Origin: Clostridia bacterium
GTDB lineage: Bacteria; Bacillota; Clostridia; Christensenellales; DTU072
Direction: 5' to 3'
DNA length: 64,000 bases
Assembly (NCBI GenBank): GCA_035409945.1
Contig: DAONQC010000006.1
Location: 12,570 to 76,569, forward strand
Notes under the pieces: generated by a model
The model's database searches: none
Told to the model about the DNA's origin: nothing
Seen by the model: the letters and a program-made list of their open reading frames with translations, nothing else
Translations under genes and position numbers: made by a program
Part shown: one piece after another, positions 1 to 64,000 of the stretch
Layout of the letters: each line of letters begins with the position of its first letter
Position numbering within the stretch: the first letter of the stretch is position 1

Positions 1-950
1 CGGACAATAACAAGAAAGCGGGAGAATTTTGGCTAACTGGTTCACAGAGCTACTCGATAATGAGAAATGTAACAGAATCTCTAGCTGGAAGAATAGGCAT
101 TATGAATATGTATTCGCTAACACATAGTGAAATAAAAGGGAGCTTACTTGATGCACCCATTGATTTTAGTTTTGACAACCTAACAAATAGTCGTGCAAAT
201 AGCCCCAAGTTAGACTTACAAGAAGTGTTTAAATATATTTATTTCGGAGGGATGCCTAAGCTTATAAATGCAAGCGAGAAAGAAAGAGATAGCTATTTTA
301 GTTCGTACATACATTCATACCTAATGAGGGATATAATGGAACTCGGAAAAATTTCCGACATTGTGAAGTTTAATTTGTTTTTATCTGCATGTGCTCTGCA
401 GGTAGGGAATGTGGTAAACTATGCAAATTTAGCAAATGTAGCAGGTATTTCTCAACCGACTGCAAAAGAGTGGTTAGATATGTTACAAGGTATGGGAATT
501 GTGTATTTAATTCGGCCATATTTTAACAATTCTCTTAAAAGATTAACAAAAACTCCTAAGTTGTATTTTTATGACACAGGCCTTTGTTCATATATATCGC
601 GAGTACCTTCTGCTGGAAATCTGCAATTAAGTTATATGGCTGGAGCATATTTTGAAAACTATGTAATGAATCAATTAGTTATTAAATATGACCTCATGTA
701 CAATGCGCCACAAATCTATTTTTATAGAGATAGTGACAAAAATGAAATTGATATTTTATTAGAGGATTTTAATGGCTTTACGCCACTTGAAATTAAGATG
801 TCAGCCAATCCAAATAAGAGAGTTGTAAGCCGATTTAAGGTTATAGAAAAACTTGGTAAACAAGTAAAGAATGGTGGCATCATCTGTTTAATTGATGATA
901 TTTATCCAATCGATGAGAAAAACAGCCTAATTCCAGTTTCGGTACTATAA
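1..950 (+). CDS. AAA+ ATPase, DUF4143 family, C-terminal part (5' end outside window)
   Basis: Frame is open from base 3 (DNNKKAGEFWLTGSQSYSIMRN...), so the Met at 60 is internal. SLAGR motif and C-terminal EIDILLE...LEIK (PD-(D/E)xK-like) block are shared with paralogs at 11174 and 12637. Confidence 0.8.
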   Translation, partial: DNNKKAGEFWLTGSQSYSIMRNVTESLAGRIGIMNMYSLTHSEIKGSLLDAPIDFSFDNLTNSRANSPKLDLQEVFKYIYFGGMPKLINASEKERDSYFSSYIHSYLMRDIMELGKISDIVKFNLFLSACALQVGNVVNYANLANVAGISQPTAKEWLDMLQGMGIVYLIRPYFNNSLKRLTKTPKLYFYDTGLCSYISRVPSAGNLQLSYMAGAYFENYVMNQLVIKYDLMYNAPQIYFYRDSDKNEIDILLEDFNGFTPLEIKMSANPNKRVVSRFKVIEKLGKQVKNGGIICLIDDIYPIDEKNSLIPVSVL

Positions 951-1129
951 TTTATCAGATTCCATATAATTGCCAAAAACAAGAATATGTAACGATTAAC
1001 TAAGGAAATGTTGTATAGTCATTCAGTCATGTTTTGATTGGTCTGAATTGTCTCTTGAACGCATTTTTGCTATCATGTTATTAATGGCGCTAAAGCGAGA
1101 TGCGATGATCGAGTTGAAAGGTGGTTGTT

Positions 1130-1417
1130 ATGAAAACTTGGACAGATTATAAAGAACATGTAAGAGAAACTAATCCTGAAATTGGGAAAGATATTGATGA
1201 GATGGAAGCCGTAGCTAGGATTGTGGGCGCTATGATTGAGCGTAGGCATGAGCTTAATCTTTCACAGCGCGATCTAGCTTTGCTTTGTGACATCCCTCAT
1301 TCTACTGTTGCTAGAATTGAATCAGGAAAGACAGTGCCTAATCTTAATACATTGCTAAAGGTTTTTAGATACCTTGATATAAATTTAGTGGTAGAAAAAT
1401 CAATCGATGTATTGTAA
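1130..1417 (+). CDS. XRE-family helix-turn-helix protein (antitoxin-like, orphan)
   Basis: LSQRDLALLCDIPHSTVARIESGKTVPNLNTLLKV HTH motif. AAGGTGG Shine-Dalgarno precedes the ATG at 1130 (the ORF-track start at 1121 is GTG). Confidence 0.7.
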   Translation: MKTWTDYKEHVRETNPEIGKDIDEMEAVARIVGAMIERRHELNLSQRDLALLCDIPHSTVARIESGKTVPNLNTLLKVFRYLDINLVVEKSIDVL

Positions 1418-1556
1418 TGTTTATAAGGGCACGAAAGTATAGGGGTATTATTCATGTCGGCTTTCGTGGAAAATAAAGTGGACTTTAGATTTTACGAAGC
1501 TTTCTTGAGTTTGGCGGTATAGGTTCCTAAAATACTGAAAAATGATTGCTGAATAT

Positions 1557-1592
1557 GTAAAAACGAGGCTAGTGATAGCCTCGTTTGGTTTG
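1557..1592. terminator. Bidirectional rho-independent terminator between HTH gene and parB
   Basis: 9-bp stem ACGAGGCTA (1563-1571) / TAGCCTCGT (1576-1584) with loop GTGA. Flanked by an A-run on the left and TTTGGTTTG on the right. Confidence 0.75.
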
Positions 1593-1612
1593 TATATTAA
1601 ATGATTTGGAGA

Positions 1613-2515
1613 TTATAAATCTTTTAAGTGTTCAACCAGTTCGAAGATTCTTTGTAGGTCGTCTGCGTTGAAGTAGTCTATGATAATTCTTCCTTTCTTA
1701 TCGTTTCCAACTAGCTTTACCTTAGTTCTAAAGACTCTCTTCATGTCGTCTACTAGATTTCTCATTTCGAGTGTTAGTCTTGCTTTTTCAGCTGCTGAGA
1801 TTCTCTTTGGTTTTAATTCTGGATTTAGATAGTAACGAACCTTTTTCTCTAAGTCCCTAACAGACATTCCACCATCAGCTGCATTGTATGCGTAGTCTAC
1901 TTGGTCTTCCTTTTTAGTTATAGGAATTAGCGTTCTAGCGTGTCCAGCAGATAATCTATTTTGACGGACAAGGCTCTTAACTTCATCATCTAATTGTAGT
2001 AAACGAAGAGAGTTGGTAACACTTGATCTCGCTTTGCCAATACGCTCTGCAAGTTGCTCTTGAGTATATCCATTAATACTCATAAGTTCGCGAAGTGCTT
2101 CTGCTTCTTCAATTGCATTTAGGTTTTCTCTTTGTAAGTTCTCGATAAGACTTACTTCTCTAATCATACTCTCGTCAAACTGCTTAACGATAGCGGGAAC
2201 AGTTTCTAAACCTAGTTTCTTCGCAGCGCGATATCTTCTTTCACCAGCAACTATCATGTACTTGTCGCCACGTTTAACTAAAATCAGTGGTTGTAAAATG
2301 CCATGAACTTTAATGCTTTGTGCTAATTCATTTTGTTCTGCCTCACCAAAAGTCTTTCGTGGTTGGTCGGGGTTAGGGAATATTTTAGATAGTTCTAATT
2401 CATAAACAGATGTGGAAGTGTTTTCTACTACATCTACGACTGTTGTTTCTTCAATGGTTTCATCTTCAATGCTAGCAAGAAGGTCAGTCAATCCTTTTCC
2501 TAATTTCTTTGCCAT
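1613..2515 (-). CDS. parB: ParB/Spo0J-family chromosome partitioning protein
   Basis: N-terminal KGLGKGL-like LGKGLTDLL, GERRYRAAKKLGL ParB box, HTH, and C-terminal dimerisation segment. GGAGG RBS. Confidence 0.9.
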   Translation of the reverse strand: MAKKLGKGLTDLLASIEDETIEETTVVDVVENTSTSVYELELSKIFPNPDQPRKTFGEAEQNELAQSIKVHGILQPLILVKRGDKYMIVAGERRYRAAKKLGLETVPAIVKQFDESMIREVSLIENLQRENLNAIEEAEALRELMSINGYTQEQLAERIGKARSSVTNSLRLLQLDDEVKSLVRQNRLSAGHARTLIPITKKEDQVDYAYNAADGGMSVRDLEKKVRYYLNPELKPKRISAAEKARLTLEMRNLVDDMKRVFRTKVKLVGNDKKGRIIIDYFNADDLQRIFELVEHLKDL

Positions 2516-2614
2516 TTATTTTTTCCTCCAAATTTCGTGCTCTAATATTATATATAATGTTTAATAAAATTACATCCTTTTTTAAGTATTTTGCGTCATA
2601 GCGCAGATTCGAGT

Positions 2615-2653
2615 GGATATCTACCGTTGCACTCACTATGATAACTAACACAT
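2615..2653 (+). repeat. Copy of a dispersed intergenic repeat (GGATATCTACCGTTGCACTCACTATGATAACTAACACAT)
   Basis: About 85% identical to 34687-34724 and about 75% to 25471-25508. All copies are intergenic. Confidence 0.7.
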
Positions 2654-2812
2654 AGCCACAGATTCACTAAACCACAAGAAGTTTGAGCATAAACTGTTAA
2701 GAAAGTGATTTTTAGTATAAGGTATGTACTTAGTGAGTGTTTTTCATTGGTTAGTTTATGTATTTAATGTATAGCAAGATACACTAAATATTAACGCACT
2801 TAAGCTAAACTA

Positions 2813-3532
2813 TCAGGCAAGAGGTTTTTTTAGAATTAGCTTAGTATCACGAGGATACATTTCAGGGGTGCCTGAAGTTTTTTCATATATTAGTATAACT
2901 CTACTAGCATCGGATAAGGGATACTCTTCAGCTTTTATGAATGTAGCACCCAAAGTTTCCGCTGCTTTACTTCCAGCTGTGAATTCTTCAATATAGTTAG
3001 GTCCTTTGTATGCAATAAACTTTCCACCAAGTTTTAGTAGGGGTAGTGCATATTCTAGCAATACATTTAGTGGAGCAAGTGCTCTTGCTAGTACTATATC
3101 AAACTTTTCTCTATGTATATCATTTTGTCCAAGTACTTCTATTCGCTCAGGGATTACGGTTACTTTATTTAGTGATAGTAGGTCTATAGCGCTGTTTAGA
3201 AATGTAGCCTTTTTCTTTATACTCTCAACTAAAGTTATATATAGATCTTCTCTCATTATTTTGAGTGGTATTCCAGGGAAGCCTGCTCCACTCCCAATAT
3301 CCACAACGCTAGAACATAGTGGAATATATTTTGCTGGTATAACGCTATCTAGAAAATGCTTATATATGACATCAGTAACATTAGTTATAGCCGTTAAATT
3401 TATCTTTTTATTAGTCTCGTTTAAGAAGTTATAGTACTTAAAAAAACTATCTATTTGCAAGCTTGATGGTTGAAATCCACACGGCGCAAATGCCTTTTTA
3501 AGCTCTTCTTTGAACGATAACGGTGCGCTCAA
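2813..3532 (-). CDS. rsmG: 16S rRNA (guanine527-N7)-methyltransferase RsmG/GidB
   Basis: VVDIGSGAGFPGIPLKI SAM-binding motif and typical length. TTG start 6 nt after AGGAGG. Synteny with parB. Confidence 0.9.
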   Translation of the reverse strand: MSAPLSFKEELKKAFAPCGFQPSSLQIDSFFKYYNFLNETNKKINLTAITNVTDVIYKHFLDSVIPAKYIPLCSSVVDIGSGAGFPGIPLKIMREDLYITLVESIKKKATFLNSAIDLLSLNKVTVIPERIEVLGQNDIHREKFDIVLARALAPLNVLLEYALPLLKLGGKFIAYKGPNYIEEFTAGSKAAETLGATFIKAEEYPLSDASRVILIYEKTSGTPEMYPRDTKLILKKPLA

Positions 3533-3622
3533 TACGACCTCCTTTTAAAACCTTTTTTGTAGCCATAGATACAAAATAGATATTGAAACCATACTGGTGA
3601 TTATAGTATATCACTTCACGAG

Positions 3623-3890
3623 CCCATTGACAATAACGAGACTTTAGGGGGTGTCTTATGTCGTTGTAATTAAGCCAGTTGTTGTATTCGTTTATATAGT
3701 TTTTAGAAAAATAAGGCACATTGATAATAATGAGACTTTAGGGGGCGTCTTATGCCGTGTTAATTAAGGAATTAGTAGTATTCATTTACATATATTACTC
3801 TAACTACTAAGGCTCGTTGGCAATGATGAGACTTTTTGGCATCCTATGGTGTGGCAATAGAGTTAGTTGTCATAATAAGCGCAACAGTAA
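3623..3890 (+). repeat. Three degenerate tandem repeats of about 91-97 nt
   Basis: Units start near 3623, 3714 and 3811. Shared core is TTGA(C/T)AATAA(C/T)GAGACTTTAGGGGG(T/C)GTCTTATG. Confidence 0.75.
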
Positions 3891-4002
3891 ACCTGGTACG
3901 AAAGCTTCCCAAAATAAGTGCAACTCGTTGATTTGTGACAAAAGATATTACTATTAGAATTCTCATATAAAAACTGTCGTGAGTGGCATCGAATTATAGA
4001 TA

Positions 4003-4059
4003 TTCACTTGTTAACAGTGAAAATAGTGAATATTCACTTTGTACAGTGAATTAAGTGAT
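4003..4059. promoter_or_regulatory. Array of AGTGAA/TTCACT hexamers forming three overlapping palindromes (candidate operator)
   Basis: TTCACT at 4003 and 4033; AGTGAA at 4016, 4025 and 4045; AGTGAT at 4054. Perfect 14-bp palindrome AGTGAATATTCACT at 4025-4038. Ends 16 nt upstream of the nfnA -35. Confidence 0.5.
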
Positions 4060-4074
4060 ATGCTCACACGAGCG

Positions 4075-4103
4075 TTGCGGAAATATGCGCGCGCGTGTAT
4101 AAT
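4075..4103 (+). promoter_or_regulatory. Sigma-A-type promoter of the nfnAB-like operon
   Basis: TTGCGG (4075-4080), 17-nt spacer, TATAAT (4098-4103). The spacer is an alternating GC tract, ATATGCGCGCGCGTG. Confidence 0.6.
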
Positions 4104-4137
4104 AACTGTATTGTTTTTAAGAGTTTGGAGGATTAAT

Positions 4138-4968
4138 TTGTACAATATATTAGCAAAAAGAGAACTGGCAAAAGACATTAACGAATATGTAATAGAGGCA
4201 CCAATGGTTGCAAAGAATGCAAAACCTGGTCAGTTTATAATCCTAATCGTTGAAGAAGGTGGAGAAAGAGTTCCCTTTACCATTTGTGACATGAATAAAG
4301 TTTTAGGCACTGTTACGATTTTAGTTCAAACGGTAGGCGCTACAACTGCTAAGCTTGCTAAACTTAAAGCTGGCGATACCATAGCTGAGTTTGTAGGTCC
4401 ACTTGGAAACCCCACTGATTTATCGGGATATAAAAAGGTTATGCTTGTTGGTGGTGGTATTGGCGGTGCCGTCATTTATCCCCAAGCAAAACTTCTTCAT
4501 CAATCCGGCATTGCTCCAGTAACCGTAATGGGAGCACGAAATAGAGATTTATTAATATATGAAAATGAAATGAGAACATATAGTTCAAGATTTTATCCCA
4601 TGACTGATGATGGTTCATATGGAGATAAGGGCTTTGTAACAAATAAGGTAAAAGAACTTTTAGATAATGAAGATTTTGATGTAATACTTGCAGTAGGTCC
4701 GCTACCCATGATGGAAGCTGTCACCAATGTAGCAAGAGATAACCCAGTAAAAGTCATAGTCAGTATGAATAGTGTAATGGTAGATGGAACTGGTATGTGT
4801 GGCTGTTGTAGAGTTACCGTGGGTGGAGAAACTAAATATGCCTGTGTCGATGGACCAGAGTTTGATGGTAAACTCATTGACTTTACAGAAGCTAGAACTA
4901 GAGCCAGCTTTTACAAAGAATTCGAAACTGAAGAAGATTGCAAAATTAGAGGACCAAGGAAAAAATAA
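4138..4968 (+). CDS. nfnA: NfnA-like FAD/NAD(P)-binding, [2Fe-2S] oxidoreductase subunit (PyrK/ferredoxin-NADP reductase-like)
   Basis: TTG start 7 nt after GGAGG gives (M)YNILAKRELAKDINEYVIEAPMVAKNAKPGQF, the typical N-terminus of this family. C-terminal CGCCRV...C cluster. The ORF-track start at 4039 lies upstream of the promoter. Confidence 0.8.
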   Translation: MYNILAKRELAKDINEYVIEAPMVAKNAKPGQFIILIVEEGGERVPFTICDMNKVLGTVTILVQTVGATTAKLAKLKAGDTIAEFVGPLGNPTDLSGYKKVMLVGGGIGGAVIYPQAKLLHQSGIAPVTVMGARNRDLLIYENEMRTYSSRFYPMTDDGSYGDKGFVTNKVKELLDNEDFDVILAVGPLPMMEAVTNVARDNPVKVIVSMNSVMVDGTGMCGCCRVTVGGETKYACVDGPEFDGKLIDFTEARTRASFYKEFETEEDCKIRGPRKK

Positions 4969-5180
4969 AGATTTTAGATATCCTGTAATAATCCTTGGTC
5001 GATAGACATACGCAAAGACTTCGAAACTTGGGAAGACTGCAAAATATTGGATCAAGAAAAAATAATGCTTTGTTAATAGACATGCGTTTCTAAAGAATAG
5101 GAAACCGAGGAAGACCATAAAATTAGAGGACCGAGAAAAAATAGAGATTAAGATATCCAGTAATAATACTTGGGTAGTGG
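4918..5180 (+). repeat. 3' echo of nfnA: real 3' end plus two degenerate tandem copies
   Basis: Units start at 4918, 5017 and 5095 (spacing 99 and 78 nt). EFETEEDCKIRGPRKK* is re-read as DFETWEDCKILDQEK... and *ETEEDHKIRGPRKN... Confidence 0.85.
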
Positions 5181-5198
5181 AAATAAAAGAGGATAAAT

Positions 5199-6569
5199 AT
5201 GGCAATACAGAAAAGAAATAAACCTTCAGAACTTAACCCTAATGTTAGGAATAAAAACTTTGAAGAAGTGACTAGAGTATTTACTGCCGAAATGGCTGTG
5301 AATGAAGCAACTAGATGCTTGCAATGTAAGGCAAAACCTTGCGTTAGTGGATGCCCAGTAGGTATAGATATCCCAGCCTTTATAGCAAAGATAAAAGCTA
5401 GTGATTTTGATGGTGCAGCAGATGTAATAAGTGAAGCAAATTTACTTCCTTCCATATGTGGAAGAGTATGCCCCCAAGAGACTCAATGTGAGGCGCGTTG
5501 TGTGCTAAATAAAATGGGAGAACCTGTCGCAATAGGAGCTCTTGAAAAATTCATAGGTGATTACAAACTGGCAAGAGGAATTAAAACTGAACCAGTCAAA
5601 AAGATTGGTAGAAGAGTTGCAATAGTTGGAAGTGGACCTGCTGGATTGACATGCGCTGCAGATCTTGCAAGAGAAGGTTTTGAGGTTACAATATTTGAAG
5701 CATTTCAAAGACCAGGCGGAGTATTAACTTACGGAATACCGGAGTTTAGGCTTCCAAAGCGTGTAGTTCAGAATGAGATAAAGACACTTAAAGAACTGGG
5801 AGTGGTCATAAAATGTAATGTTGTCGTGGGCAAAACTGTAATGTTAAATGAGCTCCTCGAAGAGTACAATGCAGTCTTCATAGGCACCGGTGCAGGACTG
5901 CCGACCTTCCAAGGGATACCTGGAGAAAACTTACCTGGGGTATATAGTGCAAATGAATACTTAACAAGAGTAAACCTTATGGAAGCTAGAAAAGAAGGTA
6001 GTGCGACTCCAGTATATAGAGGTAAAAAAGTTGTTGTAGTAGGCGCTGGTAATGTAGCTATGGATAGTGCAAGAACAGCTATAAGAATGGGTGCTGACGA
6101 AGTATCAATTGTATACAGAAGATCTAGAAAAGAAATGCCTGCAAGGCTAGAGGAAATCCACCATGCTGAAGAGGAAGGAATTAAGATGTTACTCCTTACC
6201 AATCCTGTTGAAGTTTTAGGTGAAAAGAAGGTTGAAGGTATACGGTGTATTAAGATGGAACTGGGCGAACCTGACGATAGAGGAAGGGCAAGACCTATTG
6301 AAATCAAAGGTAGCGAGTTTGATATAGAGTGTGACCAGTTAATTATGGCAATTGGGACTAGCCCAAACCCACTGCTTCATAAAGCAACTCCCGATCTTGA
6401 TGTTACAAATAGAGGGATAATAATAACCAATGAAGACGGATTAACATCCATTCCTAATGTATATGCAGGAGGAGACGCAGCAACGGGAGCTGCAACAGTA
6501 ATTTTAGCTATGAGCGCTGGAAGAAAGGCAGCAAAAGCTATAAAAGAATCACTGTTGAAGACAGAGTAG
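5199..6569 (+). CDS. nfnB: NfnB / glutamate-synthase small-subunit-like NADPH oxidoreductase (2x[4Fe-4S], FAD)
   Basis: CxxCxxxPC and CPxxxxC Fe-S motifs, VAIVGSGPAGL and VVVVGAGNVAMD dinucleotide folds. Adjacent to nfnA. Confidence 0.85.
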   Translation: MAIQKRNKPSELNPNVRNKNFEEVTRVFTAEMAVNEATRCLQCKAKPCVSGCPVGIDIPAFIAKIKASDFDGAADVISEANLLPSICGRVCPQETQCEARCVLNKMGEPVAIGALEKFIGDYKLARGIKTEPVKKIGRRVAIVGSGPAGLTCAADLAREGFEVTIFEAFQRPGGVLTYGIPEFRLPKRVVQNEIKTLKELGVVIKCNVVVGKTVMLNELLEEYNAVFIGTGAGLPTFQGIPGENLPGVYSANEYLTRVNLMEARKEGSATPVYRGKKVVVVGAGNVAMDSARTAIRMGADEVSIVYRRSRKEMPARLEEIHHAEEEGIKMLLLTNPVEVLGEKKVEGIRCIKMELGEPDDRGRARPIEIKGSEFDIECDQLIMAIGTSPNPLLHKATPDLDVTNRGIIITNEDGLTSIPNVYAGGDAATGAATVILAMSAGRKAAKAIKESLLKTE

Positions 6570-6620
6570 TCTTTATTTGAATATGCAGGAAAAGAATTAT
6601 TGTTAAAGACTGAGTGGCTC
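6542..6620 (+). repeat. 3' echo of nfnB (one copy)
   Basis: AAAAGAATCACTGTTGAAGACAGAGTAGTC (includes the stop) is repeated 48 nt later as AAAAGAATTATTGTTAAAGACTGAGTGGCTC. Confidence 0.7.
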
Positions 6621-6805
6621 CTATCCTTAGCGCATAGATGTGTAGAGATATTCTAGCTGTAATCTAAACTGCGAGCGATAAAGAATAATAATAAAAGCAA
6701 GAAGCATAGGATAAAGGCAGTAAAGGCTTCGGAGGTAAAATAACTTCAATTCATAAAAATCATTAATAAATTAGATTTGTAAAACGTTTACATGTATATA
6801 AAACA

Positions 6806-8215
6806 ATGGAAAAAAAGATATTTAGAGACAAAAAGGAAAAGTGGTATAGACTAGATTCGTCTGCAGATATGTATACTATGAGTTTATCTAGAGTTACACA
6901 AAGTAACTTTAGAATTACTGCCGAAATGAAAAAAACGGTAGATCCTAATCTTTTACAACAAGCACTAGAAATCACATATACTAGATATCCTTCTTTTAAA
7001 GTCCATTTACGCAAAGGACTATTTAGATTCTACTTTGAAGAAAATAATAGTAAACCTGTAGTTTTTCCGAGCTCTGGTATATTTATGGAAAACATGGACT
7101 TTCGGAAAAACAATAGATATGTCATAAGAGTTTCTTACTTTGAAAGCAATATAATAGCTGATTATTTCCACGGATTAACCGATGGGACAGGTGCAATAGA
7201 GTTTTTTAAAACCCTCATATATACCTACTTAAAACTCTCTGGGGAAAATATATTAGAAACTGATAATATAAAGGTCCCTGGCTCGGATATAGACCCCGAA
7301 GAGATGGAAGATGCGACCGCTAAATATTTTAAAGACTTTCCTTTAAACGACAAGGCTATTGCTTCAATGACAGGTAAAAACTCCATATACATAAAAGACA
7401 AACCACTTGTGCGTCCTGGTTTTGGCGTGATTAGAGGCTATGTAGACGCATCTAAGATTAAAGATCTTGCAAAGAAATACGATTGTAGTATAACCGAATA
7501 TTTAGCCGCATTAGCCTTAATTTCCATTAACTCAACATTTGTGAAAAGTGGTGACAAGAAAAACCTCAATGTAATGATTCCGGTCAATTTAAGAAATATT
7601 TTTCCTTCAAAGACACTACATAACTTTACAACGCTAGTTCGGTGCGAACTTGATCAACATAAAGTTGAGCCTGACATGCAAGCATATGTAGATGTAATAA
7701 AGGAAGATTTAAGAAAAGGGGTAGCAGATCACGATTTATTAAATAAAAAGTTATCCATTGCAGCACTTATGGCTAAAAAGATATATTTACGCCTTATGCC
7801 CAGCATGTTTAAAATGATATTTATAAAAGTTCCAAAAACTCCACTCATTAGACCAAGGCAATCCCTAATCTTATCAAATCTTGGGATATTTAAAGTACCT
7901 GATGATGTGGGGAGACACATAAAGAGTGTAGCATTTAATGTAAATGTAAGTAGTAAAACTCCCATCAATGTTGGTGTTTTAACGCATAATGGTATTGCCT
8001 GCATAAGCTTTACAAACCAGATTTCAAATACTGAATTTGAAAGAGAGTTCTTTACTCGTTTAGTGAAAGAAGGCGTAGAGGTTAAAATCTCCTCCAATAA
8101 CCGTATTGAATCAGATAATCAAGAAAGAAGCCGTAGAGGAAGAATAGCCATTAAAAAAGATTATTTGATAGAAAAGAAAAACCAGATTATAAAGAAAAAA
8201 CCCGAAACCAAATAA
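6806..8215 (+). CDS. Condensation-domain-like acyltransferase (HxxxD family)
   Basis: HGLTDGTG catalytic-type motif and about 470 aa length. N-terminal WYRLDSSADMY pattern typical of clostridial alcohol-acetyltransferase-like proteins. Confidence 0.6.
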   Translation: MEKKIFRDKKEKWYRLDSSADMYTMSLSRVTQSNFRITAEMKKTVDPNLLQQALEITYTRYPSFKVHLRKGLFRFYFEENNSKPVVFPSSGIFMENMDFRKNNRYVIRVSYFESNIIADYFHGLTDGTGAIEFFKTLIYTYLKLSGENILETDNIKVPGSDIDPEEMEDATAKYFKDFPLNDKAIASMTGKNSIYIKDKPLVRPGFGVIRGYVDASKIKDLAKKYDCSITEYLAALALISINSTFVKSGDKKNLNVMIPVNLRNIFPSKTLHNFTTLVRCELDQHKVEPDMQAYVDVIKEDLRKGVADHDLLNKKLSIAALMAKKIYLRLMPSMFKMIFIKVPKTPLIRPRQSLILSNLGIFKVPDDVGRHIKSVAFNVNVSSKTPINVGVLTHNGIACISFTNQISNTEFEREFFTRLVKEGVEVKISSNNRIESDNQERSRRGRIAIKKDYLIEKKNQIIKKKPETK

Positions 8216-8250
8216 CATAAATTTAGCGTGACTCAATAAAGTTGGATTTA

Positions 8251-8290
8251 ATACCAGTAATGACTATGTGTTGTTGCTGGTATTTTTATT
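8251..8290 (+). terminator. Rho-independent terminator after the acyltransferase gene
   Basis: ATACCAG (8251-8257) / CTGGTAT (8277-8283) stem followed by TTTTATTTG. Confidence 0.65.
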
Positions 8291-8413
8291 TGCTTATTTT
8301 CCAAAACAAATCAATGTCCGCTTTTAGGGACGCCCAGTATGTCATAATATTTCTATAGGCTAAATTAGGATTATTTTTCGTAATTAATATATGAAGTTAG
8401 CAGGAGGCTTAAA

Positions 8414-8599
8414 ATGAAGAAGATGATAACAAATGACATTAAAAATGCATTTAATGAATATTATAAAAGGCATAAAAAAGGCGATAAGAGCATAAAAAAC
8501 ATCTTGTTTTTAAGTAGCTTCAATATCTGGAAAGCAACAACTGGATGTAAAAAACATTTGCTTCTATCAAATGACTTGAAAAATCAATTTATGATGTAA
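8414..8599 (+). CDS. Hypothetical small basic protein (61 aa)
   Basis: AGGAGG 7 nt upstream of the ATG. No recognisable motif. Confidence 0.3.
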   Translation: MKKMITNDIKNAFNEYYKRHKKGDKSIKNILFLSSFNIWKATTGCKKHLLLSNDLKNQFMM

Positions 8600-8650
8600 A
8601 TCCTGATATAGAGCTAACCATACAATAGTAAAAAAACTGAAATACACAAA

Positions 8651-8706
8651 GTAGTGTTGCTAACCATCTTACTGGTTACATTCAAACGATATTATACGAG
8701 GTAAAA
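8651..8706 (+). promoter_or_regulatory. Conserved hairpin 5' leader, copy A (upstream of LRR gene)
   Basis: GTTGCTAACCA-TCTTAC-TGGTTACATTCAAACGATATTATACGAGGTAAAAATG. Inner stem 8661-8666 / 8673-8678. Confidence 0.7.
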
Positions 8707-9561
8707 ATGAAAAGAAATTTAGATCTTAAAGCTATGTACGAAAAACATGCTTCTACATATCAAAAAATTATGGGAAAAATAAAAGGTAGAAATGTTGAGT
8801 ACTATACTGCGAATAGTGAAGACTGGAATGAAGTTTTGGAAAAAGTAGGCTTTTTTAAAACAGACAATATAGAGGCAGTGATTGCACATAAAGGCTCTAG
8901 ACCACTGGTAATTCAAATGAAAGAAACTTGCGAAGATATAGAGCAAGCATTACTACCTTCCATAGGTGATATACTTAGTTTTTCTGGAATAAAAGCCAAA
9001 TTTGATGGCAATGAATTATCCTTTATGGTTAATTACAATATATATGAAAATCTAGTCTTTTTTGATGAGATTGCATTCTACATATTTAGAGGCGATTATA
9101 AACTAGATGAAGAGGATGGTGTATATTACACTAAAGATGGATTTGTTTATATAAAAGACCTTGGTCGTGCTTCAGCGCTTGGATATGTATATATCCCCGA
9201 AGGTGTTAAGTGTATAGTCGATTATGCATTTTTCGGAAGTAGTTCTCTAGAATTTGTTATTATTCCAAGTAGTGTAGAAAGAATAGGTAGTGCAGCTTTT
9301 TTAAATTGTTATAGTTTAAACGCCATTTTTTACGAAGGAACAAAAGAAGAGTGGGACCAAGTTACCATAAGCCAAGATGGAACTAGAGATTTTGATGAAG
9401 CAAAACTATATTACTACAGCGAGACTGAACCACCCCTAAATTCATCCGGTACAGATTATGGTGATAATTATTGGCGATATTCTGAAAAACCACATAGACA
9501 TAAAAACATAGCCATAGATATAATGCTTGAGGACATGCCAATAGAAGTTTGGGAAAAATAA
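8707..9561 (+). CDS. BspA-type leucine-rich-repeat protein
   Basis: IPEGVKCIVDYAFFGSSSLEFVIIPSSVERIGSAAFLNCYSLNAIFYEGTKEEW repeats. No signal peptide. Confidence 0.7.
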   Translation: MKRNLDLKAMYEKHASTYQKIMGKIKGRNVEYYTANSEDWNEVLEKVGFFKTDNIEAVIAHKGSRPLVIQMKETCEDIEQALLPSIGDILSFSGIKAKFDGNELSFMVNYNIYENLVFFDEIAFYIFRGDYKLDEEDGVYYTKDGFVYIKDLGRASALGYVYIPEGVKCIVDYAFFGSSSLEFVIIPSSVERIGSAAFLNCYSLNAIFYEGTKEEWDQVTISQDGTRDFDEAKLYYYSETEPPLNSSGTDYGDNYWRYSEKPHRHKNIAIDIMLEDMPIEVWEK

Positions 9562-9799
9562 TTGCTTTAGTTAGGAAGGGAAGACAGATTCTGACCTCTT
9601 CGGAGTGAAAAATAACAGATAGTTTAGCATTAAAAAAGACGGTTTGTAATGCCAAGATTGGTATGGGAAAACAACAAATTAGATGTAGGATGAAAAATAC
9701 AGTTTATCTGCCAGAATCATTATTTAGAGAACTTAATTGATGTTTTTCTAAAAGGTTCATTTAATTGTATAATCTAAGGGAAGGATTCAAAATAAATAT

Positions 9800-9858
9800 A
9801 TAATGTTACTAACCATATACACTGGTTAAATTCAAAAACATTATTATACGAGAAACAT
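9800..9858 (+). promoter_or_regulatory. Conserved hairpin 5' leader, copy B (upstream of HipA-like gene)
   Basis: Outer stem AATGTT (9802-9807) / AACATT (9837-9842); inner stem TAACCA (9810-9815) / TGGTTA (9823-9828); then ATTATACGAG. A TATAAT lies at about 9766. Confidence 0.7.
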
Positions 9859-10767
9859 ATGATTGATTTTACAAATTGCAAATTATTATATAAAGCATAT
9901 AGCGGTGCTAATGGAAAGAAAATCTCCATAGAGTACGAAGGACAGCAATATATGCTAAAATTCCCACTTCGTGTAAAAAATATGGCAACGCAATTGTCAT
10001 ATAGTAACAGTTGTTACAGTGAACATATCGGAAGTAGTATATTTAATATGCTTGGAGTCCAAGCTCAAGAAACTATACTTGGCACATATTTGGTTGGTGA
10101 TAAAACAAGATTAGTTTGCGCTTGTTTAGATTTCACGGGTGATAACAAGCACTTCTATGATTTTTGTGCCATTAAAAACACGGTACTTGATTCTACGACA
10201 AGTGGAACTAGTACAGATCTTTATGACATTATAGATACTATCGAAAAGCAAAAATATGTAGACCCTATTTGTTTATCGGAACATTTTTGGAATATGTTTG
10301 TAGTAGATGCTTTTCTTGGTAATTTTGATCGTCATAACTGCAACTGGGGCTTTTTGATAGATGAAAAGACTGGCGAAACAACAATCGCCCCTGTAATTGA
10401 TTGTGGTAGTTGTTTGTTATCACAAGCTGATGAAAGAATTATGACAAAAATTATGACCAATGAAGATGAACTAAATGCGCGTATTTTCACATTTCCTACT
10501 TCAGCTATTAAGCAAAATGGAAGAAAACTTAATTATTATGATTTTTTAACATCTACAGAAATTATAGATTGTCTTAATGCAGTTAATCGTATTGTGCCTC
10601 GGATTGATTTAGGACAAATTAATGAGTTTATAGACAACATTGATGGAACCTCTTCACCTCAAAAGGAGTTTTATAAATATTACCTAAACGCTCGTTATGA
10701 TAACATCCTAGTTCCTGCGTATGAGTTCGCAAAGGCGCAAGATAGAGGCCCATCTTTAGGTCGATAA
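9859..10767 (+). CDS. HipA-like Ser/Thr kinase domain protein
   Basis: GNFDRHNCNWGF (DRHxxN catalytic loop) and IDCGSCL. No adjacent HipB-like gene. Confidence 0.6.
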   Translation: MIDFTNCKLLYKAYSGANGKKISIEYEGQQYMLKFPLRVKNMATQLSYSNSCYSEHIGSSIFNMLGVQAQETILGTYLVGDKTRLVCACLDFTGDNKHFYDFCAIKNTVLDSTTSGTSTDLYDIIDTIEKQKYVDPICLSEHFWNMFVVDAFLGNFDRHNCNWGFLIDEKTGETTIAPVIDCGSCLLSQADERIMTKIMTNEDELNARIFTFPTSAIKQNGRKLNYYDFLTSTEIIDCLNAVNRIVPRIDLGQINEFIDNIDGTSSPQKEFYKYYLNARYDNILVPAYEFAKAQDRGPSLGR

Positions 10768-11173
10768 ATATGCTTTTTGCACATTGATTTACTAGGGATA
10801 AATTTAAGTTATTCAAAGTCTTAAAAACTGTTTTGATGTGTTTATATAAAGGTTAAACAAACGGATTCACATTTGCTAATAAAAAGTGTCTATTTTATCT
10901 AACATTTCCAAAAGGTCACGCGCTGAGTAGTGCTGGAAGACATCATACTAGAACTGCATCCGTTGGAGTATTTAAGATTAGAGGTAAATGCCGATTTTTA
11001 TGAAAGCGCTTTGGAATAAGTATTAATAACTCACTTGCGAAAGTTTCTTCAGGATTAGAAGTTTATCCTTCGGTAACAAGTACGCGGAAGGATGATGAAT
11101 ATAAGATTTTTTGGTAGTAAAAGTCTTACTTTTTTGGTAATAGCCAGTTATAATGCTAGTAGAAGGAGCTCTA

Positions 11174-12427
11174 ATGAGTACTATAAATTATAGAAAAAGA
11201 ATAATAGAATCTCAAATTATTAAAAAGATGTCATACAGTGGTGGCATCGTCATTGAAGGTACCAAATGGGTTGGAAAGTCGACTACAGCCAGTATCTTTG
11301 CTAATACAGTTATAAAACTAAAAGATCAGTTGATGAAAAAGAAATATCAAATTCTAGCTACCATATCAAAAGATGATGTATTGGAAGGTGAAAAGCCTAT
11401 ATTATTTGCCGAATGGCAAGAAGTTCCTGAAATTTGGGACTTTATCAGGCTCGATATTGATGATAATAGTTACAAAGGAGCATATCTTTTAACAGGCTCA
11501 ACAAAAAAACAAAGTGTAAAAACTGCTCATACAGGAACGGGAAGGATAAATTCGATTTATATGCGTCCTATGAGTTTATATGAAAGTGGTGAATCTAGTG
11601 GTTTAATTTCTTTAAAGAGTTTATTTTCAAAACCACAACTATCTCCAGTTATGTCTAATGTTACAATCGATGATATAGCGCATTATATTTGCAGAGGAGG
11701 ATGGCCTGGAAGTTTGGATTTGAATGAAGAGCTGCAGTTAGAGGTTCCTAAGGATTTACTTGAAACTATTATTACAAGAGATGTTGATGAAGTTGATGGA
11801 GTAAGCAAAGACAAAGAGAAATTAAGAAAAATAATTAAAAGCTATGCAAGAAACATTTCCACATTAGCCACAAACTCAACGATTTATAAAGATCAGTCCT
11901 ATGAAGATATTGTAAATGCCAAGACTTTCGATGCATATATGAGTGCGTTAAAAAGATTATATATCGTGGAAGATGTTTTACCGTGGTCACCAAACATTAG
12001 AAGTTCTGCTAGACTTAGAAAAGGTGTAAAAAAACAATTTGTAGATCCTAGTATTGCAGTTGCAGCTTTAGGATTATCGCCGAATAGATTGAAAAAAGAT
12101 TTTGAAACATTTGGCTTTTTATTTGAATCTATTGCAACAAGAGACATTAGAGTGTATGCAGAGGAAATGGGTGGAACGGTTTATTACTATAATGATACGA
12201 CTGGTCTTGAAGTTGATTTGATTGTTGAGTTAAAAGACGGAAGTTGGTGTGGAATTGAAGTCAAATTAGGAGAAAATGAGGTTGAAAAAGCAAGTAGTAA
12301 TCTAAAAAAACTAGCAAATTTATCTACTGCGAAACCATCCTTTCTTATTATATTAACAAATACAAAAATGGCTTATCAAAGACCAGATGGCGTTTATGTA
12401 ATTCCTCTTGGCTGTCTAAAACCTTAA
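11174..12427 (+). CDS. AAA+ ATPase, DUF4143 family
   Basis: Walker A-like GTKWVGKST, LLTGS, and C-terminal EVDLIVE...IEVK nuclease-like block. TATAAT (11149-11154) and GAAGGAG favour the ATG at 11174 over 11153. Confidence 0.85.
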   Translation: MSTINYRKRIIESQIIKKMSYSGGIVIEGTKWVGKSTTASIFANTVIKLKDQLMKKKYQILATISKDDVLEGEKPILFAEWQEVPEIWDFIRLDIDDNSYKGAYLLTGSTKKQSVKTAHTGTGRINSIYMRPMSLYESGESSGLISLKSLFSKPQLSPVMSNVTIDDIAHYICRGGWPGSLDLNEELQLEVPKDLLETIITRDVDEVDGVSKDKEKLRKIIKSYARNISTLATNSTIYKDQSYEDIVNAKTFDAYMSALKRLYIVEDVLPWSPNIRSSARLRKGVKKQFVDPSIAVAALGLSPNRLKKDFETFGFLFESIATRDIRVYAEEMGGTVYYYNDTTGLEVDLIVELKDGSWCGIEVKLGENEVEKASSNLKKLANLSTAKPSFLIILTNTKMAYQRPDGVYVIPLGCLKP

Positions 12428-12636
12428 GCTTTTTAAGCAAAGACTTGCATGATTTAAGTTCTTTCTATTCTTGGTTATACATTTTAAACAATTTGTTCGA
12501 AGAGTTTTATAGAATCTACAAAGATTGATATTAAGCCACTTTATTACAAAATAATATTAAACAGGCAATATTTTAAAGTTCAACTTGAAAATAATGCCGA
12601 TATGTAGTAGTATAGATTTAGTCAGGAGGTAATCAA

Positions 12637-13809
12637 ATGATAAATAGAGATATGTCTAACAAATTAACAAATCTTGCTAAACAAGTGCCTGTTGTAACAA
12701 TAATTGGACCTAGACAGTCGGGGAAAACGACTTTAGTAAAAAATGTTTTTCCTGAATACAATTATGTCAACTTGGAGGATCCTGTTAATAGAATGTTAGC
12801 AAAAGAAGATTATAAAGGTTTTTTTGCAACATACAAGGAGCCAATCATTATAGATGAAGTTCAAAGAGTTCCCGAACTCCTTTCGGCAATACAAGTTATG
12901 GTCGATGAGGACAGAGGGAAAAAAGGTCGCTTTATACTTACGGGTAGCCATCAACCAAGCTTACAAAGAGGAATTGCACAATCCTTGGCAGGTAGAACCA
13001 GTATTTTAACATTACTTCCTTTAAGTATGAACGAACTTGCAGAGGCAGGACTATTAGACGATTTATCCATTGATAAATTGCTATTAAGAGGTTTTATGCC
13101 AGAACTGTATACGGAAGGCTCAAGAGATCCTATCGTTTATTACCGAGATTATTTAAATACTTATGTTGAAAAAGATTTGCGAGAAATGTTAGAAATTAAG
13201 AATTTAGATAAGTTTTTAAGGTTTTTAATTTTACTTGCAGGCAGGGTTGGGCAGGTGATTAATTTATCTGCTATGTCAGGAGAGGTAGGTGTATCATCTA
13301 CGACATTATCTGAATGGCTATCCGTGCTTGAAGCTTCTTATGTAGTGTATAAATTAAAGCCATATTTTTCAAATATTACAAAACAGCAAATCAAATCACC
13401 GAAAATTTATTTTACAGAAGTTGGTTTGGCATCCTATCTTTTAGGAATAGAAACAGAAAATCAGGTAAACCGCGATCCACTACGAGGAAATCTTTTTGAA
13501 AATTTAATTGTTTCAGAGGTTTTAAAGTCAAGGCTAAATCAAAACCGAAACCCAAATATCTATTATATGCGAACTGCTAAAGGTGTTGAGGTGGATTTGA
13601 TTTTGAAAAAAGAGGAAAAACTATATCCATTTGAAATAAAGACATCAATGACACCTAATAAATCATTTTCAAGACATTTATTGTCATTTGTTGAAGCAGA
13701 AGAGAATGCCCAAAAACCAAGAATTATTTACATAGGACAATCTTACTTCCAATTCAATGGTGTTGAATATGTTAATTATAAGGATTTGAAAAAGCTTTTA
13801 AGTGATTAA
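12637..13809 (+). CDS. AAA+ ATPase, DUF4143 family
   Basis: Walker A GPRQSGKTT, Walker B IIIDEVQ, SLAGR, and EVDLILK...FEIK. AGGAGG RBS. Confidence 0.9.
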   Translation: MINRDMSNKLTNLAKQVPVVTIIGPRQSGKTTLVKNVFPEYNYVNLEDPVNRMLAKEDYKGFFATYKEPIIIDEVQRVPELLSAIQVMVDEDRGKKGRFILTGSHQPSLQRGIAQSLAGRTSILTLLPLSMNELAEAGLLDDLSIDKLLLRGFMPELYTEGSRDPIVYYRDYLNTYVEKDLREMLEIKNLDKFLRFLILLAGRVGQVINLSAMSGEVGVSSTTLSEWLSVLEASYVVYKLKPYFSNITKQQIKSPKIYFTEVGLASYLLGIETENQVNRDPLRGNLFENLIVSEVLKSRLNQNRNPNIYYMRTAKGVEVDLILKKEEKLYPFEIKTSMTPNKSFSRHLLSFVEAEENAQKPRIIYIGQSYFQFNGVEYVNYKDLKKLLSD

Positions 13810-14164
13810 ACGTTAATCTAGCGGATAAAAGAATTTTGGTTATATTCCTAATAGCCTCTGCTGTGGGCAGGCTAAACTCGTCGTGATATGGACTGAACTA
13901 GTTCTCAAATTAGGATCGAGAACTTTGGGAATCTAATCCGAGAGCCTGTCATGGTTAATACTAGTCACCTCTCTAAATATTGAGTGCTTTTTACGAAGGT
14001 TGTTTTAAGTCTATAAATGATAAATTGATAGAGTTATTTTTACAATTCCACAAAAGTAAAAAATCAGTCGAGGCATTTCGATTATCAGTAAGAATTCCAG
14101 AAATGCTATATCCATTAAAGAAAACACTATTTGTGTTACAATTTCATTTCCCAGAATAAATGAA

Positions 14165-14313
14165 GTGGCGATAAATGGGGTGATAAACGGGGTGATAAAG
14201 TGGGTGATAAACGGCCATAACGGGCAATGTAATGCACTGAATGGGCAATAAACAGGCGATAAGGTGGGTAATAAAGGCGGTAATAAGTGGGGTTATAAAA
14301 ACGTGGATAGAAA
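14165..14313 (-). repeat. About 12 tandem 11-12-nt units, TTTATCACCC(C)(G/A) on the fic sense strand
   Basis: Plus strand reads GTGGCGATAAA TGGGGTGATAAA CGGGGTGATAAA GTGGGTGATAAA ... Starts directly after the fic stop codon (14314-14316). Confidence 0.85.
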
Positions 14314-15231
14314 CTAATTAGATAGGCCAAATTTAACAAGTAGGTCATTGAATGTGTCTTGTCCATCAAGGCAGGTATCAATCAAATAGTTTCGGTCTTT
14401 TTTCCAGTTTGAAAAGCCTCGATAATAATATGATTTTTTAACATCTTCTATTATGAAAGGAACAATATTAAATCTTAGACATTCTTTGAATGCAATAAGC
14501 CTGCCAACTCTTCCGTTTCCATCCTGGAAAGGATGAATATATTCAAAATCAGCATGGAAGGAAATGATATCATTAATGGCGATTTCTTGAAGTGAGTTAT
14601 ATTCTGTAAGAAGTTTTTGCATCTCGGAAGCTACATTTTTAGGGTGCGTGGTTTCTCTACCTCCTACGACATTAGGCAGCTTTTTATAATCTCCTACAGC
14701 AAACCATTCTAGATATGAGTCTTTGGTGTTTTGCTTTAGAATGAGATGAAGTTTTTTTATTATATCTTCCGTTAAGATATCTTCTGCATGGTCAATACAA
14801 TAATCTATAGCACGAAAGTGGTTATAAGTTTCAATGATATCATCAACAGGAATGTATTCGTCTTTATCGATATTAATTGTACTAGTTTCAAAAATCAATC
14901 TAGTCTGTTTTTCAGAAAGCTTACTTCCTTCAATATGATTTGAATTGTAGGTCATAAGAATTTGGAGTTCGTGATAAACACCTCCAGAAATTTTAGCGTC
15001 TTTTTCATCTCGTAATGTCTGCAGTAATACATTGTCTGATTTGTATTGAATAAGATCTTCAATCTTACAGCCTAAGAATGTTGCTATACGATTCATTACA
15101 TGACTAGCAATTTTTTCTCCCTTAGCCATTTTAGCGATGGTTCTAGAAGAAATGCCAAGCATAGTAACTAAATCAGATTTCGTTAGATTTTTTGCTGCAA
15201 GAAGTTTTTCCAACTTATTATATGAATACAT
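14314..15231 (-). CDS. Fic-domain protein with N-terminal XRE-type HTH
   Basis: HPFQDGNGRVGR Fic motif, SNHIEG inhibitory-helix motif ((S/T)xxxE(G/N)), and N-terminal LGISSRTIAKMAKGEK HTH. The second ATG (15231) has better spacing to AGGAG. Confidence 0.9.
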   Translation of the reverse strand: MYSYNKLEKLLAAKNLTKSDLVTMLGISSRTIAKMAKGEKIASHVMNRIATFLGCKIEDLIQYKSDNVLLQTLRDEKDAKISGGVYHELQILMTYNSNHIEGSKLSEKQTRLIFETSTINIDKDEYIPVDDIIETYNHFRAIDYCIDHAEDILTEDIIKKLHLILKQNTKDSYLEWFAVGDYKKLPNVVGGRETTHPKNVASEMQKLLTEYNSLQEIAINDIISFHADFEYIHPFQDGNGRVGRLIAFKECLRFNIVPFIIEDVKKSYYYRGFSNWKKDRNYLIDTCLDGQDTFNDLLVKFGLSN

Positions 15232-15242
15232 ACGCATCTCCT

Positions 15243-15306
15243 ATCTTTACTTATTACACCATAAATCCATCAAAAAGTAAAGATTTTAATACCCGTAAGT
15301 AAAGAT
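15243..15306 (-). promoter_or_regulatory. Candidate autoregulatory operator of HTH-Fic
   Basis: 10-mer AAGTAAAGAT at 15275-15284 and 15297-15306, with its inverse ATCTTTACTT at 15243-15252. They overlap a putative TTACTC-16-TATTAA promoter and the RBS. Confidence 0.5.
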
Positions 15307-15389
15307 TGAGTAATAAAAGCGAAGTGTGATACAACAAAAAACGGATAGTTGTTGTGGAGCATATGTAATTGAGGATTTATGGTTTACTT

Positions 15390-15456
15390 TATAGTATACT
15401 TTTGCACATTTATAGGATACTTTATGGTATACTTTTGCCTATTTATAGTATACTTT
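15390..15456 (+). repeat. Four copies of TAT(A/G)G(T/G)ATACTTT
   Basis: Copies start at 15390, 15411, 15423 and 15444 (spacing 21/12/21), followed by TATAAT at 15462-15467. Confidence 0.7.
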
Positions 15457-15531
15457 TGAGATATAATGGGGTGCTGACAAAAATGGCTGCTGGCAAGTTT
15501 TAGAGTAATGACATCAAAGCTTAGAAAATCG

Positions 15532-15568
15532 CTAAACACTGGAATGAAAAGTCTCTAAACACTGGAAT
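15532..15568 (+). repeat. Direct repeat CTAAACACTGGAAT x2 (23-nt period)
   Basis: Exact copies at 15532-15545 and 15555-15568. Confidence 0.8.
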
Positions 15569-15685
15569 TACATTGTTATGGCACTGTGAAATGCGGATTT
15601 TTTGAAAGTAATACAAAGTGTAAAAACTTTTTGTGTCTACTTTACTTGACTGCTATACAACTGGTCATCAAACCGAACGGAAAGT

Positions 15686-15724
15686 GGAAATCTGACCGAA
15701 TGAAAAACGGAAATCTGACCGAAT
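15686..15724 (+). repeat. Direct repeat GGAAATCTGACCGAAT x2 (23-nt period)
   Basis: Exact copies at 15686-15701 and 15709-15724. Confidence 0.8.
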
Positions 15725-15871
15725 ATCCGTTCTTTATGTAAATTGATCGCGTTAGAATGCAGTTTTAGAAAGTAAAGCTTGTAAAAACATGAAAGCGATA
15801 TTATGCCATATAGACACCGTAGAATGCTAGAGGCATTCTAGTTAAGATGGAAGGAAAGTGCGATCGATATC

Positions 15872-16771
15872 CTAAGTAAGGTGTTTTTTAAAAAACTCGA
15901 GTTGTTTTTTAGATACTATATCAAACTGTTCTCCAAAATATAGATCGAAATGTCCTCCTGGGATGGTCATAAACTCTGGCTGTTTCATTTTCTTTACAGT
16001 CTTTTTAATAGATTTAATTGGAATAAGCGAGTCGGTTTCACCTGCTACAACTAGAGTAGGGCATTTTACACACCTTGCAAAACTCATAGGTCGGTACAAA
16101 AATAATGTAAGAAATATGCGAGCTGGTGTTGAGTTGTCTACTTCCATACCATCAGGAATTAGTGCCTCATATCCTGACCTTGAATCATGGGTGTTTAGGA
16201 CGGCAAATTCGCCAGGATAGGCGTACACAGGAACAGTGTATGTCTTACGCCTCGTTATAGCTCTGAATATGTCTCTAAAGCAAGAAAAAACGGCTTTGAA
16301 TAAGTATTTAGGACCATTTTTAATAACGATAGGAAAAGAACTTGCAAAACCGCTAACAAAAGGAACTTGTGCGGAAACGGCAGAGATCTTTTTATCTTTT
16401 GCAGCAGCCTTAACTACATGCCCGCCACTAAAAGAGCTTCCCCATAGTGCAATTTTATCTACATTGATGTCATCTCTACATCTTGCCCACTTTAATGCAG
16501 AAAGGTAATCTTCTACATGCCTTTTAGGAGAAATAAGCTGTCTTGGTGTGCCTTCGCTATCTGCAAATCCTCTATAATCAAAAGATAGAACTGCAAGACC
16601 ATTGTTTGCGAAAAGTTCGGCAAAAGGTTCAAGTCCACAGGTTTTCATTCCAGCTAATCCATGTGCCATAATGACTAGTGGTGGTTTTTCTATGTTACTA
16701 GGTAAATATAGCCAAGCAGAACATTTATCGCCAAGACTATCAAATGTACAATCAATTCTTGAAAAATTCAT
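15872..16771 (-). CDS. Alpha/beta-fold hydrolase
   Basis: GSSFSGG nucleophile elbow, HGLAG oxyanion region, C-terminal GGHFD. GAGGTG RBS. Confidence 0.8.
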   Translation of the reverse strand: MNFSRIDCTFDSLGDKCSAWLYLPSNIEKPPLVIMAHGLAGMKTCGLEPFAELFANNGLAVLSFDYRGFADSEGTPRQLISPKRHVEDYLSALKWARCRDDINVDKIALWGSSFSGGHVVKAAAKDKKISAVSAQVPFVSGFASSFPIVIKNGPKYLFKAVFSCFRDIFRAITRRKTYTVPVYAYPGEFAVLNTHDSRSGYEALIPDGMEVDNSTPARIFLTLFLYRPMSFARCVKCPTLVVAGETDSLIPIKSIKKTVKKMKQPEFMTIPGGHFDLYFGEQFDIVSKKQLEFFKKHLT

Positions 16772-16926
16772 ATATCACCTCGTGGCTTGTTATTTATGCA
16801 TATATGCTAAGGCAAACGATTTGTAATGTCAATAAAGGCTAAAATTTACAAAAATCTCAACCCCAACAATATTTGTATGCTATACCATGAGCAAAAAACT
16901 TATGATTTCAATAAGCAACATTAGTA

Positions 16927-17082
16927 ACGCGTATGCGCGCACGCGACGTGCGTGTGACGCGTGAGGGTGGAAGAGTTTTTGATTTTAAAAACAACAGAAA
17001 CTAATGAGAAAAAAATGTCCATGCGTGTGGGTGCCTGCGCATACGCGTATGTGCTACGCGTATATCTTGCGCGTGCGTGCGT
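16927..17082. other. Two GC-rich alternating purine-pyrimidine (Z-DNA-prone) blocks upstream of gyrB
   Basis: Perfect alternating runs at 16927-16945 (19 nt), 16946-16956 (11), 17020-17029 (10), 17036-17054 (19), 17055-17065 (11) and 17068-17082 (15). 12-nt inverted repeat at 16927-16938 / 17037-17048. Confidence 0.8.
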
Positions 17083-17110
17083 TAAATATTTAAATATATA
17101 TATAATATAA

Positions 17111-17139
17111 TTTACATTAAAGTATATAAGTGGTATAAT
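17111..17139 (+). promoter_or_regulatory. Near-consensus extended -10 promoter of gyrB-gyrA
   Basis: TTTACA (17111-17116), 17-nt spacer, TGgTATAAT (17131-17139). AAGGAG RBS at 17205-17210. Confidence 0.7.
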
Positions 17140-17216
17140 CTACAAGTTGATTTGGAGGTGAAACGCCTCGAAATGTCGACAAAAACAGCCTTAAGAGGCG
17201 AAATAAGGAGAATTTC

Positions 17217-19256
17217 ATGCAAAACAATGTAAATAACTATGATGAACATAATATCAAGGTTCTAAAGGGTCTTGAAGCCGTCAGGAAAAGACCGGGAATG
17301 TACATTGGGACAACAGACATAAAAGGTCTCAATCATTTAATTACCGAGATAGTTGATAACTCAGTAGACGAAGCGCTAGCTGGCTATTGTACTCACATTG
17401 AGGTTGTGCTAAAAGACGATGGCTCTTGCTCAGTAAGTGATAACGGAAGGGGAATCCCAACTGGTATCGTTAAAGAAGAAGGGTTGTCTGGTGTAGAAGT
17501 TGTTTTAACAAAACTTCACGCTGGTGGTAAGTTTGGAGAAGGTGGTGGATACGCCATATCCGGAGGTCTACACGGCGTTGGTCTTTCAGTTGTTAACGCA
17601 TTAAGCGATTGGCTAGTAGCAGAAGTTAGACAACACGGTAATATATATCGCCAAAGATTTGAAAAGGGCGAGAAGAAGTCCGAACTGGAAATAGTTGGAA
17701 AAACCGATGAAACAGGAACTACAATTTCTTTCCTTCCCGATAAAACTATTTTTGACTCCATCATATTTGATTATGAACCAGCAAAAAGAAGACTTAGAGA
17801 GCTTGCGTACTTGAATAAAGGGTTGAGAATAACTATACGAGATGAAAGAACTGTTAGAGAAACAAAGTTAGATGCCGATCAAGAAGAAAAAAAATCAGAA
17901 GAACGGATGGCAGACGAAAAACCTGCAGTAGTAGACGAAACTCAAACAGAAGAGAAAGAACACAAGATAATAGAGGAGTCATTCTGCTATGAAGGTGGAA
18001 TTATTGATTATGTAAAAGCTCTTGGAAGAGGAAAAGAATCGGTTCTACCCGAAATATTATACTTCTACGAAGAGATTCCTAACGCTGATCCTAAAAAAGT
18101 TAGCGATATAATAGAAATTGCTATGCAGTATAACACTGGATACGATGAAAAAATTGTAACATTTGCTAATAACATTAAAACCGAAGAGGGTGGTCAACAC
18201 TTAGATGGCTTTAAAGCAGCATTAACAAAAGTGTTTAATGATTACGGTGCTATTGCAAAGATATTAAAAGACAATGAAAAACTTTCAGGGGAAGACGTAA
18301 GAGAAGGATTAATTGCCATCATTAATGTCAAATTGCCTGAACCTCAATTTGAAGGGCAAACAAAGACTAAACTAGGTAATGCGACTATGCGTAGAAATGT
18401 AAATGCTACCATTACAAAATGTTTAGGCGAATACCTCGAAGAAAACCCCAAGGAAGGAAAAGAACTAATAACTAAGAGTGTTAACGCACAAAGAGCAAGA
18501 GAAGCCGCTAGAAAGGCAAGAGAGAGCTTTAGAAAGGGTGCTATGGAAAGTAGCGCACTACCAGGAAAACTAAGCGATTGTATCGATACCGATCCTTTAA
18601 ACTGCGAAATCTATCTTGTTGAGGGTGATAGCGCAGGCGGTACAGCTAAAACAGGCAGAGATAGAAAGTATCAAGCAATTCTACCACTTAGAGGTAAAAT
18701 TTTAAACGTTGAAAAAGCTAGGCTTGTAAGAGTTTTAGATAACGAAGAAATACGTGCTATGTTTACAGCATTTGGCTGTGGATACGGCGAAGATTTTGAT
18801 ATAACCAAAAGAAGATACGATAGAATCATATGCATGACCGACGCGGACGTTGATGGAAGCCATATTAGAACATTACTCATTACCTTCTTTTATAGGTTTA
18901 TGAGACCTCTTGTAGAGAATGGTCATGTATACATCGCACTACCTCCTCTATACAGAGTATCCGTAAGGGGAAAGGAAGATAAGTACATATATAATGATGA
19001 AGAATTGCAAGCGTATACAGCTAGTTTAGGTAACACAAAGTACACTTTACAGAGATATAAGGGTCTTGGTGAAATGAACGCACACCAGCTATATGAAACG
19101 ACTATGAACCCCGAGACTAGAACGTTACTTAGAGTAACGGTAGAAGATGCAGAAGAAGCAGATGCAACCATATCAATGCTCATGGGCGATGATGTGGAAG
19201 TAAGAAGAGAGTTCATTGAAAACAATGCAACGATGGTTAAGGAGCTTGATATATAA
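17217..19256 (+). CDS. gyrB: DNA gyrase subunit B
   Basis: GHKL ATPase motifs (DNGRGIP, GGLHGVG), Toprim EGDSAGG and DADVDGSHI, and a gyrA partner. Contains an acidic insertion of about 40 aa (aa 214-254). Confidence 0.97.
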
Positions 19257-21757
19257 TGGGAAAAGATAATAAAAACGAAAATGTTCAATCAATAAAGGAA
19301 ATTCTAGAAAAGTCACATGTTATTGAAGTGCCTTTGAAAGATGAGATGGAAAGGTCATTCATTTCATATGCAATGGCTGTCAACGTATCGCGTGCAATTC
19401 CAGACGTAAGAGATGGGCTGAAGCCAGTTCATAGAAGAATACTCTTTGGTATGGATGAGCTAGGATGTGCATACAATAGTCCATATAAAAAATGTGCACG
19501 TATTGTCGGTGAGGTTATGGGTAAATTCCATCCACACGGTGATAGCGCAATATATGATGCGCTTGTAAGGCTTGCACAGGATTTTTCTATAAACGAGCCA
19601 CTTGTAGATGGCCAAGGAAACTTCGGTTCAGTCGATGGCGACCCTGCAGCAGCTATGAGGTATACAGAAGCAAGGCTTACAAAAGTAGCAGGGGAGTTAT
19701 TAAAAGACTTAGATAAAGATACCGTAGATTTTTATCCTAACTTTGATGATACTTTGATGCAACCAGTAGTACTACCTGCAAGATATCCTAACCTTTTAGT
19801 CAACGGTGCTGAAGGTATTGCTGTTGGTATGGCAACTAATATCCCACCTCACAATCTTGGTGAAGTAATAGATGGTACTGTCGCACTTTTAGATAATCCA
19901 GAAATAGAAATAGATGAACTTGTAGAATACATCCCAGCACCAGATTATCCAACAGGTGGATTAATACTCGGAAGAGCTGCTGCAAAAGAAGCATATAAAA
20001 CTGGAAGGGGTGGAGTTGTTTGCAGAGCAAGATGTGAAATCGTTGAAGAAAGTAACGGCAGAACACATATTGTTGTAACAGCAATCCCTTATCAAGTTAA
20101 TAAGGCTGATTTAATTAAGAAAATAGTTGAGCAAGTTAAGGATAAAAAGCTTGAAGGCATCAGTAATGTTTGGGATTTAAGTGACAGAGAAGGTATGAGA
20201 ATAACCATCGAATTAAAACGCGATGCAGTTCCTAACGTTGTGCTCAATACTTTGTATAAACAAACCCAGCTACAGAAAAAGGATAACATGATTTTGCTGG
20301 CATTACATAAAGGCGTGCCTAAAGTTATGAACCTACTTGAGATATTGAATGCATATGTTGATCACCAAATTGATGTAGTTTCTAGAAGGACACAATTTTT
20401 ACTGAATAAAGCTGAAGAAAGAGAGCATATTGTAAAAGGTTTAGTAATAGCGCAAGCGAACATTGATGAGGTCATTAAGATTATAAAAGAGTCCGCCGAT
20501 GTAGAAACTGCCCGTCAGTCACTTATGGATACTTTCGTGCTTTCTGAAAAGCAAGCAAATGCAATTTTAGAAATGAGACTAAGGAGTTTGACATCTCTAG
20601 AAGTTGACAAACTGACTGCCGAACTTGCTGAATTGGAAGCCGCAATTGCCGATTATAAAGATATTTTAGCAAAGCCTGAAAGAGTAAGAGCAATCATAAA
20701 AGAGGAGTTACTTGAGGTTAAGAGACTCTATGCAAGACCTAGAAAATCTGAGATTAGTTATGACCCAGCGGAAATAGGATATGAGGATTTAATTGCTAGA
20801 GAAGATATCGCAATAACCATGTCATATCAAGGATACATTAAGAGAATGCCACTATCTGAATACAGAACACAAGGAAGAGGTGGCGTAGGACTAAAAGCTC
20901 AAAAAACCAAAGATGATGATTTCATCACAACGGTTGTAACCTGTTCTACTCACGATGATGTTGTATTTTTCACCAGTAAAGGAAAAGTATATAGACTAAG
21001 AGGATTTGATATACCAGAAGGGTCAAGAACATCTAAAGGAAGAGCTAGTGTTAACTTCCTACCGCTTGTGCCTGAAGAAAAGATTACAACTATACTTCCT
21101 GTGCCAGAGGATAAAGAAGGCTTTAAATATATGATTATGGCAACTAAGAATGGACTCATCAAGAAGACTCCGATAACTGAGTTCGATAGAATTAATGCAA
21201 ATGGTAAAATTGCAATTACATTAAGAGACGATGACGAATTAATCGCTGCAGATGGTACAACTGGTGATAATGAAATAATTATAGCTTCCTCAAATTGTAA
21301 GTGTATTCGTTTTCATGAAAGCGATGTAAGAGCGATGGGCAGAACTGCTATGGGTGTTAAGAGTATGAATCTTGGTAAAAAAGATACAATTGTAGACATG
21401 ACAGTTTTAAAACCCGGTTGTGAGCTGCTTACAGTTAGTGAAGGTGGTGTAGGTAAACGTTCTTGCCCCAGTGATTATAGACTACAAGGCAGAGCGGGAA
21501 AGGGCATTAAAGCTGGTAACTTTAACGAAGAAACTGGCAAACTCGTAGCGTTAAAACAAGTAGATGAAGAAACTGATGTAATACTAATATCAGATGCAGG
21601 AGTTATGATTCGTATTAGAACATCCGACATAAGCAAGATTGGCAGAAGCACAAAAGGTGTTAAACTTATGAGATTAAAAGATGGTGGCAAAGTTTCTGCA
21701 GTAGCATTAACTCCACACGATGAAGAAGCCGAATTCTCCGAAGTAGAGGACGAATAA
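19256..21757 (+). CDS. gyrA: DNA gyrase subunit A
   Basis: AAMRYTE active-site Tyr region, HPHGD, and GyrA-box-like QGRGGVG in the C-terminal domain. The start overlaps the gyrB stop (TAATG). Confidence 0.97.
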
Positions 21758-21790
21758 TAACCAAAAACTCGCAATCACAAACCAACCACA

Positions 21791-21819
21791 GGAGCTGTTC
21801 ATAACGAGCAGCTCTTTTG
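21791..21819 (+). terminator. Rho-independent terminator after gyrA
   Basis: GAGCTGTTC / GAGCAGCTC stem (with one G-U pair), loop ATAAC, then TTTTG. Confidence 0.7.
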
Positions 21820-21952
21820 CATATGGGAGACAATCGATGAGAAAAAAATCAAATTACTATTATGTCCCAAACCTCAACGAACATGAGGATTGTTTTACTA
21901 AAATTTCTCAAAGGCATTGAAAATGTAATTATTATGAGATAATGTAGATAAT

Positions 21953-22699
21953 ATGAATATTAAAACGCCAATGCCTATACTTTTTTCTAAAGAGGATATA
22001 AATTCACGGTTTAAAGACGAGTATCAATATCGAAACTGGATATATTCACGATTGAAAAGAGGGCAGATACGAAAAATTCGAAATAATCTATATGCACTTG
22101 TTGATATATCTACAGGGCACATTTATGCTAACAAATTTCAAATAGCAAGCAAGGTTACCAGTACATCATTTGTTTCTTACCATAGTGCTTTTGAGTATTA
22201 TGGTCTTGCTAACCAAGTGTTTTGTGATTGTTCGGTTGGCACTGTTTCTAAATTTCGCGAATTTATATTTGATGATACTGAATTTTCCTGCATCTTTTTT
22301 AGTGATACTTTTGATGTAGTAAACAAACAGATGGAAAAAGTTAAGGTGACGAGTCTAGAAAAGACAGTTATCGATTGCATTGATAATATAAATCTAGGTG
22401 GAGGCATAGATGAGATTTTAAACATACTATCATTTATCCACTACTTAAATGAAGATAAGCTAATTGCAGCCTTAAGGCATTACGACAAAATAATTCTATA
22501 TCAAAAAACTGGATATATGCTCGAGCATTTTAATGAGCGTTTAAAACTGCCTGATGAGTTTTTTGAGTTTTGTAAAAGCAAGTTAACAAATCAAGTCAAA
22601 TATTTTTTAAACGAAGAATATTCAAATTGTGCATATAACAAAAAATGGCAACTAATTGCCCCTGTAAACTTGTTGTCTAGAATATATGAGGGGCTGTAA
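21953..22699 (+). CDS. AbiEi-like antitoxin-family protein (orphan)
   Basis: N-terminal SRLKRGQIRKIRNNLYAL wHTH pattern and VKVTSLEKTVIDCIDN...GGGIDE typical of AbiEi. No AbiEii gene follows. Confidence 0.5.
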   Translation: MNIKTPMPILFSKEDINSRFKDEYQYRNWIYSRLKRGQIRKIRNNLYALVDISTGHIYANKFQIASKVTSTSFVSYHSAFEYYGLANQVFCDCSVGTVSKFREFIFDDTEFSCIFFSDTFDVVNKQMEKVKVTSLEKTVIDCIDNINLGGGIDEILNILSFIHYLNEDKLIAALRHYDKIILYQKTGYMLEHFNERLKLPDEFFEFCKSKLTNQVKYFLNEEYSNCAYNKKWQLIAPVNLLSRIYEGL

Positions 22700-22896
22700 T
22701 ATGAGAATGCTTTACAATATTTTTTGGAATTACGCAAAAACATTTACGACAAATTTTTGACGTAAATCGATACATAAATACATACTACGTAAAATGCGCC
22801 AAAACATTAGTTTTACTATAGTTTTAGCGTAATATATGTATAATAGAAGATAGTTTAATAGGTTGTTAGTCCAATAACTTATATGGTGATTATTAG

Positions 22897-23505
22897 ATGG
22901 AAACTATTGAGTCTCAAAAAAAAGAAAGGCGTGTAAAGAGAATTGCCTCAACAAGAAATATAGTATATTCAGCACTGTTTACGGCATTAATTGTCGCAGG
23001 TAGTTATATTACTGTAGATATACAACCAGTGCCATTTACGATGCAACTCCCTTGTGTGCTACTCACATCATTATTACTAGGTCCTATCTGGGGAACAGTA
23101 AGTGTTTTTGTCTATATTGCTTTAGGCTTAATGGGAGTGCCAGTGTTTTCTAGTAAGGGAGCAGCAGGCATTACATACGTGCTAAAGCCTTCATTTGGTT
23201 ACATAATTGGTTTTTTAGTTGCAAGTGTTGCTGTAGGGACAATAGCAAAATCAAAAGAAAATGATAAACTAAAACCTTATCAAAGGATGATTATTGCAAA
23301 CACAGTAGGTGTTCTTATCATCTATACAATAGGAATGATATATATGTATCTAATTTTAAAGTTGTACCTTGCAACTGAAGTTACTGTAAAAACTATTTTT
23401 CTATCTGGATTTTTGATTTTTTTACCCAAAGAAATTGTGTTTATATTTTTAACAGCATTGCTTGCATCCAAGCTAAAACCATATGTAAAAATGATACAGG
23501 AATAG
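22897..23505 (+). CDS. bioY: Biotin ECF-transporter S component BioY
   Basis: Six-TM protein with the TxQxxxVLL.G...G pattern (PFTMQLPCVLLTSLLLGPIWG) and KPSFGYIIGF. Confidence 0.85.
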   Translation: METIESQKKERRVKRIASTRNIVYSALFTALIVAGSYITVDIQPVPFTMQLPCVLLTSLLLGPIWGTVSVFVYIALGLMGVPVFSSKGAAGITYVLKPSFGYIIGFLVASVAVGTIAKSKENDKLKPYQRMIIANTVGVLIIYTIGMIYMYLILKLYLATEVTVKTIFLSGFLIFLPKEIVFIFLTALLASKLKPYVKMIQE

Positions 23506-23614
23506 GCAAAAAGTTATAAAAGATTTCTGCATCGTAATATAGACTATGATTCTTTAAATATTACCACTATGTGTTTGTTGCAATGACCTACAATACGGCT
23601 TGTCAAGTTTCTTC

Positions 23615-23780
23615 CTAGTATACTACGAAAGAATTACAAGTTTATTACTAGTATACTATGAAAGAATTTTATATTTATTACTAGTACACTATGAAAGAAT
23701 TACAAGTATATTGCTAGTATAGTGTGAAAGAATTGTAAATTTATTTCTTGCGCACTACGAATAAAATGGATTACGATTAA
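23615..23780 (+). repeat. Five tandem 33-bp repeats (CTAGTATACTATGAAAGAATTACAAGTTTATTA consensus)
   Basis: Units start at 23615, 23648, 23681, 23714 and 23747 (exact 33-nt phase). Located between convergent genes. Weaker copies may extend back to about 23535. Confidence 0.85.
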
Positions 23781-23805
23781 AAATAAATGGGTTTTAAAGT
23801 TTTAT

Positions 23806-24417
23806 TTAGGAGCTAAAAGAGGTTAGTAATGACCGTATGGTTTCAAATAGAGGCGTAGGGAAGTTTACTCCCCAGCGGTTGGATAGAAATTTTAGTTCAG
23901 TTTCATATTCACAGATTAGGTCTTTAAAATTGGGTTTTAAAAAGCTACATAAAGAAGTTATAAAATCAACCTTAATATGTTTCTCAACTTCATATAGTGA
24001 GGCAAAGGCCATAATTTTTGCGATGTAACATTCCAGTGTTCCTGCAGTACATTCCTCAAAGTCAACTCGTACACACTTGAAATCAGGGGTAACTATATAG
24101 TTTCTAAAGTTTTCGTCAAAGGTAATTTTTTTTGTAGTTGAGTGAATGTAAAAAATTGTATTTGCTAGAGATTCAGCAAGTTTTTTAGAAACTTCTGTAT
24201 CGGAACTAAGGTAATAATCTAAAAGTAAGGTTCCCTTTACATAGCTCATTTCTATACAGTTATCGGATAGTTGGTTTATGAAACTAGGGGCAAATTCCCC
24301 CTGTAATTTTTTAAGCATGCTAACTTCTGTCTTTAGTGCTTCTTTATTACTAAAGGTTTTTTCAATGTTGCTATCTTTATTTAGTACTACGTTATTTTTT
24401 CTACTTGCAAAAACCAT
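23806..24417 (-). CDS. Hypothetical protein with degenerate protein-kinase-like layout (last gene of ECF operon)
   Basis: Bud32/RIO-like N-lobe pattern (EKTF...LKTEVSMLKKL...MSYVKG) and a VDFEEC (DFG-like) segment. The catalytic HxD...N is not conserved (NFRNYIV). Confidence 0.45.
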   Translation of the reverse strand: MVFASRKNNVVLNKDSNIEKTFSNKEALKTEVSMLKKLQGEFAPSFINQLSDNCIEMSYVKGTLLLDYYLSSDTEVSKKLAESLANTIFYIHSTTKKITFDENFRNYIVTPDFKCVRVDFEECTAGTLECYIAKIMAFASLYEVEKHIKVDFITSLCSFLKPNFKDLICEYETELKFLSNRWGVNFPTPLFETIRSLLTSFSS

Positions 24418-24466
24418 ATTTGACCTATGTTAAGTACATTGATTTCTCGGGTTTAGAGTTAGATAG

Positions 24467-25219
24467 TTATTTACTATCATCAACAAACTCAAGGCAGATT
24501 TTTCCGCCTTTTTGAAATCCTTTTAATTCTTTAACTACGCCAGTAACCACATTTTTAAGTATGGATTCAACAAAAGGGACCATATAAATATTTTTGTCAT
24601 TAATAGTAAGTTTTACTTTGCTGTTTTTTAAAACACAGGCATTTATATCTACTTCGCCTTTTAAGTATTTAGAAAGAAAGGTTCTACAGTCCATACCACA
24701 CGCACTACAGCACTCTTTATCAATATCGTACATAAGAGATGGAGTTTTTTCGATTATTAAATCTACTAGTTTTTTGGTGTCGGTTATGCCATTTATTATT
24801 GGAAGATCTTTGTATGTCCCAGTATGAGCGTTAGCAAACCTTCCACTTATAGCAAAGGTGAGTGGGGATATTTTAGGCTCTCCATCTTCTGTTGCAACTG
24901 CGATTTCTGGAACAACTGCATCATGCACTCCCTCGAGTATAACAAAGTCCTGATTGTAATGAGAAAGAAGGTCATATATAGGCATATGTCCTTTATATAA
25001 AACATCAGTTTCGTTAGCCGAACGTGCAGTTACAGTATCCGAACCTGCCTGTCTATGTCTCCAGGTGTTTTTGCCTTCTGTGTCAATAGCAAAGGCTTCA
25101 AAGTGTATTTCTTTGACTGAACCTACAGTATATCCACGTGCTATTAGCTCCTTGATAATGTGCTCAATCGTGGCTGTTTTGCCACTACCACTTAGTCCTG
25201 TGATTGAAAAAACTTTCAT
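24467..25219 (-). CDS. MobB-like P-loop protein with extra Cys-rich C-terminal domain
   Basis: MKVFSITGLSGSGKTA Walker A and IDTEGKNTWRHRQAGSDTV, as in MobB. The C-terminal part carries CCSACGMDC...C. Confidence 0.6.
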   Translation of the reverse strand: MKVFSITGLSGSGKTATIEHIIKELIARGYTVGSVKEIHFEAFAIDTEGKNTWRHRQAGSDTVTARSANETDVLYKGHMPIYDLLSHYNQDFVILEGVHDAVVPEIAVATEDGEPKISPLTFAISGRFANAHTGTYKDLPIINGITDTKKLVDLIIEKTPSLMYDIDKECCSACGMDCRTFLSKYLKGEVDINACVLKNSKVKLTINDKNIYMVPFVESILKNVVTGVVKELKGFQKGGKICLEFVDDSK

Positions 25220-25330
25220 GTCTTTCTCCTGTTATTGTTAATCGTTACATGTACTTGGCAATTATATAACCTGCCATTAGTTTTCATTATATCATAAAAA
25301 TAATATAGTTTATTAATCACTCATATATCA

Positions 25331-25511
25331 CATATTTTCTAAAAATGCACTCGCCTTGTATGTTTGAGATCCTATCTGCTATTCCTAGGTGGAAGATCAT
25401 TCTTTGGGTGTACTCTCGCTATGAATGTTCAAAGATCTGTCCACTGTGACACTACACTGAAATACTCGAAGGTATATCCATTGTTGCACTTAAGATGATA
25501 ACGGACATTTT
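25331..25511 (-). repeat. 3' echo of the ecfT gene plus short degenerate repeats
   Basis: ATTTTCTAAAAATGCACTCGCC at 25334 matches ATTTTCTAAAAATGTACTAGTAC at 25507 (the real stop region), a period of 173 nt. The interval holds units of about 30-37 nt beginning AGATC/AGGTA and a dispersed-repeat copy at 25471-25508. Confidence 0.65.
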
Positions 25512-26261
25512 CTAAAAATGTACTAGTACACCATGGAAATACATGCCAGCTAAAAATACTCCAGCAAACAGTAGGGAGATAACAACAAGGAGGCAGTCTA
25601 TTGCTCCCATTTTTAATTCTCTTAGCATAGTTCTTTTTTTGTATGCTCTAAAACCTCTAACTTGCATGCTTTTTGCAAGCTCTTCACTTCTCATTATGCA
25701 GCCAGATATTGTGGGGGATATAAGGTATGCATACACTTTTACTTTTTTAGCAAGATTTAGTTTTTTAATATCAATTCCTCGCATAGCGATAGCATTGAGT
25801 CTACTTCTAAATTCCTCACTAAATATGGGTATAAATCTAAGCGATATGCTGGTCATAAAAGCAAGTTCATATGGCATTTTCAATTTAAGTAAGGCATCAA
25901 TCATTTCTCTTCCTTCTGTGCTTGCGGCAATTAAACCAGAAAGGAGTATAATGCTCATCCTTAGAATAAACTCTAGCGAAAACTGTAAGCCTTTGGTAGA
26001 TAGTAGGGCAATATTTCCAATAGGAATGAGAACGGTTCCACCTTTAATAGTCAGGCTTTGTACAATTGCAATAAATAGCAGTACTCCTAGAAAGTGTCTA
26101 AGTCTTTTAATTGCCATTAATAGTTCGGTTTTGAGACATAAGTTAATTAAGATACTAAGGAGTAGTATAATGCTAAGATAAATAACATCTTTAGCAAGCA
26201 CTGCTAAGGTAGTTAGTAACACAATAAATAATAACTTTACACGAGGATCAATTTTTTTCAT
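25512..26261 (-). CDS. ecfT: ECF transporter T component (EcfT/CbiQ family)
   Basis: Multi-TM protein with the conserved ARG motifs (AIAMRGI, SMQVRGF). Overlaps the upstream ATPase gene. Confidence 0.85.
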   Translation of the reverse strand: MKKIDPRVKLLFIVLLTTLAVLAKDVIYLSIILLLSILINLCLKTELLMAIKRLRHFLGVLLFIAIVQSLTIKGGTVLIPIGNIALLSTKGLQFSLEFILRMSIILLSGLIAASTEGREMIDALLKLKMPYELAFMTSISLRFIPIFSEEFRSRLNAIAMRGIDIKKLNLAKKVKVYAYLISPTISGCIMRSEELAKSMQVRGFRAYKKRTMLRELKMGAIDCLLVVISLLFAGVFLAGMYFHGVLVHF

Positions 26262-26910
26262 CTAAAACACCTCCGTGTAAATGTAAATTAGTGACATTAT
26301 TAAGGCTAGATAAAAACTCCTCATCATGGGAAATAATGATAGCGCCACCACCTTTATTTACAAATCCGTTGATGAAAGTCGTGATAAATAGAATTCCTTC
26401 ACTATCTATAGAAGAAGTGGGCTCATCTAAAATCAAAAAATCTACATTACGACTCATTATGGTGGCAAGTGCTAGACGTTGCTTTTCACCTAAAGACATA
26501 GAGAGTGGGTATCTGTCTTCAAATCCAGACAAATTAAAATCTTTAAGTAGCAAGTTAATTTCAGCTCTTTTTTCATCAGTTAGTTCCTTTTTTAGTTCAA
26601 ACGGGAAAGTCAATTCCTCTATGACTGTCGGGGCAAAAAGTTGTAAATCTGGGTTTTGAAATAAATATCCAATACTATCAGCTCTTTTACCTGCGGATAT
26701 TTTTTTAGCATTAATGTCATCAAAATATATATCACCACTAGTTGGATGTAAAAGTCCAAGTATTAATTTTCCAAGCGTTGTTTTCCCAGCACCATTTGGA
26801 CCTTTCAATGCGTATAACTTACCCGTTTCAAAAGTGTAGGTTATGTTAGATAGCACGAAGGGAGATTTTTTATTGTACTTAAAAGAGAGGTTTTCTAACT
26901 TAATTTGCAT
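26248..26910 (-). CDS. ECF transporter ATPase (short, about 220 aa)
   Basis: GPNGAGKTT Walker A, LSLGEKQRLALA signature, LILDEPTS Walker B. Confidence 0.85.
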   Translation of the reverse strand: MQIKLENLSFKYNKKSPFVLSNITYTFETGKLYALKGPNGAGKTTLGKLILGLLHPTSGDIYFDDINAKKISAGKRADSIGYLFQNPDLQLFAPTVIEELTFPFELKKELTDEKRAEINLLLKDFNLSGFEDRYPLSMSLGEKQRLALATIMSRNVDFLILDEPTSSIDSEGILFITTFINGFVNKGGGAIIISHDEEFLSSLNNVTNLHLHGGVLDEKN

Positions 26911-26955
26911 ACATAACCTCCTTTTAGTGTTAATGTTAGTGGGGTATAGCCTAGA

Positions 26956-27621
26956 TTAAAGAACATAATTTTTACCTCTTTCAAGCGTAATTATTCTATT
27001 TGCAATTTTAAGGTCGTTTTCGTTATGGCTAATCATTACTACGCTTCCACCATTTTGGGCAAAATCTACGAGAATTTGTCGTATATCATCAATTTTTTCT
27101 TTATCTATTCTAGATGTAATTTCATCAGCTATTAAAACCTTCGGTTGCATGGTTAAAATAGAGGCTATTGCCACAAGTTGCTTTTCTCCACCTGATAGGG
27201 CATTGGTTTTAGCATGTTTTAGGTGTTCGATTTTACAGATTTTTAAAGCATCATTAATCCGCTTTTCCATTTCTTTTCTTTCGATATTTAAGTTTTCTGG
27301 GGCAAAAGCAAGTTCTTCAATTACAAGTGGTGAAAATAGCTGATTATCAGGGTTTTGGAAAATAAGGCCAAAAGCATTACATCTATCTGCAATGGTCATA
27401 TCGTTTAAATTGACGCCGTTATATAAAATTTCACCTCTAATATTATCACGCGCAAACTCTTCCTCAAATAGTCCAGCAAGACATAAGCAGAGGCTACTTT
27501 TACCGCTACCATTATGTCCTTTAAAACCAAGTATTTCACCTTCGTTTAGTTCAAACGAAAGGTTGTTAAAAATAACGGTTTTACCATACTTTAAGCCTAG
27601 TTTATTAACTTTTAAGTTCAT
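26956..27621 (-). CDS. ECF transporter ATPase (short, about 220 aa)
   Basis: GHNGSGKSS Walker A, LSGGEKQLVAIA signature, LIADEITS Walker B. Confidence 0.85.
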   Translation of the reverse strand: MNLKVNKLGLKYGKTVIFNNLSFELNEGEILGFKGHNGSGKSSLCLCLAGLFEEEFARDNIRGEILYNGVNLNDMTIADRCNAFGLIFQNPDNQLFSPLVIEELAFAPENLNIERKEMEKRINDALKICKIEHLKHAKTNALSGGEKQLVAIASILTMQPKVLIADEITSRIDKEKIDDIRQILVDFAQNGGSVVMISHNENDLKIANRIITLERGKNYVL

Positions 27622-27799
27622 ATGAAACCCTATTACATATAGTCTTATTTATTTATATTTATCCTAGTTCATTTAGTGTAAACGAACATTTATTGATATA
27701 TTCAAGTCTAGATTTTAAGCTCATACGCAATCCGATACATTTAGTATTGTTCGTTTACGCTTATTCTATTCATTTGGTTCAAACTAAATCCTATATACT

Positions 27800-28369
27800 C
27801 TATCCTATATTAACCTCGGTTAATAGTTTACATCTATGTTGTGAAAAAGTATCTGATACTCTTATTACTACATAAGGGCCACCATCTTCTCCTTCTAGGG
27901 TGTGGGCAGAAGTGACAATTCCTTTATTAAAATCAATACCATTTACTTTATATGCTATAAAGACATTATCGGGCGTGAGTACATCTTCAGCAGGGTATAA
28001 CTTGTTTGCACCATCACTTGCTTTAAAAGTAATGTTGCGAGCAATAGTCATATCTACATTTAGTGCCTTTAAGACGGCTTTAAGCTCAATCCCAGTGTAT
28101 GTTTTCTCAACTGGCTCACTAACGCTTGTATCATAAACATCTTTGAATGTTTTTTCCTCCACGCCTTCTAATGCAAGCAGTTCTTCTAAATTATATGAGC
28201 CAATCTCTTCACCATATGCAATAAGCCTTATCTTCTCTTGGGCATAGAGTTCACGTTGTGGAGCATTTGCTTTTAAGTAAAGTGGTAAAAATATGGCAAA
28301 GCCTACAATTAGTGCCGCTACTATAATTATTGCGATTATTACAGGTTTTGATAATGTTATCTTTTTCAT
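27800..28369 (-). CDS. N-terminally membrane-anchored exported protein with one copy of the operon's shared module
   Basis: TM helix PVIIAIIIVAALIVGFAIFL, then YTGIELKAVLKAL...FKASDGANKLYPAEDV...FIAYKVNG...GGPYVVIRV...KLLTEVNI. Confidence 0.55.
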   Translation of the reverse strand: MKKITLSKPVIIAIIIVAALIVGFAIFLPLYLKANAPQRELYAQEKIRLIAYGEEIGSYNLEELLALEGVEEKTFKDVYDTSVSEPVEKTYTGIELKAVLKALNVDMTIARNITFKASDGANKLYPAEDVLTPDNVFIAYKVNGIDFNKGIVTSAHTLEGEDGGPYVVIRVSDTFSQHRCKLLTEVNIG

Positions 28370-28590
28370 GAATTATCCCTTCCTTGCACGGATTTACACT
28401 TTCCGCGGGTTTTGATGATGTTATTTTTATTGAACCCTCTTCATATAGTCAGGTCTTTGTCTAATGTCTGTTTTGGTAGCGTTATTATTGTATCAATCTC
28501 TCCTAGAGGCTTTCAGCTAGTTTCTGTTTTGATAGTGCTGTTTTTATTAATTTCTCCTAGAGGTGTTTTTCATAGGTTATAGAAGTATAG
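28345..28590 (-). repeat. 5' echo: RBS plus first codons of the 27800-28369 gene, with three decayed upstream copies
   Basis: GTTTTG anchors at 28345, 28409, 28470 and 28526 (periods 64/61/56). Sense strand reads AGGGATAATTCATGAAAAAGATAACATTATCAAAAC versus AGGAGAAATTAATAAAAACAGCACTATCAAAAC and similar. Confidence 0.8.
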
Positions 28591-28600
28591 TTATTTCGTA

Positions 28601-30142
28601 TTAGTTATTGAAGACGAAGTAGGGCACATACATATCTTGATAGTCGAAGTAGCCGTGAGCGCCGTAAATATTCCCATCTTCATTGACAAATTCCATGTGT
28701 CCGTGGTCGGAAACCACAATTACTTTGCCATCAAATTGCATTTTTAAGTCTTTAACATAACTGTCTATTTCAATACATTTAATTTTAGCTTCTTGGCTTA
28801 ATGGACCATACTGGTGATTTACATCATCGATTTCATGGAAGTGCACAACGATTAAATCTGTCCCTTCGCTAATTGCGGTCTTGGCATTTTCATATGCCTC
28901 GTTATCGCTTAAAGAGTATATAGGGTCAATGCTGGTTATTATTAAATTCCCATTACCTTCTATATATTTCATCTTTATTTCTCTGTCATCAAACTCATAC
29001 ATATATTTTGCGAGGTAAAACACATCTGGGGGATAGGGTTTAAGTACAGCTCGGGTTTTATTAACGCTAAAATTAATACCAGTATGGCTAGGAGGCTGAC
29101 CTGTCAGCATTGATGCTAGAGCAACGGGAGATATAGCGTTGTATGTCGAAGTTGCGCATCCTTTAGATAGTGAGGCTTTTAAAATATCTAAATCGTTTTC
29201 GTATATGTTTGCCTGAATCCAAGAAAACCCATCGGTAATAATTAGCATAACTTTTTCGCTACTCTCTCCTGAAGTTTTCATCTCATCAAACACATCAAGA
29301 ATTGTCTTAGTTGCGTTAGTTGCGATACCTTTTATGCCATCTCCTGTATCTTTAACAATGATGTTTCTCCTTCGCCAAGCAAGTAAGGTATTGTCTGCAT
29401 TTTTAATAATATTTCCATTTGCTAAATACAAAACATTATTGTCTCTACCCGTGAATGAGTTCACAGTCATAGTGTCGGGCATATATTTATCAGCTCTATT
29501 TTTACCCATTATATTTTCTGCAGTCTTTGAAAACAGTTTTAGTTTTGCTTCCCCATATGTTATGAAATCAGTTTTTTCTTCTGTTAATATTTTGAGTCCA
29601 GGGGCATAGCGTAACCTGTAATCATTGGGGGTATTAGATAGGTCTTTTAATGGCTCTAGTATTTCGTTTGGATCTTTTGCGATTACAGTTATTTCGGAGA
29701 CGTTTTTAATATTTGTGCATTTTGGATAATTAGGTGCATGAACGTTAATAATTCCTTCTCCATCTGAATATAGATATATTTTATCTGTAAGATTTGCATC
29801 GATAAGGGCGCTTACGCCGTCAGTAGCGGATGTAATCATGAGATAGTTTTCGCTTGCTCTTAGCAATTGATGTTCGTTAATTTCATCTAAAAATGTCTGT
29901 AAATCCCAACCTTTATTTTTAATTTCTTCCCCATCCTTTTCGTATGTATATTCAACCATCTGCTCGTCATAAGCGGTACAAGAAAAACCGGCACCAACAA
30001 TGTCTCCATCAAATAAAATATGAGCTGGGGGAGTCTCATCATTATTTGGAAGCTCATTAGTTTCAGGCTTACACGCCGTAACTGTAATCACACAAATTAA
30101 AGCCATTAAAACTAAAAGTATAAATGCAAATTTTCTTTTCAT
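28601..30142 (-). CDS. Lipoprotein: N-terminal shared module fused to an NPP/alkaline-phosphatase-superfamily phosphodiesterase
   Basis: Lipobox VTAC. DGFSW, ISPVALASMLTGQPPSHTGI, HFHEIDDVNHQYGP and VSDHGH match nucleotide pyrophosphatase/phosphodiesterase metal and nucleophile motifs. Confidence 0.7.
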   Translation of the reverse strand: MKRKFAFILLVLMALICVITVTACKPETNELPNNDETPPAHILFDGDIVGAGFSCTAYDEQMVEYTYEKDGEEIKNKGWDLQTFLDEINEHQLLRASENYLMITSATDGVSALIDANLTDKIYLYSDGEGIINVHAPNYPKCTNIKNVSEITVIAKDPNEILEPLKDLSNTPNDYRLRYAPGLKILTEEKTDFITYGEAKLKLFSKTAENIMGKNRADKYMPDTMTVNSFTGRDNNVLYLANGNIIKNADNTLLAWRRRNIIVKDTGDGIKGIATNATKTILDVFDEMKTSGESSEKVMLIITDGFSWIQANIYENDLDILKASLSKGCATSTYNAISPVALASMLTGQPPSHTGINFSVNKTRAVLKPYPPDVFYLAKYMYEFDDREIKMKYIEGNGNLIITSIDPIYSLSDNEAYENAKTAISEGTDLIVVHFHEIDDVNHQYGPLSQEAKIKCIEIDSYVKDLKMQFDGKVIVVSDHGHMEFVNEDGNIYGAHGYFDYQDMYVPYFVFNN

Positions 30143-30376
30143 TTATTTTTCCTCGTCTACTACTATGCTATCCATCTGCCTAGCACGTCGCAATTTGAAT
30201 GTGCTCTCACTAGTTCCATTATCCACTTCGCCATTTTCATTTTGTCTTTCAGATACCTGCGCATCCTTCCAATGAAATCTTATTACTTAATTAGTCATTT
30301 TCATCCATTATCCTGCCAGCTATCTCAGCCTCGTCTGTCTAAGCTTTGGCATATTTTCATTGGCCAGATTGCTATA
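30143..30376 (-). repeat. 3' echoes (about 3 copies, 80-86-nt period) of the S-component gene
   Basis: TTAGTCATCCTCATCCATTATGATGC (30377, real end) versus TTAGTCATTTTCATCCATTATCCTGCC (30291). Weaker copies lie near 30205 and 30150. Confidence 0.75.
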
Positions 30377-31318
30377 TTAGTCATCCTCATCCATTATGAT
30401 GCTAATTATTTCTGTTTCTTCTAACCAATCATCATTTACCTTTCTATCTGCTTCAGTATCTAAACTGTCCTCATCGTCTAAGTCATCTATGTCGCTATTT
30501 GAATTATTTTCCTTATGTAATTTAGTGGTGCTAGCCAAGGATTTCTTTTCTTCCAAGTGGTCATAATTGGTCTTATTATCTATTTCAGCGCTTAAATTGA
30601 CATCATTTTTAAAATCATCTACATCACTATTTGAATTGTCTTCCTTTTGCAAATCGGTGGTGTTAGATAGGTTTTTTGCCTCTTCTTTGTCGATTTCATC
30701 CCAGCTGATAGTATCTTCATCTTTTCTTTTAATAGCGACTTTTGTTTTTACTCGGGATAGTATTCCCGTTTTAACAATTGCTAGATAGACTAGATACGCG
30801 ACTACTCCTCCAAGAGCACCAGACAACGAAGCTGCGAGTAGAGTGAAAAGCAAGGGGTATATGCTTAGTCTAAAAAACAAGAGGTTAGATCCGAAGGTTC
30901 CTGCCATATTGGCTAGTATTGTAGAAAGCATAAAGTGAAGTATATTATATCCATCTCGAGGCCTATATAAAAACACAAGTTCTACAAATATCGCTGGTGT
31001 CATGTATGTCAGTGCAGTCCACACTCCGTGACTTCCGGGTGCTCCAGTTGTAACCATAACTATCGTTTGAACTGCGGATATAAGCAGGGCAGAACCGCGT
31101 TTGCCAACAAGGACAATCGAAAGGGGAAGCCAAAGCATATATAGGCCACCAGCTAAAGCTCCTCCAGGGATGCCAAGAGGGCCTGTTATCATACGCACTA
31201 AATTACCAGCTACCACTTTAAAGCCTACGCTAGCAGCAGTAAGCATAGCTAGTAATACTAGGTCAAAAATACTAAATGCTTTCAACCCTTTTAGTTTGCG
31301 TTTTATAGGTTTATCCAT
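30377..31318 (-). CDS. ECF-transporter S-component-like membrane protein with long acidic repeat tail
   Basis: About 190 aa of Gly-rich TM helices (ITGPLGIPGGALAGGLYMLW...). The 110-aa acidic C-tail contains two repeats of about 44 aa (…NTTDLQKEDNSNSDVDDF… / …STTKLHKENNSNSDIDDL…). Confidence 0.6.
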   Translation of the reverse strand: MDKPIKRKLKGLKAFSIFDLVLLAMLTAASVGFKVVAGNLVRMITGPLGIPGGALAGGLYMLWLPLSIVLVGKRGSALLISAVQTIVMVTTGAPGSHGVWTALTYMTPAIFVELVFLYRPRDGYNILHFMLSTILANMAGTFGSNLLFFRLSIYPLLFTLLAASLSGALGGVVAYLVYLAIVKTGILSRVKTKVAIKRKDEDTISWDEIDKEEAKNLSNTTDLQKEDNSNSDVDDFKNDVNLSAEIDNKTNYDHLEEKKSLASTTKLHKENNSNSDIDDLDDEDSLDTEADRKVNDDWLEETEIISIIMDEDD

Positions 31319-31417
31319 ATATGTTCTCTACTACACCGTTCTTGTAAATCTGTAATATACAAGGTTTTATCTAACTGTTGTTAACCCCATTTATAGGCTA
31401 GTTGTATTATATCTCAT

Positions 31418-31448
31418 GACACAAAGGCGCCTCAATAAAGAGGCGTCC
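31418..31448 (-). terminator. Weak intra-operon hairpin/terminator
   Basis: GGCGCCTC (31426-31433) / GAGGCGTC (31440-31447). On the minus strand it is followed by TTTGTGT. Confidence 0.35.
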
Positions 31449-31494
31449 TATTATGTTTAGTTGTGTCTAAATGAATGTGTGGATTCAATAGTTT

Positions 31495-32856
31495 TTAAGC
31501 CACCGCTTCGTTTAAAACGATTTTTGCTACCTTTTTATTGACGGACTTACTAGCGGTGCTAGTGCTATCAGATAGGTATCTTGGAGAACTGCTATCTGCT
31601 TCGAACTTTCCATCATCTGTTATTTTACCGATTGTGATGTATGCGTTATCCATATTATCAGTTTCGGTTGTATAGTTGCCTGTGGAATCATAGGATGTAA
31701 CTTTAGTTATTTCTGGTATTGTGACTTTCAGTTTTGGAGTAATATTAGATAGCTTATATGCAAGATATATTACTGAAGTTTCATTTCCCATAGAATTAAC
31801 GGTGGTCATTGTAACATTTTCTCTTGCTACTTTTTTCAAGACATCATTAGTTATTGTTTTGAGAAGAGTAGCATTATCATATAGTTCAACATTTACCTCA
31901 ACAGTGGTTAAGGGATCGTTGAATATGACTTTCGCTATTTTTTTGTTAATAGATTTACTAGAATTGCTGGTGCTGTCAGATATATATCTAGGGCCATCGG
32001 CATCTTCAACAAACTTACCGTTTTCTACAAAGCCTATTGAGATGTATGCATTAGTGATGTTTTCTGCTTCAACTAAATAATCATCGGTAGCGCGAGAAAA
32101 TACGCTAGTAATTTCTGGGAGTGTGAAATTTTTTAGTTTTGGAGTAATGTTAGATAGCTTATATGCAAGATATGTTATGGAAGTTTCTGTTCCCATAGAA
32201 TTAACAGTGGTCATTGTAACATTTTCTCTTGCTGTTTTTTTCAATTCTTTATTAGTAATGGTGCCTAAAAGGGTAAGGCTATCATACAATTCAACGTTAA
32301 CATTAACAGTGGCTAATGGGTCATTAAATATGACTTTTGCAAGTTTTTTATTAATTGATTTGCTTTCGGTACTTTGGCTGTCAGATACATATCTAGGAGA
32401 ATCTGCATCAGCTACAAACGCGCCGTCTTCTTCTAAACCTATAGTGATATATGCATTGGCAATATTTTTAGCCTCGACAATATAGTTATCTGAAGCAACA
32501 GCATAGACACTATTAATTTCTGGTAGTGTAAGGTCAAGGGCGGTAACTATGTCTGTAAGCTTATATGCAATGTATACCACCGAGGTTGTAGTGCCATAAT
32601 CGTTTACGGTATTCATACTAAGTTTATGTTGCTCAACATTTGCAAACGAAGCATTTACGGCAGTCCCTAGCAGTTCAATACCATTATATATCTCAACATT
32701 GATATTTAAATCAGCAGGAATTTGATAAGCATTCGGGGTATTATTAACATCGTCTGCTGGATCGGTTTCGACCTTATTGCATGCAAATAAAGTCATGCTT
32801 AGCACTAATACTGAAATAACAAGAAATAGTGCGAGTAATTTTTTGTTCATTTTCAT
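31495..32856 (-). CDS. Lipoprotein made of three tandem copies of the shared module
   Basis: Lipobox LFAC. Three 135-aa repeats each end ...GPRY(I/V)SDS...SKSINKK(I/L)AKVIFNDPL. Confidence 0.6.
   Translation of the reverse strand: MKMNKKLLALFLVISVLVLSMTLFACNKVETDPADDVNNTPNAYQIPADLNINVEIYNGIELLGTAVNASFANVEQHKLSMNTVNDYGTTTSVVYIAYKLTDIVTALDLTLPEINSVYAVASDNYIVEAKNIANAYITIGLEEDGAFVADADSPRYVSDSQSTESKSINKKLAKVIFNDPLATVNVNVELYDSLTLLGTITNKELKKTARENVTMTTVNSMGTETSITYLAYKLSNITPKLKNFTLPEITSVFSRATDDYLVEAENITNAYISIGFVENGKFVEDADGPRYISDSTSNSSKSINKKIAKVIFNDPLTTVEVNVELYDNATLLKTITNDVLKKVARENVTMTTVNSMGNETSVIYLAYKLSNITPKLKVTIPEITKVTSYDSTGNYTTETDNMDNAYITIGKITDDGKFEADSSSPRYLSDSTSTASKSVNKKVAKIVLNEAVA
31500..32715 (-). 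repeat. Intragenic 405-nt tandem repeat x3
   Basis: AATATGACT anchors at 31922 and 32327. Antisense shadow ORFs at 31721-32080 and 32123-32485 translate almost identically. Confidence 0.85.
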
Positions 32857-32900
32857 TTTCTTCTCTCTCCTTTGTTTATATATATTTGCCTAAAGGATTA

Positions 32901-33053
32901 GGCTATTTCCTTAAGTTTTAGTGTTGTATCACTACATCCGATTAACAATGCTTGCTAGTTCTTTATTGGCTATTTCCTTGGGTTAGTGTTATATCACTAC
33001 ATCCGATTAACAATGCTTGCTGGTTTTTATCGGCTATTTCCTTAAGCTTATTG
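32901..33053 (-). repeat. 3' echoes (2 copies, about 65-nt period) of the 438-aa lipoprotein gene
   Basis: GGCTATTTCCTTAAG... units start at 32901, 32968 and 33032; the third contains the real stop. The two echoes are about 90% identical to each other. Confidence 0.8.
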
Positions 33054-34337
33054 TTATATCTCTACATTTATGGCTTTAAATACGATTGATTTACCTTCGT
33101 AATTAAGAGTGTATTTACCATCTTCATTTTTTGTGACTTTAGCGCCTAGAATTTGCTCATATGACACATCTACTTTTGTATTATCAATTTTCGTTACCGA
33201 ATACTCTGTATAAGGTTTAAACATGTTAAGTAAAATTAGCAAATCTTTTACATTAAACGAGCCATCAGTTTTTCCATCTACATCTGGGTCATAACGTTTC
33301 ATTGCAACATCAAAAGAGACAATTGCAGAGTGAAATACAGATATAGAAAGAACATTTTTGACTGACATACCGTCAGGGAAAGCGGGACCGTCTAAAATAG
33401 GTGTTCTAGTTAGTGTCCAGCTAGCGTCAGCATCACAAATGCCAGATGTTAATATGTATGCATTGCTATATATGTCGTAGGTTGCCCATTTTTGATATTC
33501 TCTGTATGTGTCAGAGCCTGAAATATAGTCCCAAGCTACTACACTCATTTTATCTATTTCTTGTACACCTTTTAATATGTTGGTTGGACCTATCATTTTT
33601 GAAATGTCTAACCCATAGTACGTGTAGTTACCGTCACTTTCTTCTTTTGTATATTGTCCGCCATATGTAGTAGAGTTTATTTCATCAAGAGAATAGAGGG
33701 AGTATACGGTAGGAGTCTTTAGTAACTCAGTAGAAAAATCGATTTTGTATAAATATTTAACCCAGGTGTTTGCAACTTGGTCATGGAATATAGCTCTTAA
33801 AGCACCACTGCCTGATTTTATTGTTAAAACTTCGCCGTCTAATTCAAGAGCAATTACCATCTTGCTCCCACGACCATCGCTATCGAATACTTCATCAGTG
33901 GCAACTGCTACGTAGCCATCTGTTCCATAAAGGGATAAACTTCCATATACATTAATTGGAGCACTTTCTGTATAGTCAGAAAGTAAGTCTTCTAAATATA
34001 CGCCTTTAACAGTATGTGGAATTAAATTACCATCATCGTCTTGTTTATCACTTGCAACAGCGGGGTTATCTTCATCAAATATAACGGGTTTAGTTTCATA
34101 AAGTGTTTTAATTGTAGATTTCTTTATTACAACATCTTCGAGTAAATTCCCATCTACTTTCTGTAATCCAGATAGCGTAAGGGTGTAGTCATCGTCCGTA
34201 ACGGGGGCAGTGTTATTAGTATTATTGGTATTATCAGGTTCAGTATCGGGCTTATCGTTACAACCGACAAAAAATGTCATAGAAATAATGAGTGCAAATA
34301 CAATACTAAAAAGAATAACAGTCTTAAGTTTTTTCAT
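33054..34337 (-). CDS. Lipoprotein with two copies of the shared module and a dockerin/EF-hand-like segment
   Basis: Lipobox FFVGC. VKGVYLEDLL...YGTDGYVAV...IALELDGEVL...GALRAIF...NTWVKYLYKIDF, and DVDGKTDGSFNVKDLLILL. The MKKLKT start (34337) follows GGGGAG. Confidence 0.6.
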   Translation of the reverse strand: MKKLKTVILFSIVFALIISMTFFVGCNDKPDTEPDNTNNTNNTAPVTDDDYTLTLSGLQKVDGNLLEDVVIKKSTIKTLYETKPVIFDEDNPAVASDKQDDDGNLIPHTVKGVYLEDLLSDYTESAPINVYGSLSLYGTDGYVAVATDEVFDSDGRGSKMVIALELDGEVLTIKSGSGALRAIFHDQVANTWVKYLYKIDFSTELLKTPTVYSLYSLDEINSTTYGGQYTKEESDGNYTYYGLDISKMIGPTNILKGVQEIDKMSVVAWDYISGSDTYREYQKWATYDIYSNAYILTSGICDADASWTLTRTPILDGPAFPDGMSVKNVLSISVFHSAIVSFDVAMKRYDPDVDGKTDGSFNVKDLLILLNMFKPYTEYSVTKIDNTKVDVSYEQILGAKVTKNEDGKYTLNYEGKSIVFKAINVEI

Positions 34338-34500
34338 AATAAAGAGCTCCCCATAAAATAAAAAGTTCACGTTCCCACGTGAAAAGAGCTCTTTAGAAGA
34401 GAGAGTGTTCTTTTCGCAATGGAAGGGTAATCCCTTTCGAAGTTACCCCCGGTCTAAACCCATAGCATTGCCTTAGGTGTTTAGACTCGAACATGTCTAT
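34338..34500 (-). promoter_or_regulatory. Structured 5' leader (riboswitch-like, class not recognised) of the ECF-lipoprotein operon
   Basis: 8-bp helix GTCTAAAC/GTTTAGAC (34452-34459 / 34479-34486), hairpin GGGTAA...TTACCC, possible pseudoknot GCAATG/CATTGC, terminator-like TTCACGT-GGGA-ACGTGAA plus T-run (34350-34383), and AAAGAGCTC able to pair with the GAGCTCTTT overlapping the RBS. Confidence 0.5.
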
Positions 34501-34530
34501 ATGATATATAAATATACAGTATTTTGTCAA
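34501..34530 (-). promoter_or_regulatory. Putative promoter of the ECF-lipoprotein operon
   Basis: Perfect TTGACA (34525-34530, minus strand), 18-nt spacer, TATCAT (34501-34506). Confidence 0.4.
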
Positions 34531-34571
34531 GAATTAGCACTTTTTAGAGTGAGGACCTACTTACTGTTGCA

Positions 34572-34810
34572 CTTACTGCGACAACTAGCATTACCATGTT
34601 TTGCAGTCGGTTATCACACCCTGCTCGATGTCTTAGCTCCCTCTCAACTAACTATGACAACTAATATGAACCTGTCTTGCCTGATGGGCTATCTACCGCT
34701 GGCTTACTATGACAACTAACATATCGTGTCTTGCTCAATGACCTATATGCCACATAACTTACTATAACAAGTGCTATCATGTCCATGATAAATTTCTTCC
34801 AATCGCAGAT
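34572..34810 (+). repeat. Four degenerate tandem copies of the dispersed intergenic repeat
   Basis: CTTACT(G/A)(C/T)GACAACTA... units start at 34572, 34648, 34703 and 34758 (periods 76/55/55). Confidence 0.75.
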
Positions 34811-34947
34811 CTCTAAGGAAAATTATGACCGAGAACTCGCAAAAGATAGTGCGGTTTTGTTATATGCTCTAGCTTTATTACCATTTTTTTGTTGTAGTGG
34901 TATAATTATTATTAATACGGACAATCAAGAAGGCAGATGAAATTATT

Positions 34948-36492
34948 ATGAGTTGGTTTAACTATATAGGTTTAATTGTAGTAGGGCTTTTACTAATTCC
35001 TAATATTGTTTATGCCATTTTAAACAAAGGAAAAGATATAATTGCGTATAGAAGTAAAGGACTTGAAATAGTTGAACAAATCGGAAGATTTGGTTCAATG
35101 ATACTTATGGTATTTAATATCCCATACACATATATGCAATTTTATTTCCAGTTTGCCAAAGAAGTGTATATAGGAGTAAACATCTTTCTGGTTTTGGTAT
35201 ATATCATACTGTTTGTAATTTTGTGGAAGAAAGAGACACTTTCAAAAGCCATTATATTATCTGTTATTCCATCTTTGATATTTATCTTTTCTGGGGTTAT
35301 GATAGCAAGCATTCCGCTTGTTGTTTTTGCATTAATATTTGTAATATCTCACATTATAATTTCAGTTAAAAGCGCATTAATTACTGATTCATCACCTAAA
35401 AGGAAAAGAAATGGTATTTTAACAATAGTATCAATTGGGGTAGCAATTATTTTTATTTCAGTTACCGTAATAGGGTCTTTGATAGGATACTCAAGTTCCT
35501 CGCTAAACAAGTTAAAAGGCATGTCCTCTAAGGAAATGATTGACTATTGTGTCTATGACAAAACAACTAAGATTAGTGTTGCAATTATTGATAATGGAAG
35601 TGTTACGTACCACACATATGGTGTAGATGGAGAAGAAGATATGCTTTATGATTATGAGATTGGTTCTATTAGTAAGACATATTTAGGGCTGCTTTTTTCA
35701 AAGGCTATATCCGAAGGAAAAGTTCAGTTAAACGACTCCATTTCAAAATATTTAGATTTAAGTAGTAACAGGTACTATCCAACAATTGAAAGGCTTTTAA
35801 CACATACCTCTGGATATGAAGGCTATTATTTTGAAAGCGAAATGATTGCGACAAGGTATGCCCAAAAGACAACCAATGATTTTTATGGAATCAGTAGAGA
35901 AAAGATATTAAAGCGTATTCAAAAAGTAAAACTTAAAGATAAAGATTACGAGTTTAAGTATTCGAACTTTGGAATTTCAGTCCTAGGATTAGTGCTTGAA
36001 AAGGTGTACAACAAATCGTTTACTGAGATATTGACCTCGTTTGTAAAAAACGATTTAGGATTAAACAATACTACTGTTGCATCATATTCTGGAAATTTAC
36101 ACGGATACTGGATTTGGGAAGACAATGACGGATACATTCCTGCGGGAAGTATCATCTCAACGATAAAAGATATGGCTACGTATTTAAAAATCTACCTAGA
36201 TGATTCCTTACCATATGCAAAACAAGCGATTACTCAAATTAAGAAGGTCGATGGTAACAATCCAACATATAACGCTATGAATATACGGATTGATTCTATA
36301 GGCATGACTTGGGTACACGATGATACAAATGGAATTACCTGGCATAATGGAGCGACTGGCGCTTTCAATACATACATAGCTTTTAATGATAATAAGACAA
36401 AAGGAGTCGTAATCCTTTCCAACTTAAGTCCAACTGACCGCATTCCCATGACCACCATCGGCACTAAATTAATGCTTGAAATAATGAACTAG
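34948..36492 (+). CDS. Membrane-anchored serine hydrolase of the beta-lactamase family
   Basis: Five to six N-terminal TM helices, then the SxxK motif (GSISKTY) and a YSN motif (FKYSNFG). Confidence 0.8.
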   Translation: MSWFNYIGLIVVGLLLIPNIVYAILNKGKDIIAYRSKGLEIVEQIGRFGSMILMVFNIPYTYMQFYFQFAKEVYIGVNIFLVLVYIILFVILWKKETLSKAIILSVIPSLIFIFSGVMIASIPLVVFALIFVISHIIISVKSALITDSSPKRKRNGILTIVSIGVAIIFISVTVIGSLIGYSSSSLNKLKGMSSKEMIDYCVYDKTTKISVAIIDNGSVTYHTYGVDGEEDMLYDYEIGSISKTYLGLLFSKAISEGKVQLNDSISKYLDLSSNRYYPTIERLLTHTSGYEGYYFESEMIATRYAQKTTNDFYGISREKILKRIQKVKLKDKDYEFKYSNFGISVLGLVLEKVYNKSFTEILTSFVKNDLGLNNTTVASYSGNLHGYWIWEDNDGYIPAGSIISTIKDMATYLKIYLDDSLPYAKQAITQIKKVDGNNPTYNAMNIRIDSIGMTWVHDDTNGITWHNGATGAFNTYIAFNDNKTKGVVILSNLSPTDRIPMTTIGTKLMLEIMN

Positions 36493-36514
36493 CTAAATAT
36501 TAACCAGGTCTCAT

Positions 36515-37447
36515 TTAACTATGTTGGTTTAAAAAGGTATCAAGCGCTTCATCAATTTCTGCACCATGACCTTCCATCATATGTCCACCGTCAGGAAAGG
36601 AAATGAGAGTGAGGACCGGAAAACGGTGTTTAACATTTTTAACTTTTTCAAAACTTGCCACAGGATCATCTTCAGAATGTAAAATTAATACTGGAACTTG
36701 TAATTGTTCAATTGGATATTTATCAAAGTTTCGTTCCATGTCAGGATTAGTGTATTTACCGTCCAAAACAACACCACCTTTTCTGTCTTCAACAGGCAAG
36801 ATGGTTTTAACTGTTGAGGCAGGCATTCCCATCATAGGCTGCATGAGTGGGCTTATCAAATACATTGCATAACTAGACAGTAGTGGCTCTGGCGGAGCTT
36901 GATATTCTATAAACGAATCAGGTTTTTCAGTAACTGGCATAGCGGAACAGTATAGAATTAATCCTTTTACACGCTCAGGATAGTCTAAAGAAAATCGAAT
37001 TGCTGGTGTTCCACCCGCAGAGGTTGCGAGAACAAAGACTTTGTCTATTTCTAGATAATCTAAAAGTTCTTTAAAAGCAGTAGCTTGTTCGCTAGGCGTT
37101 CCTTCTCCTTTTATGCTAGAGCCAAGATAACCAAACCTTGATGGCGCAAGCAAGCGATTTGTAGAGCCTCTATTTTTAACGCTCTCATATGCTTGATCAT
37201 ATCCGCCAAAGATACCGTGCACAGATAAAATAGTTTCACCAGATCCTGTGTCTATATATGTCATGGAACCATATGAAAGATTTGCTACTTTTGAATCATA
37301 TGAATCAAGTTTGGCTTGAGCTTTTTTTACTCCAACAGCACAACGAATGCCTTGTATCCCTAAATACAAGACAATAGTAAGCAAAATAATAATCAAGAAA
37401 GCGAGTAATATCCGTTTTACAATTCCTTTTTTCTTTACATTTGCCAT
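36515..37447 (-). CDS. Membrane-anchored alpha/beta-fold hydrolase
   Basis: N-terminal TM, HGIFGG oxyanion region, ATSAGG elbow, C-terminal DGGHM. Confidence 0.75.
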   Translation of the reverse strand: MANVKKKGIVKRILLAFLIIILLTIVLYLGIQGIRCAVGVKKAQAKLDSYDSKVANLSYGSMTYIDTGSGETILSVHGIFGGYDQAYESVKNRGSTNRLLAPSRFGYLGSSIKGEGTPSEQATAFKELLDYLEIDKVFVLATSAGGTPAIRFSLDYPERVKGLILYCSAMPVTEKPDSFIEYQAPPEPLLSSYAMYLISPLMQPMMGMPASTVKTILPVEDRKGGVVLDGKYTNPDMERNFDKYPIEQLQVPVLILHSEDDPVASFEKVKNVKHRFPVLTLISFPDGGHMMEGHGAEIDEALDTFLNQHS

Positions 37448-37589
37448 ATTTTTTTCTCCATTTGTTATTAAACTTAGTTATAACTTAGGTTCTTATTGTT
37501 GAATATTGCTATATTTGTTGTATTTACTGAATGCTGTTAATCAGTCTAAGTTCTTGCTTTTGAGCATTTCGCCATTTACATATTATGTT

Positions 37590-38171
37590 TTATATGTTTA
37601 CAATTTTTGCTATGAGATTAAAGAAAGCGAAATAATCGTTCTCGGAGTTTAAATCAAACCCCACAAGATTTTTACTGATTGAGCGGTTTAGAAAGGCAGA
37701 TTGGATGCAAGATAGTAAAATAAAAGCTTTTACCTTCCGTATATCATCAGACTTAGCTTCTGGCAGGGCTTTTAAAATCGCATTGTAACTTCTAGAAGAG
37801 TTGCTTTCTTCATTTGGGTTTAAAAGGTCTCCAAGCATAGAGATTTTAGATATCTCTGCATTGTTTAACAGAAAATCAAAAACTTTCGTCGTAAAAGTCG
37901 TTATATCAAAAACTACATCTTTGTTCGAGTAATTACTGGTTTTTGAAAAGATGTCCATTACATTAGAAATAATTCGTTGTACACAAATTTCAATTAAATT
38001 TGCTTTAGAACCAAAGTGATAATTAATGAGACCTACGGCAATGTCGGCTTCCTTAGCTATGTCTCTAATAGTAATGTTCTCTACAAATCCATTTGAGCGT
38101 TGGATTAAAGACATGGTGGTTTTTATTATTTGTTCTTGTACAGGTGAAGATTTTTTGCCCAAGTTTTCCAT
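37590..38171 (-). CDS. TetR-family transcriptional regulator
   Basis: ITIRDIAKEADIAVGLINYHFGSKANLI HTH signature. Confidence 0.85.
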   Translation of the reverse strand: MENLGKKSSPVQEQIIKTTMSLIQRSNGFVENITIRDIAKEADIAVGLINYHFGSKANLIEICVQRIISNVMDIFSKTSNYSNKDVVFDITTFTTKVFDFLLNNAEISKISMLGDLLNPNEESNSSRSYNAILKALPEAKSDDIRKVKAFILLSCIQSAFLNRSISKNLVGFDLNSENDYFAFFNLIAKIVNI

Positions 38172-38183
38172 AGGTACCTCCCT

Positions 38184-38202
38184 AATTGAACGTTGTTCAA
38201 TT
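38184..38202. promoter_or_regulatory. Candidate TetR operator
   Basis: Palindrome AATTGAAC-GTT-GTTCAATT, 13 nt upstream of the tetR start. Confidence 0.5.
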
Positions 38203-38417
38203 TAATTATATGTGATACAATTTATATTGTCAAGATGGTCAAACATATGCCGAAGTGTAATATAATCAATTATTGTTCTGAAAAAGGCGCATACAACACT
38301 TCTATGAACACGGGTACGAAAACGCTAAAGCTCGGAAGTGAAAGAACATTTTACATTAACTTTACACAGTACTTAATATGTTAAGTGTTAAAATATATGC
38401 ATAAATAAAATATATTT

Positions 38418-39146
38418 GTGGGGATGTTTTTGGATATGAAGTGTGTAGTAATTAATGGTACAGAGCAAAAAGGCTGTACATATGCATTAAAAGAGATTTT
38501 TTTAGACGAACTAAAACCAGACGAAGTAACTGAATTTTATTTTCCTGAAGATGCTCCTAATTTTTGTACGGGTTGCAAAGTGTGTTTTATGAAAGATGAA
38601 GCACTTTGTCCTCATTACGCACAAGTTAATCCGATTTGGCAGGCTATGTTAGATGCTGATTTAATAGTGTTTGCATATCCTGTATATGTACTTCGAACTC
38701 CCGGGCATGTAAAGACTTTTCTTGATCATTTAGGAGTGCATTGGTTTGCTCATCGACCAGAGCCTAAAATGTTTAATAAATCAGCTGCGATTATAACTCA
38801 AAGCATTGGCGCTCCCAATGAAGATGCTCAAAAAGATGTGGAGACTAGTTTAAAATGGCTTGGAGTTTCAAGGATTAAAAAACTGGGGCTCGGCATGATG
38901 GAAGGCGTTATTTGGAATGAGATTTCCGAAAAAAGAAGATATTATTTTGAAAAAGATGTGAGAAAGTTTGCTAGGAAATTCAAAGATTTAAAACCTGCAA
39001 AGAAAAGTTTGGAAGTAAAATTTATTTTCACTATGTGTAAGTTTTTACAAAAATATGTAATGAGAAAACTAAAGCCAGGAGAGGCTCCCAGCAGAGATTT
39101 ACAACACTGGCTAGATAATGGATGGATAAAAAGAAAAGGCGCTTGA
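38418..39146 (+). CDS. Flavodoxin-like / NAD(P)H-dependent FMN reductase-like protein
   Basis: MKCVVINGTEQKG..., CTGCKVC, and flavodoxin-like fold pattern. The exact start is uncertain (38418 GTG, 38424 or 38436 ATG). Confidence 0.55.
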   Translation: MGMFLDMKCVVINGTEQKGCTYALKEIFLDELKPDEVTEFYFPEDAPNFCTGCKVCFMKDEALCPHYAQVNPIWQAMLDADLIVFAYPVYVLRTPGHVKTFLDHLGVHWFAHRPEPKMFNKSAAIITQSIGAPNEDAQKDVETSLKWLGVSRIKKLGLGMMEGVIWNEISEKRRYYFEKDVRKFARKFKDLKPAKKSLEVKFIFTMCKFLQKYVMRKLKPGEAPSRDLQHWLDNGWIKRKGA

Positions 39147-39225
39147 TATATAGATGCAGTAGGTTTTACGAAGGCTGTGGTTGTGGTAATAAGATATTGT
39201 AGTGCAATATTTTAGGATAGTGGAA

Positions 39226-40050
39226 ATGAAAAAGATAAGTGGTGGTGATAGAGTGGACTGGAAGATAATTGTGGTAAGAGTCATTCTCAAAGTAATTTTG
39301 GCTATTTTACTATTAGGCTTTGGCTCTAATATTTTAATCCGCACAATTTCATATTCATTTTACAAAGGTAATAAAAATAAATCTGAAGTAACTATATCTC
39401 CTCACAAACTCACATATGCAGAGAATTTAACTGGTTATGGATATAATCTTGAAAATGAGTCCGACTCGGTTATTTTATGCTTTGGTGGCTCATTTTATGT
39501 TGCATACAACACAGTTGGAATGTTTGCACCATACTATGACACTCCATTTCTTTCAGTAGATTATTATGGAACCCAAGAAAGTAAAGGAAAAATGAATTTA
39601 AAAACCATGAAAGCTTCAGCAGAAGGTTTATACGACTATGTAGTACAAAAATATTCTGGTAGAAAAATTATCATAATAGGTCATAGTTATGGATGCGGAA
39701 TGGCGGCTTACTTAGCTTCTGTAAGGGAATGTAGTCACCTATACTTAGCCTCTGGATATAGAGATCTTGCAGACATTTATAACAAGATAATGCCAATCTT
39801 TTGGGGACCACTTAAAATCTTTATTTCTGACAATATGGATATCAAGAGCTACGCGGAAAAAACCACTTGTCCAGTTACAGTAATTGGTTCTGAAAAGGAT
39901 AAAACGTTAAGCAGTAAGCTACAAGGGAAGGTAGCCGAATGCTATAAAAATGCAACACTTAAAATATTTGATGATATTGAACACGAACATTACCTAAAAG
40001 ATGAAAGAGTTGTATCACTAATAAAGGCATCACTAACAGATAATAATTAG
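39226..40050 (+). CDS. Alpha/beta-fold hydrolase (membrane-anchored)
   Basis: GHSYGCG nucleophile elbow and an N-terminal TM. MKKISGG start preferred. Confidence 0.7.
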   Translation: MKKISGGDRVDWKIIVVRVILKVILAILLLGFGSNILIRTISYSFYKGNKNKSEVTISPHKLTYAENLTGYGYNLENESDSVILCFGGSFYVAYNTVGMFAPYYDTPFLSVDYYGTQESKGKMNLKTMKASAEGLYDYVVQKYSGRKIIIIGHSYGCGMAAYLASVRECSHLYLASGYRDLADIYNKIMPIFWGPLKIFISDNMDIKSYAEKTTCPVTVIGSEKDKTLSSKLQGKVAECYKNATLKIFDDIEHEHYLKDERVVSLIKASLTDNN

Positions 40051-40206
40051 CAACGTGATGATATAGACACTAATTAACTACTTGAAAGGTAAAATAGTCA
40101 TAGCGTGAATAAAAACATTGCCAACGGATAATAACTAAAAATACTATGATTTAAACATTAATAAGCGAAGCACTGCGATAGAAAGGCTTCAAATCGAATA
40201 TATAAC

Positions 40207-40267
40207 TTAATGTTGCTAACCATTTAAATTGGTTAAATTTAGACAACATTATTATACGAGGTACAAA
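40207..40267 (+). promoter_or_regulatory. Conserved hairpin 5' leader, copy C (upstream of flavodoxin gene)
   Basis: Outer stem AATGTTG (40209-40215) / CAACATT (40244-40250); inner stem TAACCA (40217-40222) / TGGTTA (40230-40235); then ATTATACGAGG. Confidence 0.7.
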
Positions 40268-40798
40268 ATGAACGGAATTATTTTATACAAGTCAAAATAC
40301 GGCTCAACAAAAAAGTACGCTGATTGGCTATCAGAAGCGACAGGTTTTTCATGTATGGAAACGGATAAAGCAAGTGTTAAATCACTATCTGATGCTGATG
40401 TTATCATTTTAGGCGGTGGTGTCTATGCATCAGGTATAGGCGGACTTAAATTTTTAAGGAAAAACATCGGTGCGTTGAAGGATAAAAAGATTGTTGTATT
40501 TGCTTGCGGAGCATCGCCATATGAAGAAAAAGGCTTTCAGCAACTCAAAGAGCATAACTTAAAAGGAGAGCTGGCTAACCTTCCTCTATTTTATTGCCGT
40601 GGTGCGTGGGATTTAGATTCAATGTCATTTATAGACAGAAAACTATGTAATTTACTAAGAAAAATGCTAGCTAAAAAAGATCCATCGGAATATGAGCCTT
40701 GGGCAAAAGCACTTATGGATGCAGGAGACGCTAAAGCTAATTGGACGGATAAAAAATATATACAGCCAATTCTAAATCACATTGGAAAATCGATATAA
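40268..40798 (+). CDS. Flavodoxin-domain protein
   Basis: MNGIILYKSKYGSTKKYADWL N-terminus typical of flavodoxin-domain proteins. Start set by the conserved leader and RBS. Confidence 0.7.
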   Translation: MNGIILYKSKYGSTKKYADWLSEATGFSCMETDKASVKSLSDADVIILGGGVYASGIGGLKFLRKNIGALKDKKIVVFACGASPYEEKGFQQLKEHNLKGELANLPLFYCRGAWDLDSMSFIDRKLCNLLRKMLAKKDPSEYEPWAKALMDAGDAKANWTDKKYIQPILNHIGKSI

Positions 40799-40834
40799 AT
40801 TGACAATATTATTTGCTGTAGAGATAATATCATT

Positions 40835-41359
40835 ATGAATAAGCAAATAAAAAAATTAATAGTTGTTGTTTTATTAGTAGCCTGCGTGGCGCTAGTAGTT
40901 TTTAATGTAGCTTGTAAAAAAGAGCAAGATAATTATGCACCAATGATTGATAATGCTAGAGAGTATGTGGGCGTTTCTATTTCTCCTGAGAAAAAAAATA
41001 TTGCAAATTATTGCAGGATAGAAAATTACTATACAAGCGCTGAATATAAGGTTATAAGAGTGATTGCTGAAAGAGGTTATGCAGGCGAGATAGAACTACT
41101 TGTCTTATTAGAAGGTACTACGCTAAAGAAAATAAAGGTCATAAAGTCGGATGAAACTCCAGGCCATGGAACAAAGTGTTTTGAGGATAAGTTTTTAGAG
41201 CAGTTTTATGAAAAAGATCTTTCAACTATTGAGCCACTAATAGGCAAGGAAGAGAAAAACGAAAGTGGCGATATCTTGTATGTGACAGGCGCCACCAAGA
41301 CCTCAAGAGCAATAATATCTGCGATTAATGCAGTTATATTGTTTATTAAGTCATTATAG
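40835..41359 (+). CDS. FMN-binding-domain lipoprotein
   Basis: Signal peptide with Cys (NVAC) and the VTGATKTSRAI motif (the flavinylated Thr motif of the RnfG/NqrC-type FMN_bind domain). Confidence 0.7.
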   Translation: MNKQIKKLIVVVLLVACVALVVFNVACKKEQDNYAPMIDNAREYVGVSISPEKKNIANYCRIENYYTSAEYKVIRVIAERGYAGEIELLVLLEGTTLKKIKVIKSDETPGHGTKCFEDKFLEQFYEKDLSTIEPLIGKEEKNESGDILYVTGATKTSRAIISAINAVILFIKSL

Positions 41360-41518
41360 ATTTAAGTTCGATTTTACTACAAATTTTTAAATAATTACTT
41401 TGAATGAGAGAACCAAAACAAGTAGTTAATTTTGGCAGTTGTCGCATAAACTATATTGTTGCTTCTATACCATAAATATGCTACAATCTTGGTATAAAGG
41501 CAACAAGAGGTCTGAAAG

Positions 41519-42097
41519 ATGAATTATGAATCTAAAATCATTGACTATATGGAAAATAACGATGGATACATATCTAATAAAATGACAAAAAAATTAGGTA
41601 TTCCGACTATTTATTTGACTCGCATGGCAGAAAAAAAAGACATTCTCAAAGTTACAAGAGGCGTCTATATCTTGCCTAATATATTTGAAGATGAGTTGTT
41701 TATTAACTATCTAAGATATTCTAAAATTATATACTCTGGCAATACAGCGCTGGTTTTAAATAAAATGTCGAACCGGTCTTTGAAGGAGATAGAAGCCAAT
41801 GTTCCCATTAGTTATAACATACATAACAGCGTTACGTTTAAAACTAATAGAGTTAATAATCTTCGTTATACTCTTGGAAAATCTTTTATAAAAACTGATT
41901 TTGGCAATTTAGTACCAACATATAATAAAGAAAGGGTGCTCTGTGATATTTTTACTTTTGAAACATTAGATAATGAAGCATTGAATTATGCAATAAAATC
42001 AGCTAAAGAACAAAAGATAAACTATGAACAACTTTACGACTATTCTATAAAACTAGGCATATATGAAAAAATACGACTATTATTGGAGATCAGATAA
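41519..42097 (+). CDS. AbiEi-family antitoxin
   Basis: N-terminal wHTH (ISNKMTKKLGIPTIYLTRMAEKKDILKVTRGVYIL). Directly precedes an AbiEii-type gene. Confidence 0.75.
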   Translation: MNYESKIIDYMENNDGYISNKMTKKLGIPTIYLTRMAEKKDILKVTRGVYILPNIFEDELFINYLRYSKIIYSGNTALVLNKMSNRSLKEIEANVPISYNIHNSVTFKTNRVNNLRYTLGKSFIKTDFGNLVPTYNKERVLCDIFTFETLDNEALNYAIKSAKEQKINYEQLYDYSIKLGIYEKIRLLLEIR

Positions 42098-42098
42098 T

Positions 42099-43502
42099 AT
42101 GAATATTGACAAATTGAAAAACATAGTAGTTAATACTGCTAAAAAAGAGAACGTAACGGTGCAAGAAGTCTGGGACAAATATTTTTTTGACCAATTTTTA
42201 GTACGATTATCACAAAGCGAATATAAAGCCAATTTCATATTAAAAGGAGGTTTTTTGCTCGAAAATATTGTTGGTATAAAAAACAGAACTACGCTCGATT
42301 TGGATTTTAGTTATAGACTAGCAAAAATTAATAAAGAAGATTTACAACATAAAATATCGACAATTATAGCTGAAGATGTGAAAGATCAGATAAGCTTCGA
42401 ACTGAGAGATATCAAAAGTATTAATGAAGAAGGCAAATATGGAGGGTTTAGAATAAGAATTGATGGCAACACTGGGAATATAAGAAAAACATTTTCAATA
42501 GATGTTGTTAGTGGCGATATTATAACTCCTTATCCACAGCTTTTAGAGTATAAGACTGATATAAGGCAACAGACAATAAAGGTATATAGTTATAATAAGG
42601 AGACAATTTTGGCTGAAAAATTCCAAACAGTTATCAGTAGAGGAATTAACAACACTAGGATGAAAGATTTTTATGACATATGCATGCTAACTAATGACAA
42701 GAGTTTAGACAGAGAACTGTTGCATGATGTGTTAATTAATACATTTGAAAACAGGAAGACAAGCATCAAAGCAAGTGATATAGAGCCAGTAATTAGTGAT
42801 ATTATTAATTCTAAGCTATTAGAAAGACAGTTTAATGAGTATGTGCGTAAGGCGCAATTTGCTCGCGATTTAGAATATTCTAATGTTATAGATGCATTGG
42901 TTATAGCATTTAAATCGATTAAGTATATAAAAGAGATTAAGCTCAAGATAAAATCTTTGTTGATTATTAGACAGGGTGAAACGGAACAGAGTATAGCTGG
43001 TGGATGGTTTGATTCTCGGTTAACTCAAAGCGGTGTAACACAAATTACTCGTCTAAAGGATGAGATTTCAGAAAAAATTAAGGATTTAGAAGAAGTTTAT
43101 ATATTGTCCAGCGACTTAAATAGAGCAAGAGAAACAGTTAAGATATTATTCAATGATAAATATCCAATTAAGTATGACCAAAGGCTTCGTGAGAGTAATG
43201 ATGCTCACTTAACAAGTCTTGACGTAGATGCCACCAAAACGAAACATCATAATGAGCAGTTAGACAAAATAGAATTTGGAGAAAACTATCCTAACGAGGA
43301 ATCGGCCGAAGGATACTATAATCGAGTTTATGATTGTTTTTTAGGAATCAATGAGCAATATCAAAACAAGAATGTGGTTATCGTAACTCACGAAGGCGCG
43401 TATGGTATTATAAAATCTATAATTAATGGGACAGTATGGTCCAGTAAACAAAGGTATGTGCTGGGATGTTCAGAAGTTTTCGCATACCAAGTTCAGCCAT
43501 GA
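42099..43502 (+). CDS. AbiEii/AbiGii-family nucleotidyltransferase toxin fused to a histidine-phosphatase-like C-terminal domain
   Basis: ILKGGFLLE...RTTLDLDF and ILAEKFQTVISR are NTase motifs. The C-terminal 185 aa has LIIRQGETE..., SSDLNRARET and VTHEG (phosphoglycerate-mutase-type layout, with Q in place of the RHG His; CAG at 42972-42974). The ATG lies 2 nt after the abiEi stop. Confidence 0.75.
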   Translation: MNIDKLKNIVVNTAKKENVTVQEVWDKYFFDQFLVRLSQSEYKANFILKGGFLLENIVGIKNRTTLDLDFSYRLAKINKEDLQHKISTIIAEDVKDQISFELRDIKSINEEGKYGGFRIRIDGNTGNIRKTFSIDVVSGDIITPYPQLLEYKTDIRQQTIKVYSYNKETILAEKFQTVISRGINNTRMKDFYDICMLTNDKSLDRELLHDVLINTFENRKTSIKASDIEPVISDIINSKLLERQFNEYVRKAQFARDLEYSNVIDALVIAFKSIKYIKEIKLKIKSLLIIRQGETEQSIAGGWFDSRLTQSGVTQITRLKDEISEKIKDLEEVYILSSDLNRARETVKILFNDKYPIKYDQRLRESNDAHLTSLDVDATKTKHHNEQLDKIEFGENYPNEESAEGYYNRVYDCFLGINEQYQNKNVVIVTHEGAYGIIKSIINGTVWSSKQRYVLGCSEVFAYQVQP

Positions 43503-43966
43503 TGAGTTTAATATCTGTTGCAATGACCTAACAATTTTTAACTTATTGCTTATTAAACGATATATTATTCATTTGCTATTAAATAGTTATTGTCTTGCAA
43601 AATCATATATTGGTTATGACAAAAGATTGCGAGAAATATAAGTATGCATAAATATGCCAAAATTTAGCATTAGTAGTTGTTATATTAGCCCAGCTTTGTT
43701 GTATTGTACTATTTGTTTGTTAGCAATAGATGGCTAAAAACATAAGTGTTTAGATGGTTTTGAGTAAAGAGTTTGTTTATTAATCGCTATTAAGGACGAG
43801 CGACCGAAATTTACTAAAATCTTAAAACGTACGAAAAAATGGCAGGCTTTTTAGAGCTTAAAATGGCTGAAAGGGCGCATAGGTATCGCGCGTTTTGGCT
43901 TTTTCGTATTTTACAACTGTCAAATTATTAGCGTTAATAAAAGGCGATTAATTTCTTTTTTTTGAT

Positions 43967-43994
43967 TTTACACAAATATTACAAGAGCTTTACC
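43967..43994 (+). promoter_or_regulatory. Pho box (three 11-bp-phased hexamers) upstream of pstS
   Basis: TTTACA (43967), ATTACA (43978) and TTTACC (43989). TAGAAT -10 candidate at 44027-44032. Confidence 0.6.
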
Positions 43995-44059
43995 AATGTT
44001 GGTGGAAGCTTTTTTTCGTTGTGAGATAGAATGAAAGCAGAATCAATAGGAGGTTTAAT

Positions 44060-44983
44060 ATGAAAAAACAAGTTAAAATTATTATGGTAGTATTATGTAT
44101 CTGTGCTTTAGTTGGCACCATAGCCATAGGCCTAGCTGGATGCAAAAAAGATGCAGAAAAAGATATCACAGTCATATCAAGAGAAGATGGAAGTGGTACA
44201 CGAGATGCGTTTGACAGTCTCATTAAAAAAGACGGTGCAAGTTTGGTAAAAGATGCAAATGGAAAGAAATATACAACAAGCCCATTTGTTAAAAGTATTG
44301 AAATGCTAAGCAAAACTGGTGATGTTAAAACTAAAGTCTCATCTACCAAAACAGCTATTGGATATATATCCTTAGGTTCTTTAGATAATACAGTTAAGGC
44401 ATTAACCATTAACGGTGTAGTTGCAAGTTCTGAAAATGTATTAAATGGAACATATTTATTAAAGCGCCCGTTCGTTATAGTTACTTCAAATAGTACTACA
44501 TTAACCGCAGCAACAGATGACTTTGTTAAATATCTAAAAAGTTCACAAGCCCAAATCATAGTTAAAGGACAAAAGTATGTAGAGCAAGCATCTACTACAG
44601 CCTACACAGCACCTGCTACGGCAGTATCTGGAACTATATACATAAAGGGCTCGACGTCAGTTGATCCATTAATGGATAAGTTAATTGCAGACTATCAAAA
44701 AATAGGTGGAGCAAAAGTCAGTGGCATAGAGTTTGAAAAAGACGCACAAGGATCATCTCACGGTATAACCGCAGCAAAAGAGGATACTACGGGTAATGTG
44801 ATTGGTATGTCATCTTCAGCTATAAAAACAGCAGACGCAGGTAGCTTAAGCCAATTCAATATTGCATTAGATGCAGTTGCGGTAATAGTGCATAAGGATA
44901 ACGGCATACAGAATGTAACAATAGAACAATTATTTGATATCTACACTGGTGCTATAACGAAGTTCTCACAGATTACTGCATAA
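44060..44983 (+). CDS. pstS: Phosphate ABC transporter substrate-binding lipoprotein PstS (segment order permuted relative to B. subtilis/E. coli PstS)
   Basis: Lipobox LAGC. VISREDGSGTRDAF and AIGYISLG...NGTYLLKRPF come before IKGSTSVDPLMDKL...ALDAVAVIVHKDN...IEQLFDIYTG. Confidence 0.85.
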   Translation: MKKQVKIIMVVLCICALVGTIAIGLAGCKKDAEKDITVISREDGSGTRDAFDSLIKKDGASLVKDANGKKYTTSPFVKSIEMLSKTGDVKTKVSSTKTAIGYISLGSLDNTVKALTINGVVASSENVLNGTYLLKRPFVIVTSNSTTLTAATDDFVKYLKSSQAQIIVKGQKYVEQASTTAYTAPATAVSGTIYIKGSTSVDPLMDKLIADYQKIGGAKVSGIEFEKDAQGSSHGITAAKEDTTGNVIGMSSSAIKTADAGSLSQFNIALDAVAVIVHKDNGIQNVTIEQLFDIYTGAITKFSQITA

Positions 44984-45105
44984 GGATGAGGTTACTCCTT
45001 AACGGGAATTATTAAAACAACACCTAGCACTTGTTATTTAGACAGGTGCTAGGTAGGTTCATTAAAGATGTAGGGAGGGCTTTGATGAACGACTAACTAG
45101 ATAGA

Positions 45106-47058
45106 ATGAATCAAGAAAAGACAGATAAAGTAAATTTAAAAATTAATAAAGAATTAGGGATGAAGATTTTGTTTGGGATAGCAGCGTGTGTTGCTATATT
45201 AGCCACAATAACTATCTTCATCTTTTTATTTATAAAAGGCGTCCCCGCGATTAGAAGAATTGGCTTGGGAAACTTTTTATTTGGTCAAACCTGGCGACCA
45301 GATACGCATGATACATATGAAGGTGAGATATCTGGGATTTATGGGATATTCCCTATGATTATAGGGACTTTGTATGCTACGGTAGGAGCTGTAATAATTG
45401 GTGGAATATTAGGATTTTTTACTGCTGTATTTCTATCAAGGTTCTGCCCGCCAAAAATAAAGCCAATTTTAACCCAGCTTGTGAATTTGCTTGCAGGGAT
45501 TCCTTCAGTTGTGTATGGATTTTTTGGCATGCAACTATTACTTCCTCTACTTGGAGAAGTTTCGCCAAACGGCTCAGGTTCTGGGATTTTAGCGGTATCT
45601 ATCATATTAGGTGTTATGATTTTACCTACCATTGTTGCACTCTCAAAAACTTCTATCGATGCAGTCCCTGAAGCATATTATACTGGTGCTCGTGCAATAG
45701 GTGATAGCCATGCAGGAGCGGTGTTTGGAGCAGTGGTTCCAGCAGCAAAGTCTGGTATAGCGGCAAGCTTTATTTTAGGGATAGGCAGGGCTGTCGGAGA
45801 GACTATGGCGGTTATCATGCTTGCTGGAAATAACCCAGTTATCCCTACAACGCTATTTTCATCCTTTAGAACAATGACAGCTAATGTTGTTCTGGAAATG
45901 GGCTATGCAGGTGAATTACAACTTGGTGCATTAATAGCAACTGGGTGTATATTATTTTTCTTTGTGTTAGTAATTAACACACTCTTCGGATTAATACGCG
46001 GAAGCTCTGAAAAAGTCGAAGGGAAAAACAAGCTAGGTTTGTTTATCAAAAAGATACAGAGAAAAAGGTCAACTAACAACCTCTCTGATTTAGCAAGTAA
46101 CATATCTGAAAATCGAGTCGATAACATTAAAAAAGAATCTAAATTCAAGCAAGTTATGAAGGGCGTAAAAAGAGATATACAGCGATTTAGAGAGGGGTTT
46201 CAATCTTTATTAAACCGTAGGAACAAGGTGATTATTCAGATAAAGACGATACTTTGTTATGTTTGTACTATAGTGGCTGTAACTGCACTTATTACTATTG
46301 TGGTATTTATATTTGTGAAAGGAGTGCCGAATATTACTTGGGACTTGATAAGCCGCAATTTTAGTTATGGTGAAGATCCAACCATAATGCCATCTATAGT
46401 TGTTACCATAATGCTGATAGCTTTAAGTATGGTAATAGCTTTACCTTTAGGTATTTGCACAGCGGTCTTTTTATCAGAATATACTAAAAAAGGCAATAAA
46501 TTTATTAAGATAATACGTGGTGCACTAGAAATATTATCGGGCATCCCTTCCATCGTTTATGGACTGTTCGGTATGGTCTTTTTCTGTGTAATGCTGAAGC
46601 TTGGAACTAGTGTTCTTGCCGGTTCGTTGACGGTAGCGATTATGATAATACCAGTTATATGTCGCTCAACTGAAGAGAGCTTAAAGATGGTACCACAAAG
46701 TTATCGAGAAGGTAGTTTTGCGCTTGGCGCCGGTAAGGCTAGAACTATTTTTAAAGTTGTTATACCTTCTGCTATGCCAGGCATTTTAGCTGCTACCATA
46801 TTAGCGGTTGGGAGGGTTATAAGCGAGTCTGCGCCGCTAATGTTCACTATGGGCGCATCGCTTAAAGGAGTTCCTCGAACCGGTTACTTAGGTAGTGGGA
46901 CATCTTTAGCTGTTGCATTATATATATTAGCAGGGGAAGGATTGTACATAAAAGAAGCTTATGCGACTGCCTGTGTGCTCATATTAATAATACTTACACT
47001 CAACATATTATCAACACTGCTCGTCAGCAGACTGCAAAAGAAGTTCGTTGGAAAATAA
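45106..47058 (+). CDS. Fused PstC-PstA phosphate ABC permease
   Basis: Two MetI-type permease halves (EAA-like AYYTGARAIG... and SYREGSFALGAGK...) joined by a basic linker of about 70 aa. Confidence 0.85.
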   Translation: MNQEKTDKVNLKINKELGMKILFGIAACVAILATITIFIFLFIKGVPAIRRIGLGNFLFGQTWRPDTHDTYEGEISGIYGIFPMIIGTLYATVGAVIIGGILGFFTAVFLSRFCPPKIKPILTQLVNLLAGIPSVVYGFFGMQLLLPLLGEVSPNGSGSGILAVSIILGVMILPTIVALSKTSIDAVPEAYYTGARAIGDSHAGAVFGAVVPAAKSGIAASFILGIGRAVGETMAVIMLAGNNPVIPTTLFSSFRTMTANVVLEMGYAGELQLGALIATGCILFFFVLVINTLFGLIRGSSEKVEGKNKLGLFIKKIQRKRSTNNLSDLASNISENRVDNIKKESKFKQVMKGVKRDIQRFREGFQSLLNRRNKVIIQIKTILCYVCTIVAVTALITIVVFIFVKGVPNITWDLISRNFSYGEDPTIMPSIVVTIMLIALSMVIALPLGICTAVFLSEYTKKGNKFIKIIRGALEILSGIPSIVYGLFGMVFFCVMLKLGTSVLAGSLTVAIMIIPVICRSTEESLKMVPQSYREGSFALGAGKARTIFKVVIPSAMPGILAATILAVGRVISESAPLMFTMGASLKGVPRTGYLGSGTSLAVALYILAGEGLYIKEAYATACVLILIILTLNILSTLLVSRLQKKFVGK

Positions 47059-47167
47059 TGAGATGTTTGCAAATAAATGATAAAAACAATCTAGCGAATG
47101 GCAAAAGCAATACCAACACTACTTGCGGGCTCGTCTGAAAAAGAAGTTTGTTGGGAAATAATAGGGA
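47011..47167 (+). repeat. 3' echo of pstCA (one copy, 102-nt period)
   Basis: TCAACACTGCTCGTCAGCAGACTGCAAAAGAAGTTCGTTGGAAAATAATGAG versus CCAACACTACTTGCGGGCTCGTCTGAAAAAGAAGTTTGTTGGGAAATAATAGG. Confidence 0.8.
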
Positions 47168-47197
47168 ATACAGAAGTGTTAATAATTAATCTAGTTA

Positions 47198-48025
47198 ATG
47201 GTAACGAAGGAGAAAATTTTGAAAAATAAAAAAAGAAAAAATCAAAATAATCTATTAGATGAGAAGAAAATATTAAACGGCAATATAGAAATTAAAAATG
47301 CAAATCTTTGGTACGGTGAATTTCAGGCCTTAAAAAACATAACAATGAACATCCCTGAGAAAAAGGTAACTGCTTTCATTGGCCCCTCTGGCTGTGGAAA
47401 AACCACTCTTTTAAAGTGTTTAAATAGGATGAATGAGTTAATCCCTGGCTGTAGAACGGAAGGTGATTTTAGGATCGGTGGTGTAGATATATATAATGGA
47501 ATTGATGTAAATCTGCTTCGTAAGGATGTAGGTATGGTTTTTCAAAAACCTAATCCATTTGCTATGAGCTTATATGATAACATTTCATATGGGCCTAGGA
47601 CGCACGGTATAAAATCTAAGTCAGCTTTAGATAATATTGTAGAAACTAGTCTTAAGCAAGCAGCAATGTGGGAAGAAGTAAAAGATAGATTGCATAAATC
47701 TGCTCTGGGGCTGTCAGGCGGGCAACAACAACGGTTATGCATTGCAAGAGCCCTGGCTGTCCAGCCGAAAATACTTTTAATGGACGAGCCAACTAGTGCG
47801 CTAGATCCTATCTCTACTGGAAAAATAGAAGAACTTATGGAGATATTAAAAACAGATTACACCATTGTAATAGTTACTCATAATATGCAACAAGCAACTA
47901 GAATTGCAGATGAAACTGCTTTTTTACTACTAGGAGACCTTGTTGAACATGGTAAAACCGAAGATGTATTTAATACACCAAAAGACCTGCGCACAGAAAA
48001 TTATATCACTGGAAGATTTGGTTAA
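47198..48025 (+). CDS. pstB: Phosphate ABC transporter ATPase PstB
   Basis: [34 protein letters not shown]. The start may instead be TTG at 47219 (AAGGAG 6 nt upstream). Confidence 0.95.
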
Positions 48026-48074
48026 TAAAAATATAACTGAATATGTTTTTAGGAATAGGAGGTATTAGGGTATA

Positions 48075-48734
48075 ATGGGAATAAGGAATAGATATGAATC
48101 TGAACTCAAATTAGTCTTTAACAAAATGATAGACATGTGTAGAGCAGTGGAGAACGCTATAGAAAAATCAATCAATGCTTTGGTACTTAGGGATAGAGAT
48201 TTAGCAAAGGAAGTAATACAAGAAGACCAATATATAGATGATTTAGAAAGGGATATAGAGAGGGACTGCTTAAAAATTTTGTTACTTGAACATCCTGTTG
48301 CAAGCGATTTTAGAGATATCTCCGCTGCACTCAAGATGATTACTGATTTAGAACGGATTGCAGACCAGGCCGCTGATATATCAAGCATATCTTTGCAGTT
48401 TGGCGATGAGGAGTATATAAAGAAATTAGAGCATATACCGATTATGGCGAGGCTTACTCAGTCAATGTTGCATGACGGCATACAAAGTTATATAAATAAA
48501 GATTTAGCAGTTGCGAGGTCGCTAGATAAGCGGGATGACGAAGTCGATGAGCTTTTCGAAACGATAAAAAAAGAGTTGGTCGAAATAATCAAAAAAGATA
48601 CAGATACAGCAGATCAAGCCTTGTTGCTTATGATGATTGCGAAGTATCTAGAGCGTATCGGTGACCATGCTGTCAATGTAGGTGAGTGGGTTGAGTATGC
48701 TATCGCTGGGTACAGAAAAACAGGGGTTGTTTAA
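48075..48734 (+). CDS. phoU: Phosphate signalling regulator PhoU
   Basis: Two PhoU repeats with ERI(A/G)D motifs (DLERIADQAADI, YLERIGDHAVNV). Confidence 0.9.
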   Translation: MGIRNRYESELKLVFNKMIDMCRAVENAIEKSINALVLRDRDLAKEVIQEDQYIDDLERDIERDCLKILLLEHPVASDFRDISAALKMITDLERIADQAADISSISLQFGDEEYIKKLEHIPIMARLTQSMLHDGIQSYINKDLAVARSLDKRDDEVDELFETIKKELVEIIKKDTDTADQALLLMMIAKYLERIGDHAVNVGEWVEYAIAGYRKTGVV

Positions 48735-48897
48735 CAGCTAATTATATATTTAAGCAGCCGAATAACAATCTTGTTTGAGAAATTGTCGCAGTTACAAATA
48801 ATAACCAAATGTTAATTATAGGATACAATAAAATACTAAAAGGTAGCCTAAATCAATAATATAATAATACTTTATAGGATGAGAAAGAGAGGGGTGC

Positions 48898-49572
48898 ATG
48901 GAGAACAAACAACTAATATATGCAGTCGATGATGAAAAGTCAATAAGAGATCTTTATGATTGCGCGCTAGCAAGTTCAGGGTTTGCAGTTAAATGTTTTG
49001 AAAACGCAGAGACGTTATTTAAAGCAATTGAAGAACAAAAGCCAGATATGTGTCTACTAGATATTATGCTAGATGGAATGGATGGATATGAAATCCTTTT
49101 TAAACTTAGAGCTGAAAGCGAAACCTCTAATATTCCAGTGATTTTAGTATCCGCAAAAGGAGAAGAAATTAGCAAGGTAAAAGGCTTGAATTTAGGTGCT
49201 GATGATTACATTGAAAAGCCATTTGGCATTATGGAACTTGTGGCAAGGATAAATGCTAATTTAAGAAGAGTGGTTACAAAAACTGTTTCCAAAATACAAT
49301 ATAAAGATATATTCATTAACGATGCTGCTCACGAAATCAGTATTGCAGATAATGTTGTGGAACTAACGTTGAAGGAATATGAGTTACTGAAACATCTAGT
49401 CGCAAACGCTGAAAATGTTGTGACAAGAGAAGATTTATTAAATACAGTTTGGGGGCCGAATTACGGAGAGACAAGAACATTGGACATGCATATTGCTTCG
49501 CTTAGAAAAGCTCTATCTGATTCCGAGACGCAAATTAACACTATTAGAGGCGTAGGGTACTTGTTAAAATAA
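48898..49572 (+). CDS. OmpR/PhoB-family response regulator (phosphate regulon)
   Basis: Receiver domain (DD...LLDIMLDG...K) plus a winged-helix ending TIRGVGYLLK. Context with pst genes and a PhoR-like kinase. Confidence 0.9.
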   Translation: MENKQLIYAVDDEKSIRDLYDCALASSGFAVKCFENAETLFKAIEEQKPDMCLLDIMLDGMDGYEILFKLRAESETSNIPVILVSAKGEEISKVKGLNLGADDYIEKPFGIMELVARINANLRRVVTKTVSKIQYKDIFINDAAHEISIADNVVELTLKEYELLKHLVANAENVVTREDLLNTVWGPNYGETRTLDMHIASLRKALSDSETQINTIRGVGYLLK

Positions 49573-49850
49573 AGGCTTGTTTAGACAACCGCCCAGGTGC
49601 GACAAACTAATATGTGTGGGAGTTGTTTGTTAAAACAAAGGCTTGCTTATACAATAGCCCTGAGTACAACAAACCAATGCGTGTAGGTGCTTTTTAAAAT
49701 AAGACTTGCCTAGACAATTCTGGATGTGGTAAATGAAATGCACGTGGGTTACTTGTTGGAAGAACTTGCCTCTAAAATGGAGCCGATTCGACAAATGAAA
49801 TATGATAGGCAACTTGGTGAAATAAAGGCTTACCTATACTATGATTGTCA
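49548..49850 (+). repeat. 3' echo array of the response-regulator gene: real end plus four degenerate copies (about 63-nt period)
   Basis: Anchors AAAGGCTTG/AAGACTTGC/GAACTTGCC/AAAGGCTTA at 49571, 49637, 49701, 49762 and 49824. The array fills the whole RR-HK intergenic region. Confidence 0.85.
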
Positions 49851-49877
49851 TGCAATCTATATAAAGATGAAATAGAA

Positions 49878-51563
49878 ATGAAAAAACGACTTATTATCTT
49901 TAATACCCTTATTGTAGCAATTGCGCTAATTTTGATGTTTGTGCTAGGCGTTTATGTTACTAAAAACAACAATCGAGAACAAGCCGAAGCCACAATTAAA
50001 AATTTAACCAAGATTTATAGTGGTTATTATTTAAAAAATCCAGATGAAACACCAGTAGTAGTTGATGATATGAGGCTTACAATCATAGAAGCTTCTGGGA
50101 AGGTGACGTTTGATAACAAAGCCGATGTTGCTACTATGGATAATCATATCGATAGAGAAGAGGTGCAGCATGCTTTGGAGGGAAAGCCACAAGTTGTAAT
50201 AAGAAGGTCAAATACATTGAAAAAAGAATTAATGTATTATGCCGAAAAGGTGGATGTAGGGGATAGTTATGTTTTCATTAGAGTGTCAACTACTATAAAA
50301 AGTGTTGATGCATATGTGTTAAAGTCTTTACCACTTATGATAACTATATTCATAGTTTCATTATGGGCTGCGGCAATGGTAAGTATATTTATATCCGATA
50401 GTTTACTTAAACCGTTTAAAGGCATTAAAAGCAGCTTAGAAGCTATAAACAAAGGTTCATACAATCCTGTCCTTCGTTTTTCAGGTGATGCCGAAATTAA
50501 TAGTATACTTGGCGAGATAGACAGGATAAGCGAAAAGATTATGCAAATGGTAGATGCTTCCACTCAAGAAAAGGAAAGAATGGATTTCATTTTTAACAAT
50601 GTTTCAGATGCTATAATCGTCTTCAATTTTAGGGGAGATATTGAACTGATAAATCACAATGCCCTTGATTTGTTTGGAGTTACCAATGCAATAGGTAAAA
50701 AAGCTAATATATTAACTGGCGACACGGTTTTTGTAGATGCAATTCAACAGTGTGTAAAGGAAAGCGAAAATAGTATTTTTGAATATACACATGGCCCCTT
50801 CATATATCTAACAGCAGTAAGAAAAGTGGAAAATAGGTTAACCATTGTAGTTTTATCAGATATTACGGCAACAAAGAATGCTGAGAAAAACAGGAGCGAC
50901 TTCTTTGCGAATGCCTCCCACGAGTTGAAAACACCTTTAACATCAGTAAAAGGATTTAATGAACTTATTATGCTGAAGTCAAAAGACGAGGAAATAAAAG
51001 GTTTTGCTACACATATAGAAAAAGAAAGTACACGTATGCTAGCATTAATTGATGATATGTTAAATCTATCCAAACTAGAAAACCAAAAAGAATTAAAGCC
51101 TATTGATGTTGATCTAAAGGAAGTTACAGACGAAGTTTTTGGTACTCTTTCCCAATTTGCATCCGATAAAAATATCTTACTAAGCGTGCAGGGGAGTGGT
51201 ACTGTCTATGCAGAAAGGGAACATATTTTTGAGGTAATAAAGAATTTAGTAGAAAACGGCATAAGGTATAACAATGATGGCGGAAAAGTCGATGTTAAAA
51301 TCTCTATGAAAAAAGATAAAACCATACTTGAAGTAGAAGATAATGGGATTGGAATAGACGAAAGTAATCAAACCAGAATATTTGAAAGATTTTATAGAGT
51401 TGATAAATCACGTTCAAGAGAAACAGCAGGGACAGGGTTAGGGCTAGCAATCGTTAAACATGCTGCTGAACTATACAATGCGAATGTGAGACTGCAGTCA
51501 AAAATTGGCGTAGGAACATCAGTTAGGGTAATTTTCAAAACCACACCTCATCCAGTCAAGTAA
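49878..51563 (+). CDS. phoR: PhoR-like sensor histidine kinase
   Basis: Two TM segments, PAS-like segment, H-box SHELKTPLTS, and N/G boxes (NGIRYN, DNGIGI, GTGLGLAIV). MKKRLIIF start preferred. Confidence 0.85.
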   Translation: MKKRLIIFNTLIVAIALILMFVLGVYVTKNNNREQAEATIKNLTKIYSGYYLKNPDETPVVVDDMRLTIIEASGKVTFDNKADVATMDNHIDREEVQHALEGKPQVVIRRSNTLKKELMYYAEKVDVGDSYVFIRVSTTIKSVDAYVLKSLPLMITIFIVSLWAAAMVSIFISDSLLKPFKGIKSSLEAINKGSYNPVLRFSGDAEINSILGEIDRISEKIMQMVDASTQEKERMDFIFNNVSDAIIVFNFRGDIELINHNALDLFGVTNAIGKKANILTGDTVFVDAIQQCVKESENSIFEYTHGPFIYLTAVRKVENRLTIVVLSDITATKNAEKNRSDFFANASHELKTPLTSVKGFNELIMLKSKDEEIKGFATHIEKESTRMLALIDDMLNLSKLENQKELKPIDVDLKEVTDEVFGTLSQFASDKNILLSVQGSGTVYAEREHIFEVIKNLVENGIRYNNDGGKVDVKISMKKDKTILEVEDNGIGIDESNQTRIFERFYRVDKSRSRETAGTGLGLAIVKHAAELYNANVRLQSKIGVGTSVRVIFKTTPHPVK

Positions 51564-51582
51564 ATCACCAGGTAAAAACATA

Positions 51583-51625
51583 AAAACATCGTCTATTAAT
51601 AACGATGTTTTACGTTGTTGTTTTT
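51583..51625 (+). terminator. Terminator after phoR
   Basis: 10-bp stem AAAACATCGT (51583-51592) / ACGATGTTTT (51602-51611), with a T-rich tail. Confidence 0.6.
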
Positions 51626-51714
51626 CCTACCCGACTTGGTCCACAAACAAGTACAACTTGAAATATACTATTTAGTAATTGAAACCTTCTTTCGGCAAGT
51701 TTATTAGTGTGCAT
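51610..51714 (-). pseudogene. 34-codon N-terminal fragment of an AAA+ (DUF4143-type) ATPase
   Basis: GGAGAGGTG RBS plus ATG, then MHTNKLAERRFQLLNSIFQVVLVCGPSRVGKTTT*. It stops right after the Walker A motif and abuts the phoR terminator. Confidence 0.4.
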
Positions 51715-51940
51715 ATTATCACCTCTCCGAGTAATCTAAACTATACTTTATTTTACTCGAAAACATAAAGAGCCAATACGCAATCGTGTTTTTTGAAGAT
51801 TTGGTTTTTTATATTCTCATAGAAATAAAAATAGAAAGGATCTAGAAATCTAGTCCAGTCCTATAAAGTTGGAATTAAATATTATAATAAGTAAGCTCTC
51901 TATTGGGACCATAGTAGTTGGATTTTATTGCTAGTATTTT

Positions 51941-51976
51941 ACAAACAAAAAGGACTGATATTCTCATATCAATCCT
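51941..51976 (-). terminator. Terminator after tRNA-Val
   Basis: Minus strand reads AGGATTGATA-tgagaa-TATCAGTCCT followed by TTTTTGTTTG. Confidence 0.7.
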
Positions 51977-51988
51977 CTTGTTTTTGTT

Positions 51989-52064
51989 TGGTGGGAACAA
52001 CAGGGCTCGAACCTGTGACCCCATGCGTGTAAAGCATGTGCTCTCCCAGCTGAGCTATGCTCCC
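51989..52064 (-). tRNA. tRNA-Val (anticodon UAC)
   Basis: GGGAGCATAGCTCAGCTGGGAGAGCACATGCTTTACACGCATGGGGTCACAGGTTCGAGCCCTGTTGTTCCCACCA. Cloverleaf is foldable and CCA is encoded. Confidence 0.9.
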
Positions 52065-52231
52065 ATCGAACATTTAGCGCATGTAGAGAAGGTCTAAACA
52101 TTTCTCTTGCTATGGATAAGCATAACAAAGCGAGAGTTAAAAGTCTAGTATTTTTTTATTTATCATAATAACATTGAGACCGAGACCTTAAATTGATTGA
52201 AAATATTTTGGTATAAAAGGCAGTGCTACAT

Positions 52232-52360
52232 TTCGATTATAGTCGAAGAAAATATGTAAATTTATAAAAGTTTTGATTACAGTCGAAAAATATAGGTAAA
52301 TTAGAAAAAGTCTGGTTATGGTCGAAGAGAAGATGGTGGTGGCAAAGATTTGGAAGTGTT
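52232..52360 (+). repeat. Three degenerate tandem repeats of about 42 nt between tRNA-Glu and tRNA-Val
   Basis: TTCGATTATAGTCGAAGAAAATATGTAAATT... / TTTGATTACAGTCGAAAAATATAGGTAAATT... / CTGGTTATGGTCGAAGAGAAGATGG... Confidence 0.7.
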
Positions 52361-52373
52361 TTAAACTTAACCA

Positions 52374-52404
52374 TATAAAAAGCATCCGTCGAAATGCGGA
52401 TGCT
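52374..52404 (-). terminator. Terminator after the fMet-Met-Glu tRNA cluster
   Basis: AGCATCCG (52381-52388) / CGGATGCT (52397-52404). The minus strand continues TTTTAT. Confidence 0.6.
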
Positions 52405-52416
52405 TTGTATATTCTT

Positions 52417-52492
52417 TGGTGACCTCAAGGGGATTCGAACCCCTACTGTCGCCGTGAAAGGGCGGTGTCCTAACCTACTAGACGATGAGGCC
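52417..52492 (-). tRNA. tRNA-Glu (anticodon UUC)
   Basis: GGCCTCATCGTCTAGTAGGTTAGGACACCGCCCTTTCACGGCGACAGTAGGGGTTCGAATCCCCTTGAGGTCACCA. Confidence 0.9.
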
Positions 52493-52501
52493 ATCAACGT
52501 T

Positions 52502-52578
52502 TGGTAGCGGCGGTCGGAGTCGAACCAACGACCTGCCGGGTATGAACCGGCCGCTCTAACCAACTAAGCTACGCCGCC
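52502..52578 (-). tRNA. tRNA with CAU anticodon (elongator Met, or Ile2 if lysidinylated)
   Basis: GGCGGCGTAGCTTAGTTGGTTAGAGCGGCCGGTTCATACCCGGCAGGTCGTTGGTTCGACTCCGACCGCCGCTACCA. The anticodon stem lacks the three G-C pairs of initiators. Confidence 0.85.
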
Positions 52579-52592
52579 AAGATTGATGGTAT

Positions 52593-52667
52593 TGGTAGCG
52601 GGGGAGGGATTCGAACCCACGACCTCTGGGTTATGAGCCCAGCAAGCTACCTCTGCTCCACCCCGCG
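52593..52667 (-). tRNA. Initiator tRNA-fMet (CAU)
   Basis: CGCGGGGTGGAGCAGAGGTAGCTTGCTGGGCTCATAACCCAGAGGTCGTGGGTTCGAATCCCTCCCCCGCTACCA. Has a 1-72 mismatch (C1/U72) and GGG/CCC in the anticodon stem. Confidence 0.9.
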
Positions 52668-52787
52668 ACGATGCTTTTCTATAATATCAACATATAAAAA
52701 TGTTGTCAACTAATATTTATTAGATAGCGTTTAGGTAAAAGGCGGGAGTAAAATCCTGACAAAATAGAACTATATAAGTTACTTTTA

Positions 52788-53459
52788 CTAGATATGTAGT
52801 ATTTTTCTAAACTCCCATATGAGGCGTTTTAGACCAAAGATCAAAATGAATAATATGTTAAGAGCACCTAGAGAAGCTGTAATGGCAGTAAGGATTATAA
52901 ATGTTCCATCATAAATGTAATATAGGACAATAGGTAAAATAGAAAGTAGGGAAAGCATAAGTAACGAAACTATATACTTTCGGGGTTTTTGTATGTTTAA
53001 AAACACATATATGTACATTGCAATAAGGGCTAAAACATTTATAGAAGGGAGTAGATATTCAAAAATAATATTTTTATTATTTAATGCAAAATATGTCGAC
53101 GCTGCAATTATAGACAGTAGTATTGCTTGTGTTAATATCTGAGAAGAAACATATTTTTGGATGTAGAATTTTATACGGAGCCAAAAGAAAATATCTACTA
53201 AAATTGCAAACACTATGTATGAGTACTTAATTTGAAAATCTGTTAAAAATCCCTCTACCAGTAAAGAAACAACGCCACAAATAATGGCCACTAAAACAAA
53301 ATATCTGTCTAGTTTTAAAAAGATACTCGAATGGACAAAACCACGCTTTGGGAAATAGGGCTTTTCTTCGCCAGTTTTATCAGTAACAGGATTATGGCAA
53401 AGAGGGCAGTTTTCACCTTCAGATAAGATCTCTACATTACAGTTATTACATTTTGCCAT
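52788..53459 (-). CDS. Zinc-ribbon membrane protein (hypothetical)
   Basis: N-terminal CNNCNVEI...CPLCHN followed by about 5 TM helices. MAKCNNC start preferred. Confidence 0.5.
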   Translation of the reverse strand: MAKCNNCNVEILSEGENCPLCHNPVTDKTGEEKPYFPKRGFVHSSIFLKLDRYFVLVAIICGVVSLLVEGFLTDFQIKYSYIVFAILVDIFFWLRIKFYIQKYVSSQILTQAILLSIIAASTYFALNNKNIIFEYLLPSINVLALIAMYIYVFLNIQKPRKYIVSLLMLSLLSILPIVLYYIYDGTFIILTAITASLGALNILFILIFGLKRLIWEFRKILHI

Positions 53460-53583
53460 ATATATCCTACTTCGTCTGTTAACCAAATAATTATTATCAT
53501 TTTAAACTCAGAAAGTTCCAAACCCTCGCTATGACCAGTACACTATCAGCCTTACTTAAAACGCTTTGAAATGGACGACAATA

Positions 53584-54975
53584 TTAATTTGCAGTTATAG
53601 TGTATCCTTCTTTGGTATCGATTATGGTAAATCCTTTGGAGTTAATAATACTACGTATCTCATCAGCCAGTGCCCAGTTTCTATCTTTTTTAGCATTTGC
53701 ACGTTTTTCTGCTAGTTCTAAAATCTCATTTGGGATGGCACTAACAGGCTCTTCTTTAGCAGGTTCAAGCTCCGCAAATGAAAGCCCAAATATATTATCA
53801 AAGTAAATTGCCAAATCAAATATGTCTTTTGATTTAGGTTCCTTAATTGCTTCAAACAGTATACCCAAAGCTTTTGGTGCATTGATATCGTCAAACACTG
53901 CGTTGGTGAATAGCTTTTTATATTTTTCAATAACTTTAGGGTCGGTTTTAGCACTTGATTCTTTATGGGCGAGAAGGGCGTTATTTAACCTTTCACGTGC
54001 TACCTTTGCAGCATCCATAGATTCAAAGGTGAAGTTTAACTTCTTACGATAATGTGCATTTAAGCAGAAAAATCTAAAATCTAAAGGGGAGTAACCTTTA
54101 GCTTCTAAATCAGATACGGTGTAGATATTGCCTAGTGACTTACTCATCTTGCCACCGTCAACCTGCATAAATTCGCCGTGCATCCAGAAGTTTACAGACT
54201 TAGCACCAGTGAGCGCTTCGTTTTGTGCAATCTCATTTTCGTGGTGAATTGGTATATGATCTACTCCTCCGCTGTGTATATCGAAATAATCGCCTAAGTA
54301 TTTTTGGCTCATAGCAGAACACTCTATGTGCCAACCAGGATATCCCATGCCCCATGGGCTAGGCCACTGCATGATATGTCCAGGTTCAGCCTTTTTCCAA
54401 ACAGCGAAGTCATCTGGATTATGTTTTTCAGTATTAATTTCAATTCTTGCACCTGCAAGTTGCTCTTCGCGTTTTTTACCACTTAAGCATCCATATGTTG
54501 GGAATTTTGCAATGTCAAAATATATGCCATCACTGGTTTCATATGCAAACCCATGTTTTAGCAGTTCTTCTACGAAAACTATCATATCTTCAATATGGTC
54601 AGTTGCTTTGGAGATGATTTCAGGTGTTTCAATGTTTAGCTTTTTTAGGTCTTCAAAAAACACATCGGAATAATACTTAGCAATTTCATAAGGGGTTTTT
54701 TGTTGTTCCTTACTAGCTTTAACCATCTTATCTTCGCCATCATCGCTATCTGCCATTAGATGACCGACATCTGTTATATTCATAACTCCTTTGATTTTAT
54801 ATCCTGCAAGTTTTAATGTCCTTCTGATTAAGTCCATGAAAATATATGTTCTAAGATTACCTATGTGTGCATAGTTATATACAGTAGGGCCACAGGAATA
54901 CATACGTACAGTGTCACCTTCAATAGGTGTGAATATTTCCTTTTTGCGAGTCATTGTGTTATAAAACTTTAACAT
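53584..54975 (-). CDS. cysS: Cysteine--tRNA ligase
   Basis: HIGN (HIGH) motif in CGPTVYNYAHIGNLR, KMSKS motif, Zn-binding Cys. The MLKFYNT start follows AGGAGAG; the ORF-track start at 55047 is too far upstream. Confidence 0.95.
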   Translation of the reverse strand: MLKFYNTMTRKKEIFTPIEGDTVRMYSCGPTVYNYAHIGNLRTYIFMDLIRRTLKLAGYKIKGVMNITDVGHLMADSDDGEDKMVKASKEQQKTPYEIAKYYSDVFFEDLKKLNIETPEIISKATDHIEDMIVFVEELLKHGFAYETSDGIYFDIAKFPTYGCLSGKKREEQLAGARIEINTEKHNPDDFAVWKKAEPGHIMQWPSPWGMGYPGWHIECSAMSQKYLGDYFDIHSGGVDHIPIHHENEIAQNEALTGAKSVNFWMHGEFMQVDGGKMSKSLGNIYTVSDLEAKGYSPLDFRFFCLNAHYRKKLNFTFESMDAAKVARERLNNALLAHKESSAKTDPKVIEKYKKLFTNAVFDDINAPKALGILFEAIKEPKSKDIFDLAIYFDNIFGLSFAELEPAKEEPVSAIPNEILELAEKRANAKKDRNWALADEIRSIINSKGFTIIDTKEGYTITAN

Positions 54976-55020
54976 TATTTCTCTCCTGATAATTTGATGA
55001 TAAATGGTCTCTTGGCTAAA

Positions 55021-55195
55021 TGGATTTTCTTTATGGCTCTTTAACATACATTCTTAGCCATTGTTTGGTAGATTCGAAGAAGTAATGGGCACCATCTAAT
55101 ATTTGAATTTTTCTCTATAGTATAGTCTAGATAATTTACTACTTCTTTAGGTATGTAGTATCTAAAGCATTAAAGCACCAGATTTTGAAAGATGG
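55021..55195 (-). repeat. 3' echo(es) of cysE filling the cysE-cysS spacer
   Basis: TTTTTCTCTATAGTATAGTCTAGATAATTTACTACTTCTTTAGG (55108-) versus the real end TTTCTTTCTCTGCCGTATAGTCTGGTTTATTTGCTGCTTCTTCAG (55211-), period 104. A possible weaker second copy lies at 55021-55095. Confidence 0.7.
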
Positions 55196-55894
55196 TTATT
55201 TTTCTGACTTTTCTTTCTCTGCCGTATAGTCTGGTTTATTTGCTGCTTCTTCAGTCATTGAATATTTAGAGCAGTTGAGACCTAGTTTTTCTTCTATGCA
55301 GTTAATTCTATCTCTAATTTTTGCAAACTCCTCTAATACCGGGTCGGGGACAAATTGATCCATGTCTTGGTATTTATTGCCGTTCATCCTCACAACTCTA
55401 CCTGGAACTCCAACAACTGTACAATTAGGTGGAACGTCTTTTAGCACCACGCTTCCTGCACCAACTTTTGACCCTGCTCCGATTGTGACTGGACCGAGTA
55501 TTTTAGCACCTGATGAAATCATTACATTATCGCCAATAGTGGGGTGACGTTTGCCAGTGCCTTTACCAGTACCTCCAAGAGTTACTCCTTGGTAGATAGT
55601 AACATTTTTACCAATTTCTGCAGTTTCTCCGATAACTACACCGTGTCCATGGTCTATGAATAAACCTTCGCCTATTTTTGCAGCTGGGTGAATTTCTATA
55701 CCAGTGCGCCTTGCAGCTCTTTGGCTAATTAGCCTTGCTAGTAAATAAAATTTTTTAGCGTGTAATTTGTGAGCTGTTCTATATGCGCGCAGTGCTTTTA
55801 CGCCGTTATATGTTAATCTTACCTCCAGCCTAGAACGTGCGGCAGGGTCTCTTTCCATTACTGCATCTATATCTTTTTTCAGTAAACTAGCCAT
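55196..55894 (-). CDS. cysE: Serine O-acetyltransferase
   Basis: N-terminal SATase helix region, hexapeptide repeats, and [16 protein letters not shown]. Confidence 0.9.
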
Positions 55895-56123
55895 AATTTT
55901 ACCTCAGGTTTATGCTATTTTTCTAGACTTAAATATTTGAAAGTTTATTTTTCTCTATGATTTAAGAGCCTCACGCGCGTAATTATAAATCTAGTATATT
56001 GATTATATTAATATCTTAGTTTATTGACAAGCGTTTGAGAAAGGTAGGGTTAGTGACAGTTAGTTAAAACATCTAAAAAACTATGTGAATAAACGAAGTA
56101 ATATTTCACTGTGTTAGGCAGGA

Positions 56124-56161
56124 TATATAAAAAAGGAACTGATTTTGTTAGTCAGTTCCTT
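56124..56161 (-). terminator. Rho-independent terminator after the 56186-57631 gene
   Basis: AAGGAACTGA (56133-56142) / TCAGTTCCTT (56152-56161). The minus strand continues TTTTTTATATA. Confidence 0.8.
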
Positions 56162-56185
56162 ATAAGTTAAGTTTAATTTATTCCG

Positions 56186-57631
56186 CTATGGCATTCGTCG
56201 TGGTAACTGCCGGTTAGGTGTTTGTGGTGAGTAGGCTGGTTTTGTTCCAGCAAGTGCATATGCTCCTTTCTTAGGAACTCTACTCATACCAGGTTGCCCA
56301 GCTTTGGTTGCTTTTGTATCGCCAGCATATACGTGTGGCTTATTGCCTTTTGGTACATATGCCACAGTCTTTGCAGGTCTGTTCTTAAAGAAGAAGGGTA
56401 GAATAGTTAGCAGGAATGGAATTATTAGTAACAAGGCAAATAATAGATTGAAAGTAATTGTTGATTCGCCGTATATGAAGTCAGTCCAATACATTGTAAA
56501 GTAGTTTGAAAAAGCTTGTTTTATATCTGCCGAAGAAACTGATTTTATTTCCAAAAATGCTGGGAATATCATAGTTAATACGCCACAAATAAGGATTAAA
56601 ATGGGCCATAAATGCAGTCTTCTAGATGTATAACTAAAGAGCCTACCTACGTTTATAAATAGTTCAACAACGCAGGCTATAATCATAATAACTAGAGAGT
56701 AAATAGTACCATAAGTTGCTATTCTCTTTACGATAGCTACATTATTATATTTTCCATCTTCGCCTTTTACTATTTCAATTTCATCTGCACGATCTCTTAT
56801 GTACCTCATGTAGTACCAGCTAGGTCCTTGCATTGCATCTAAGTTTTCAATTATATCTACTCTATTTTTGCTGAACAATTCAGTTCTAAATAGGGCTTTA
56901 ATTACATCAACTACAGTTATATCAATTGATTGCATATGTAATTGGTCATATAATAAAACTTTATCTGGGGCAAATGAATCTTCGTCTTTATATACATCAC
57001 CATAAGTGAATTTTTGCTCGTCGTGAATAAAAGTTCCTTTTGGCCATTCGCCATTATTAGGGACTAAAAGGTCATTGGCGCCCGATTCTAGTTTAAAATA
57101 TCCAATTGAGGTTAATGATAACTTGGAGTTAGCGGACAGTGTGGTTTCTATTGGTTCTAATTGAGTTGGTGTTAAGTATACAGAAGAGAATATTAGCGCG
57201 GCAAAAACAAGTATTAAAATAATCATAATGATGGGTAGGGCAGCACCAAAGTATCTGGATTTAGAAAAATATGTTTCAAAGTCAAAATCAACATCTGAAT
57301 AAGCATCAGCATATTTTGAAAGTTGCTTATCTCTTTTTGCCTTTATCTCGGCTTGATACATATGGTAGCTTTTGAGTTCAGCTGCTAATATGTCTGGATC
57401 ATAATCCCCACGTTGCACTTTGTCCAAAAGTGTTTGATATTCAGCACGTGTATGACGAAGCTTAGCCTTTGCATAAGGACTATCGAGCTTTCGTATCTCA
57501 TACCTCATTTCTTTGATTTTACGTTTTAAAAGTTCAACAAGTATTGCCTCGTCTCTTTCTGTCCAAGTAGCATTGAACATTTTAGCCTCGGTCAAAGGTT
57601 GTTGCTTTTTGCTGTATATTGATCTTGCCAT
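56186..57631 (-). CDS. Hypothetical polytopic membrane protein with Pro-rich C-terminus
   Basis: Long ORF with several TM helices. GGAG RBS 6 nt before the ATG at 57631. No recognisable motif. Confidence 0.5.
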   Translation of the reverse strand: MARSIYSKKQQPLTEAKMFNATWTERDEAILVELLKRKIKEMRYEIRKLDSPYAKAKLRHTRAEYQTLLDKVQRGDYDPDILAAELKSYHMYQAEIKAKRDKQLSKYADAYSDVDFDFETYFSKSRYFGAALPIIMIILILVFAALIFSSVYLTPTQLEPIETTLSANSKLSLTSIGYFKLESGANDLLVPNNGEWPKGTFIHDEQKFTYGDVYKDEDSFAPDKVLLYDQLHMQSIDITVVDVIKALFRTELFSKNRVDIIENLDAMQGPSWYYMRYIRDRADEIEIVKGEDGKYNNVAIVKRIATYGTIYSLVIMIIACVVELFINVGRLFSYTSRRLHLWPILILICGVLTMIFPAFLEIKSVSSADIKQAFSNYFTMYWTDFIYGESTITFNLLFALLLIIPFLLTILPFFFKNRPAKTVAYVPKGNKPHVYAGDTKATKAGQPGMSRVPKKGAYALAGTKPAYSPQTPNRQLPRRMP

Positions 57632-57852
57632 CATCAACTCCACTAAAAACGCGCGCATGTTGTTTAACGCGATATATTATGTATTATATAATACACGAAA
57701 ACAAAATACAAGTAATAAAGGGAAAACCAAAAAAGCTAGACTTTCAAAATATTTACTAGTCGGTTAAACGGCAGTTTTGTAAATGCAACTGCAACTTATA
57801 GTTAAGTCTTGGAGCTTAATTTAGCGCAAGAAACATATTTGCTTTTTCGACG

Positions 57853-58008
57853 CTACACATTGAACCTGAACAGGATGACGTCGCCTTCACGAACGACATA
57901 GTCTTTTTCCACTTAATGCGTATTGCTTACAGTTCGATGTTTGAAATATACTCAATATTCCAAAGCTATACATTGAACCTAAACATTGAACCTAAACATT
58001 GAACCTGA
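57853..58008 (-). repeat. 3' echoes of ychF at two scales (58-nt copy 139 nt downstream; 13-nt unit x3 across the stop codon)
   Basis: 57853-57910 is about 93% identical to 57992-58047. ACATTGAACCTAA repeats at 57970, 57983 and 57996. Confidence 0.9.
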
Positions 58009-59077
58009 ATAGGATGACATCGCCTTCACGAACGACATAGTCTTTTCCTTCGGAACGAACTTTTCCTTTTTCTTTAGCGACATTGTACGAGCCACATTCA
58101 AGCAAGGTGTCATAGTCTATGACCTCTGCACGAATAAAACCACGCTCAAAATCGGTATGGATGGTGCCAGCAGCTTGAGGAGCCTTAGTTCCAATAGGTA
58201 TGGTCCAAGCTCTAGATTCGGTGGGGCCGGCAGTTAAGAAACTCATAAGTCCTAGTAGTTTGTATGATTTTTTGATAAGCTTTTCTAGACCAGTGGTTTC
58301 AATACCTAATTCTTTAAGAAATTCAGCCCTCTCTTCGGGAGGTAAATCAGCAAGTTCTGCTTCTAGTTTTGCTTTTAAAACCACGACCTCGCTACCTTCG
58401 TTCTCAGCATATTCTTTAACTTTTTGAACATAGTCATTGTCTTCAGAATCATCTTCTGCTATGTTTGCGCAGTATATAACTTTCTTGGTTGTTAAGAGAA
58501 ATAGTGAATTTACAAAAGGTTGTTCTTCTTCTTTGATTGGGGCAAGTCTAGCACATTTCCCGTCGGACAAAGTATTGTATATTTTTTCAAGTATGGCATA
58601 CTCATCTTTATACTTTTGTTCACCGCTTTTCATCATTGTGCGAGTTTTGTCCATTCTTCTATTAAGGATTTCAAGGTCGGAAAGTATGAGTTCTAAATTG
58701 ATGTCTTCGATATCTCTAATGGGGTCTGTTGAGCCTGCGACATGGGTAATGTTGGGGTCGTCAAAACATCTTACAACATGAACTATTGCATCTACTTCTC
58801 TTATGTGAGATAAAAATTTATTACCTAGACCTTCGCCTTTACTAGCTCCTTTGACAAGGCCAGCAATATCTGAAAATTCTATATATGTATGAGTTACTTT
58901 CTTGCTGTTATAAAGTGCTGCTAATTTATATAATCTTTCATCTGGAACTTCTACCACTCCGATATTTGGGTTGATGGTACAAAAGGGGTAGTTTGCTACC
59001 GCTGCTCCAGCTGAAGTGAGTGCATTAAATATGGTGCTTTTTCCTACATTAGGAAGTCCAACAATACCTAATTTCAT
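57992..59077 (-). CDS. ychF: Ribosome-binding ATPase YchF
   Basis: GIVGLPNVGKST P-loop, TGS-like C-terminal domain ending EGDVILFRFNV. Confidence 0.95.
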   Translation of the reverse strand: MKLGIVGLPNVGKSTIFNALTSAGAAVANYPFCTINPNIGVVEVPDERLYKLAALYNSKKVTHTYIEFSDIAGLVKGASKGEGLGNKFLSHIREVDAIVHVVRCFDDPNITHVAGSTDPIRDIEDINLELILSDLEILNRRMDKTRTMMKSGEQKYKDEYAILEKIYNTLSDGKCARLAPIKEEEQPFVNSLFLLTTKKVIYCANIAEDDSEDNDYVQKVKEYAENEGSEVVVLKAKLEAELADLPPEERAEFLKELGIETTGLEKLIKKSYKLLGLMSFLTAGPTESRAWTIPIGTKAPQAAGTIHTDFERGFIRAEVIDYDTLLECGSYNVAKEKGKVRSEGKDYVVREGDVILFRFNV

Positions 59078-59106
59078 TTATTTTTTCACCTCGTATAATA
59101 TATTAA

Positions 59107-59241
59107 ATTCTTCGTTTAGGAAGGTTATGCTTTATTAAATTTATCCATATTAGCAACAAAGTTTTTACGAGCCTCTCTAGTATTATCTACTTTCTTCCAA
59201 GGGATTGACAGCTCTTCTACAATCTCTGCCGTATACCTTTG
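59107..59241 (-). repeat. 3' echo of the sigH-like gene (135 nt, 148-nt period, reading frame preserved)
   Basis: The echo translates QRYTAEIVEELSIPWKKVDNTREARKNFVANMDKFNKA*, versus the real QGYTYAEIAEELSIPQKKVDNTIMASKKKIAANMDKLNKA*. Confidence 0.9.
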
Positions 59242-59272
59242 ATACTATATCAAGCTCTTCGTTGTAGGAAGG

Positions 59273-59842
59273 CTATGCTTTATTAAGCTTATCCATATTT
59301 GCTGCAATTTTTTTCTTACTAGCCATTATGGTGTTATCTACTTTCTTTTGAGGAATCGACAGTTCTTCTGCAATCTCTGCATATGTATATCCTTGTACGT
59401 ATAGAGACCAAACTTCAAGTTGAAGGGGGGATAGAATATCTTTTAATATGTGGGAAACTGCGCTAGCCCGTTGCTTAGTTAATAGGTTTTGATATGGGTC
59501 TATTGTGTCGTCTGCAGTATCGTCTTTTACCTCAAAACGAGCGCTAGGGACAATTCGGTTTTTCTTGCGAAGTATGGTAAATAGTCTATTTTTCATACAG
59601 CGCTCGGAATAGTAATACAAACTATTATATTTATCATAGTCGAAAGTTTCTACTGCTTTGACAAAAGCAACCATCGCTTCCTGGACTAAATCATCTTTAT
59701 CTATGACAGGGGATATAAAAGGTTTACTAACATCAATACAAACTTTATGAATAGCTGCTTCATATTTTTTTATGAGCTGATTTAAAGCTTCTTTATCGCC
59801 TTTTTGTGCACGGCTTATTAATGTTTTTTCATCTACTTTCAT
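59273..59842 (-). CDS. sigH: Sigma-70-family sigma factor, SigH-like by synteny
   Basis: Region 2 (DDLVQEAMVAFVKAV) and region 4 HTH (YTYAEIAEELSIPQKKVDNTI). Located downstream of rlmB as in Bacillus. Confidence 0.7.
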   Translation of the reverse strand: MKVDEKTLISRAQKGDKEALNQLIKKYEAAIHKVCIDVSKPFISPVIDKDDLVQEAMVAFVKAVETFDYDKYNSLYYYSERCMKNRLFTILRKKNRIVPSARFEVKDDTADDTIDPYQNLLTKQRASAVSHILKDILSPLQLEVWSLYVQGYTYAEIAEELSIPQKKVDNTIMASKKKIAANMDKLNKA

Positions 59843-59933
59843 ACTGTTCTCCAGATTGTAGAGGGGCTTACAACCTCTATCTCTAAAAGTATATCACATT
59901 ACTTTTAAACCTTATCAGAACTAATTTAGCAAG

Positions 59934-60665
59934 TTATATCTTATTATTTCGTTGTCTAACTGCTTCGTATAATAAAATTCCAGTTGCAACAGAAGCATTT
60001 AGTGAATTAATCTTTCCTAGTTGTGGAAGGGACACAACTAAATCGGATAGTTTTCTTGGTAGTTCGTGTAATCCTTCACCTTCTCCGCCAATAACTAGAG
60101 CAATATTGCCAGTCATATCAGAAGTGAAAGCATTTTCACCATTCATATCAGCTGCGATTATTTTCACACCTTGTTGTTTTAAGTATCTAATAGCATCATT
60201 GATGTTTGTTACTTTTGCTACTGGGACATGAGCAGTCGCACCAGCGCTAGTTCTAATTACAATTTCAGTGACGCTTGCGCTTCTGTGTTTTGGGATGATG
60301 ACAGCACTCGCTCCTGAACAGTCGGCTACCCGAATTATAGCCCCTAGGTTATGTGGATCTTCAACTCCGTCTAAAAGTACAAATACAGCTGGCTTATCGC
60401 CACTAAGGGCTTTTTGTACAACGTCTTCAAACACTGCATAAGTAAAATCAGTGGTAATAGCCATAATGCCTCTGGCTCTACCCGTTTCCGACTTTGCTTT
60501 GAATGCTTGCTCATCTAAAATCATCACCTTAACGCCTTGTTTTCTTGCAAGAGCAATTGCTTCATTTGTAGAGCGTTCAAAGTTGCCTTTTTGAACATAC
60601 AATGTTTCTACGGTTACATCGCCTTTTAAAGCTTCTAGTACCGCATTTCTTCCTTCTAATAACAT
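59934..60665 (-). CDS. rlmB: 23S rRNA 2'-O-ribose methyltransferase, RlmB/TrmH (SpoU) family
   Basis: DGVEDPHNLGAIIR, LVIGGEGEGL, and SLNASVATGILLYE SpoU motifs. mrnC-rlmB synteny. Confidence 0.85.
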   Translation of the reverse strand: MLLEGRNAVLEALKGDVTVETLYVQKGNFERSTNEAIALARKQGVKVMILDEQAFKAKSETGRARGIMAITTDFTYAVFEDVVQKALSGDKPAVFVLLDGVEDPHNLGAIIRVADCSGASAVIIPKHRSASVTEIVIRTSAGATAHVPVAKVTNINDAIRYLKQQGVKIIAADMNGENAFTSDMTGNIALVIGGEGEGLHELPRKLSDLVVSLPQLGKINSLNASVATGILLYEAVRQRNNKI

Positions 60666-60722
60666 AATTCCCTCGTATACAACACTGTTATGAATTTAAC
60701 CAATATATGGTTAACAATATTG
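60666..60722 (-). promoter_or_regulatory. Conserved hairpin 5' leader, copy D (upstream of rlmB)
   Basis: Sense strand reads CAATATTGTTAACCATATATTGGTTAAATTCATAACAGTGTTGTATACGAGGGAATTATG. Inner stem 60696-60702 / 60708-60714. The outer stem is kept through G-U pairs. Confidence 0.7.
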
Positions 60723-60760
60723 TTTATATTTTATTTAAATCGTAGCTTAACGCTAATGCT

Positions 60761-61180
60761 TTAATTCGTGTTCGGGTATGCAATCTCCATTAAGCTTGCT
60801 AGTCTTTCATCTTGCCCAGTGAGATATAGATAACCAATTAGACCTTCAAAACCAGATGCTAGGTTATATTCTGCTACTGAGCTATGTTTAGGTACATTGG
60901 GGTTACAGGAGTTTCTACATCTTTTAAAAATGGTAGATTCGTCTTCAGTCAGTATGCTTTCGATGTTTTTAATAGCAACAGCTTGTGCGGGAGCACTGAC
61001 TTCCTTAGAGGCAATACTATGTAAAACCCTAATTTTACATTTTTTACATGTGGCAAGTCTGGACCTTACATATACTGAATGAACCGAGTCCCCAACATAC
61101 GCGAGCACATCTGCAGAAAGCAGGGCAGCTTCTTCATTTTTTAGGGGTTGTTTATGCCTTGGCATATATTGTTCATTCAT
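60761..61180 (-). CDS. mrnC: Mini-ribonuclease III
   Basis: LAYVGDSVHSVYVR RNase III-like signature, about 140 aa, synteny with rlmB. Confidence 0.85.
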   Translation of the reverse strand: MNEQYMPRHKQPLKNEEAALLSADVLAYVGDSVHSVYVRSRLATCKKCKIRVLHSIASKEVSAPAQAVAIKNIESILTEDESTIFKRCRNSCNPNVPKHSSVAEYNLASGFEGLIGYLYLTGQDERLASLMEIAYPNTN

Positions 61181-61419
61181 AAAAAAGATTATACATTAAT
61201 GTGTAAAAACTAACAATTCAAATGAGTTATGTAGAGCACATTGACACAAAGTAGTGGAGTATATAACTTTTTTACAACTAAAATCACTGACGGTTATCTG
61301 CTTATAGATTTTAGATGTTACAAATAAATGCTTGTCATTTATCTATTTGAAACTTGTAGGCGTTTACCAGTTAGGCACTTATTAGGTATGTGTCTGGCAG
61401 TTGGTCATCATTGCTTTTG

Positions 61420-62916
61420 TTATTTACTAAGTTCTTGTAGCTTTTGCCAAATCCTTACCATTGCTAGTGTATCGAGTTTGCAATAGTCTAAAAGGTTTTG
61501 CCTGGCAATCGCTTGTTCGTCTTCTGGCATATCTTTTATTTGTTTAAAAATCCTCATAGCTTCTTCTCCGTTATGAACGCCTTCTAAATTGTCATAATTT
61601 AATTCGGGGTCATTGGGGAACATAGCTGGGAGCACGCTTTTTATGGACATGCTACCACCCATCTCTTTTATGTAGAGATAACCGTTTGTGAATACGTCTA
61701 ATAAATCTACAAAATTGCTATGGATTTCCATAAGGGGTTCAGCAAGATCAAGAAATAGTCCTGCTAACTCGTTTATTATTCTTCTTTCAAAGCTTTTATT
61801 ATATGCAATAATACAGGCATCTTTTGGGATATCAGCAACAAGCTTTTCAGCAATAATACGTCTTGAATCTTCACCAGAAATGCCTAAAAATTCTTTGTGC
61901 TGTAATTTTTCATCTTTACGCTCGATATAATGTAAGGAATATTGGAATGGAATTTGTCCATACGGCTTTGTATTATCAAATGGCGGAATAATATTTTGTT
62001 CGGTTTCAAAGTCTAAAAAGTAGAGCGGATATTTAAGTTGTGATAAAAACTCTTTGATTCCCTCTTTGTCAATAAAGGGCTCGTCGTTTGTTTCAGATAG
62101 AACTTGAAATCTTCTTATAATGTGACTGTTAACATATGAGTCATCATAAAAGTCGCTATATTTAACTTTACCTTCGCTATAATAACTAAATTTCTTTGCG
62201 GTAGTTAATCTATATAAATCGAAAACGGAAGGGATAGGGAGGTGTTTACTACAATACTGCCAGAATGTACAAGAATATGGTGAAAAACATGCTTCAGATA
62301 AATCTATATTTGGTTCATCTGTTAGCTGTAGAACTTTCTCTGCCTGTGCGAGATTATTTTCAACATCAAGTTTTGCTACTTCTACTTCTGAAGAGCAGTC
62401 GGTAATTGTAAATAATTGATTAATATCTAGCTCTCCCATTCGAACATAATCAGAGTTTATTGTTACTAAATAAGTTTTGGTTACGTTTACTCCGCAATGT
62501 TCTAGAACGTATTTTTGGTAAGCGATGTCAATGTAGTATACGTTTTTATCAGACTTTGTGGCGCTTTTTACTTCATATATTGCATAGCCTTTCCCATCTT
62601 TTTTCAAGATGTCAACAGCGCAGTATAACCCGTTATAGTCAAATGCAGCTTCCGCAATTACATTTTGTCCTTCCGATAAAAAACGCTTAGTATTTTCAAT
62701 CATTGTTGATAAATCTATTTTACCCTCTGCAGTATATGCTGTAGTTTCAACGAAATCGCCAAATAGCCCCATAGCTAAGTCGCCGACCACATTTCCTTCA
62801 GCAAACAGCGCACGTAGATTATCATCTATGACTCTTTCTTCTGGTTTGTTTTGAGCTAGCCACGTTATTTTTGGGCACTGGCAAAATTCTACATATCTTG
62901 TTTTAGAAAATCTCAT
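61420..62916 (-). CDS. DUF2779-family protein (Cas4/PD-(D/E)xK-like N-terminus)
   Basis: MRFSKTRYVEFCQCPKITWL start, AIYEVKS nuclease-like motif, and Cys cluster CFSPYSCTFWQYC. Confidence 0.75.
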   Translation of the reverse strand: MRFSKTRYVEFCQCPKITWLAQNKPEERVIDDNLRALFAEGNVVGDLAMGLFGDFVETTAYTAEGKIDLSTMIENTKRFLSEGQNVIAEAAFDYNGLYCAVDILKKDGKGYAIYEVKSATKSDKNVYYIDIAYQKYVLEHCGVNVTKTYLVTINSDYVRMGELDINQLFTITDCSSEVEVAKLDVENNLAQAEKVLQLTDEPNIDLSEACFSPYSCTFWQYCSKHLPIPSVFDLYRLTTAKKFSYYSEGKVKYSDFYDDSYVNSHIIRRFQVLSETNDEPFIDKEGIKEFLSQLKYPLYFLDFETEQNIIPPFDNTKPYGQIPFQYSLHYIERKDEKLQHKEFLGISGEDSRRIIAEKLVADIPKDACIIAYNKSFERRIINELAGLFLDLAEPLMEIHSNFVDLLDVFTNGYLYIKEMGGSMSIKSVLPAMFPNDPELNYDNLEGVHNGEEAMRIFKQIKDMPEDEQAIARQNLLDYCKLDTLAMVRIWQKLQELSK

Positions 62917-63338
62917 TATATAAAGCCTCCTTTGCTTTTTCTATGTAATTAATTCAATTTTATATCATACACTTGTATTAATCTTTTAGTGTATTTACGA
63001 ATATTGTATTCACTTAACCTAACTTGTAATTATGATATTATATCACGCTAGTTTTTATTATAGCGACTAAGATTATTTCATCCATTCAAAATCTTACACC
63101 CAGCCATTTCAACTCTAGTCAATTTAACCAGTATGCTATATGCTACTGCTATTAATCCCGAGCTGAAACTATCGTTTTCATTATGAGGGGCAAACGGGTC
63201 ATAATGCTCGCTGAATTAATTATACACAAAACAATGTCCTAAAATTAAGACATTGAAAAAATGGTCAAATTTGCCAATTTTTAATTACAAAAGAGTGATG
63301 GAATATAATGTTTATTAGGTGTTCAGGGCGTGTGCGTC

Positions 63339-63558
63339 GTTATTGAAGTGGCTCGTAAAGAGGCCTAAAGGCATGCCATAATGCTTGCTAACTATTACGA
63401 GAGCATTGGTGTAGGATAGCATATGCTGTGTGGCTAAGCTACTTTATCTTGGATTGAATTGGCTCTCAAAGAATCTAAAGGCAGGTAGCAATGCTTGCTA
63501 ATCATTACGAGAGTATTGGTGTAGGATTCGAATGTTGTGTGGCTAAGCTACTTTATCT
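63339..63558 (-). repeat. 3' echoes (2 copies, about 110-nt period) of the 63559-63903 gene
   Basis: (G)TTATTGAAGTGGCTCGT(C)AAAGA(A/G)G(T/C)CTAAAGGCATG at 63340 and 63559. A more diverged copy, GGATTGAATTGGCTCTCAAAGAATCTAAAGGCAGG, lies at 63451. Confidence 0.8.
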
Positions 63559-63903
63559 TTATTGAAGTGGCTCGTCAAAGAAGTCTAAAGGCATGTCTTT
63601 TATCGAGGTTGCTACCACTAGATTCAAAATGATGGAGATTACACAATATAAGCATATTGCTAAAATAGGTATGTCTATTTTTCTTAAGAATGTCCTGAAT
63701 TTGCCAACTGGTTTTACTTTAGTTTGAGTTTCATTAACTTGCGTTTCGGCATCCATAACCTCCGCTTGCGCTTCGGTAGTGGCAACCAAATCCTTATCTT
63801 CTACTTGACTAGTCGATTCGGTTTGTGAAGCGTCCTGAGCGATTGGGCCATATTGATTTTCAGCATATATATCTTCTAGTTGATATTTGGCAGTAGTGCA
63901 CAA
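63559..63903 (-). CDS. Hypothetical acidic protein with C-terminal TM anchor (the 5' end may extend beyond the listed Met)
   Basis: ORF with the TM segment IPILAICLYCVISIILNLVVA. No motif recognised. Confidence 0.4.
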   Translation of the reverse strand: MCTTAKYQLEDIYAENQYGPIAQDASQTESTSQVEDKDLVATTEAQAEVMDAETQVNETQTKVKPVGKFRTFLRKIDIPILAICLYCVISIILNLVVATSIKDMPLDFFDEPLQ

Positions 63904-64000
63904 ATTGCTATTTTCTGTCTGGCTGGTTAGTTCAGGTTGTAAGGTTTCTTTAGCTTCTGCCTCCAGTTTCTTGGCTTCAATTTCTCTAAATTTTTTGAAT

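Follow-up and report, generated by a model that had tools for sequence, protein, structure and literature searches.

Why should an AbiEii-type toxin carry a histidine-phosphatase domain, and is that domain still active in a copy in which the nucleophile histidine has been replaced by glutamine? A two-gene locus on the chromosome of a low-GC 'Clostridia bacterium' MAG raises both questions. It lies in a stretch of 64,000 nucleotides, called the window here, and all positions are those of the window. Toxins of the DUF1814/AbiEii/MenT group are among the most widespread toxin-antitoxin (TA) and abortive-infection effectors and include the MenT toxins of M. tuberculosis.

Gene Content and Domain Architecture

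The first gene, abiEi, encodes a product of 192 aa. It matches Pfam AbiEi_4 (4.6e-7), PADLOC AbiEi over its full length (1.2e-40), and the solved AbiEi of S. agalactiae (6Y8Q/9HLO_A, 1e-24). The second gene encodes a toxin of 467 aa, which departs from the usual single-domain size of about 260-300 aa. This protein matches AbiEii in both Pfam (aa 32-254, 3.8e-37) and PADLOC (aa 2-276, 2e-83), and its C-terminal part matches Pfam His_Phos_1 (aa 287-444, 2e-21, above the gathering score). These three matches are all far beyond chance. Two other matches in the toxin, to PADLOC 'Cyclase' (E = 0.0011, aa 299-379) and to Pfam YAF2_RYBP (E = 0.044), were dismissed as noise. The structure of the fusion was predicted, a check that the original prediction had proposed. 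The AF2 model has a pLDDT of 88 and a pTM of 0.87, and Foldseek matches it to the histidine-phosphatase fold.

The locus is almost certainly a TA module of the AbiE/MenAT type (COG5340-DUF1814), with a toxin in which a nucleotidyltransferase (NTase) is fused to a histidine phosphatase. The original prediction had named both the AbiE-type pair and the fusion, and the domain searches bear it out. The two-gene module is predicted to be autoregulated, and its toxin is a putative tRNA-directed nucleotidyltransferase. The positions of the features are given in Table 1.

The open reading frame of the toxin spans 42063-43502. By homology its start is taken to be the ATG at 42099, because it is preceded by a Shine-Dalgarno sequence, all homologs begin with MNI(D/E)KLK, and the NCBI call is 467 aa. 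The same three observations led to the rejection of the ATG at 42063, which corresponds to the JGI call of 479 aa. The gap between the antitoxin TAA (42095-42097) and the toxin ATG is 1 nt, and not 2 nt as had first been reported. NCBI HQC55019.1 is identical to the window toxin.

Table 1. Positions of the features of the AbiE-type locus in the window.
Feature	Position	Strand	Description
Promoter/operator (predicted)	41456..41506	+	17-nt inverted repeat, arms 88% complementary, around the -10 box
Left palindrome arm, TTGTTGCTTCTATACCA	41456-41472	+	Contains -35-like TTGCTT, 41459-41464
-10 box, TACAAT	41482-41487	+	Between the palindrome arms
Right palindrome arm, TGGTATAAAGGCAACAA	41490-41506	+	Pairs with the left arm
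abiEi	41519..42097	+	Putative COG5340-type winged-HTH antitoxin/autorepressor; Pfam, PADLOC, and 6Y8Q/9HLO_A matches
Shine-Dalgarno, GGAG	42085..42088	+	10 nt 5' of toxin ATG 42099; read from the sequence
Fusion gene	42099..43502	+	467 aa + stop; putative AbiEii NTase toxin with C-terminal His_Phos_1 domain
NTase (DUF1814/AbiEii) domain, aa 1-280	42099..42938	+	K49-G50-G51, R63-T64-T65, D67/D69, K189/D190/D193
T65 codon	42291-42293	+	Predicted phosphoacceptor
D67/D69	42297-42305	+	DxD motif
His_Phos_1 domain, aa 286-467	42954..43499	+	R342, E365, H431 kept
R291-Q292-G293	42969-42977	+	RHG motif position; Q292 = CAG, 42972-42974
R342	43122-43124	+	Catalytic core, kept
E365	43191-43193	+	Catalytic core, kept
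H431	43389-43391	+	Catalytic core, kept

Distribution of the Fusion

A frameshift or an assembly error could have joined two genes, and the glutamine could be a sequencing error. The original prediction had named the joining of two genes as something that would refute it. The frame is continuous in 36 sequences, and the 35 independent homologs among them share the fused architecture at 33-52% identity. More than 40 assembly blocks (JGI, ENA, Logan, and NCBI) contain the window toxin itself or a near-identical Y248S variant. The CAG recurs in two independent contigs, with 1 SNP in 3 kb relative to the window. Nothing was found in support of an artefact, and homolog P0032, which is split by a stop codon, shows that the fused and split states interconvert. 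An artefact can hardly account for this gene. The population that carries the window allele is clonal (1 SNP in 3 kb).

The AbiEii-His_Phos architecture is represented by about 37 clusters at 90% identity and by about 8 full-length representatives at 50%. Most AbiEii matches in the homolog searches are single-domain proteins of about 275-290 aa. The fusion is uncommon but not unique, and it forms a small, real family. No description of it was found in the searchable literature, in agreement with the original prediction. Other long AbiEii representatives carry DUF4253, RelA_SpoT, LOG-like, or partial UDP-glucose dehydrogenase segments, and some of these proteins may be gene-call chimeras.

Genomic context was examined for three intact fusions, and in all of them an AbiEi gene lies directly upstream. 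The housekeeping genes around these AbiEi and fusion pairs differ from locus to locus, which points to a mobile two-gene unit. The phosphatase domain has been altered or lost in several members. An in-frame TAA interrupts the linker of P0032 (seen in 3 samples), P0039 is truncated at the linker, and in a neighbor-joining (NJ) tree the single-domain proteins P0040 and P0042 fall within the clade of fusions. The phosphatase domain is thus lost recurrently, whereas the NTase and AbiEi are kept. Such a pattern would be expected if loss of the domain lowers toxicity and does not unleash the toxin.

Antitoxin and Operator

Seven related loci were aligned with the window. Its AbiEi shares 61-71% identity with the antitoxin in six of them and 41% with that in the seventh, L008. 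Intact RHG fusions are carried by four of these seven loci. In the S. agalactiae AbiEi, a loop with D85, E86, and I87 is required for full antitoxicity, although single substitutions are tolerated. This conserved acidic loop is absent from the window AbiEi, which has N-R-S (within S-N-R-S-L) at these positions. The S-N-R-S-L loop is found in 6/8 aligned loci, with T-N-R-Q-L in L008 and S-N-K-S-L in L094. The loop is conserved within the fusion family, with a chemistry that differs from that of S. agalactiae.

Upstream of abiEi, a layout of TGTTGCTTnTGTGCC - TATAAT - GGCACAnAAGCAACA is conserved in six homologous loci, and the palindrome brackets the -10 box in every locus with upstream DNA aligned. 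In the window the inner bases of the repeat are changed on both arms (GTGCC/GGCAC to ATACC/GGTAT), and the palindrome is kept. By analogy with the S. agalactiae system, AbiEi probably binds this predicted operator. Both the antitoxin and the operator are intact in the window copy.

NTase Domain and the Predicted Phosphorylation Switch

The NTase domain aligns without gaps to the S. agalactiae AbiEii (9HLO_B, 1.2e-45) in the AbiEi:AbiEii complex 9HLO. R63-T64-T65 of the window aligns on R63-S64-T65 of that protein, whose residue identities were taken from the preprint (bioRxiv 10.64898/2026.01.19.700257). The hG[GS], [DE]x[DE], and C-terminal K/D motifs are all present. K49-G50-G51, R63, T65, D67/D69, and K189/D190/D193 are invariant across the family alignment of 36 sequences, and the window NTase differs at only 1 of 50 family-conserved positions. 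T65 is predicted to be the equivalent of the phosphoacceptors AbiEii T65 and MenT3 S78.

The closest characterized system is the S. agalactiae AbiEi-AbiEii pair (9HLO, 6Y8Q), which has now been put forward as a type VII TA. Its gene order is the same, with abiEi abutting or overlapping the toxin gene, and the window NTase matches its toxin at 1e-45 to 7.5e-75. It also shares R63-[S/T]64-T65, the DxD motif, the K/D residues, and an inverted-repeat promoter operator. The window toxin differs from it by the extra 187 aa of the histidine-phosphatase domain, and the window antitoxin by its N-R-S loop. The original prediction described AbiEii toxins as GTP-dependent. This premise is out of date, as the S. 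agalactiae AbiEii prefers UTP (preprint, bioRxiv 10.64898/2026.01.19.700257). According to the same preprint, AbiEi neutralizes AbiEii by inducing its autophosphorylation at T65, which abolishes NTase activity. The phosphate can be removed in vitro by the Ser/Thr phosphatase SaSTP, and dephosphorylation re-arms the toxin; the phosphatase responsible is stated there to be unknown (bioRxiv 10.64898/2026.01.19.700257). S. agalactiae, at least in vitro, uses a separate PP2C-type phosphatase, whereas the fusion family carries a phosphatase domain in the toxin.

The MenA3-MenT3 (TakA-TglT) and MenA1-MenT1 systems of M. tuberculosis share the DUF1814 NTase fold (Foldseek 6J7P, 8XHR). Their phospho-switch is a Ser/Thr that precedes the first Asp of DxD by two residues, the position that T65 has in the window. 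The MenT toxins are only about 15% identical to the window toxin and are single-domain proteins with no fused phosphatase. An 'unidentified phosphatase' was postulated for MenT3/TglT, on which PstP acts only slowly (2020 TglT paper). The reversal of T65 autophosphorylation by a phosphatase suggests a specific role for the fused domain, namely that it erases the inhibitory phosphate on the toxin itself.

The Phosphatase Domain and Its Substrate

Foldseek and PDB matches of the phosphatase domain include PhoE, PspA, CobC, and GpgP. The Foldseek probability is 1.00 for many members of the superfamily, with TM-scores of 0.6-0.74. PhoE (1H2E/1EBB), PspA (4IJ5), and CobC (3HJG, 6NRU) have the same fold and the same motif order, R-H-G ... 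R ... E ... H, and the family profile of the fusion phosphatase matches them at 1e-15 to 1e-20. They are stand-alone metabolic enzymes, whereas the window domain is fused to a toxin and lacks the nucleophile His.

Some histidine phosphatases, such as SixA, PGAM5, and Sts-1, are directed at proteins. The superfamily can therefore dephosphorylate proteins, as removal of the phosphate from T65 requires. None of these three was present among the top 50 Foldseek matches or the top 60 profile matches, and SixA gave a weak NCBIfam match (E = 0.057). Small-molecule phosphatases are the nearest solved and stand-alone relatives of the domain, and this counts against a role as pThr65 eraser. So does the existence of a large clade of stand-alone enzymes of about 40% identity in housekeeping-like contexts. 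A further point against this role comes from a control set of 80 single-domain AbiEii loci among the matches listed, obtained by a contig scan with NTase-domain patterns that gives no measure of how often the fusion occurs in GTDB. The +/-5 kb around each of these loci contains no family-type His_Phos gene. Among 46 immediate downstream neighbours, no phosphatase is found in the 25 most frequent Pfam families. A general linkage of AbiEii to phosphatases is therefore unsupported.

The phosphatase could instead act on the nucleic-acid or nucleotide side and not on the toxin, with the activity lost in the window copy. It could take 3'- or 2'-phosphates off tRNA ends and so make them extendable by the NTase, or it could use a nucleotide or other small molecule, either as a second effector activity or to condition the substrate. 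The closest characterized relatives, CobC, PhoE, PspA, and GpgP, act on small phosphomonoesters, among them the nucleotide-like alpha-ribazole phosphate. In one lineage of the mostly stand-alone clade, the phosphatase sits directly downstream of a gene for Nmad3, a 'nucleotide modification associated' protein. P0232 and P0204 keep an RHG phosphatase and have lost T65 and DxD from the NTase-like domain, so they have no phosphorylatable NTase site. There, the phosphatase must work on a different substrate or in trans. The genes upstream of the stand-alone phosphatases P0250 and P0232 have no Pfam or PADLOC match. A precedent for coupling of this kind is the bacterial CCA-adding enzyme, in which a tRNA 3'-end NTase is coupled to an HD-domain phosphatase/phosphodiesterase. 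However, we know of no histidine phosphatase that acts on RNA 3' ends, and substrate repair would be of little gain to a toxin. The recurrent loss of the domain with the NTase kept shows that it is dispensable for the core toxin. Nor would a nucleotide-side activity account for the fusion of a phosphatase to precisely this toxin family, with its phosphate off-switch and its missing eraser. A substrate of this kind is rather unlikely. The assignment of the fused domain as a pThr65 eraser in the fusion family is tentative and falls somewhat short of an even chance.

Glutamine in Place of the Catalytic Histidine in the Window Copy

The change of the RHG histidine to glutamine was confirmed, and the other catalytic-core residues are retained, both as originally described. 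R291, R342, E365, and H431 are invariant in the family alignment. The catalytic His (RHG or RHA) is present in all 35 other members of the fusion family, and Gln is found in the window copy alone. The window phosphatase is altered at 11 of 41 family-conserved positions (H292Q, D295T, S304F, N368D, G369A, F379T, F388L, L391I, G400E, P403A, and N449S), as compared with 0-5 in other members and with 1 of 50 in the NTase domain of the window. Each of the ten positions other than the nucleophile is conserved in at least 90% of the family. Loop motifs are changed from RECNNGDL to RESNDAHL and from YPNGESP to YPNEESA, with Gly and Pro included among the changes. The C-domain diverged faster than the N-domain, with a C-to-N identity ratio of 0.81 for the window and 1.06 +/- 0.11 for other family pairs.

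In the NJ tree, the window copy lies deep inside an RHG-bearing clade, and the Gln is thus likely a secondary loss. It is very probable that the Gln is derived and that the phosphatase domain is catalytically impaired. Mutants of fructose-2,6-bisphosphatase in the nucleophile His keep partial activity, and for this reason a 'dead' phosphatase is likely but not certain. The window copy is best regarded as a fold homolog and not classed among the active histidine phosphatases. The original prediction also proposed that the appended module could serve as a phosphate binder, a sensor, or a second activity. The fusion itself stands. RQG is no general feature of the architecture, and as a change that is specific to this lineage and probably inactivating it is better read as derived than as a designed binding module.

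For the window copy alone, the idea of the original prediction would make the Q292 domain a neofunctionalised pseudo-phosphatase that can bind a phosphorylated ligand, such as a nucleotide, an RNA end, or pT65 (held as in a substrate trap), and would serve as a sensor or clamp. The residues of the phosphate pocket are all kept, and all 187 codons of the domain stay in frame even though the gene is AT-rich. The allele has become fixed in its population, where it is widespread, and the remainder of the module, with its covarying operator, looks functional. However, the ten further changes at conserved positions resemble relaxed constraint more than a targeted switch, and Gln occurs in a single lineage. 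The population is clonal and no purifying selection on the domain is seen in it, and other lineages simply truncate the domain. Survival of the open C-domain frame is only weakly informative, as the probability of no stop codon is about 0.15-0.3 for 20-30 neutral substitutions, which does not suffice to tell recent decay from retained function. A pseudo-phosphatase of this kind is improbable. Also quite improbable is a combined form, in which the fusions would be self-resetting type VII TA systems that unite the writer (the autokinase induced by the antitoxin), the phospho-switch (T65), and the eraser (the fused phosphatase) in two genes. Q292 would then be a substrate-trapping pseudo-phosphatase that clamps the phosphorylated loop of the active site or a phosphorylated ligand, giving a toxin that is wired differently and latched more tightly.

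Proposed Mechanism

The best explanation of the whole locus, drawn largely by analogy with the S. agalactiae system, is a fusion toxin that carries its own pThr65 eraser, with the eraser inactivated in the window lineage. This reading is given an even chance of being correct. AbiEi would repress the operon. It would also bind the toxin, and Thr65 in the NTase active site would then be autophosphorylated and the toxin silenced. This step is assumed from homologs, because the AbiEi loop differs from D85/E86/I87 of S. agalactiae. The fused phosphatase, which has the full R-H-R-E-H set in every other member, would strip the phosphate from Thr65 in cis, or in trans from one molecule to another. Stockpiled toxin could therefore be quickly re-armed upon titration or loss of AbiEi, possibly during phage infection. 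The re-armed toxin would extend tRNA 3'-CCA ends, and translation would stop. In the window copy the eraser would be disabled. The toxin could still be silenced, but self-re-arming would be lost, and either a host phosphatase would be needed or the toxin would be latent.

The off-switch of DUF1814 toxins, phosphorylation of an active-site Ser or Thr, was found only recently. The fusion of toxin and phosphatase is a Rosetta-stone hint that dephosphorylation belongs to the activation cycle, and the family may supply the 'missing phosphatase' that is thought to re-arm such toxins. If the phosphatase targets nucleotides or RNA ends, it would be a second activity coupled to toxins that act on tRNA ends. 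The fusion family offers a compact test system with natural mutants, which include the nucleophile-dead window copy, the nonsense-split P0032, and the domain-deleted P0039, P0040, and P0042.

An AbiE-type pair with a fused phosphatase domain

Two adjacent open reading frames were identified on the forward strand of the window (see table). The original prediction assigned them to the AbiE class, and database searches agree. The first product matches Pfam AbiEi_4 (4.6e-7), the PADLOC AbiEi model over its entire length (1.2e-40), and the S. agalactiae AbiEi crystal-structure sequences 6Y8Q and 9HLO_A (about 1e-24). It is 61-71% identical to the antitoxins of six of the seven aligned related loci and 41% to that of the seventh (L008). 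The second frame extends without interruption from 42063 to 43502. Its start is placed at ATG 42099, the homologous toxin start, because GGAG lies 10 nt upstream, the N-termini of all relatives read MNI(D/E)KLK, and the identical protein is annotated by NCBI with a length of 467 aa. This ATG follows the antitoxin TAA after 1 nt, not the 2 nt claimed earlier.

The toxin half was identified by Pfam AbiEii/DUF1814 (3.8e-37) and PADLOC (2e-83, aa 2-276), and the C-terminal half by Pfam His_Phos_1 (2e-21, aa 287-444); annotation pipelines label both halves. In an AlphaFold2 model based on the family alignment, each domain and the full-length chain are predicted with confidence (pLDDT 88, pTM 0.87). 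With Foldseek, the model's N-terminal half finds MenT3/TglT and its C-terminal half finds PhoE, PspA, CobC, and GpgP. The predicted fusion of a nucleotidyltransferase (NTase) to a histidine phosphatase thus stands, as do the change of RHG to RQG and the retention of the other catalytic residues (R291, R342, E365, and H431).

At the sequence level, the locus has the defining features of the AbiE/MenAT (COG5340-DUF1814) module and differs in the fused phosphatase domain and the antitoxin loop. The C-terminal domain is homologous to branch-1 histidine phosphatases but in this copy is without their defining nucleophile His. The fusion family is real but rare, since the PF08843+PF00300 architecture, at the same length, is common to about 37 clusters at 90% identity (33-52% identical), and about eight full-length representatives plus fragments emerged when 1.84 billion 50%-identity representatives were searched exhaustively with a profile. 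More than 40 assembly blocks contain the window protein (NCBI HQC55019.1, 'Clostridia bacterium' MAG) or its Y248S variant. The same CAG codon is found in two independent contigs, each one SNP away from the window over 3 kb; the population carrying this allele is clonal. Together with the cluster count, these occurrences rule out the frameshift or assembly artefact that had been considered. No account of the fusion turned up in full-text searches that combined AbiEii or DUF1814 with 'phosphatase', 'histidine phosphatase', or 'phosphoglycerate mutase', in line with the suggestion that it was undescribed. Of the architecture first proposed, the fusion recurs across the family; the RQG does not, as all other members have RHG or RHA.

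Features of the window and of related loci
Feature	Position	Strand	Remarks
ORF	33054-34370	-	downstream of Moco riboswitch
Moco riboswitch	34391-34504	-	molybdenum-cofactor riboswitch; 47 bits, gathering score 36
Inverted repeat, 17 nt	41456-41472 and 41490-41506		directly upstream of abiEi; brackets -10 box
-10 box TACAAT	41482-41487		between repeat arms
abiEi	41519-42097	+	192 aa; AbiEi antitoxin by Pfam AbiEi_4 and PADLOC AbiEi
Fusion gene	42099-43502	+	467 aa; AbiEii/DUF1814 NTase + His_Phos_1
R291-Q292-G293	42969-42977	+	Gln codon CAG at 42972-42974
Phosphate-transport operon	44060-47058	+	immediately downstream of module
PstS-like binding protein	44060-44983	+	
ORF, 650 aa	45106-47058	+	resembles fused PstC-PstA permease
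Four-tRNA-gene cluster	51992-52667	-	
P0032 split fusion gene	L091 1263-2666; also L092, L093		single in-frame TAA
P0232 and P0204	P0232: L104 4001-5188		395-402 aa; degenerate NTase-like N-terminal domain + RHG phosphatase
P0292	L103 3174-4741		coordinates of the Nmad3-P0292 pair; P0292, a 246-aa stand-alone phosphatase, lies 24 nt downstream of the Nmad3 gene

Promoter and neighborhood

Six related loci keep the layout TGTTGCTTnTGTGCC - TATAAT - GGCACAnAAGCAACA. The inner bases of the window repeat are altered in each arm in a way that preserves the palindrome. AbiEi is known to autoregulate abiE through inverted repeats in the promoter (review), and the window repeat matches this regulation; both antitoxin and promoter look functional. 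Because the flanking housekeeping genes differ between loci (a pst operon in the window; V-ATPase, ribonucleotide reductase, or tRNA synthetase genes elsewhere), the pair is a small mobile two-gene module, outside any obvious defence island. Near the P0005 fusion, four contigs (L001-L004) hold a LigT/2H-phosphoesterase (2'-5' RNA ligase family) gene, about 1.8 kb downstream on the opposite strand. This is an RNA-end enzyme, though its presence is probably coincidental.

The phosphatase domain of the window copy

The catalytic His is present in all 35 other members of the 36-sequence alignment (34 RHG, one RHA). At columns at least 90% conserved among those 35, the window departs at one of 50 in the NTase domain and at 11 of 41 in the phosphatase domain (H292Q, D295T, S304F, N368D, G369A, F379T, F388L, L391I, G400E, P403A, and N449S), against 0-5 phosphatase departures in each other member. 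Its C-domain/N-domain identity ratio to relatives is 0.81, versus 1.06 +/- 0.11 for other pairs. In an NTase-domain neighbor-joining tree (no bootstrap support), the window sits well inside the fusion clade beside P0002, P0008, and P0011, and many RHG lineages branch earlier. This nesting, together with the excess of departures in the phosphatase domain, indicates that Gln292 is a derived change, accompanied by faster divergence in that domain only. The window copy is a derived, probably inactive phosphatase. That it is a phosphate-binding pseudo-enzyme, as first suggested, seems improbable.

A possible eraser of the inhibitory phosphate

The S. agalactiae AbiEi:AbiEii complex has been deposited as PDB 9HLO. 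According to the accompanying preprint (10.64898/2026.01.19.700257), AbiEii bound by AbiEi is induced to autophosphorylate at T65 and thereby loses the NTase activity by which it adds UTP or CTP to tRNA 3' ends; the PP2C phosphatase SaSTP strips this phosphate in vitro and restores activity. For TglT/MenT3, an 'unidentified phosphatase' was postulated, PstP being slow and unspecific. Around T65 the window NTase aligns to 9HLO_B without gaps, R63-T64-T65-L-D67-L-D69 falling on AbiEii R63-S64-T65. R63, T65, D67, and D69 are invariant across the fusion family. Because the S. agalactiae toxin is silenced at T65 and this region is conserved in the fusions, the simplest functional reading would be that the fused phosphatase is a dedicated eraser, allowing the toxin to be re-armed without new synthesis.

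Repeated loss of the phosphatase from lineages that retain NTase and AbiEi is consistent with an activating, not restraining, role. In P0032, found in three different samples, a GAA-to-TAA change in the inter-domain linker leaves a 267-aa AbiEii ORF and, 33 nt on in the same frame, an intact RHG phosphatase ORF. P0039 ends at the linker, and single-domain P0040 and P0042 are nested within the fusion clade of the same neighbor-joining tree.

A nucleotide or RNA end as the phosphatase substrate is a serious rival, possible if rather unlikely, because several observations speak against the eraser. The closest characterized relatives of the domain are small-molecule enzymes. Its profile finds thousands of stand-alone phosphatases (about 180-230 aa, about 40% identity), one abundant form lying between transglycosylase and methyltransferase genes and another clade member (P0292) following an Nmad3 gene. 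In P0232 and P0204 the phosphatase retains RHG, but T65 and the DxD motif are missing from the NTase-like part (e.g., '...PRAGLVFSP...'), the mirror image of the window's state. AbiEii genes show no general phosphatase linkage, and the family's antitoxin loop is unlike the acidic D85-E86-I87 loop on which full antitoxicity depends in S. agalactiae.

Other architectures were also seen. An unannotated 228-aa gene lies 2 nt upstream of P0232. In L103, DUF7662 and DUF4357 genes are upstream of Nmad3 (nucleotide modification associated domain 3), and this may be a further conflict-system context for the clade. P0294 (241 aa) joins a RelB-antitoxin domain (Pfam 1.8e-14) to a same-clade His_Phos phosphatase (5e-32) and may be an enzymatic antitoxin; its contig is too short for context. 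P0213 (451 aa), P0147, P0159, and P0248 are AbiEii proteins with other C-terminal additions: RelA_SpoT (alarmone-synthetase/toxSAS-like), DUF4253, LOG-like, and partial UDP-glucose dehydrogenase. Some may be gene-call chimeras; a RelA_SpoT-AbiEii fusion would join two types of tRNA-3'-end-modifying toxin.

With the phosphatase as eraser, the window copy would have it disabled, its toxin silenceable and without self-reset. The fusion family makes the question of who re-arms the toxin directly testable.

Follow-up and report, generated by a model that had tools for sequence, protein, structure and literature searches.

Orphan gene 3' ends occur in cdiA-CT and rhs-CT arrays, where they are left when a new C-terminal module replaces an old one; the toxin/immunity modules involved span hundreds of codons and are horizontally acquired. 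Homology-facilitated illegitimate recombination (HFIR) is known from Acinetobacter and Streptococcus pneumoniae. Scars of HFIR from natural transformation are mentioned in PMC6382021. A literature search for a "gene-tail echo" phenomenon as such found nothing specific. We analyzed a 64,000-nt stretch of DNA (hereafter the window) from an uncultured Clostridia lineage, in which a sigH-like sigma factor gene is followed by a diverged copy, or echo, of its own 3' end. We estimate at roughly 60% the probability that this echo arose by microhomology-mediated tandem duplication in situ, followed by decay of the redundant halves. Taken alone, the echo is probably a harmless relic, and it accounts for the difference between the 195-nt sigH-ychF spacer of the window and the ~60-nt spacer of a sister lineage. 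More interesting than the single sigH case is the density of tail echoes in this lineage.

A tandem repeat spanning the sigH stop codon

The parent gene (59273..59842, minus strand; stop codon TAG at 59275..59273) appears in the ORF list as a 189-aa sigma-70-family protein, and Pfam searches find both region 2 (Sigma70_r2, PF04542) and region 4.2 (Sigma70_r4_2, PF08281). Against the NCBIfam model TIGR02937 the protein scores 79.8 bits, with a cut-off of 42.9. Its best NCBIfam matches are SigH models, all of them well under the equivalog cut-offs: it reaches 78.7 bits against a cut-off of 294.8 for the SigH equivalog TIGR02859, which it does not pass, and 63-84 bits against cut-offs of 208-414 for the PRK08295 models. 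Because these cut-offs are missed, "sigH-like" is the right wording. The gene comes after those for mini-RNase III (mrnC) and an rlmB-type methylase, an mrnC-rlmB-sigma synteny that matches the sigH neighborhood of Bacillus, and the remaining neighbors at the locus are ychF (57992..59077, minus strand, 361 aa), which lies downstream of the echo, and a gene for a DUF2779 protein.

On the minus strand, positions 59089-59389 consist of two head-to-tail copies of one unit that are 79% identical, the unit being made up of the last ~38 sigH codons, the stop codon, and 36-37 nt of the sigH-ychF spacer. Unit A (59236..59389) begins with the real sigH tail (59389..59273, from codons Y-T-Y-A-E-I to the stop codon), followed by a redundant version of the spacer's first 37 nt (59272..59236). 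In unit B (59089..59235), the echo of this tail (59235..59125, with its own TAA) precedes 36 nt from the start of the working ychF leader (59124..59089); the ribosome-binding site (RBS) GAGGTG and the ATG of ychF come after the unit. Unit B is 7 nt shorter than unit A owing to gaps of 3, 3, and 1 nt. The two units abut with zero DNA between them and therefore constitute a tandem duplication. Duplication of an integrative-element att site was rejected, as the abutting copies have neither element DNA nor an integrase between them.

This architecture revises a sequence-only reading of the locus, which had described an echo of the gene tail that replaces the 5' half of the ychF leader. The repeat is not only coding: beyond the stop codon it extends over 36-37 nt of spacer. 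The full 47-nt leader is intact before ychF, with its first 36 nt duplicated upstream of the echo. The same reading was right that a diverged sigH-like 3' echo exists: local alignment of the sigH tail with its own downstream DNA gives scores of 72-122, compared with a control maximum of 28 among ~600 pairs from the same window. Ungapped, in-register repeat blocks of 68 nt (79% identity), 50 nt (84%), and 29 nt (76%) occur at spacings of 151, 148, and 147, respectively.

In a codon-aware alignment of 111 nt, tail and echo show 23 differences and 79% identity, within the 75-80% originally estimated. The identity is similar on the two sides of the gene boundary that the repeat crosses, with 29 of 36 positions of the spacer copies identical (81%) apart from one 1-nt indel. 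The differences between tail and echo are distributed 5/5/13 over the three codon positions, and 16 are transitions and 7 transversions. They cluster in codons 19-30, the recognition helix, where 13 of 33 nt differ compared with 11 of 78 nt in the flanks. A diversity-generating retroelement (DGR) was rejected on the mismatch spectrum, which is not adenine-specific: A stands at 5 of the 23 differing positions in the echo and at 10 of the 23 in the tail. The claim that the copies differ only by whole-codon indels is correct for the core alignment, which has two gaps of one codon each, but fails near the junction, where a free DNA alignment introduces further 1-nt gaps.

Two short motifs are candidates for the microhomology at which the duplication may have been joined. 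One, TACAAGG, lies in sigH (59391..59397, minus strand, codons V-Q-G) just upstream of unit A; its putative partner, TACGAGG (59089..59095, minus strand), lies at the end of unit B, at the ychF RBS (GAGGTG, 59092..59087). The heptamers match at six of seven positions, and a junction copy, TATCAAAGG, lies at 59244..59236 (minus strand); the exact junction has been blurred by later divergence. The echo units have no other copies in the window, on which ground a dispersed repeat family was rejected, and neither does a 56-nt filler that lies near the ychF echo described below.

As the sequence comes from metagenome-derived contigs, it might be supposed that two strain variants were stitched together in tandem during assembly. 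The probability of this is negligible. The same structure, with a spacer free of any difference, occurs in Logan, in ENA (k141), and in two JGI assemblies from different samples, which argues that it is not an assembly artifact, and no collapsed or expanded strain bubble would have an identity as low as 79%. Across the spacer, six loci from four samples show no difference and thus no polymorphism. The exact sigH-like protein (P0001) was found on more than 20 contigs, its cluster is a single sequence, and all contigs compared have identical gene and spacer sequences.

Only one other lineage is close, a sister lineage with a sigH that is 71-75% identical. Its loci (L001, L035, L036, and L037) have sigH, a spacer of ~60 nt, and ychF, with no echo, indicating that the duplication took place after the split, in the window's own lineage. 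The two lineages are well separated (sigH dS 0.99; ychF dS 1.5, dN 0.035), and their spacers can barely be aligned with each other, whereas the window's two spacer copies share 81% identity, which makes the duplication much younger than the split. Neither an echo-like allele nor a third lineage was found at an identity of at least 70% in a 5.8-billion-protein collection, the GTDB species genomes, and JGI metagenomes. Only the window's own protein and the sister lineage were recovered at this threshold, and neither has the states of the echo, so the proposal that a related strain might carry an allele resembling it found no match in these collections. A 48-aa chimeric query returned zero candidates and missed even the parent protein, and is hence uninformative.

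Expression prospects and divergence of the echo

The echo carries an open frame (59125..59244, minus strand) of 39 sense codons (59244..59128) followed by TAA (59127..59125), in agreement with the earlier description of a frame that stays open through ~38 codons and ends in its own TAA rather than in TAG. The ORF list gives no entry here. The peptide it spells, AEIVEELSIPWKKVDNTREARKNFVANMDKFNKA, has no route to expression. No ATG, GTG, or TTG is present near the start of the frame, which is +1 relative to sigH, and a TAG in the echo frame (59245..59247, minus strand) between the sigH stop and the echo blocks a read-through or frameshift route; read-through of the sigH TAG itself would run in another frame to a TAA. 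The missing start codon, the +1 frame, and the intervening TAG together rule out translation of the echo. Across the sigH-ychF interval, no ORF of at least 30 aa is present except one antisense fragment. A structured RNA or a terminator in the spacer was also rejected, since an Rfam search of the spacer gave no match at E<=1, RNA folding showed no excess structure (z 0.09), and a terminator scan between sigH and ychF found none.

Alternatively, selection may have acted on DNA signals in the echo rather than on a peptide, if the echo was co-opted for ychF expression, for example through a promoter that used to lie hidden within the sigH tail. Between sigH and ychF, a promoter-like site occurs only within the echo (CTGTCA-18-GATAAT, 59211..59182). 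The real tail has CTGTCG...GATAAC at this place; two of the differences counted as synonymous thus bring the echo closer to the consensus, and the lack of a terminator separating sigH and ychF also speaks for this idea. We nonetheless find this co-option highly doubtful, because promoter-like sites are fewer than in shuffled sequence (2 vs 5.1 expected), the -35 match is weak, both changes are ordinary GC-to-AT transitions, and the sister lineage manages with a 60-nt spacer.

The absence of stops had been read as a possible sign of constraint. In simulations with 23 substitutions, however, no internal stop appeared with a probability of 0.33-0.74, and the terminal stop was still a stop with a probability of 0.54-0.75. 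These values lie within neutral expectation, and the open frame and kept stop codon are unremarkable and provide no evidence of constraint.

The synonymous differences demand more care. By our count, 10 codons differ only synonymously (TAG vs TAA included) and 9 non-synonymously, which preserves the near-even split of the original hand count while reversing its numbers of 9 and 10. Under a null in which only the echo mutates, at least 10 synonymous codons arise with P of 0-0.004, and the argument against free decay of a dead copy holds to the extent that this null is rejected (P<=0.004). Yet purifying selection can be mimicked when a pseudogene fragment is set against its working parent: one half of the comparison is under selection, so pairwise dN/dS values or synonymous to non-synonymous counts need a two-lineage null. 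When the working tail is allowed to evolve as well, for the same time and at omega 0.2, P becomes 0.003-0.04, and with the transition bias set to that of the observed differences (16 transitions : 7 transversions), 1.5-3% of runs reach the observed count. Scored by codon position under the two-lineage null, at least 13 of 23 differences at third positions have P of 0.04-0.06. The synonymous excess is thus borderline, being nominally real but model-dependent.

Codon models give a similarly divided picture. By the Nei-Gojobori method, tail and echo have pS 0.51, pN 0.127, and omega 0.16, a ratio like that of the whole sigH gene between window and sister. A three-taxon codon model with free branches assigns an omega of 0.21 to the echo branch and rejects omega=1 with an LRT of 8.0, while an equal time on both branches yields omega 0.45 and an LRT of 2.5; the chi-square P values of these and the following LRT are approximate, as only 36 codons are involved. 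The model rejects equal times (LRT 5.5), and with free branches it needs an echo branch ten times longer than the tail branch. Depending on the null, codon tests against omega=1 on the echo give P of 0.003-0.11. Polarised by the sister outgroup, the changes number 16 on the echo (4/3/9 over the three codon positions) and 3 on the tail, with another 4 left ambiguous; this asymmetry is as expected for an unconstrained echo copy. Third-position changes on the echo branch affect 9-12 of 37 sites, compared with 7-8 of 74 first and second positions, and synonymous changes number 6-9 on the echo compared with 0-1 on the real tail. Between the copies, pS (0.51) exceeds the divergence of the spacer (0.19).

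These values bear on a different origin for the locus, as the scar of an import from a diverged relative, homologous on one side and with an illegitimate join at TAC(A/G)AGG on the other, by HFIR or a similar allelic replacement. Donor and recipient versions of the sigH tail and spacer would then stand in tandem, and the 21% divergence would for the most part be older than the event, stemming from two working alleles, with some decay of the redundant copy since. Such an import would account for a pairwise omega equal to the whole-sigH value between window and sister (0.16), for the echo-branch LRT of 8.0 against omega=1, and for the codon-level excess (P 0.003-0.04); the whole-codon gaps and the kept stop codon follow from it naturally, and a copy diverged from birth would be stable at once. 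Synonymous changes, on the other hand, should be symmetric between two working alleles, yet the tail has 0-1 of them and the echo 6-9. That spacer copies (19% different) are less diverged than synonymous sites (51%) is predicted by no allelic model. The replacements fall in the most conserved helix and spare the variable C-terminus, which is the opposite of what orthologous alleles show, and no echo-like allele or donor lineage is represented in the protein collection, the GTDB species genomes, or the JGI metagenomes. We regard an import as unlikely, though by no means far-fetched. The suggestion of the sequence-only reading that the echo derives from a once-functional diverged allele is compatible with the dN/dS-type signal, which neither requires nor excludes it, and no such allele was found.

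The quality of the echo as a protein domain was assessed with a family profile built from 37 distant members, with window and sister excluded. The real tail scores 49.8 bits and the sister tail 51.2 bits, compared with 18.5 bits for the echo. The real tail carrying just the two codon deletions scores 30.7 bits, so these deletions alone cost 19 of 50 bits. Neutral simulations with the same deletions have a mean of 13-16 bits, and 17-31% of the runs score as high as the echo; among those with at most 10 amino-acid changes, about half (up to 50%) do so. The amino-acid changes of the echo are no more conservative than random, hitting the most conserved helix and leaving the variable C-terminus untouched. 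They include an Ile->Arg replacement where all 37 family members used have L, I, or M, and one residue is lost inside the K-K-K of the recognition helix. When the echo tail is swapped into the protein, NCBIfam sigma scores fall by 15-25 bits and the alignments end before the helix. Given the losses in both the profile and the NCBIfam models, the in-frame gaps do damage and are not simply tolerated, and the replacements resemble random ones. As a region 4.2 the echo is poor, with scores like those of random decay. Current selection on it as coding sequence, which the sequence-only reading had entertained, is rejected in view of these scores together with the absence of a start, the +1 frame, and the TAG.

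The clustering of differences in the recognition helix (codons 19-30) between better-conserved flanks, with frame and stop codon retained, could also bring to mind a silent cassette, that is, a gene-conversion reservoir for swapping the DNA-recognition helix of the sigma factor. We consider this extremely improbable. The protein cluster consists of one sequence, and no hybrid or converted sigH occurs among the more than 20 contigs from different samples. There is just one cassette, its peptide makes a poor region 4.2, and similar echoes are found at housekeeping genes such as ychF as well as at the genes for the NfnA-like reductase, the permease, and the hydrolase.

Gene-tail echoes across the window

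A repeat search over the whole window revealed 3' echoes at ychF and at several further genes. To place the sigH case in context, the last 90 nt of 52 non-overlapping ORFs were compared with their own 350 nt downstream; tails compared with the downstream regions of other genes served as the control (maximum score 28), and 60 unrelated loci with 246 tails and 216 heads served as the comparison set. A 3' tail echo scoring above the control range is present in 9 of the 52 window genes (~17%, about one in six), as opposed to 2 of 246 tails in unrelated loci (<1%; P 3e-6). Besides the sigH-like gene (59273..59842) and ychF (57992..59077), these are the genes for a PyrK/NfnA-like reductase subunit (4039..4968), a GltD-like protein (5199..6569), an ABC_cobalt-family protein (30377..31318), a hydrolase (39202..40050), a permease (45106..47058), and a hexapeptide transferase (55196..55894), and a gene with no Pfam family (63559..63903). 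Matches of 5' heads to their own upstream DNA number 2 in the window, one of them in a tRNA region, and 1 of 216 in unrelated loci. Within the window, 3' echoes thus outnumber 5' echoes by 9 to 2 (P 0.05).

One of the two tail matches in unrelated loci comes from the sister lineage itself, where the mrnC tail is followed by two echo fragments in a 215-nt spacer. The mrnC spacer of the window is 95 nt long and has no echo. As the sister has an echo of its own that is missing from the window, the propensity belongs to the clade, and the individual instances are lineage-specific. Several of the window echoes are arrays of two or three units of tail plus spacer, and TRF finds many further tandem arrays in the spacers. 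Together, the density of echoes and the array-rich spacers suggest that short duplications arise at an unusually high rate or that deletion is unusually weak. The three-unit arrays at other genes also weigh against import, as they would need repeated imports at one site.

The remaining echoes provide a yardstick for the synonymous excess at sigH. Pooled without sigH, they show 20/18/30 differences by codon position, with 30 of 68 (44%) at third positions, where a share of ~40% is expected under decay with a constrained partner (P 0.22-0.34). With about 10 echoes to choose from, a P value of a few percent at sigH is not exceptional.

The ychF echo (57853-57907) has a different character. It is 5% diverged, with three differences that are all synonymous, its homology to ychF ends at the stop codon, and the flanks are dissimilar. 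The DNA between ychF and its echo is made up of two 13-nt slippage copies and an unrelated filler of 56 nt. A 13-nt unit from the ychF stop region occurs 3.2 times in a row at 96% identity; one of the two extra copies is perfect, and together they show ongoing slippage. The synonymous-only differences, the end of homology at the stop, the filler, and the unlike flanks fit an import scar better than plain tandem duplication. We also considered a single event for both echoes, in which a 1.33-kb donor fragment carrying ychF left the donor sigH tail on one side and the recipient ychF tail on the other. This scheme would require a pair of illegitimate junctions, and the divergence of the sigH echo (21%) is far from that of the ychF echo (5%).

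A broader alternative is that a clade-specific, 3'-biased process keeps making copies of gene tails just downstream, rather than random slippage filtered by selection, and that some echoes, those of sigH and ychF among them, are genuine remnants of foreign or former working alleles. This combination strikes us as distinctly improbable. Such a process might consist of one-sided recombination that frequently involves diverged alleles, or of a duplication of mRNA 3' regions coupled to transcription or reverse transcription. The sister species has independent echo instances.

Origin of the echo and comparison with known systems

In the in-situ duplication that we favor, a segment of ~151 nt, from sigH codon ~151 through the stop to the ychF RBS, would have been duplicated in place in the window's lineage after its split from the sister lineage, probably by replication slippage or template switching between TACAAGG in sigH and TACGAGG at the ychF RBS. 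Both genes would have remained intact after the event, with unit A supplying the sigH tail and stop and unit B the ychF leader and RBS; because both were left intact, the duplication would have been harmless and could become fixed. The redundant halves, namely the spacer copy of unit A and the sigH-tail copy of unit B, would have been left without a job and would be decaying. At 21% divergence, recombination between the copies that collapses the array would no longer be likely. The synonymous-rich look of the comparison may reflect a functional tail that gives almost only synonymous changes, the prevalence of transitions (16 of 23), and chance over 37 codons.

Several features of the locus run against an in-situ duplication. 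The synonymous excess is nominally significant even under the realistic null, and the best-fitting codon model combines a long echo branch at omega 0.21 with a very short tail branch. It also rejects equal times for the two branches. On the echo branch, changes at third positions exceed those at first and second positions, and pS between the copies is above the spacer divergence. Both core gaps are whole codons, and the differences are clustered rather than even. Moreover, an identical 150-nt tandem repeat is unstable at birth, and its long survival needs luck or weak deletion pressure.

Among described systems, the template and variable repeats of DGRs share with this locus a diverged copy of ~110 nt of a gene 3' end close downstream. 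The target here, however, is a sigma factor rather than a ligand-binding fold, and the repeat includes the stop codon and spacer. The orphan ends of cdiA-CT and rhs-CT arrays offer another likeness, in that an old or alternative tail without a start codon lies directly downstream of the working gene; the echoes in the window differ in being 7-40-codon tails of housekeeping genes with no associated cargo. HFIR scars have a microhomology junction, for which the sigH locus offers a candidate, and resemble it in two diverged versions placed side by side and in a divergence that looks coding-like, while the sigH junction differs from them in having no foreign filler, no known donor, and asymmetric branches. 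The ychF echo comes closer to the HFIR class.

A further likeness is with relics of partial tandem duplication by slipped-strand mispairing or microhomology template switching. The sigH echo shares with these the head-to-tail copies without an insert, a unit that is both coding and non-coding, the missing start codon, the damaging replacements, and the absence from the sister, and the near-identical heptamers at the unit ends are candidates for the short homology. Compared with a typical bacterial tandem repeat, it is unusually old (21% diverged), is one of many (9 of 52 genes), and has a synonymous share somewhat above expected. Our best reading of the sigH echo is a gene-fragment relic of tandem segmental duplication.

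Frequency of tail echoes

Copies of a gene's own 3' end placed downstream of that gene, here called tail echoes, are a recurrent feature of the window. Comparing the last 90 nt of each of 52 ORFs with its own 350 nt downstream, we found tail echoes at nine, as against 2 of 246 genes in 60 unrelated loci, while echoes of the 5' head occur at only 2 of 50 window genes. Five of the nine, namely 5199..6569 (+), 30377..31318 (-), 39202..40050 (+), 45106..47058 (+) and 55196..55894 (-), carry a significant copy of their own last 21-82 nt, located 6-105 nt past the stop codon. The others are the sigma-70-family "sigH-like" gene (sigH), its downstream neighbor ychF, 4039..4968 and 63559..63903. In all nine cases, the next gene is co-directional.

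Many further tandem arrays lie in the window's spacers. These include a 33-nt unit present 4.3 times (23600-23761), a region of 12-, 23- and 33-nt units (15376-15724), a 65-nt unit present 2.6 times, overlapping the stop codon of ORF 33054..34370 (32901-33067), and a 55-nt unit present 2.3 times (34646-34770). A region of divergent promoters (3622-3792) also contains a spaced pair of 94 nt, and a 29-nt unit present twice spans the start of ORF 4039 (4000-4058). These spacer arrays may be iterons, operators or simple products of slippage. Within ORF 31495..32856 (-), a tandem repeat of 405 nt (135 codons; 31726-32457; 1.8 copies, 78-79% identity) is an in-frame domain duplication.

The ychF echo and multi-unit arrays

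With only three differences from the final 55 nt of the gene (57992-58046), each of them synonymous, the ychF echo (57853-57907) shows 95% identity to this segment. The two copies share TAG as their last codon, and homology ends at this stop codon, with dissimilar sequences following the two copies. Between them lie two additional 13-nt copies of the stop region, which forms an array of GTTCAATGT(T/A)TAG repeated 3.2 times (57966-58006), together with 56 nt of filler that has no other match within the 64-kb window.

The tails of two other genes form part of multi-unit arrays. Upstream of a GltD-like gene, the tail and spacer of the PyrK/NfnA-like gene 4039..4968 form three tandem units (4907-5175) spaced by 99 and 78 nt; the third contains an in-frame TAG, and most of the other differences between its last 15 codons and the real tail are synonymous. 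At 63340-63593, a 110-nt unit comprising the final 37 nt of ORF 63559..63903 and 75 nt of spacer is present 2.3 times at 82-92% identity, and the last, partial unit has a 1-nt deletion.

A promoter-like site in the sigH echo

The sole sigma-70-like site between sigH and ychF, CTGTCA-18-GATAAT, falls within the sigH echo (59182-59211, minus strand). The real tail reads CTGTCG...GATAAC at the corresponding place, and thus two "synonymous" differences improve the sigma-70 match. The better match of the echo could be due to chance.

Tail echoes in the sister lineage

Compared with the sister lineage, gene order breaks right after ychF (window 56186-57991 versus locus L001 2039-3319). In the window, ychF is followed by a co-directional 490-aa ORF with no Pfam match; in the sister, a 410-aa ORF in convergent orientation takes its place.

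Elsewhere, the sister species has two echo fragments of the mrnC tail within its 215-nt mrnC-rlmB spacer at locus JGI24710J26742_10007412 (L037, about 330-560), and the corresponding window spacer (60666-60760) is 95 nt long and contains no echo. Tail echoes have therefore arisen independently in both lineages.
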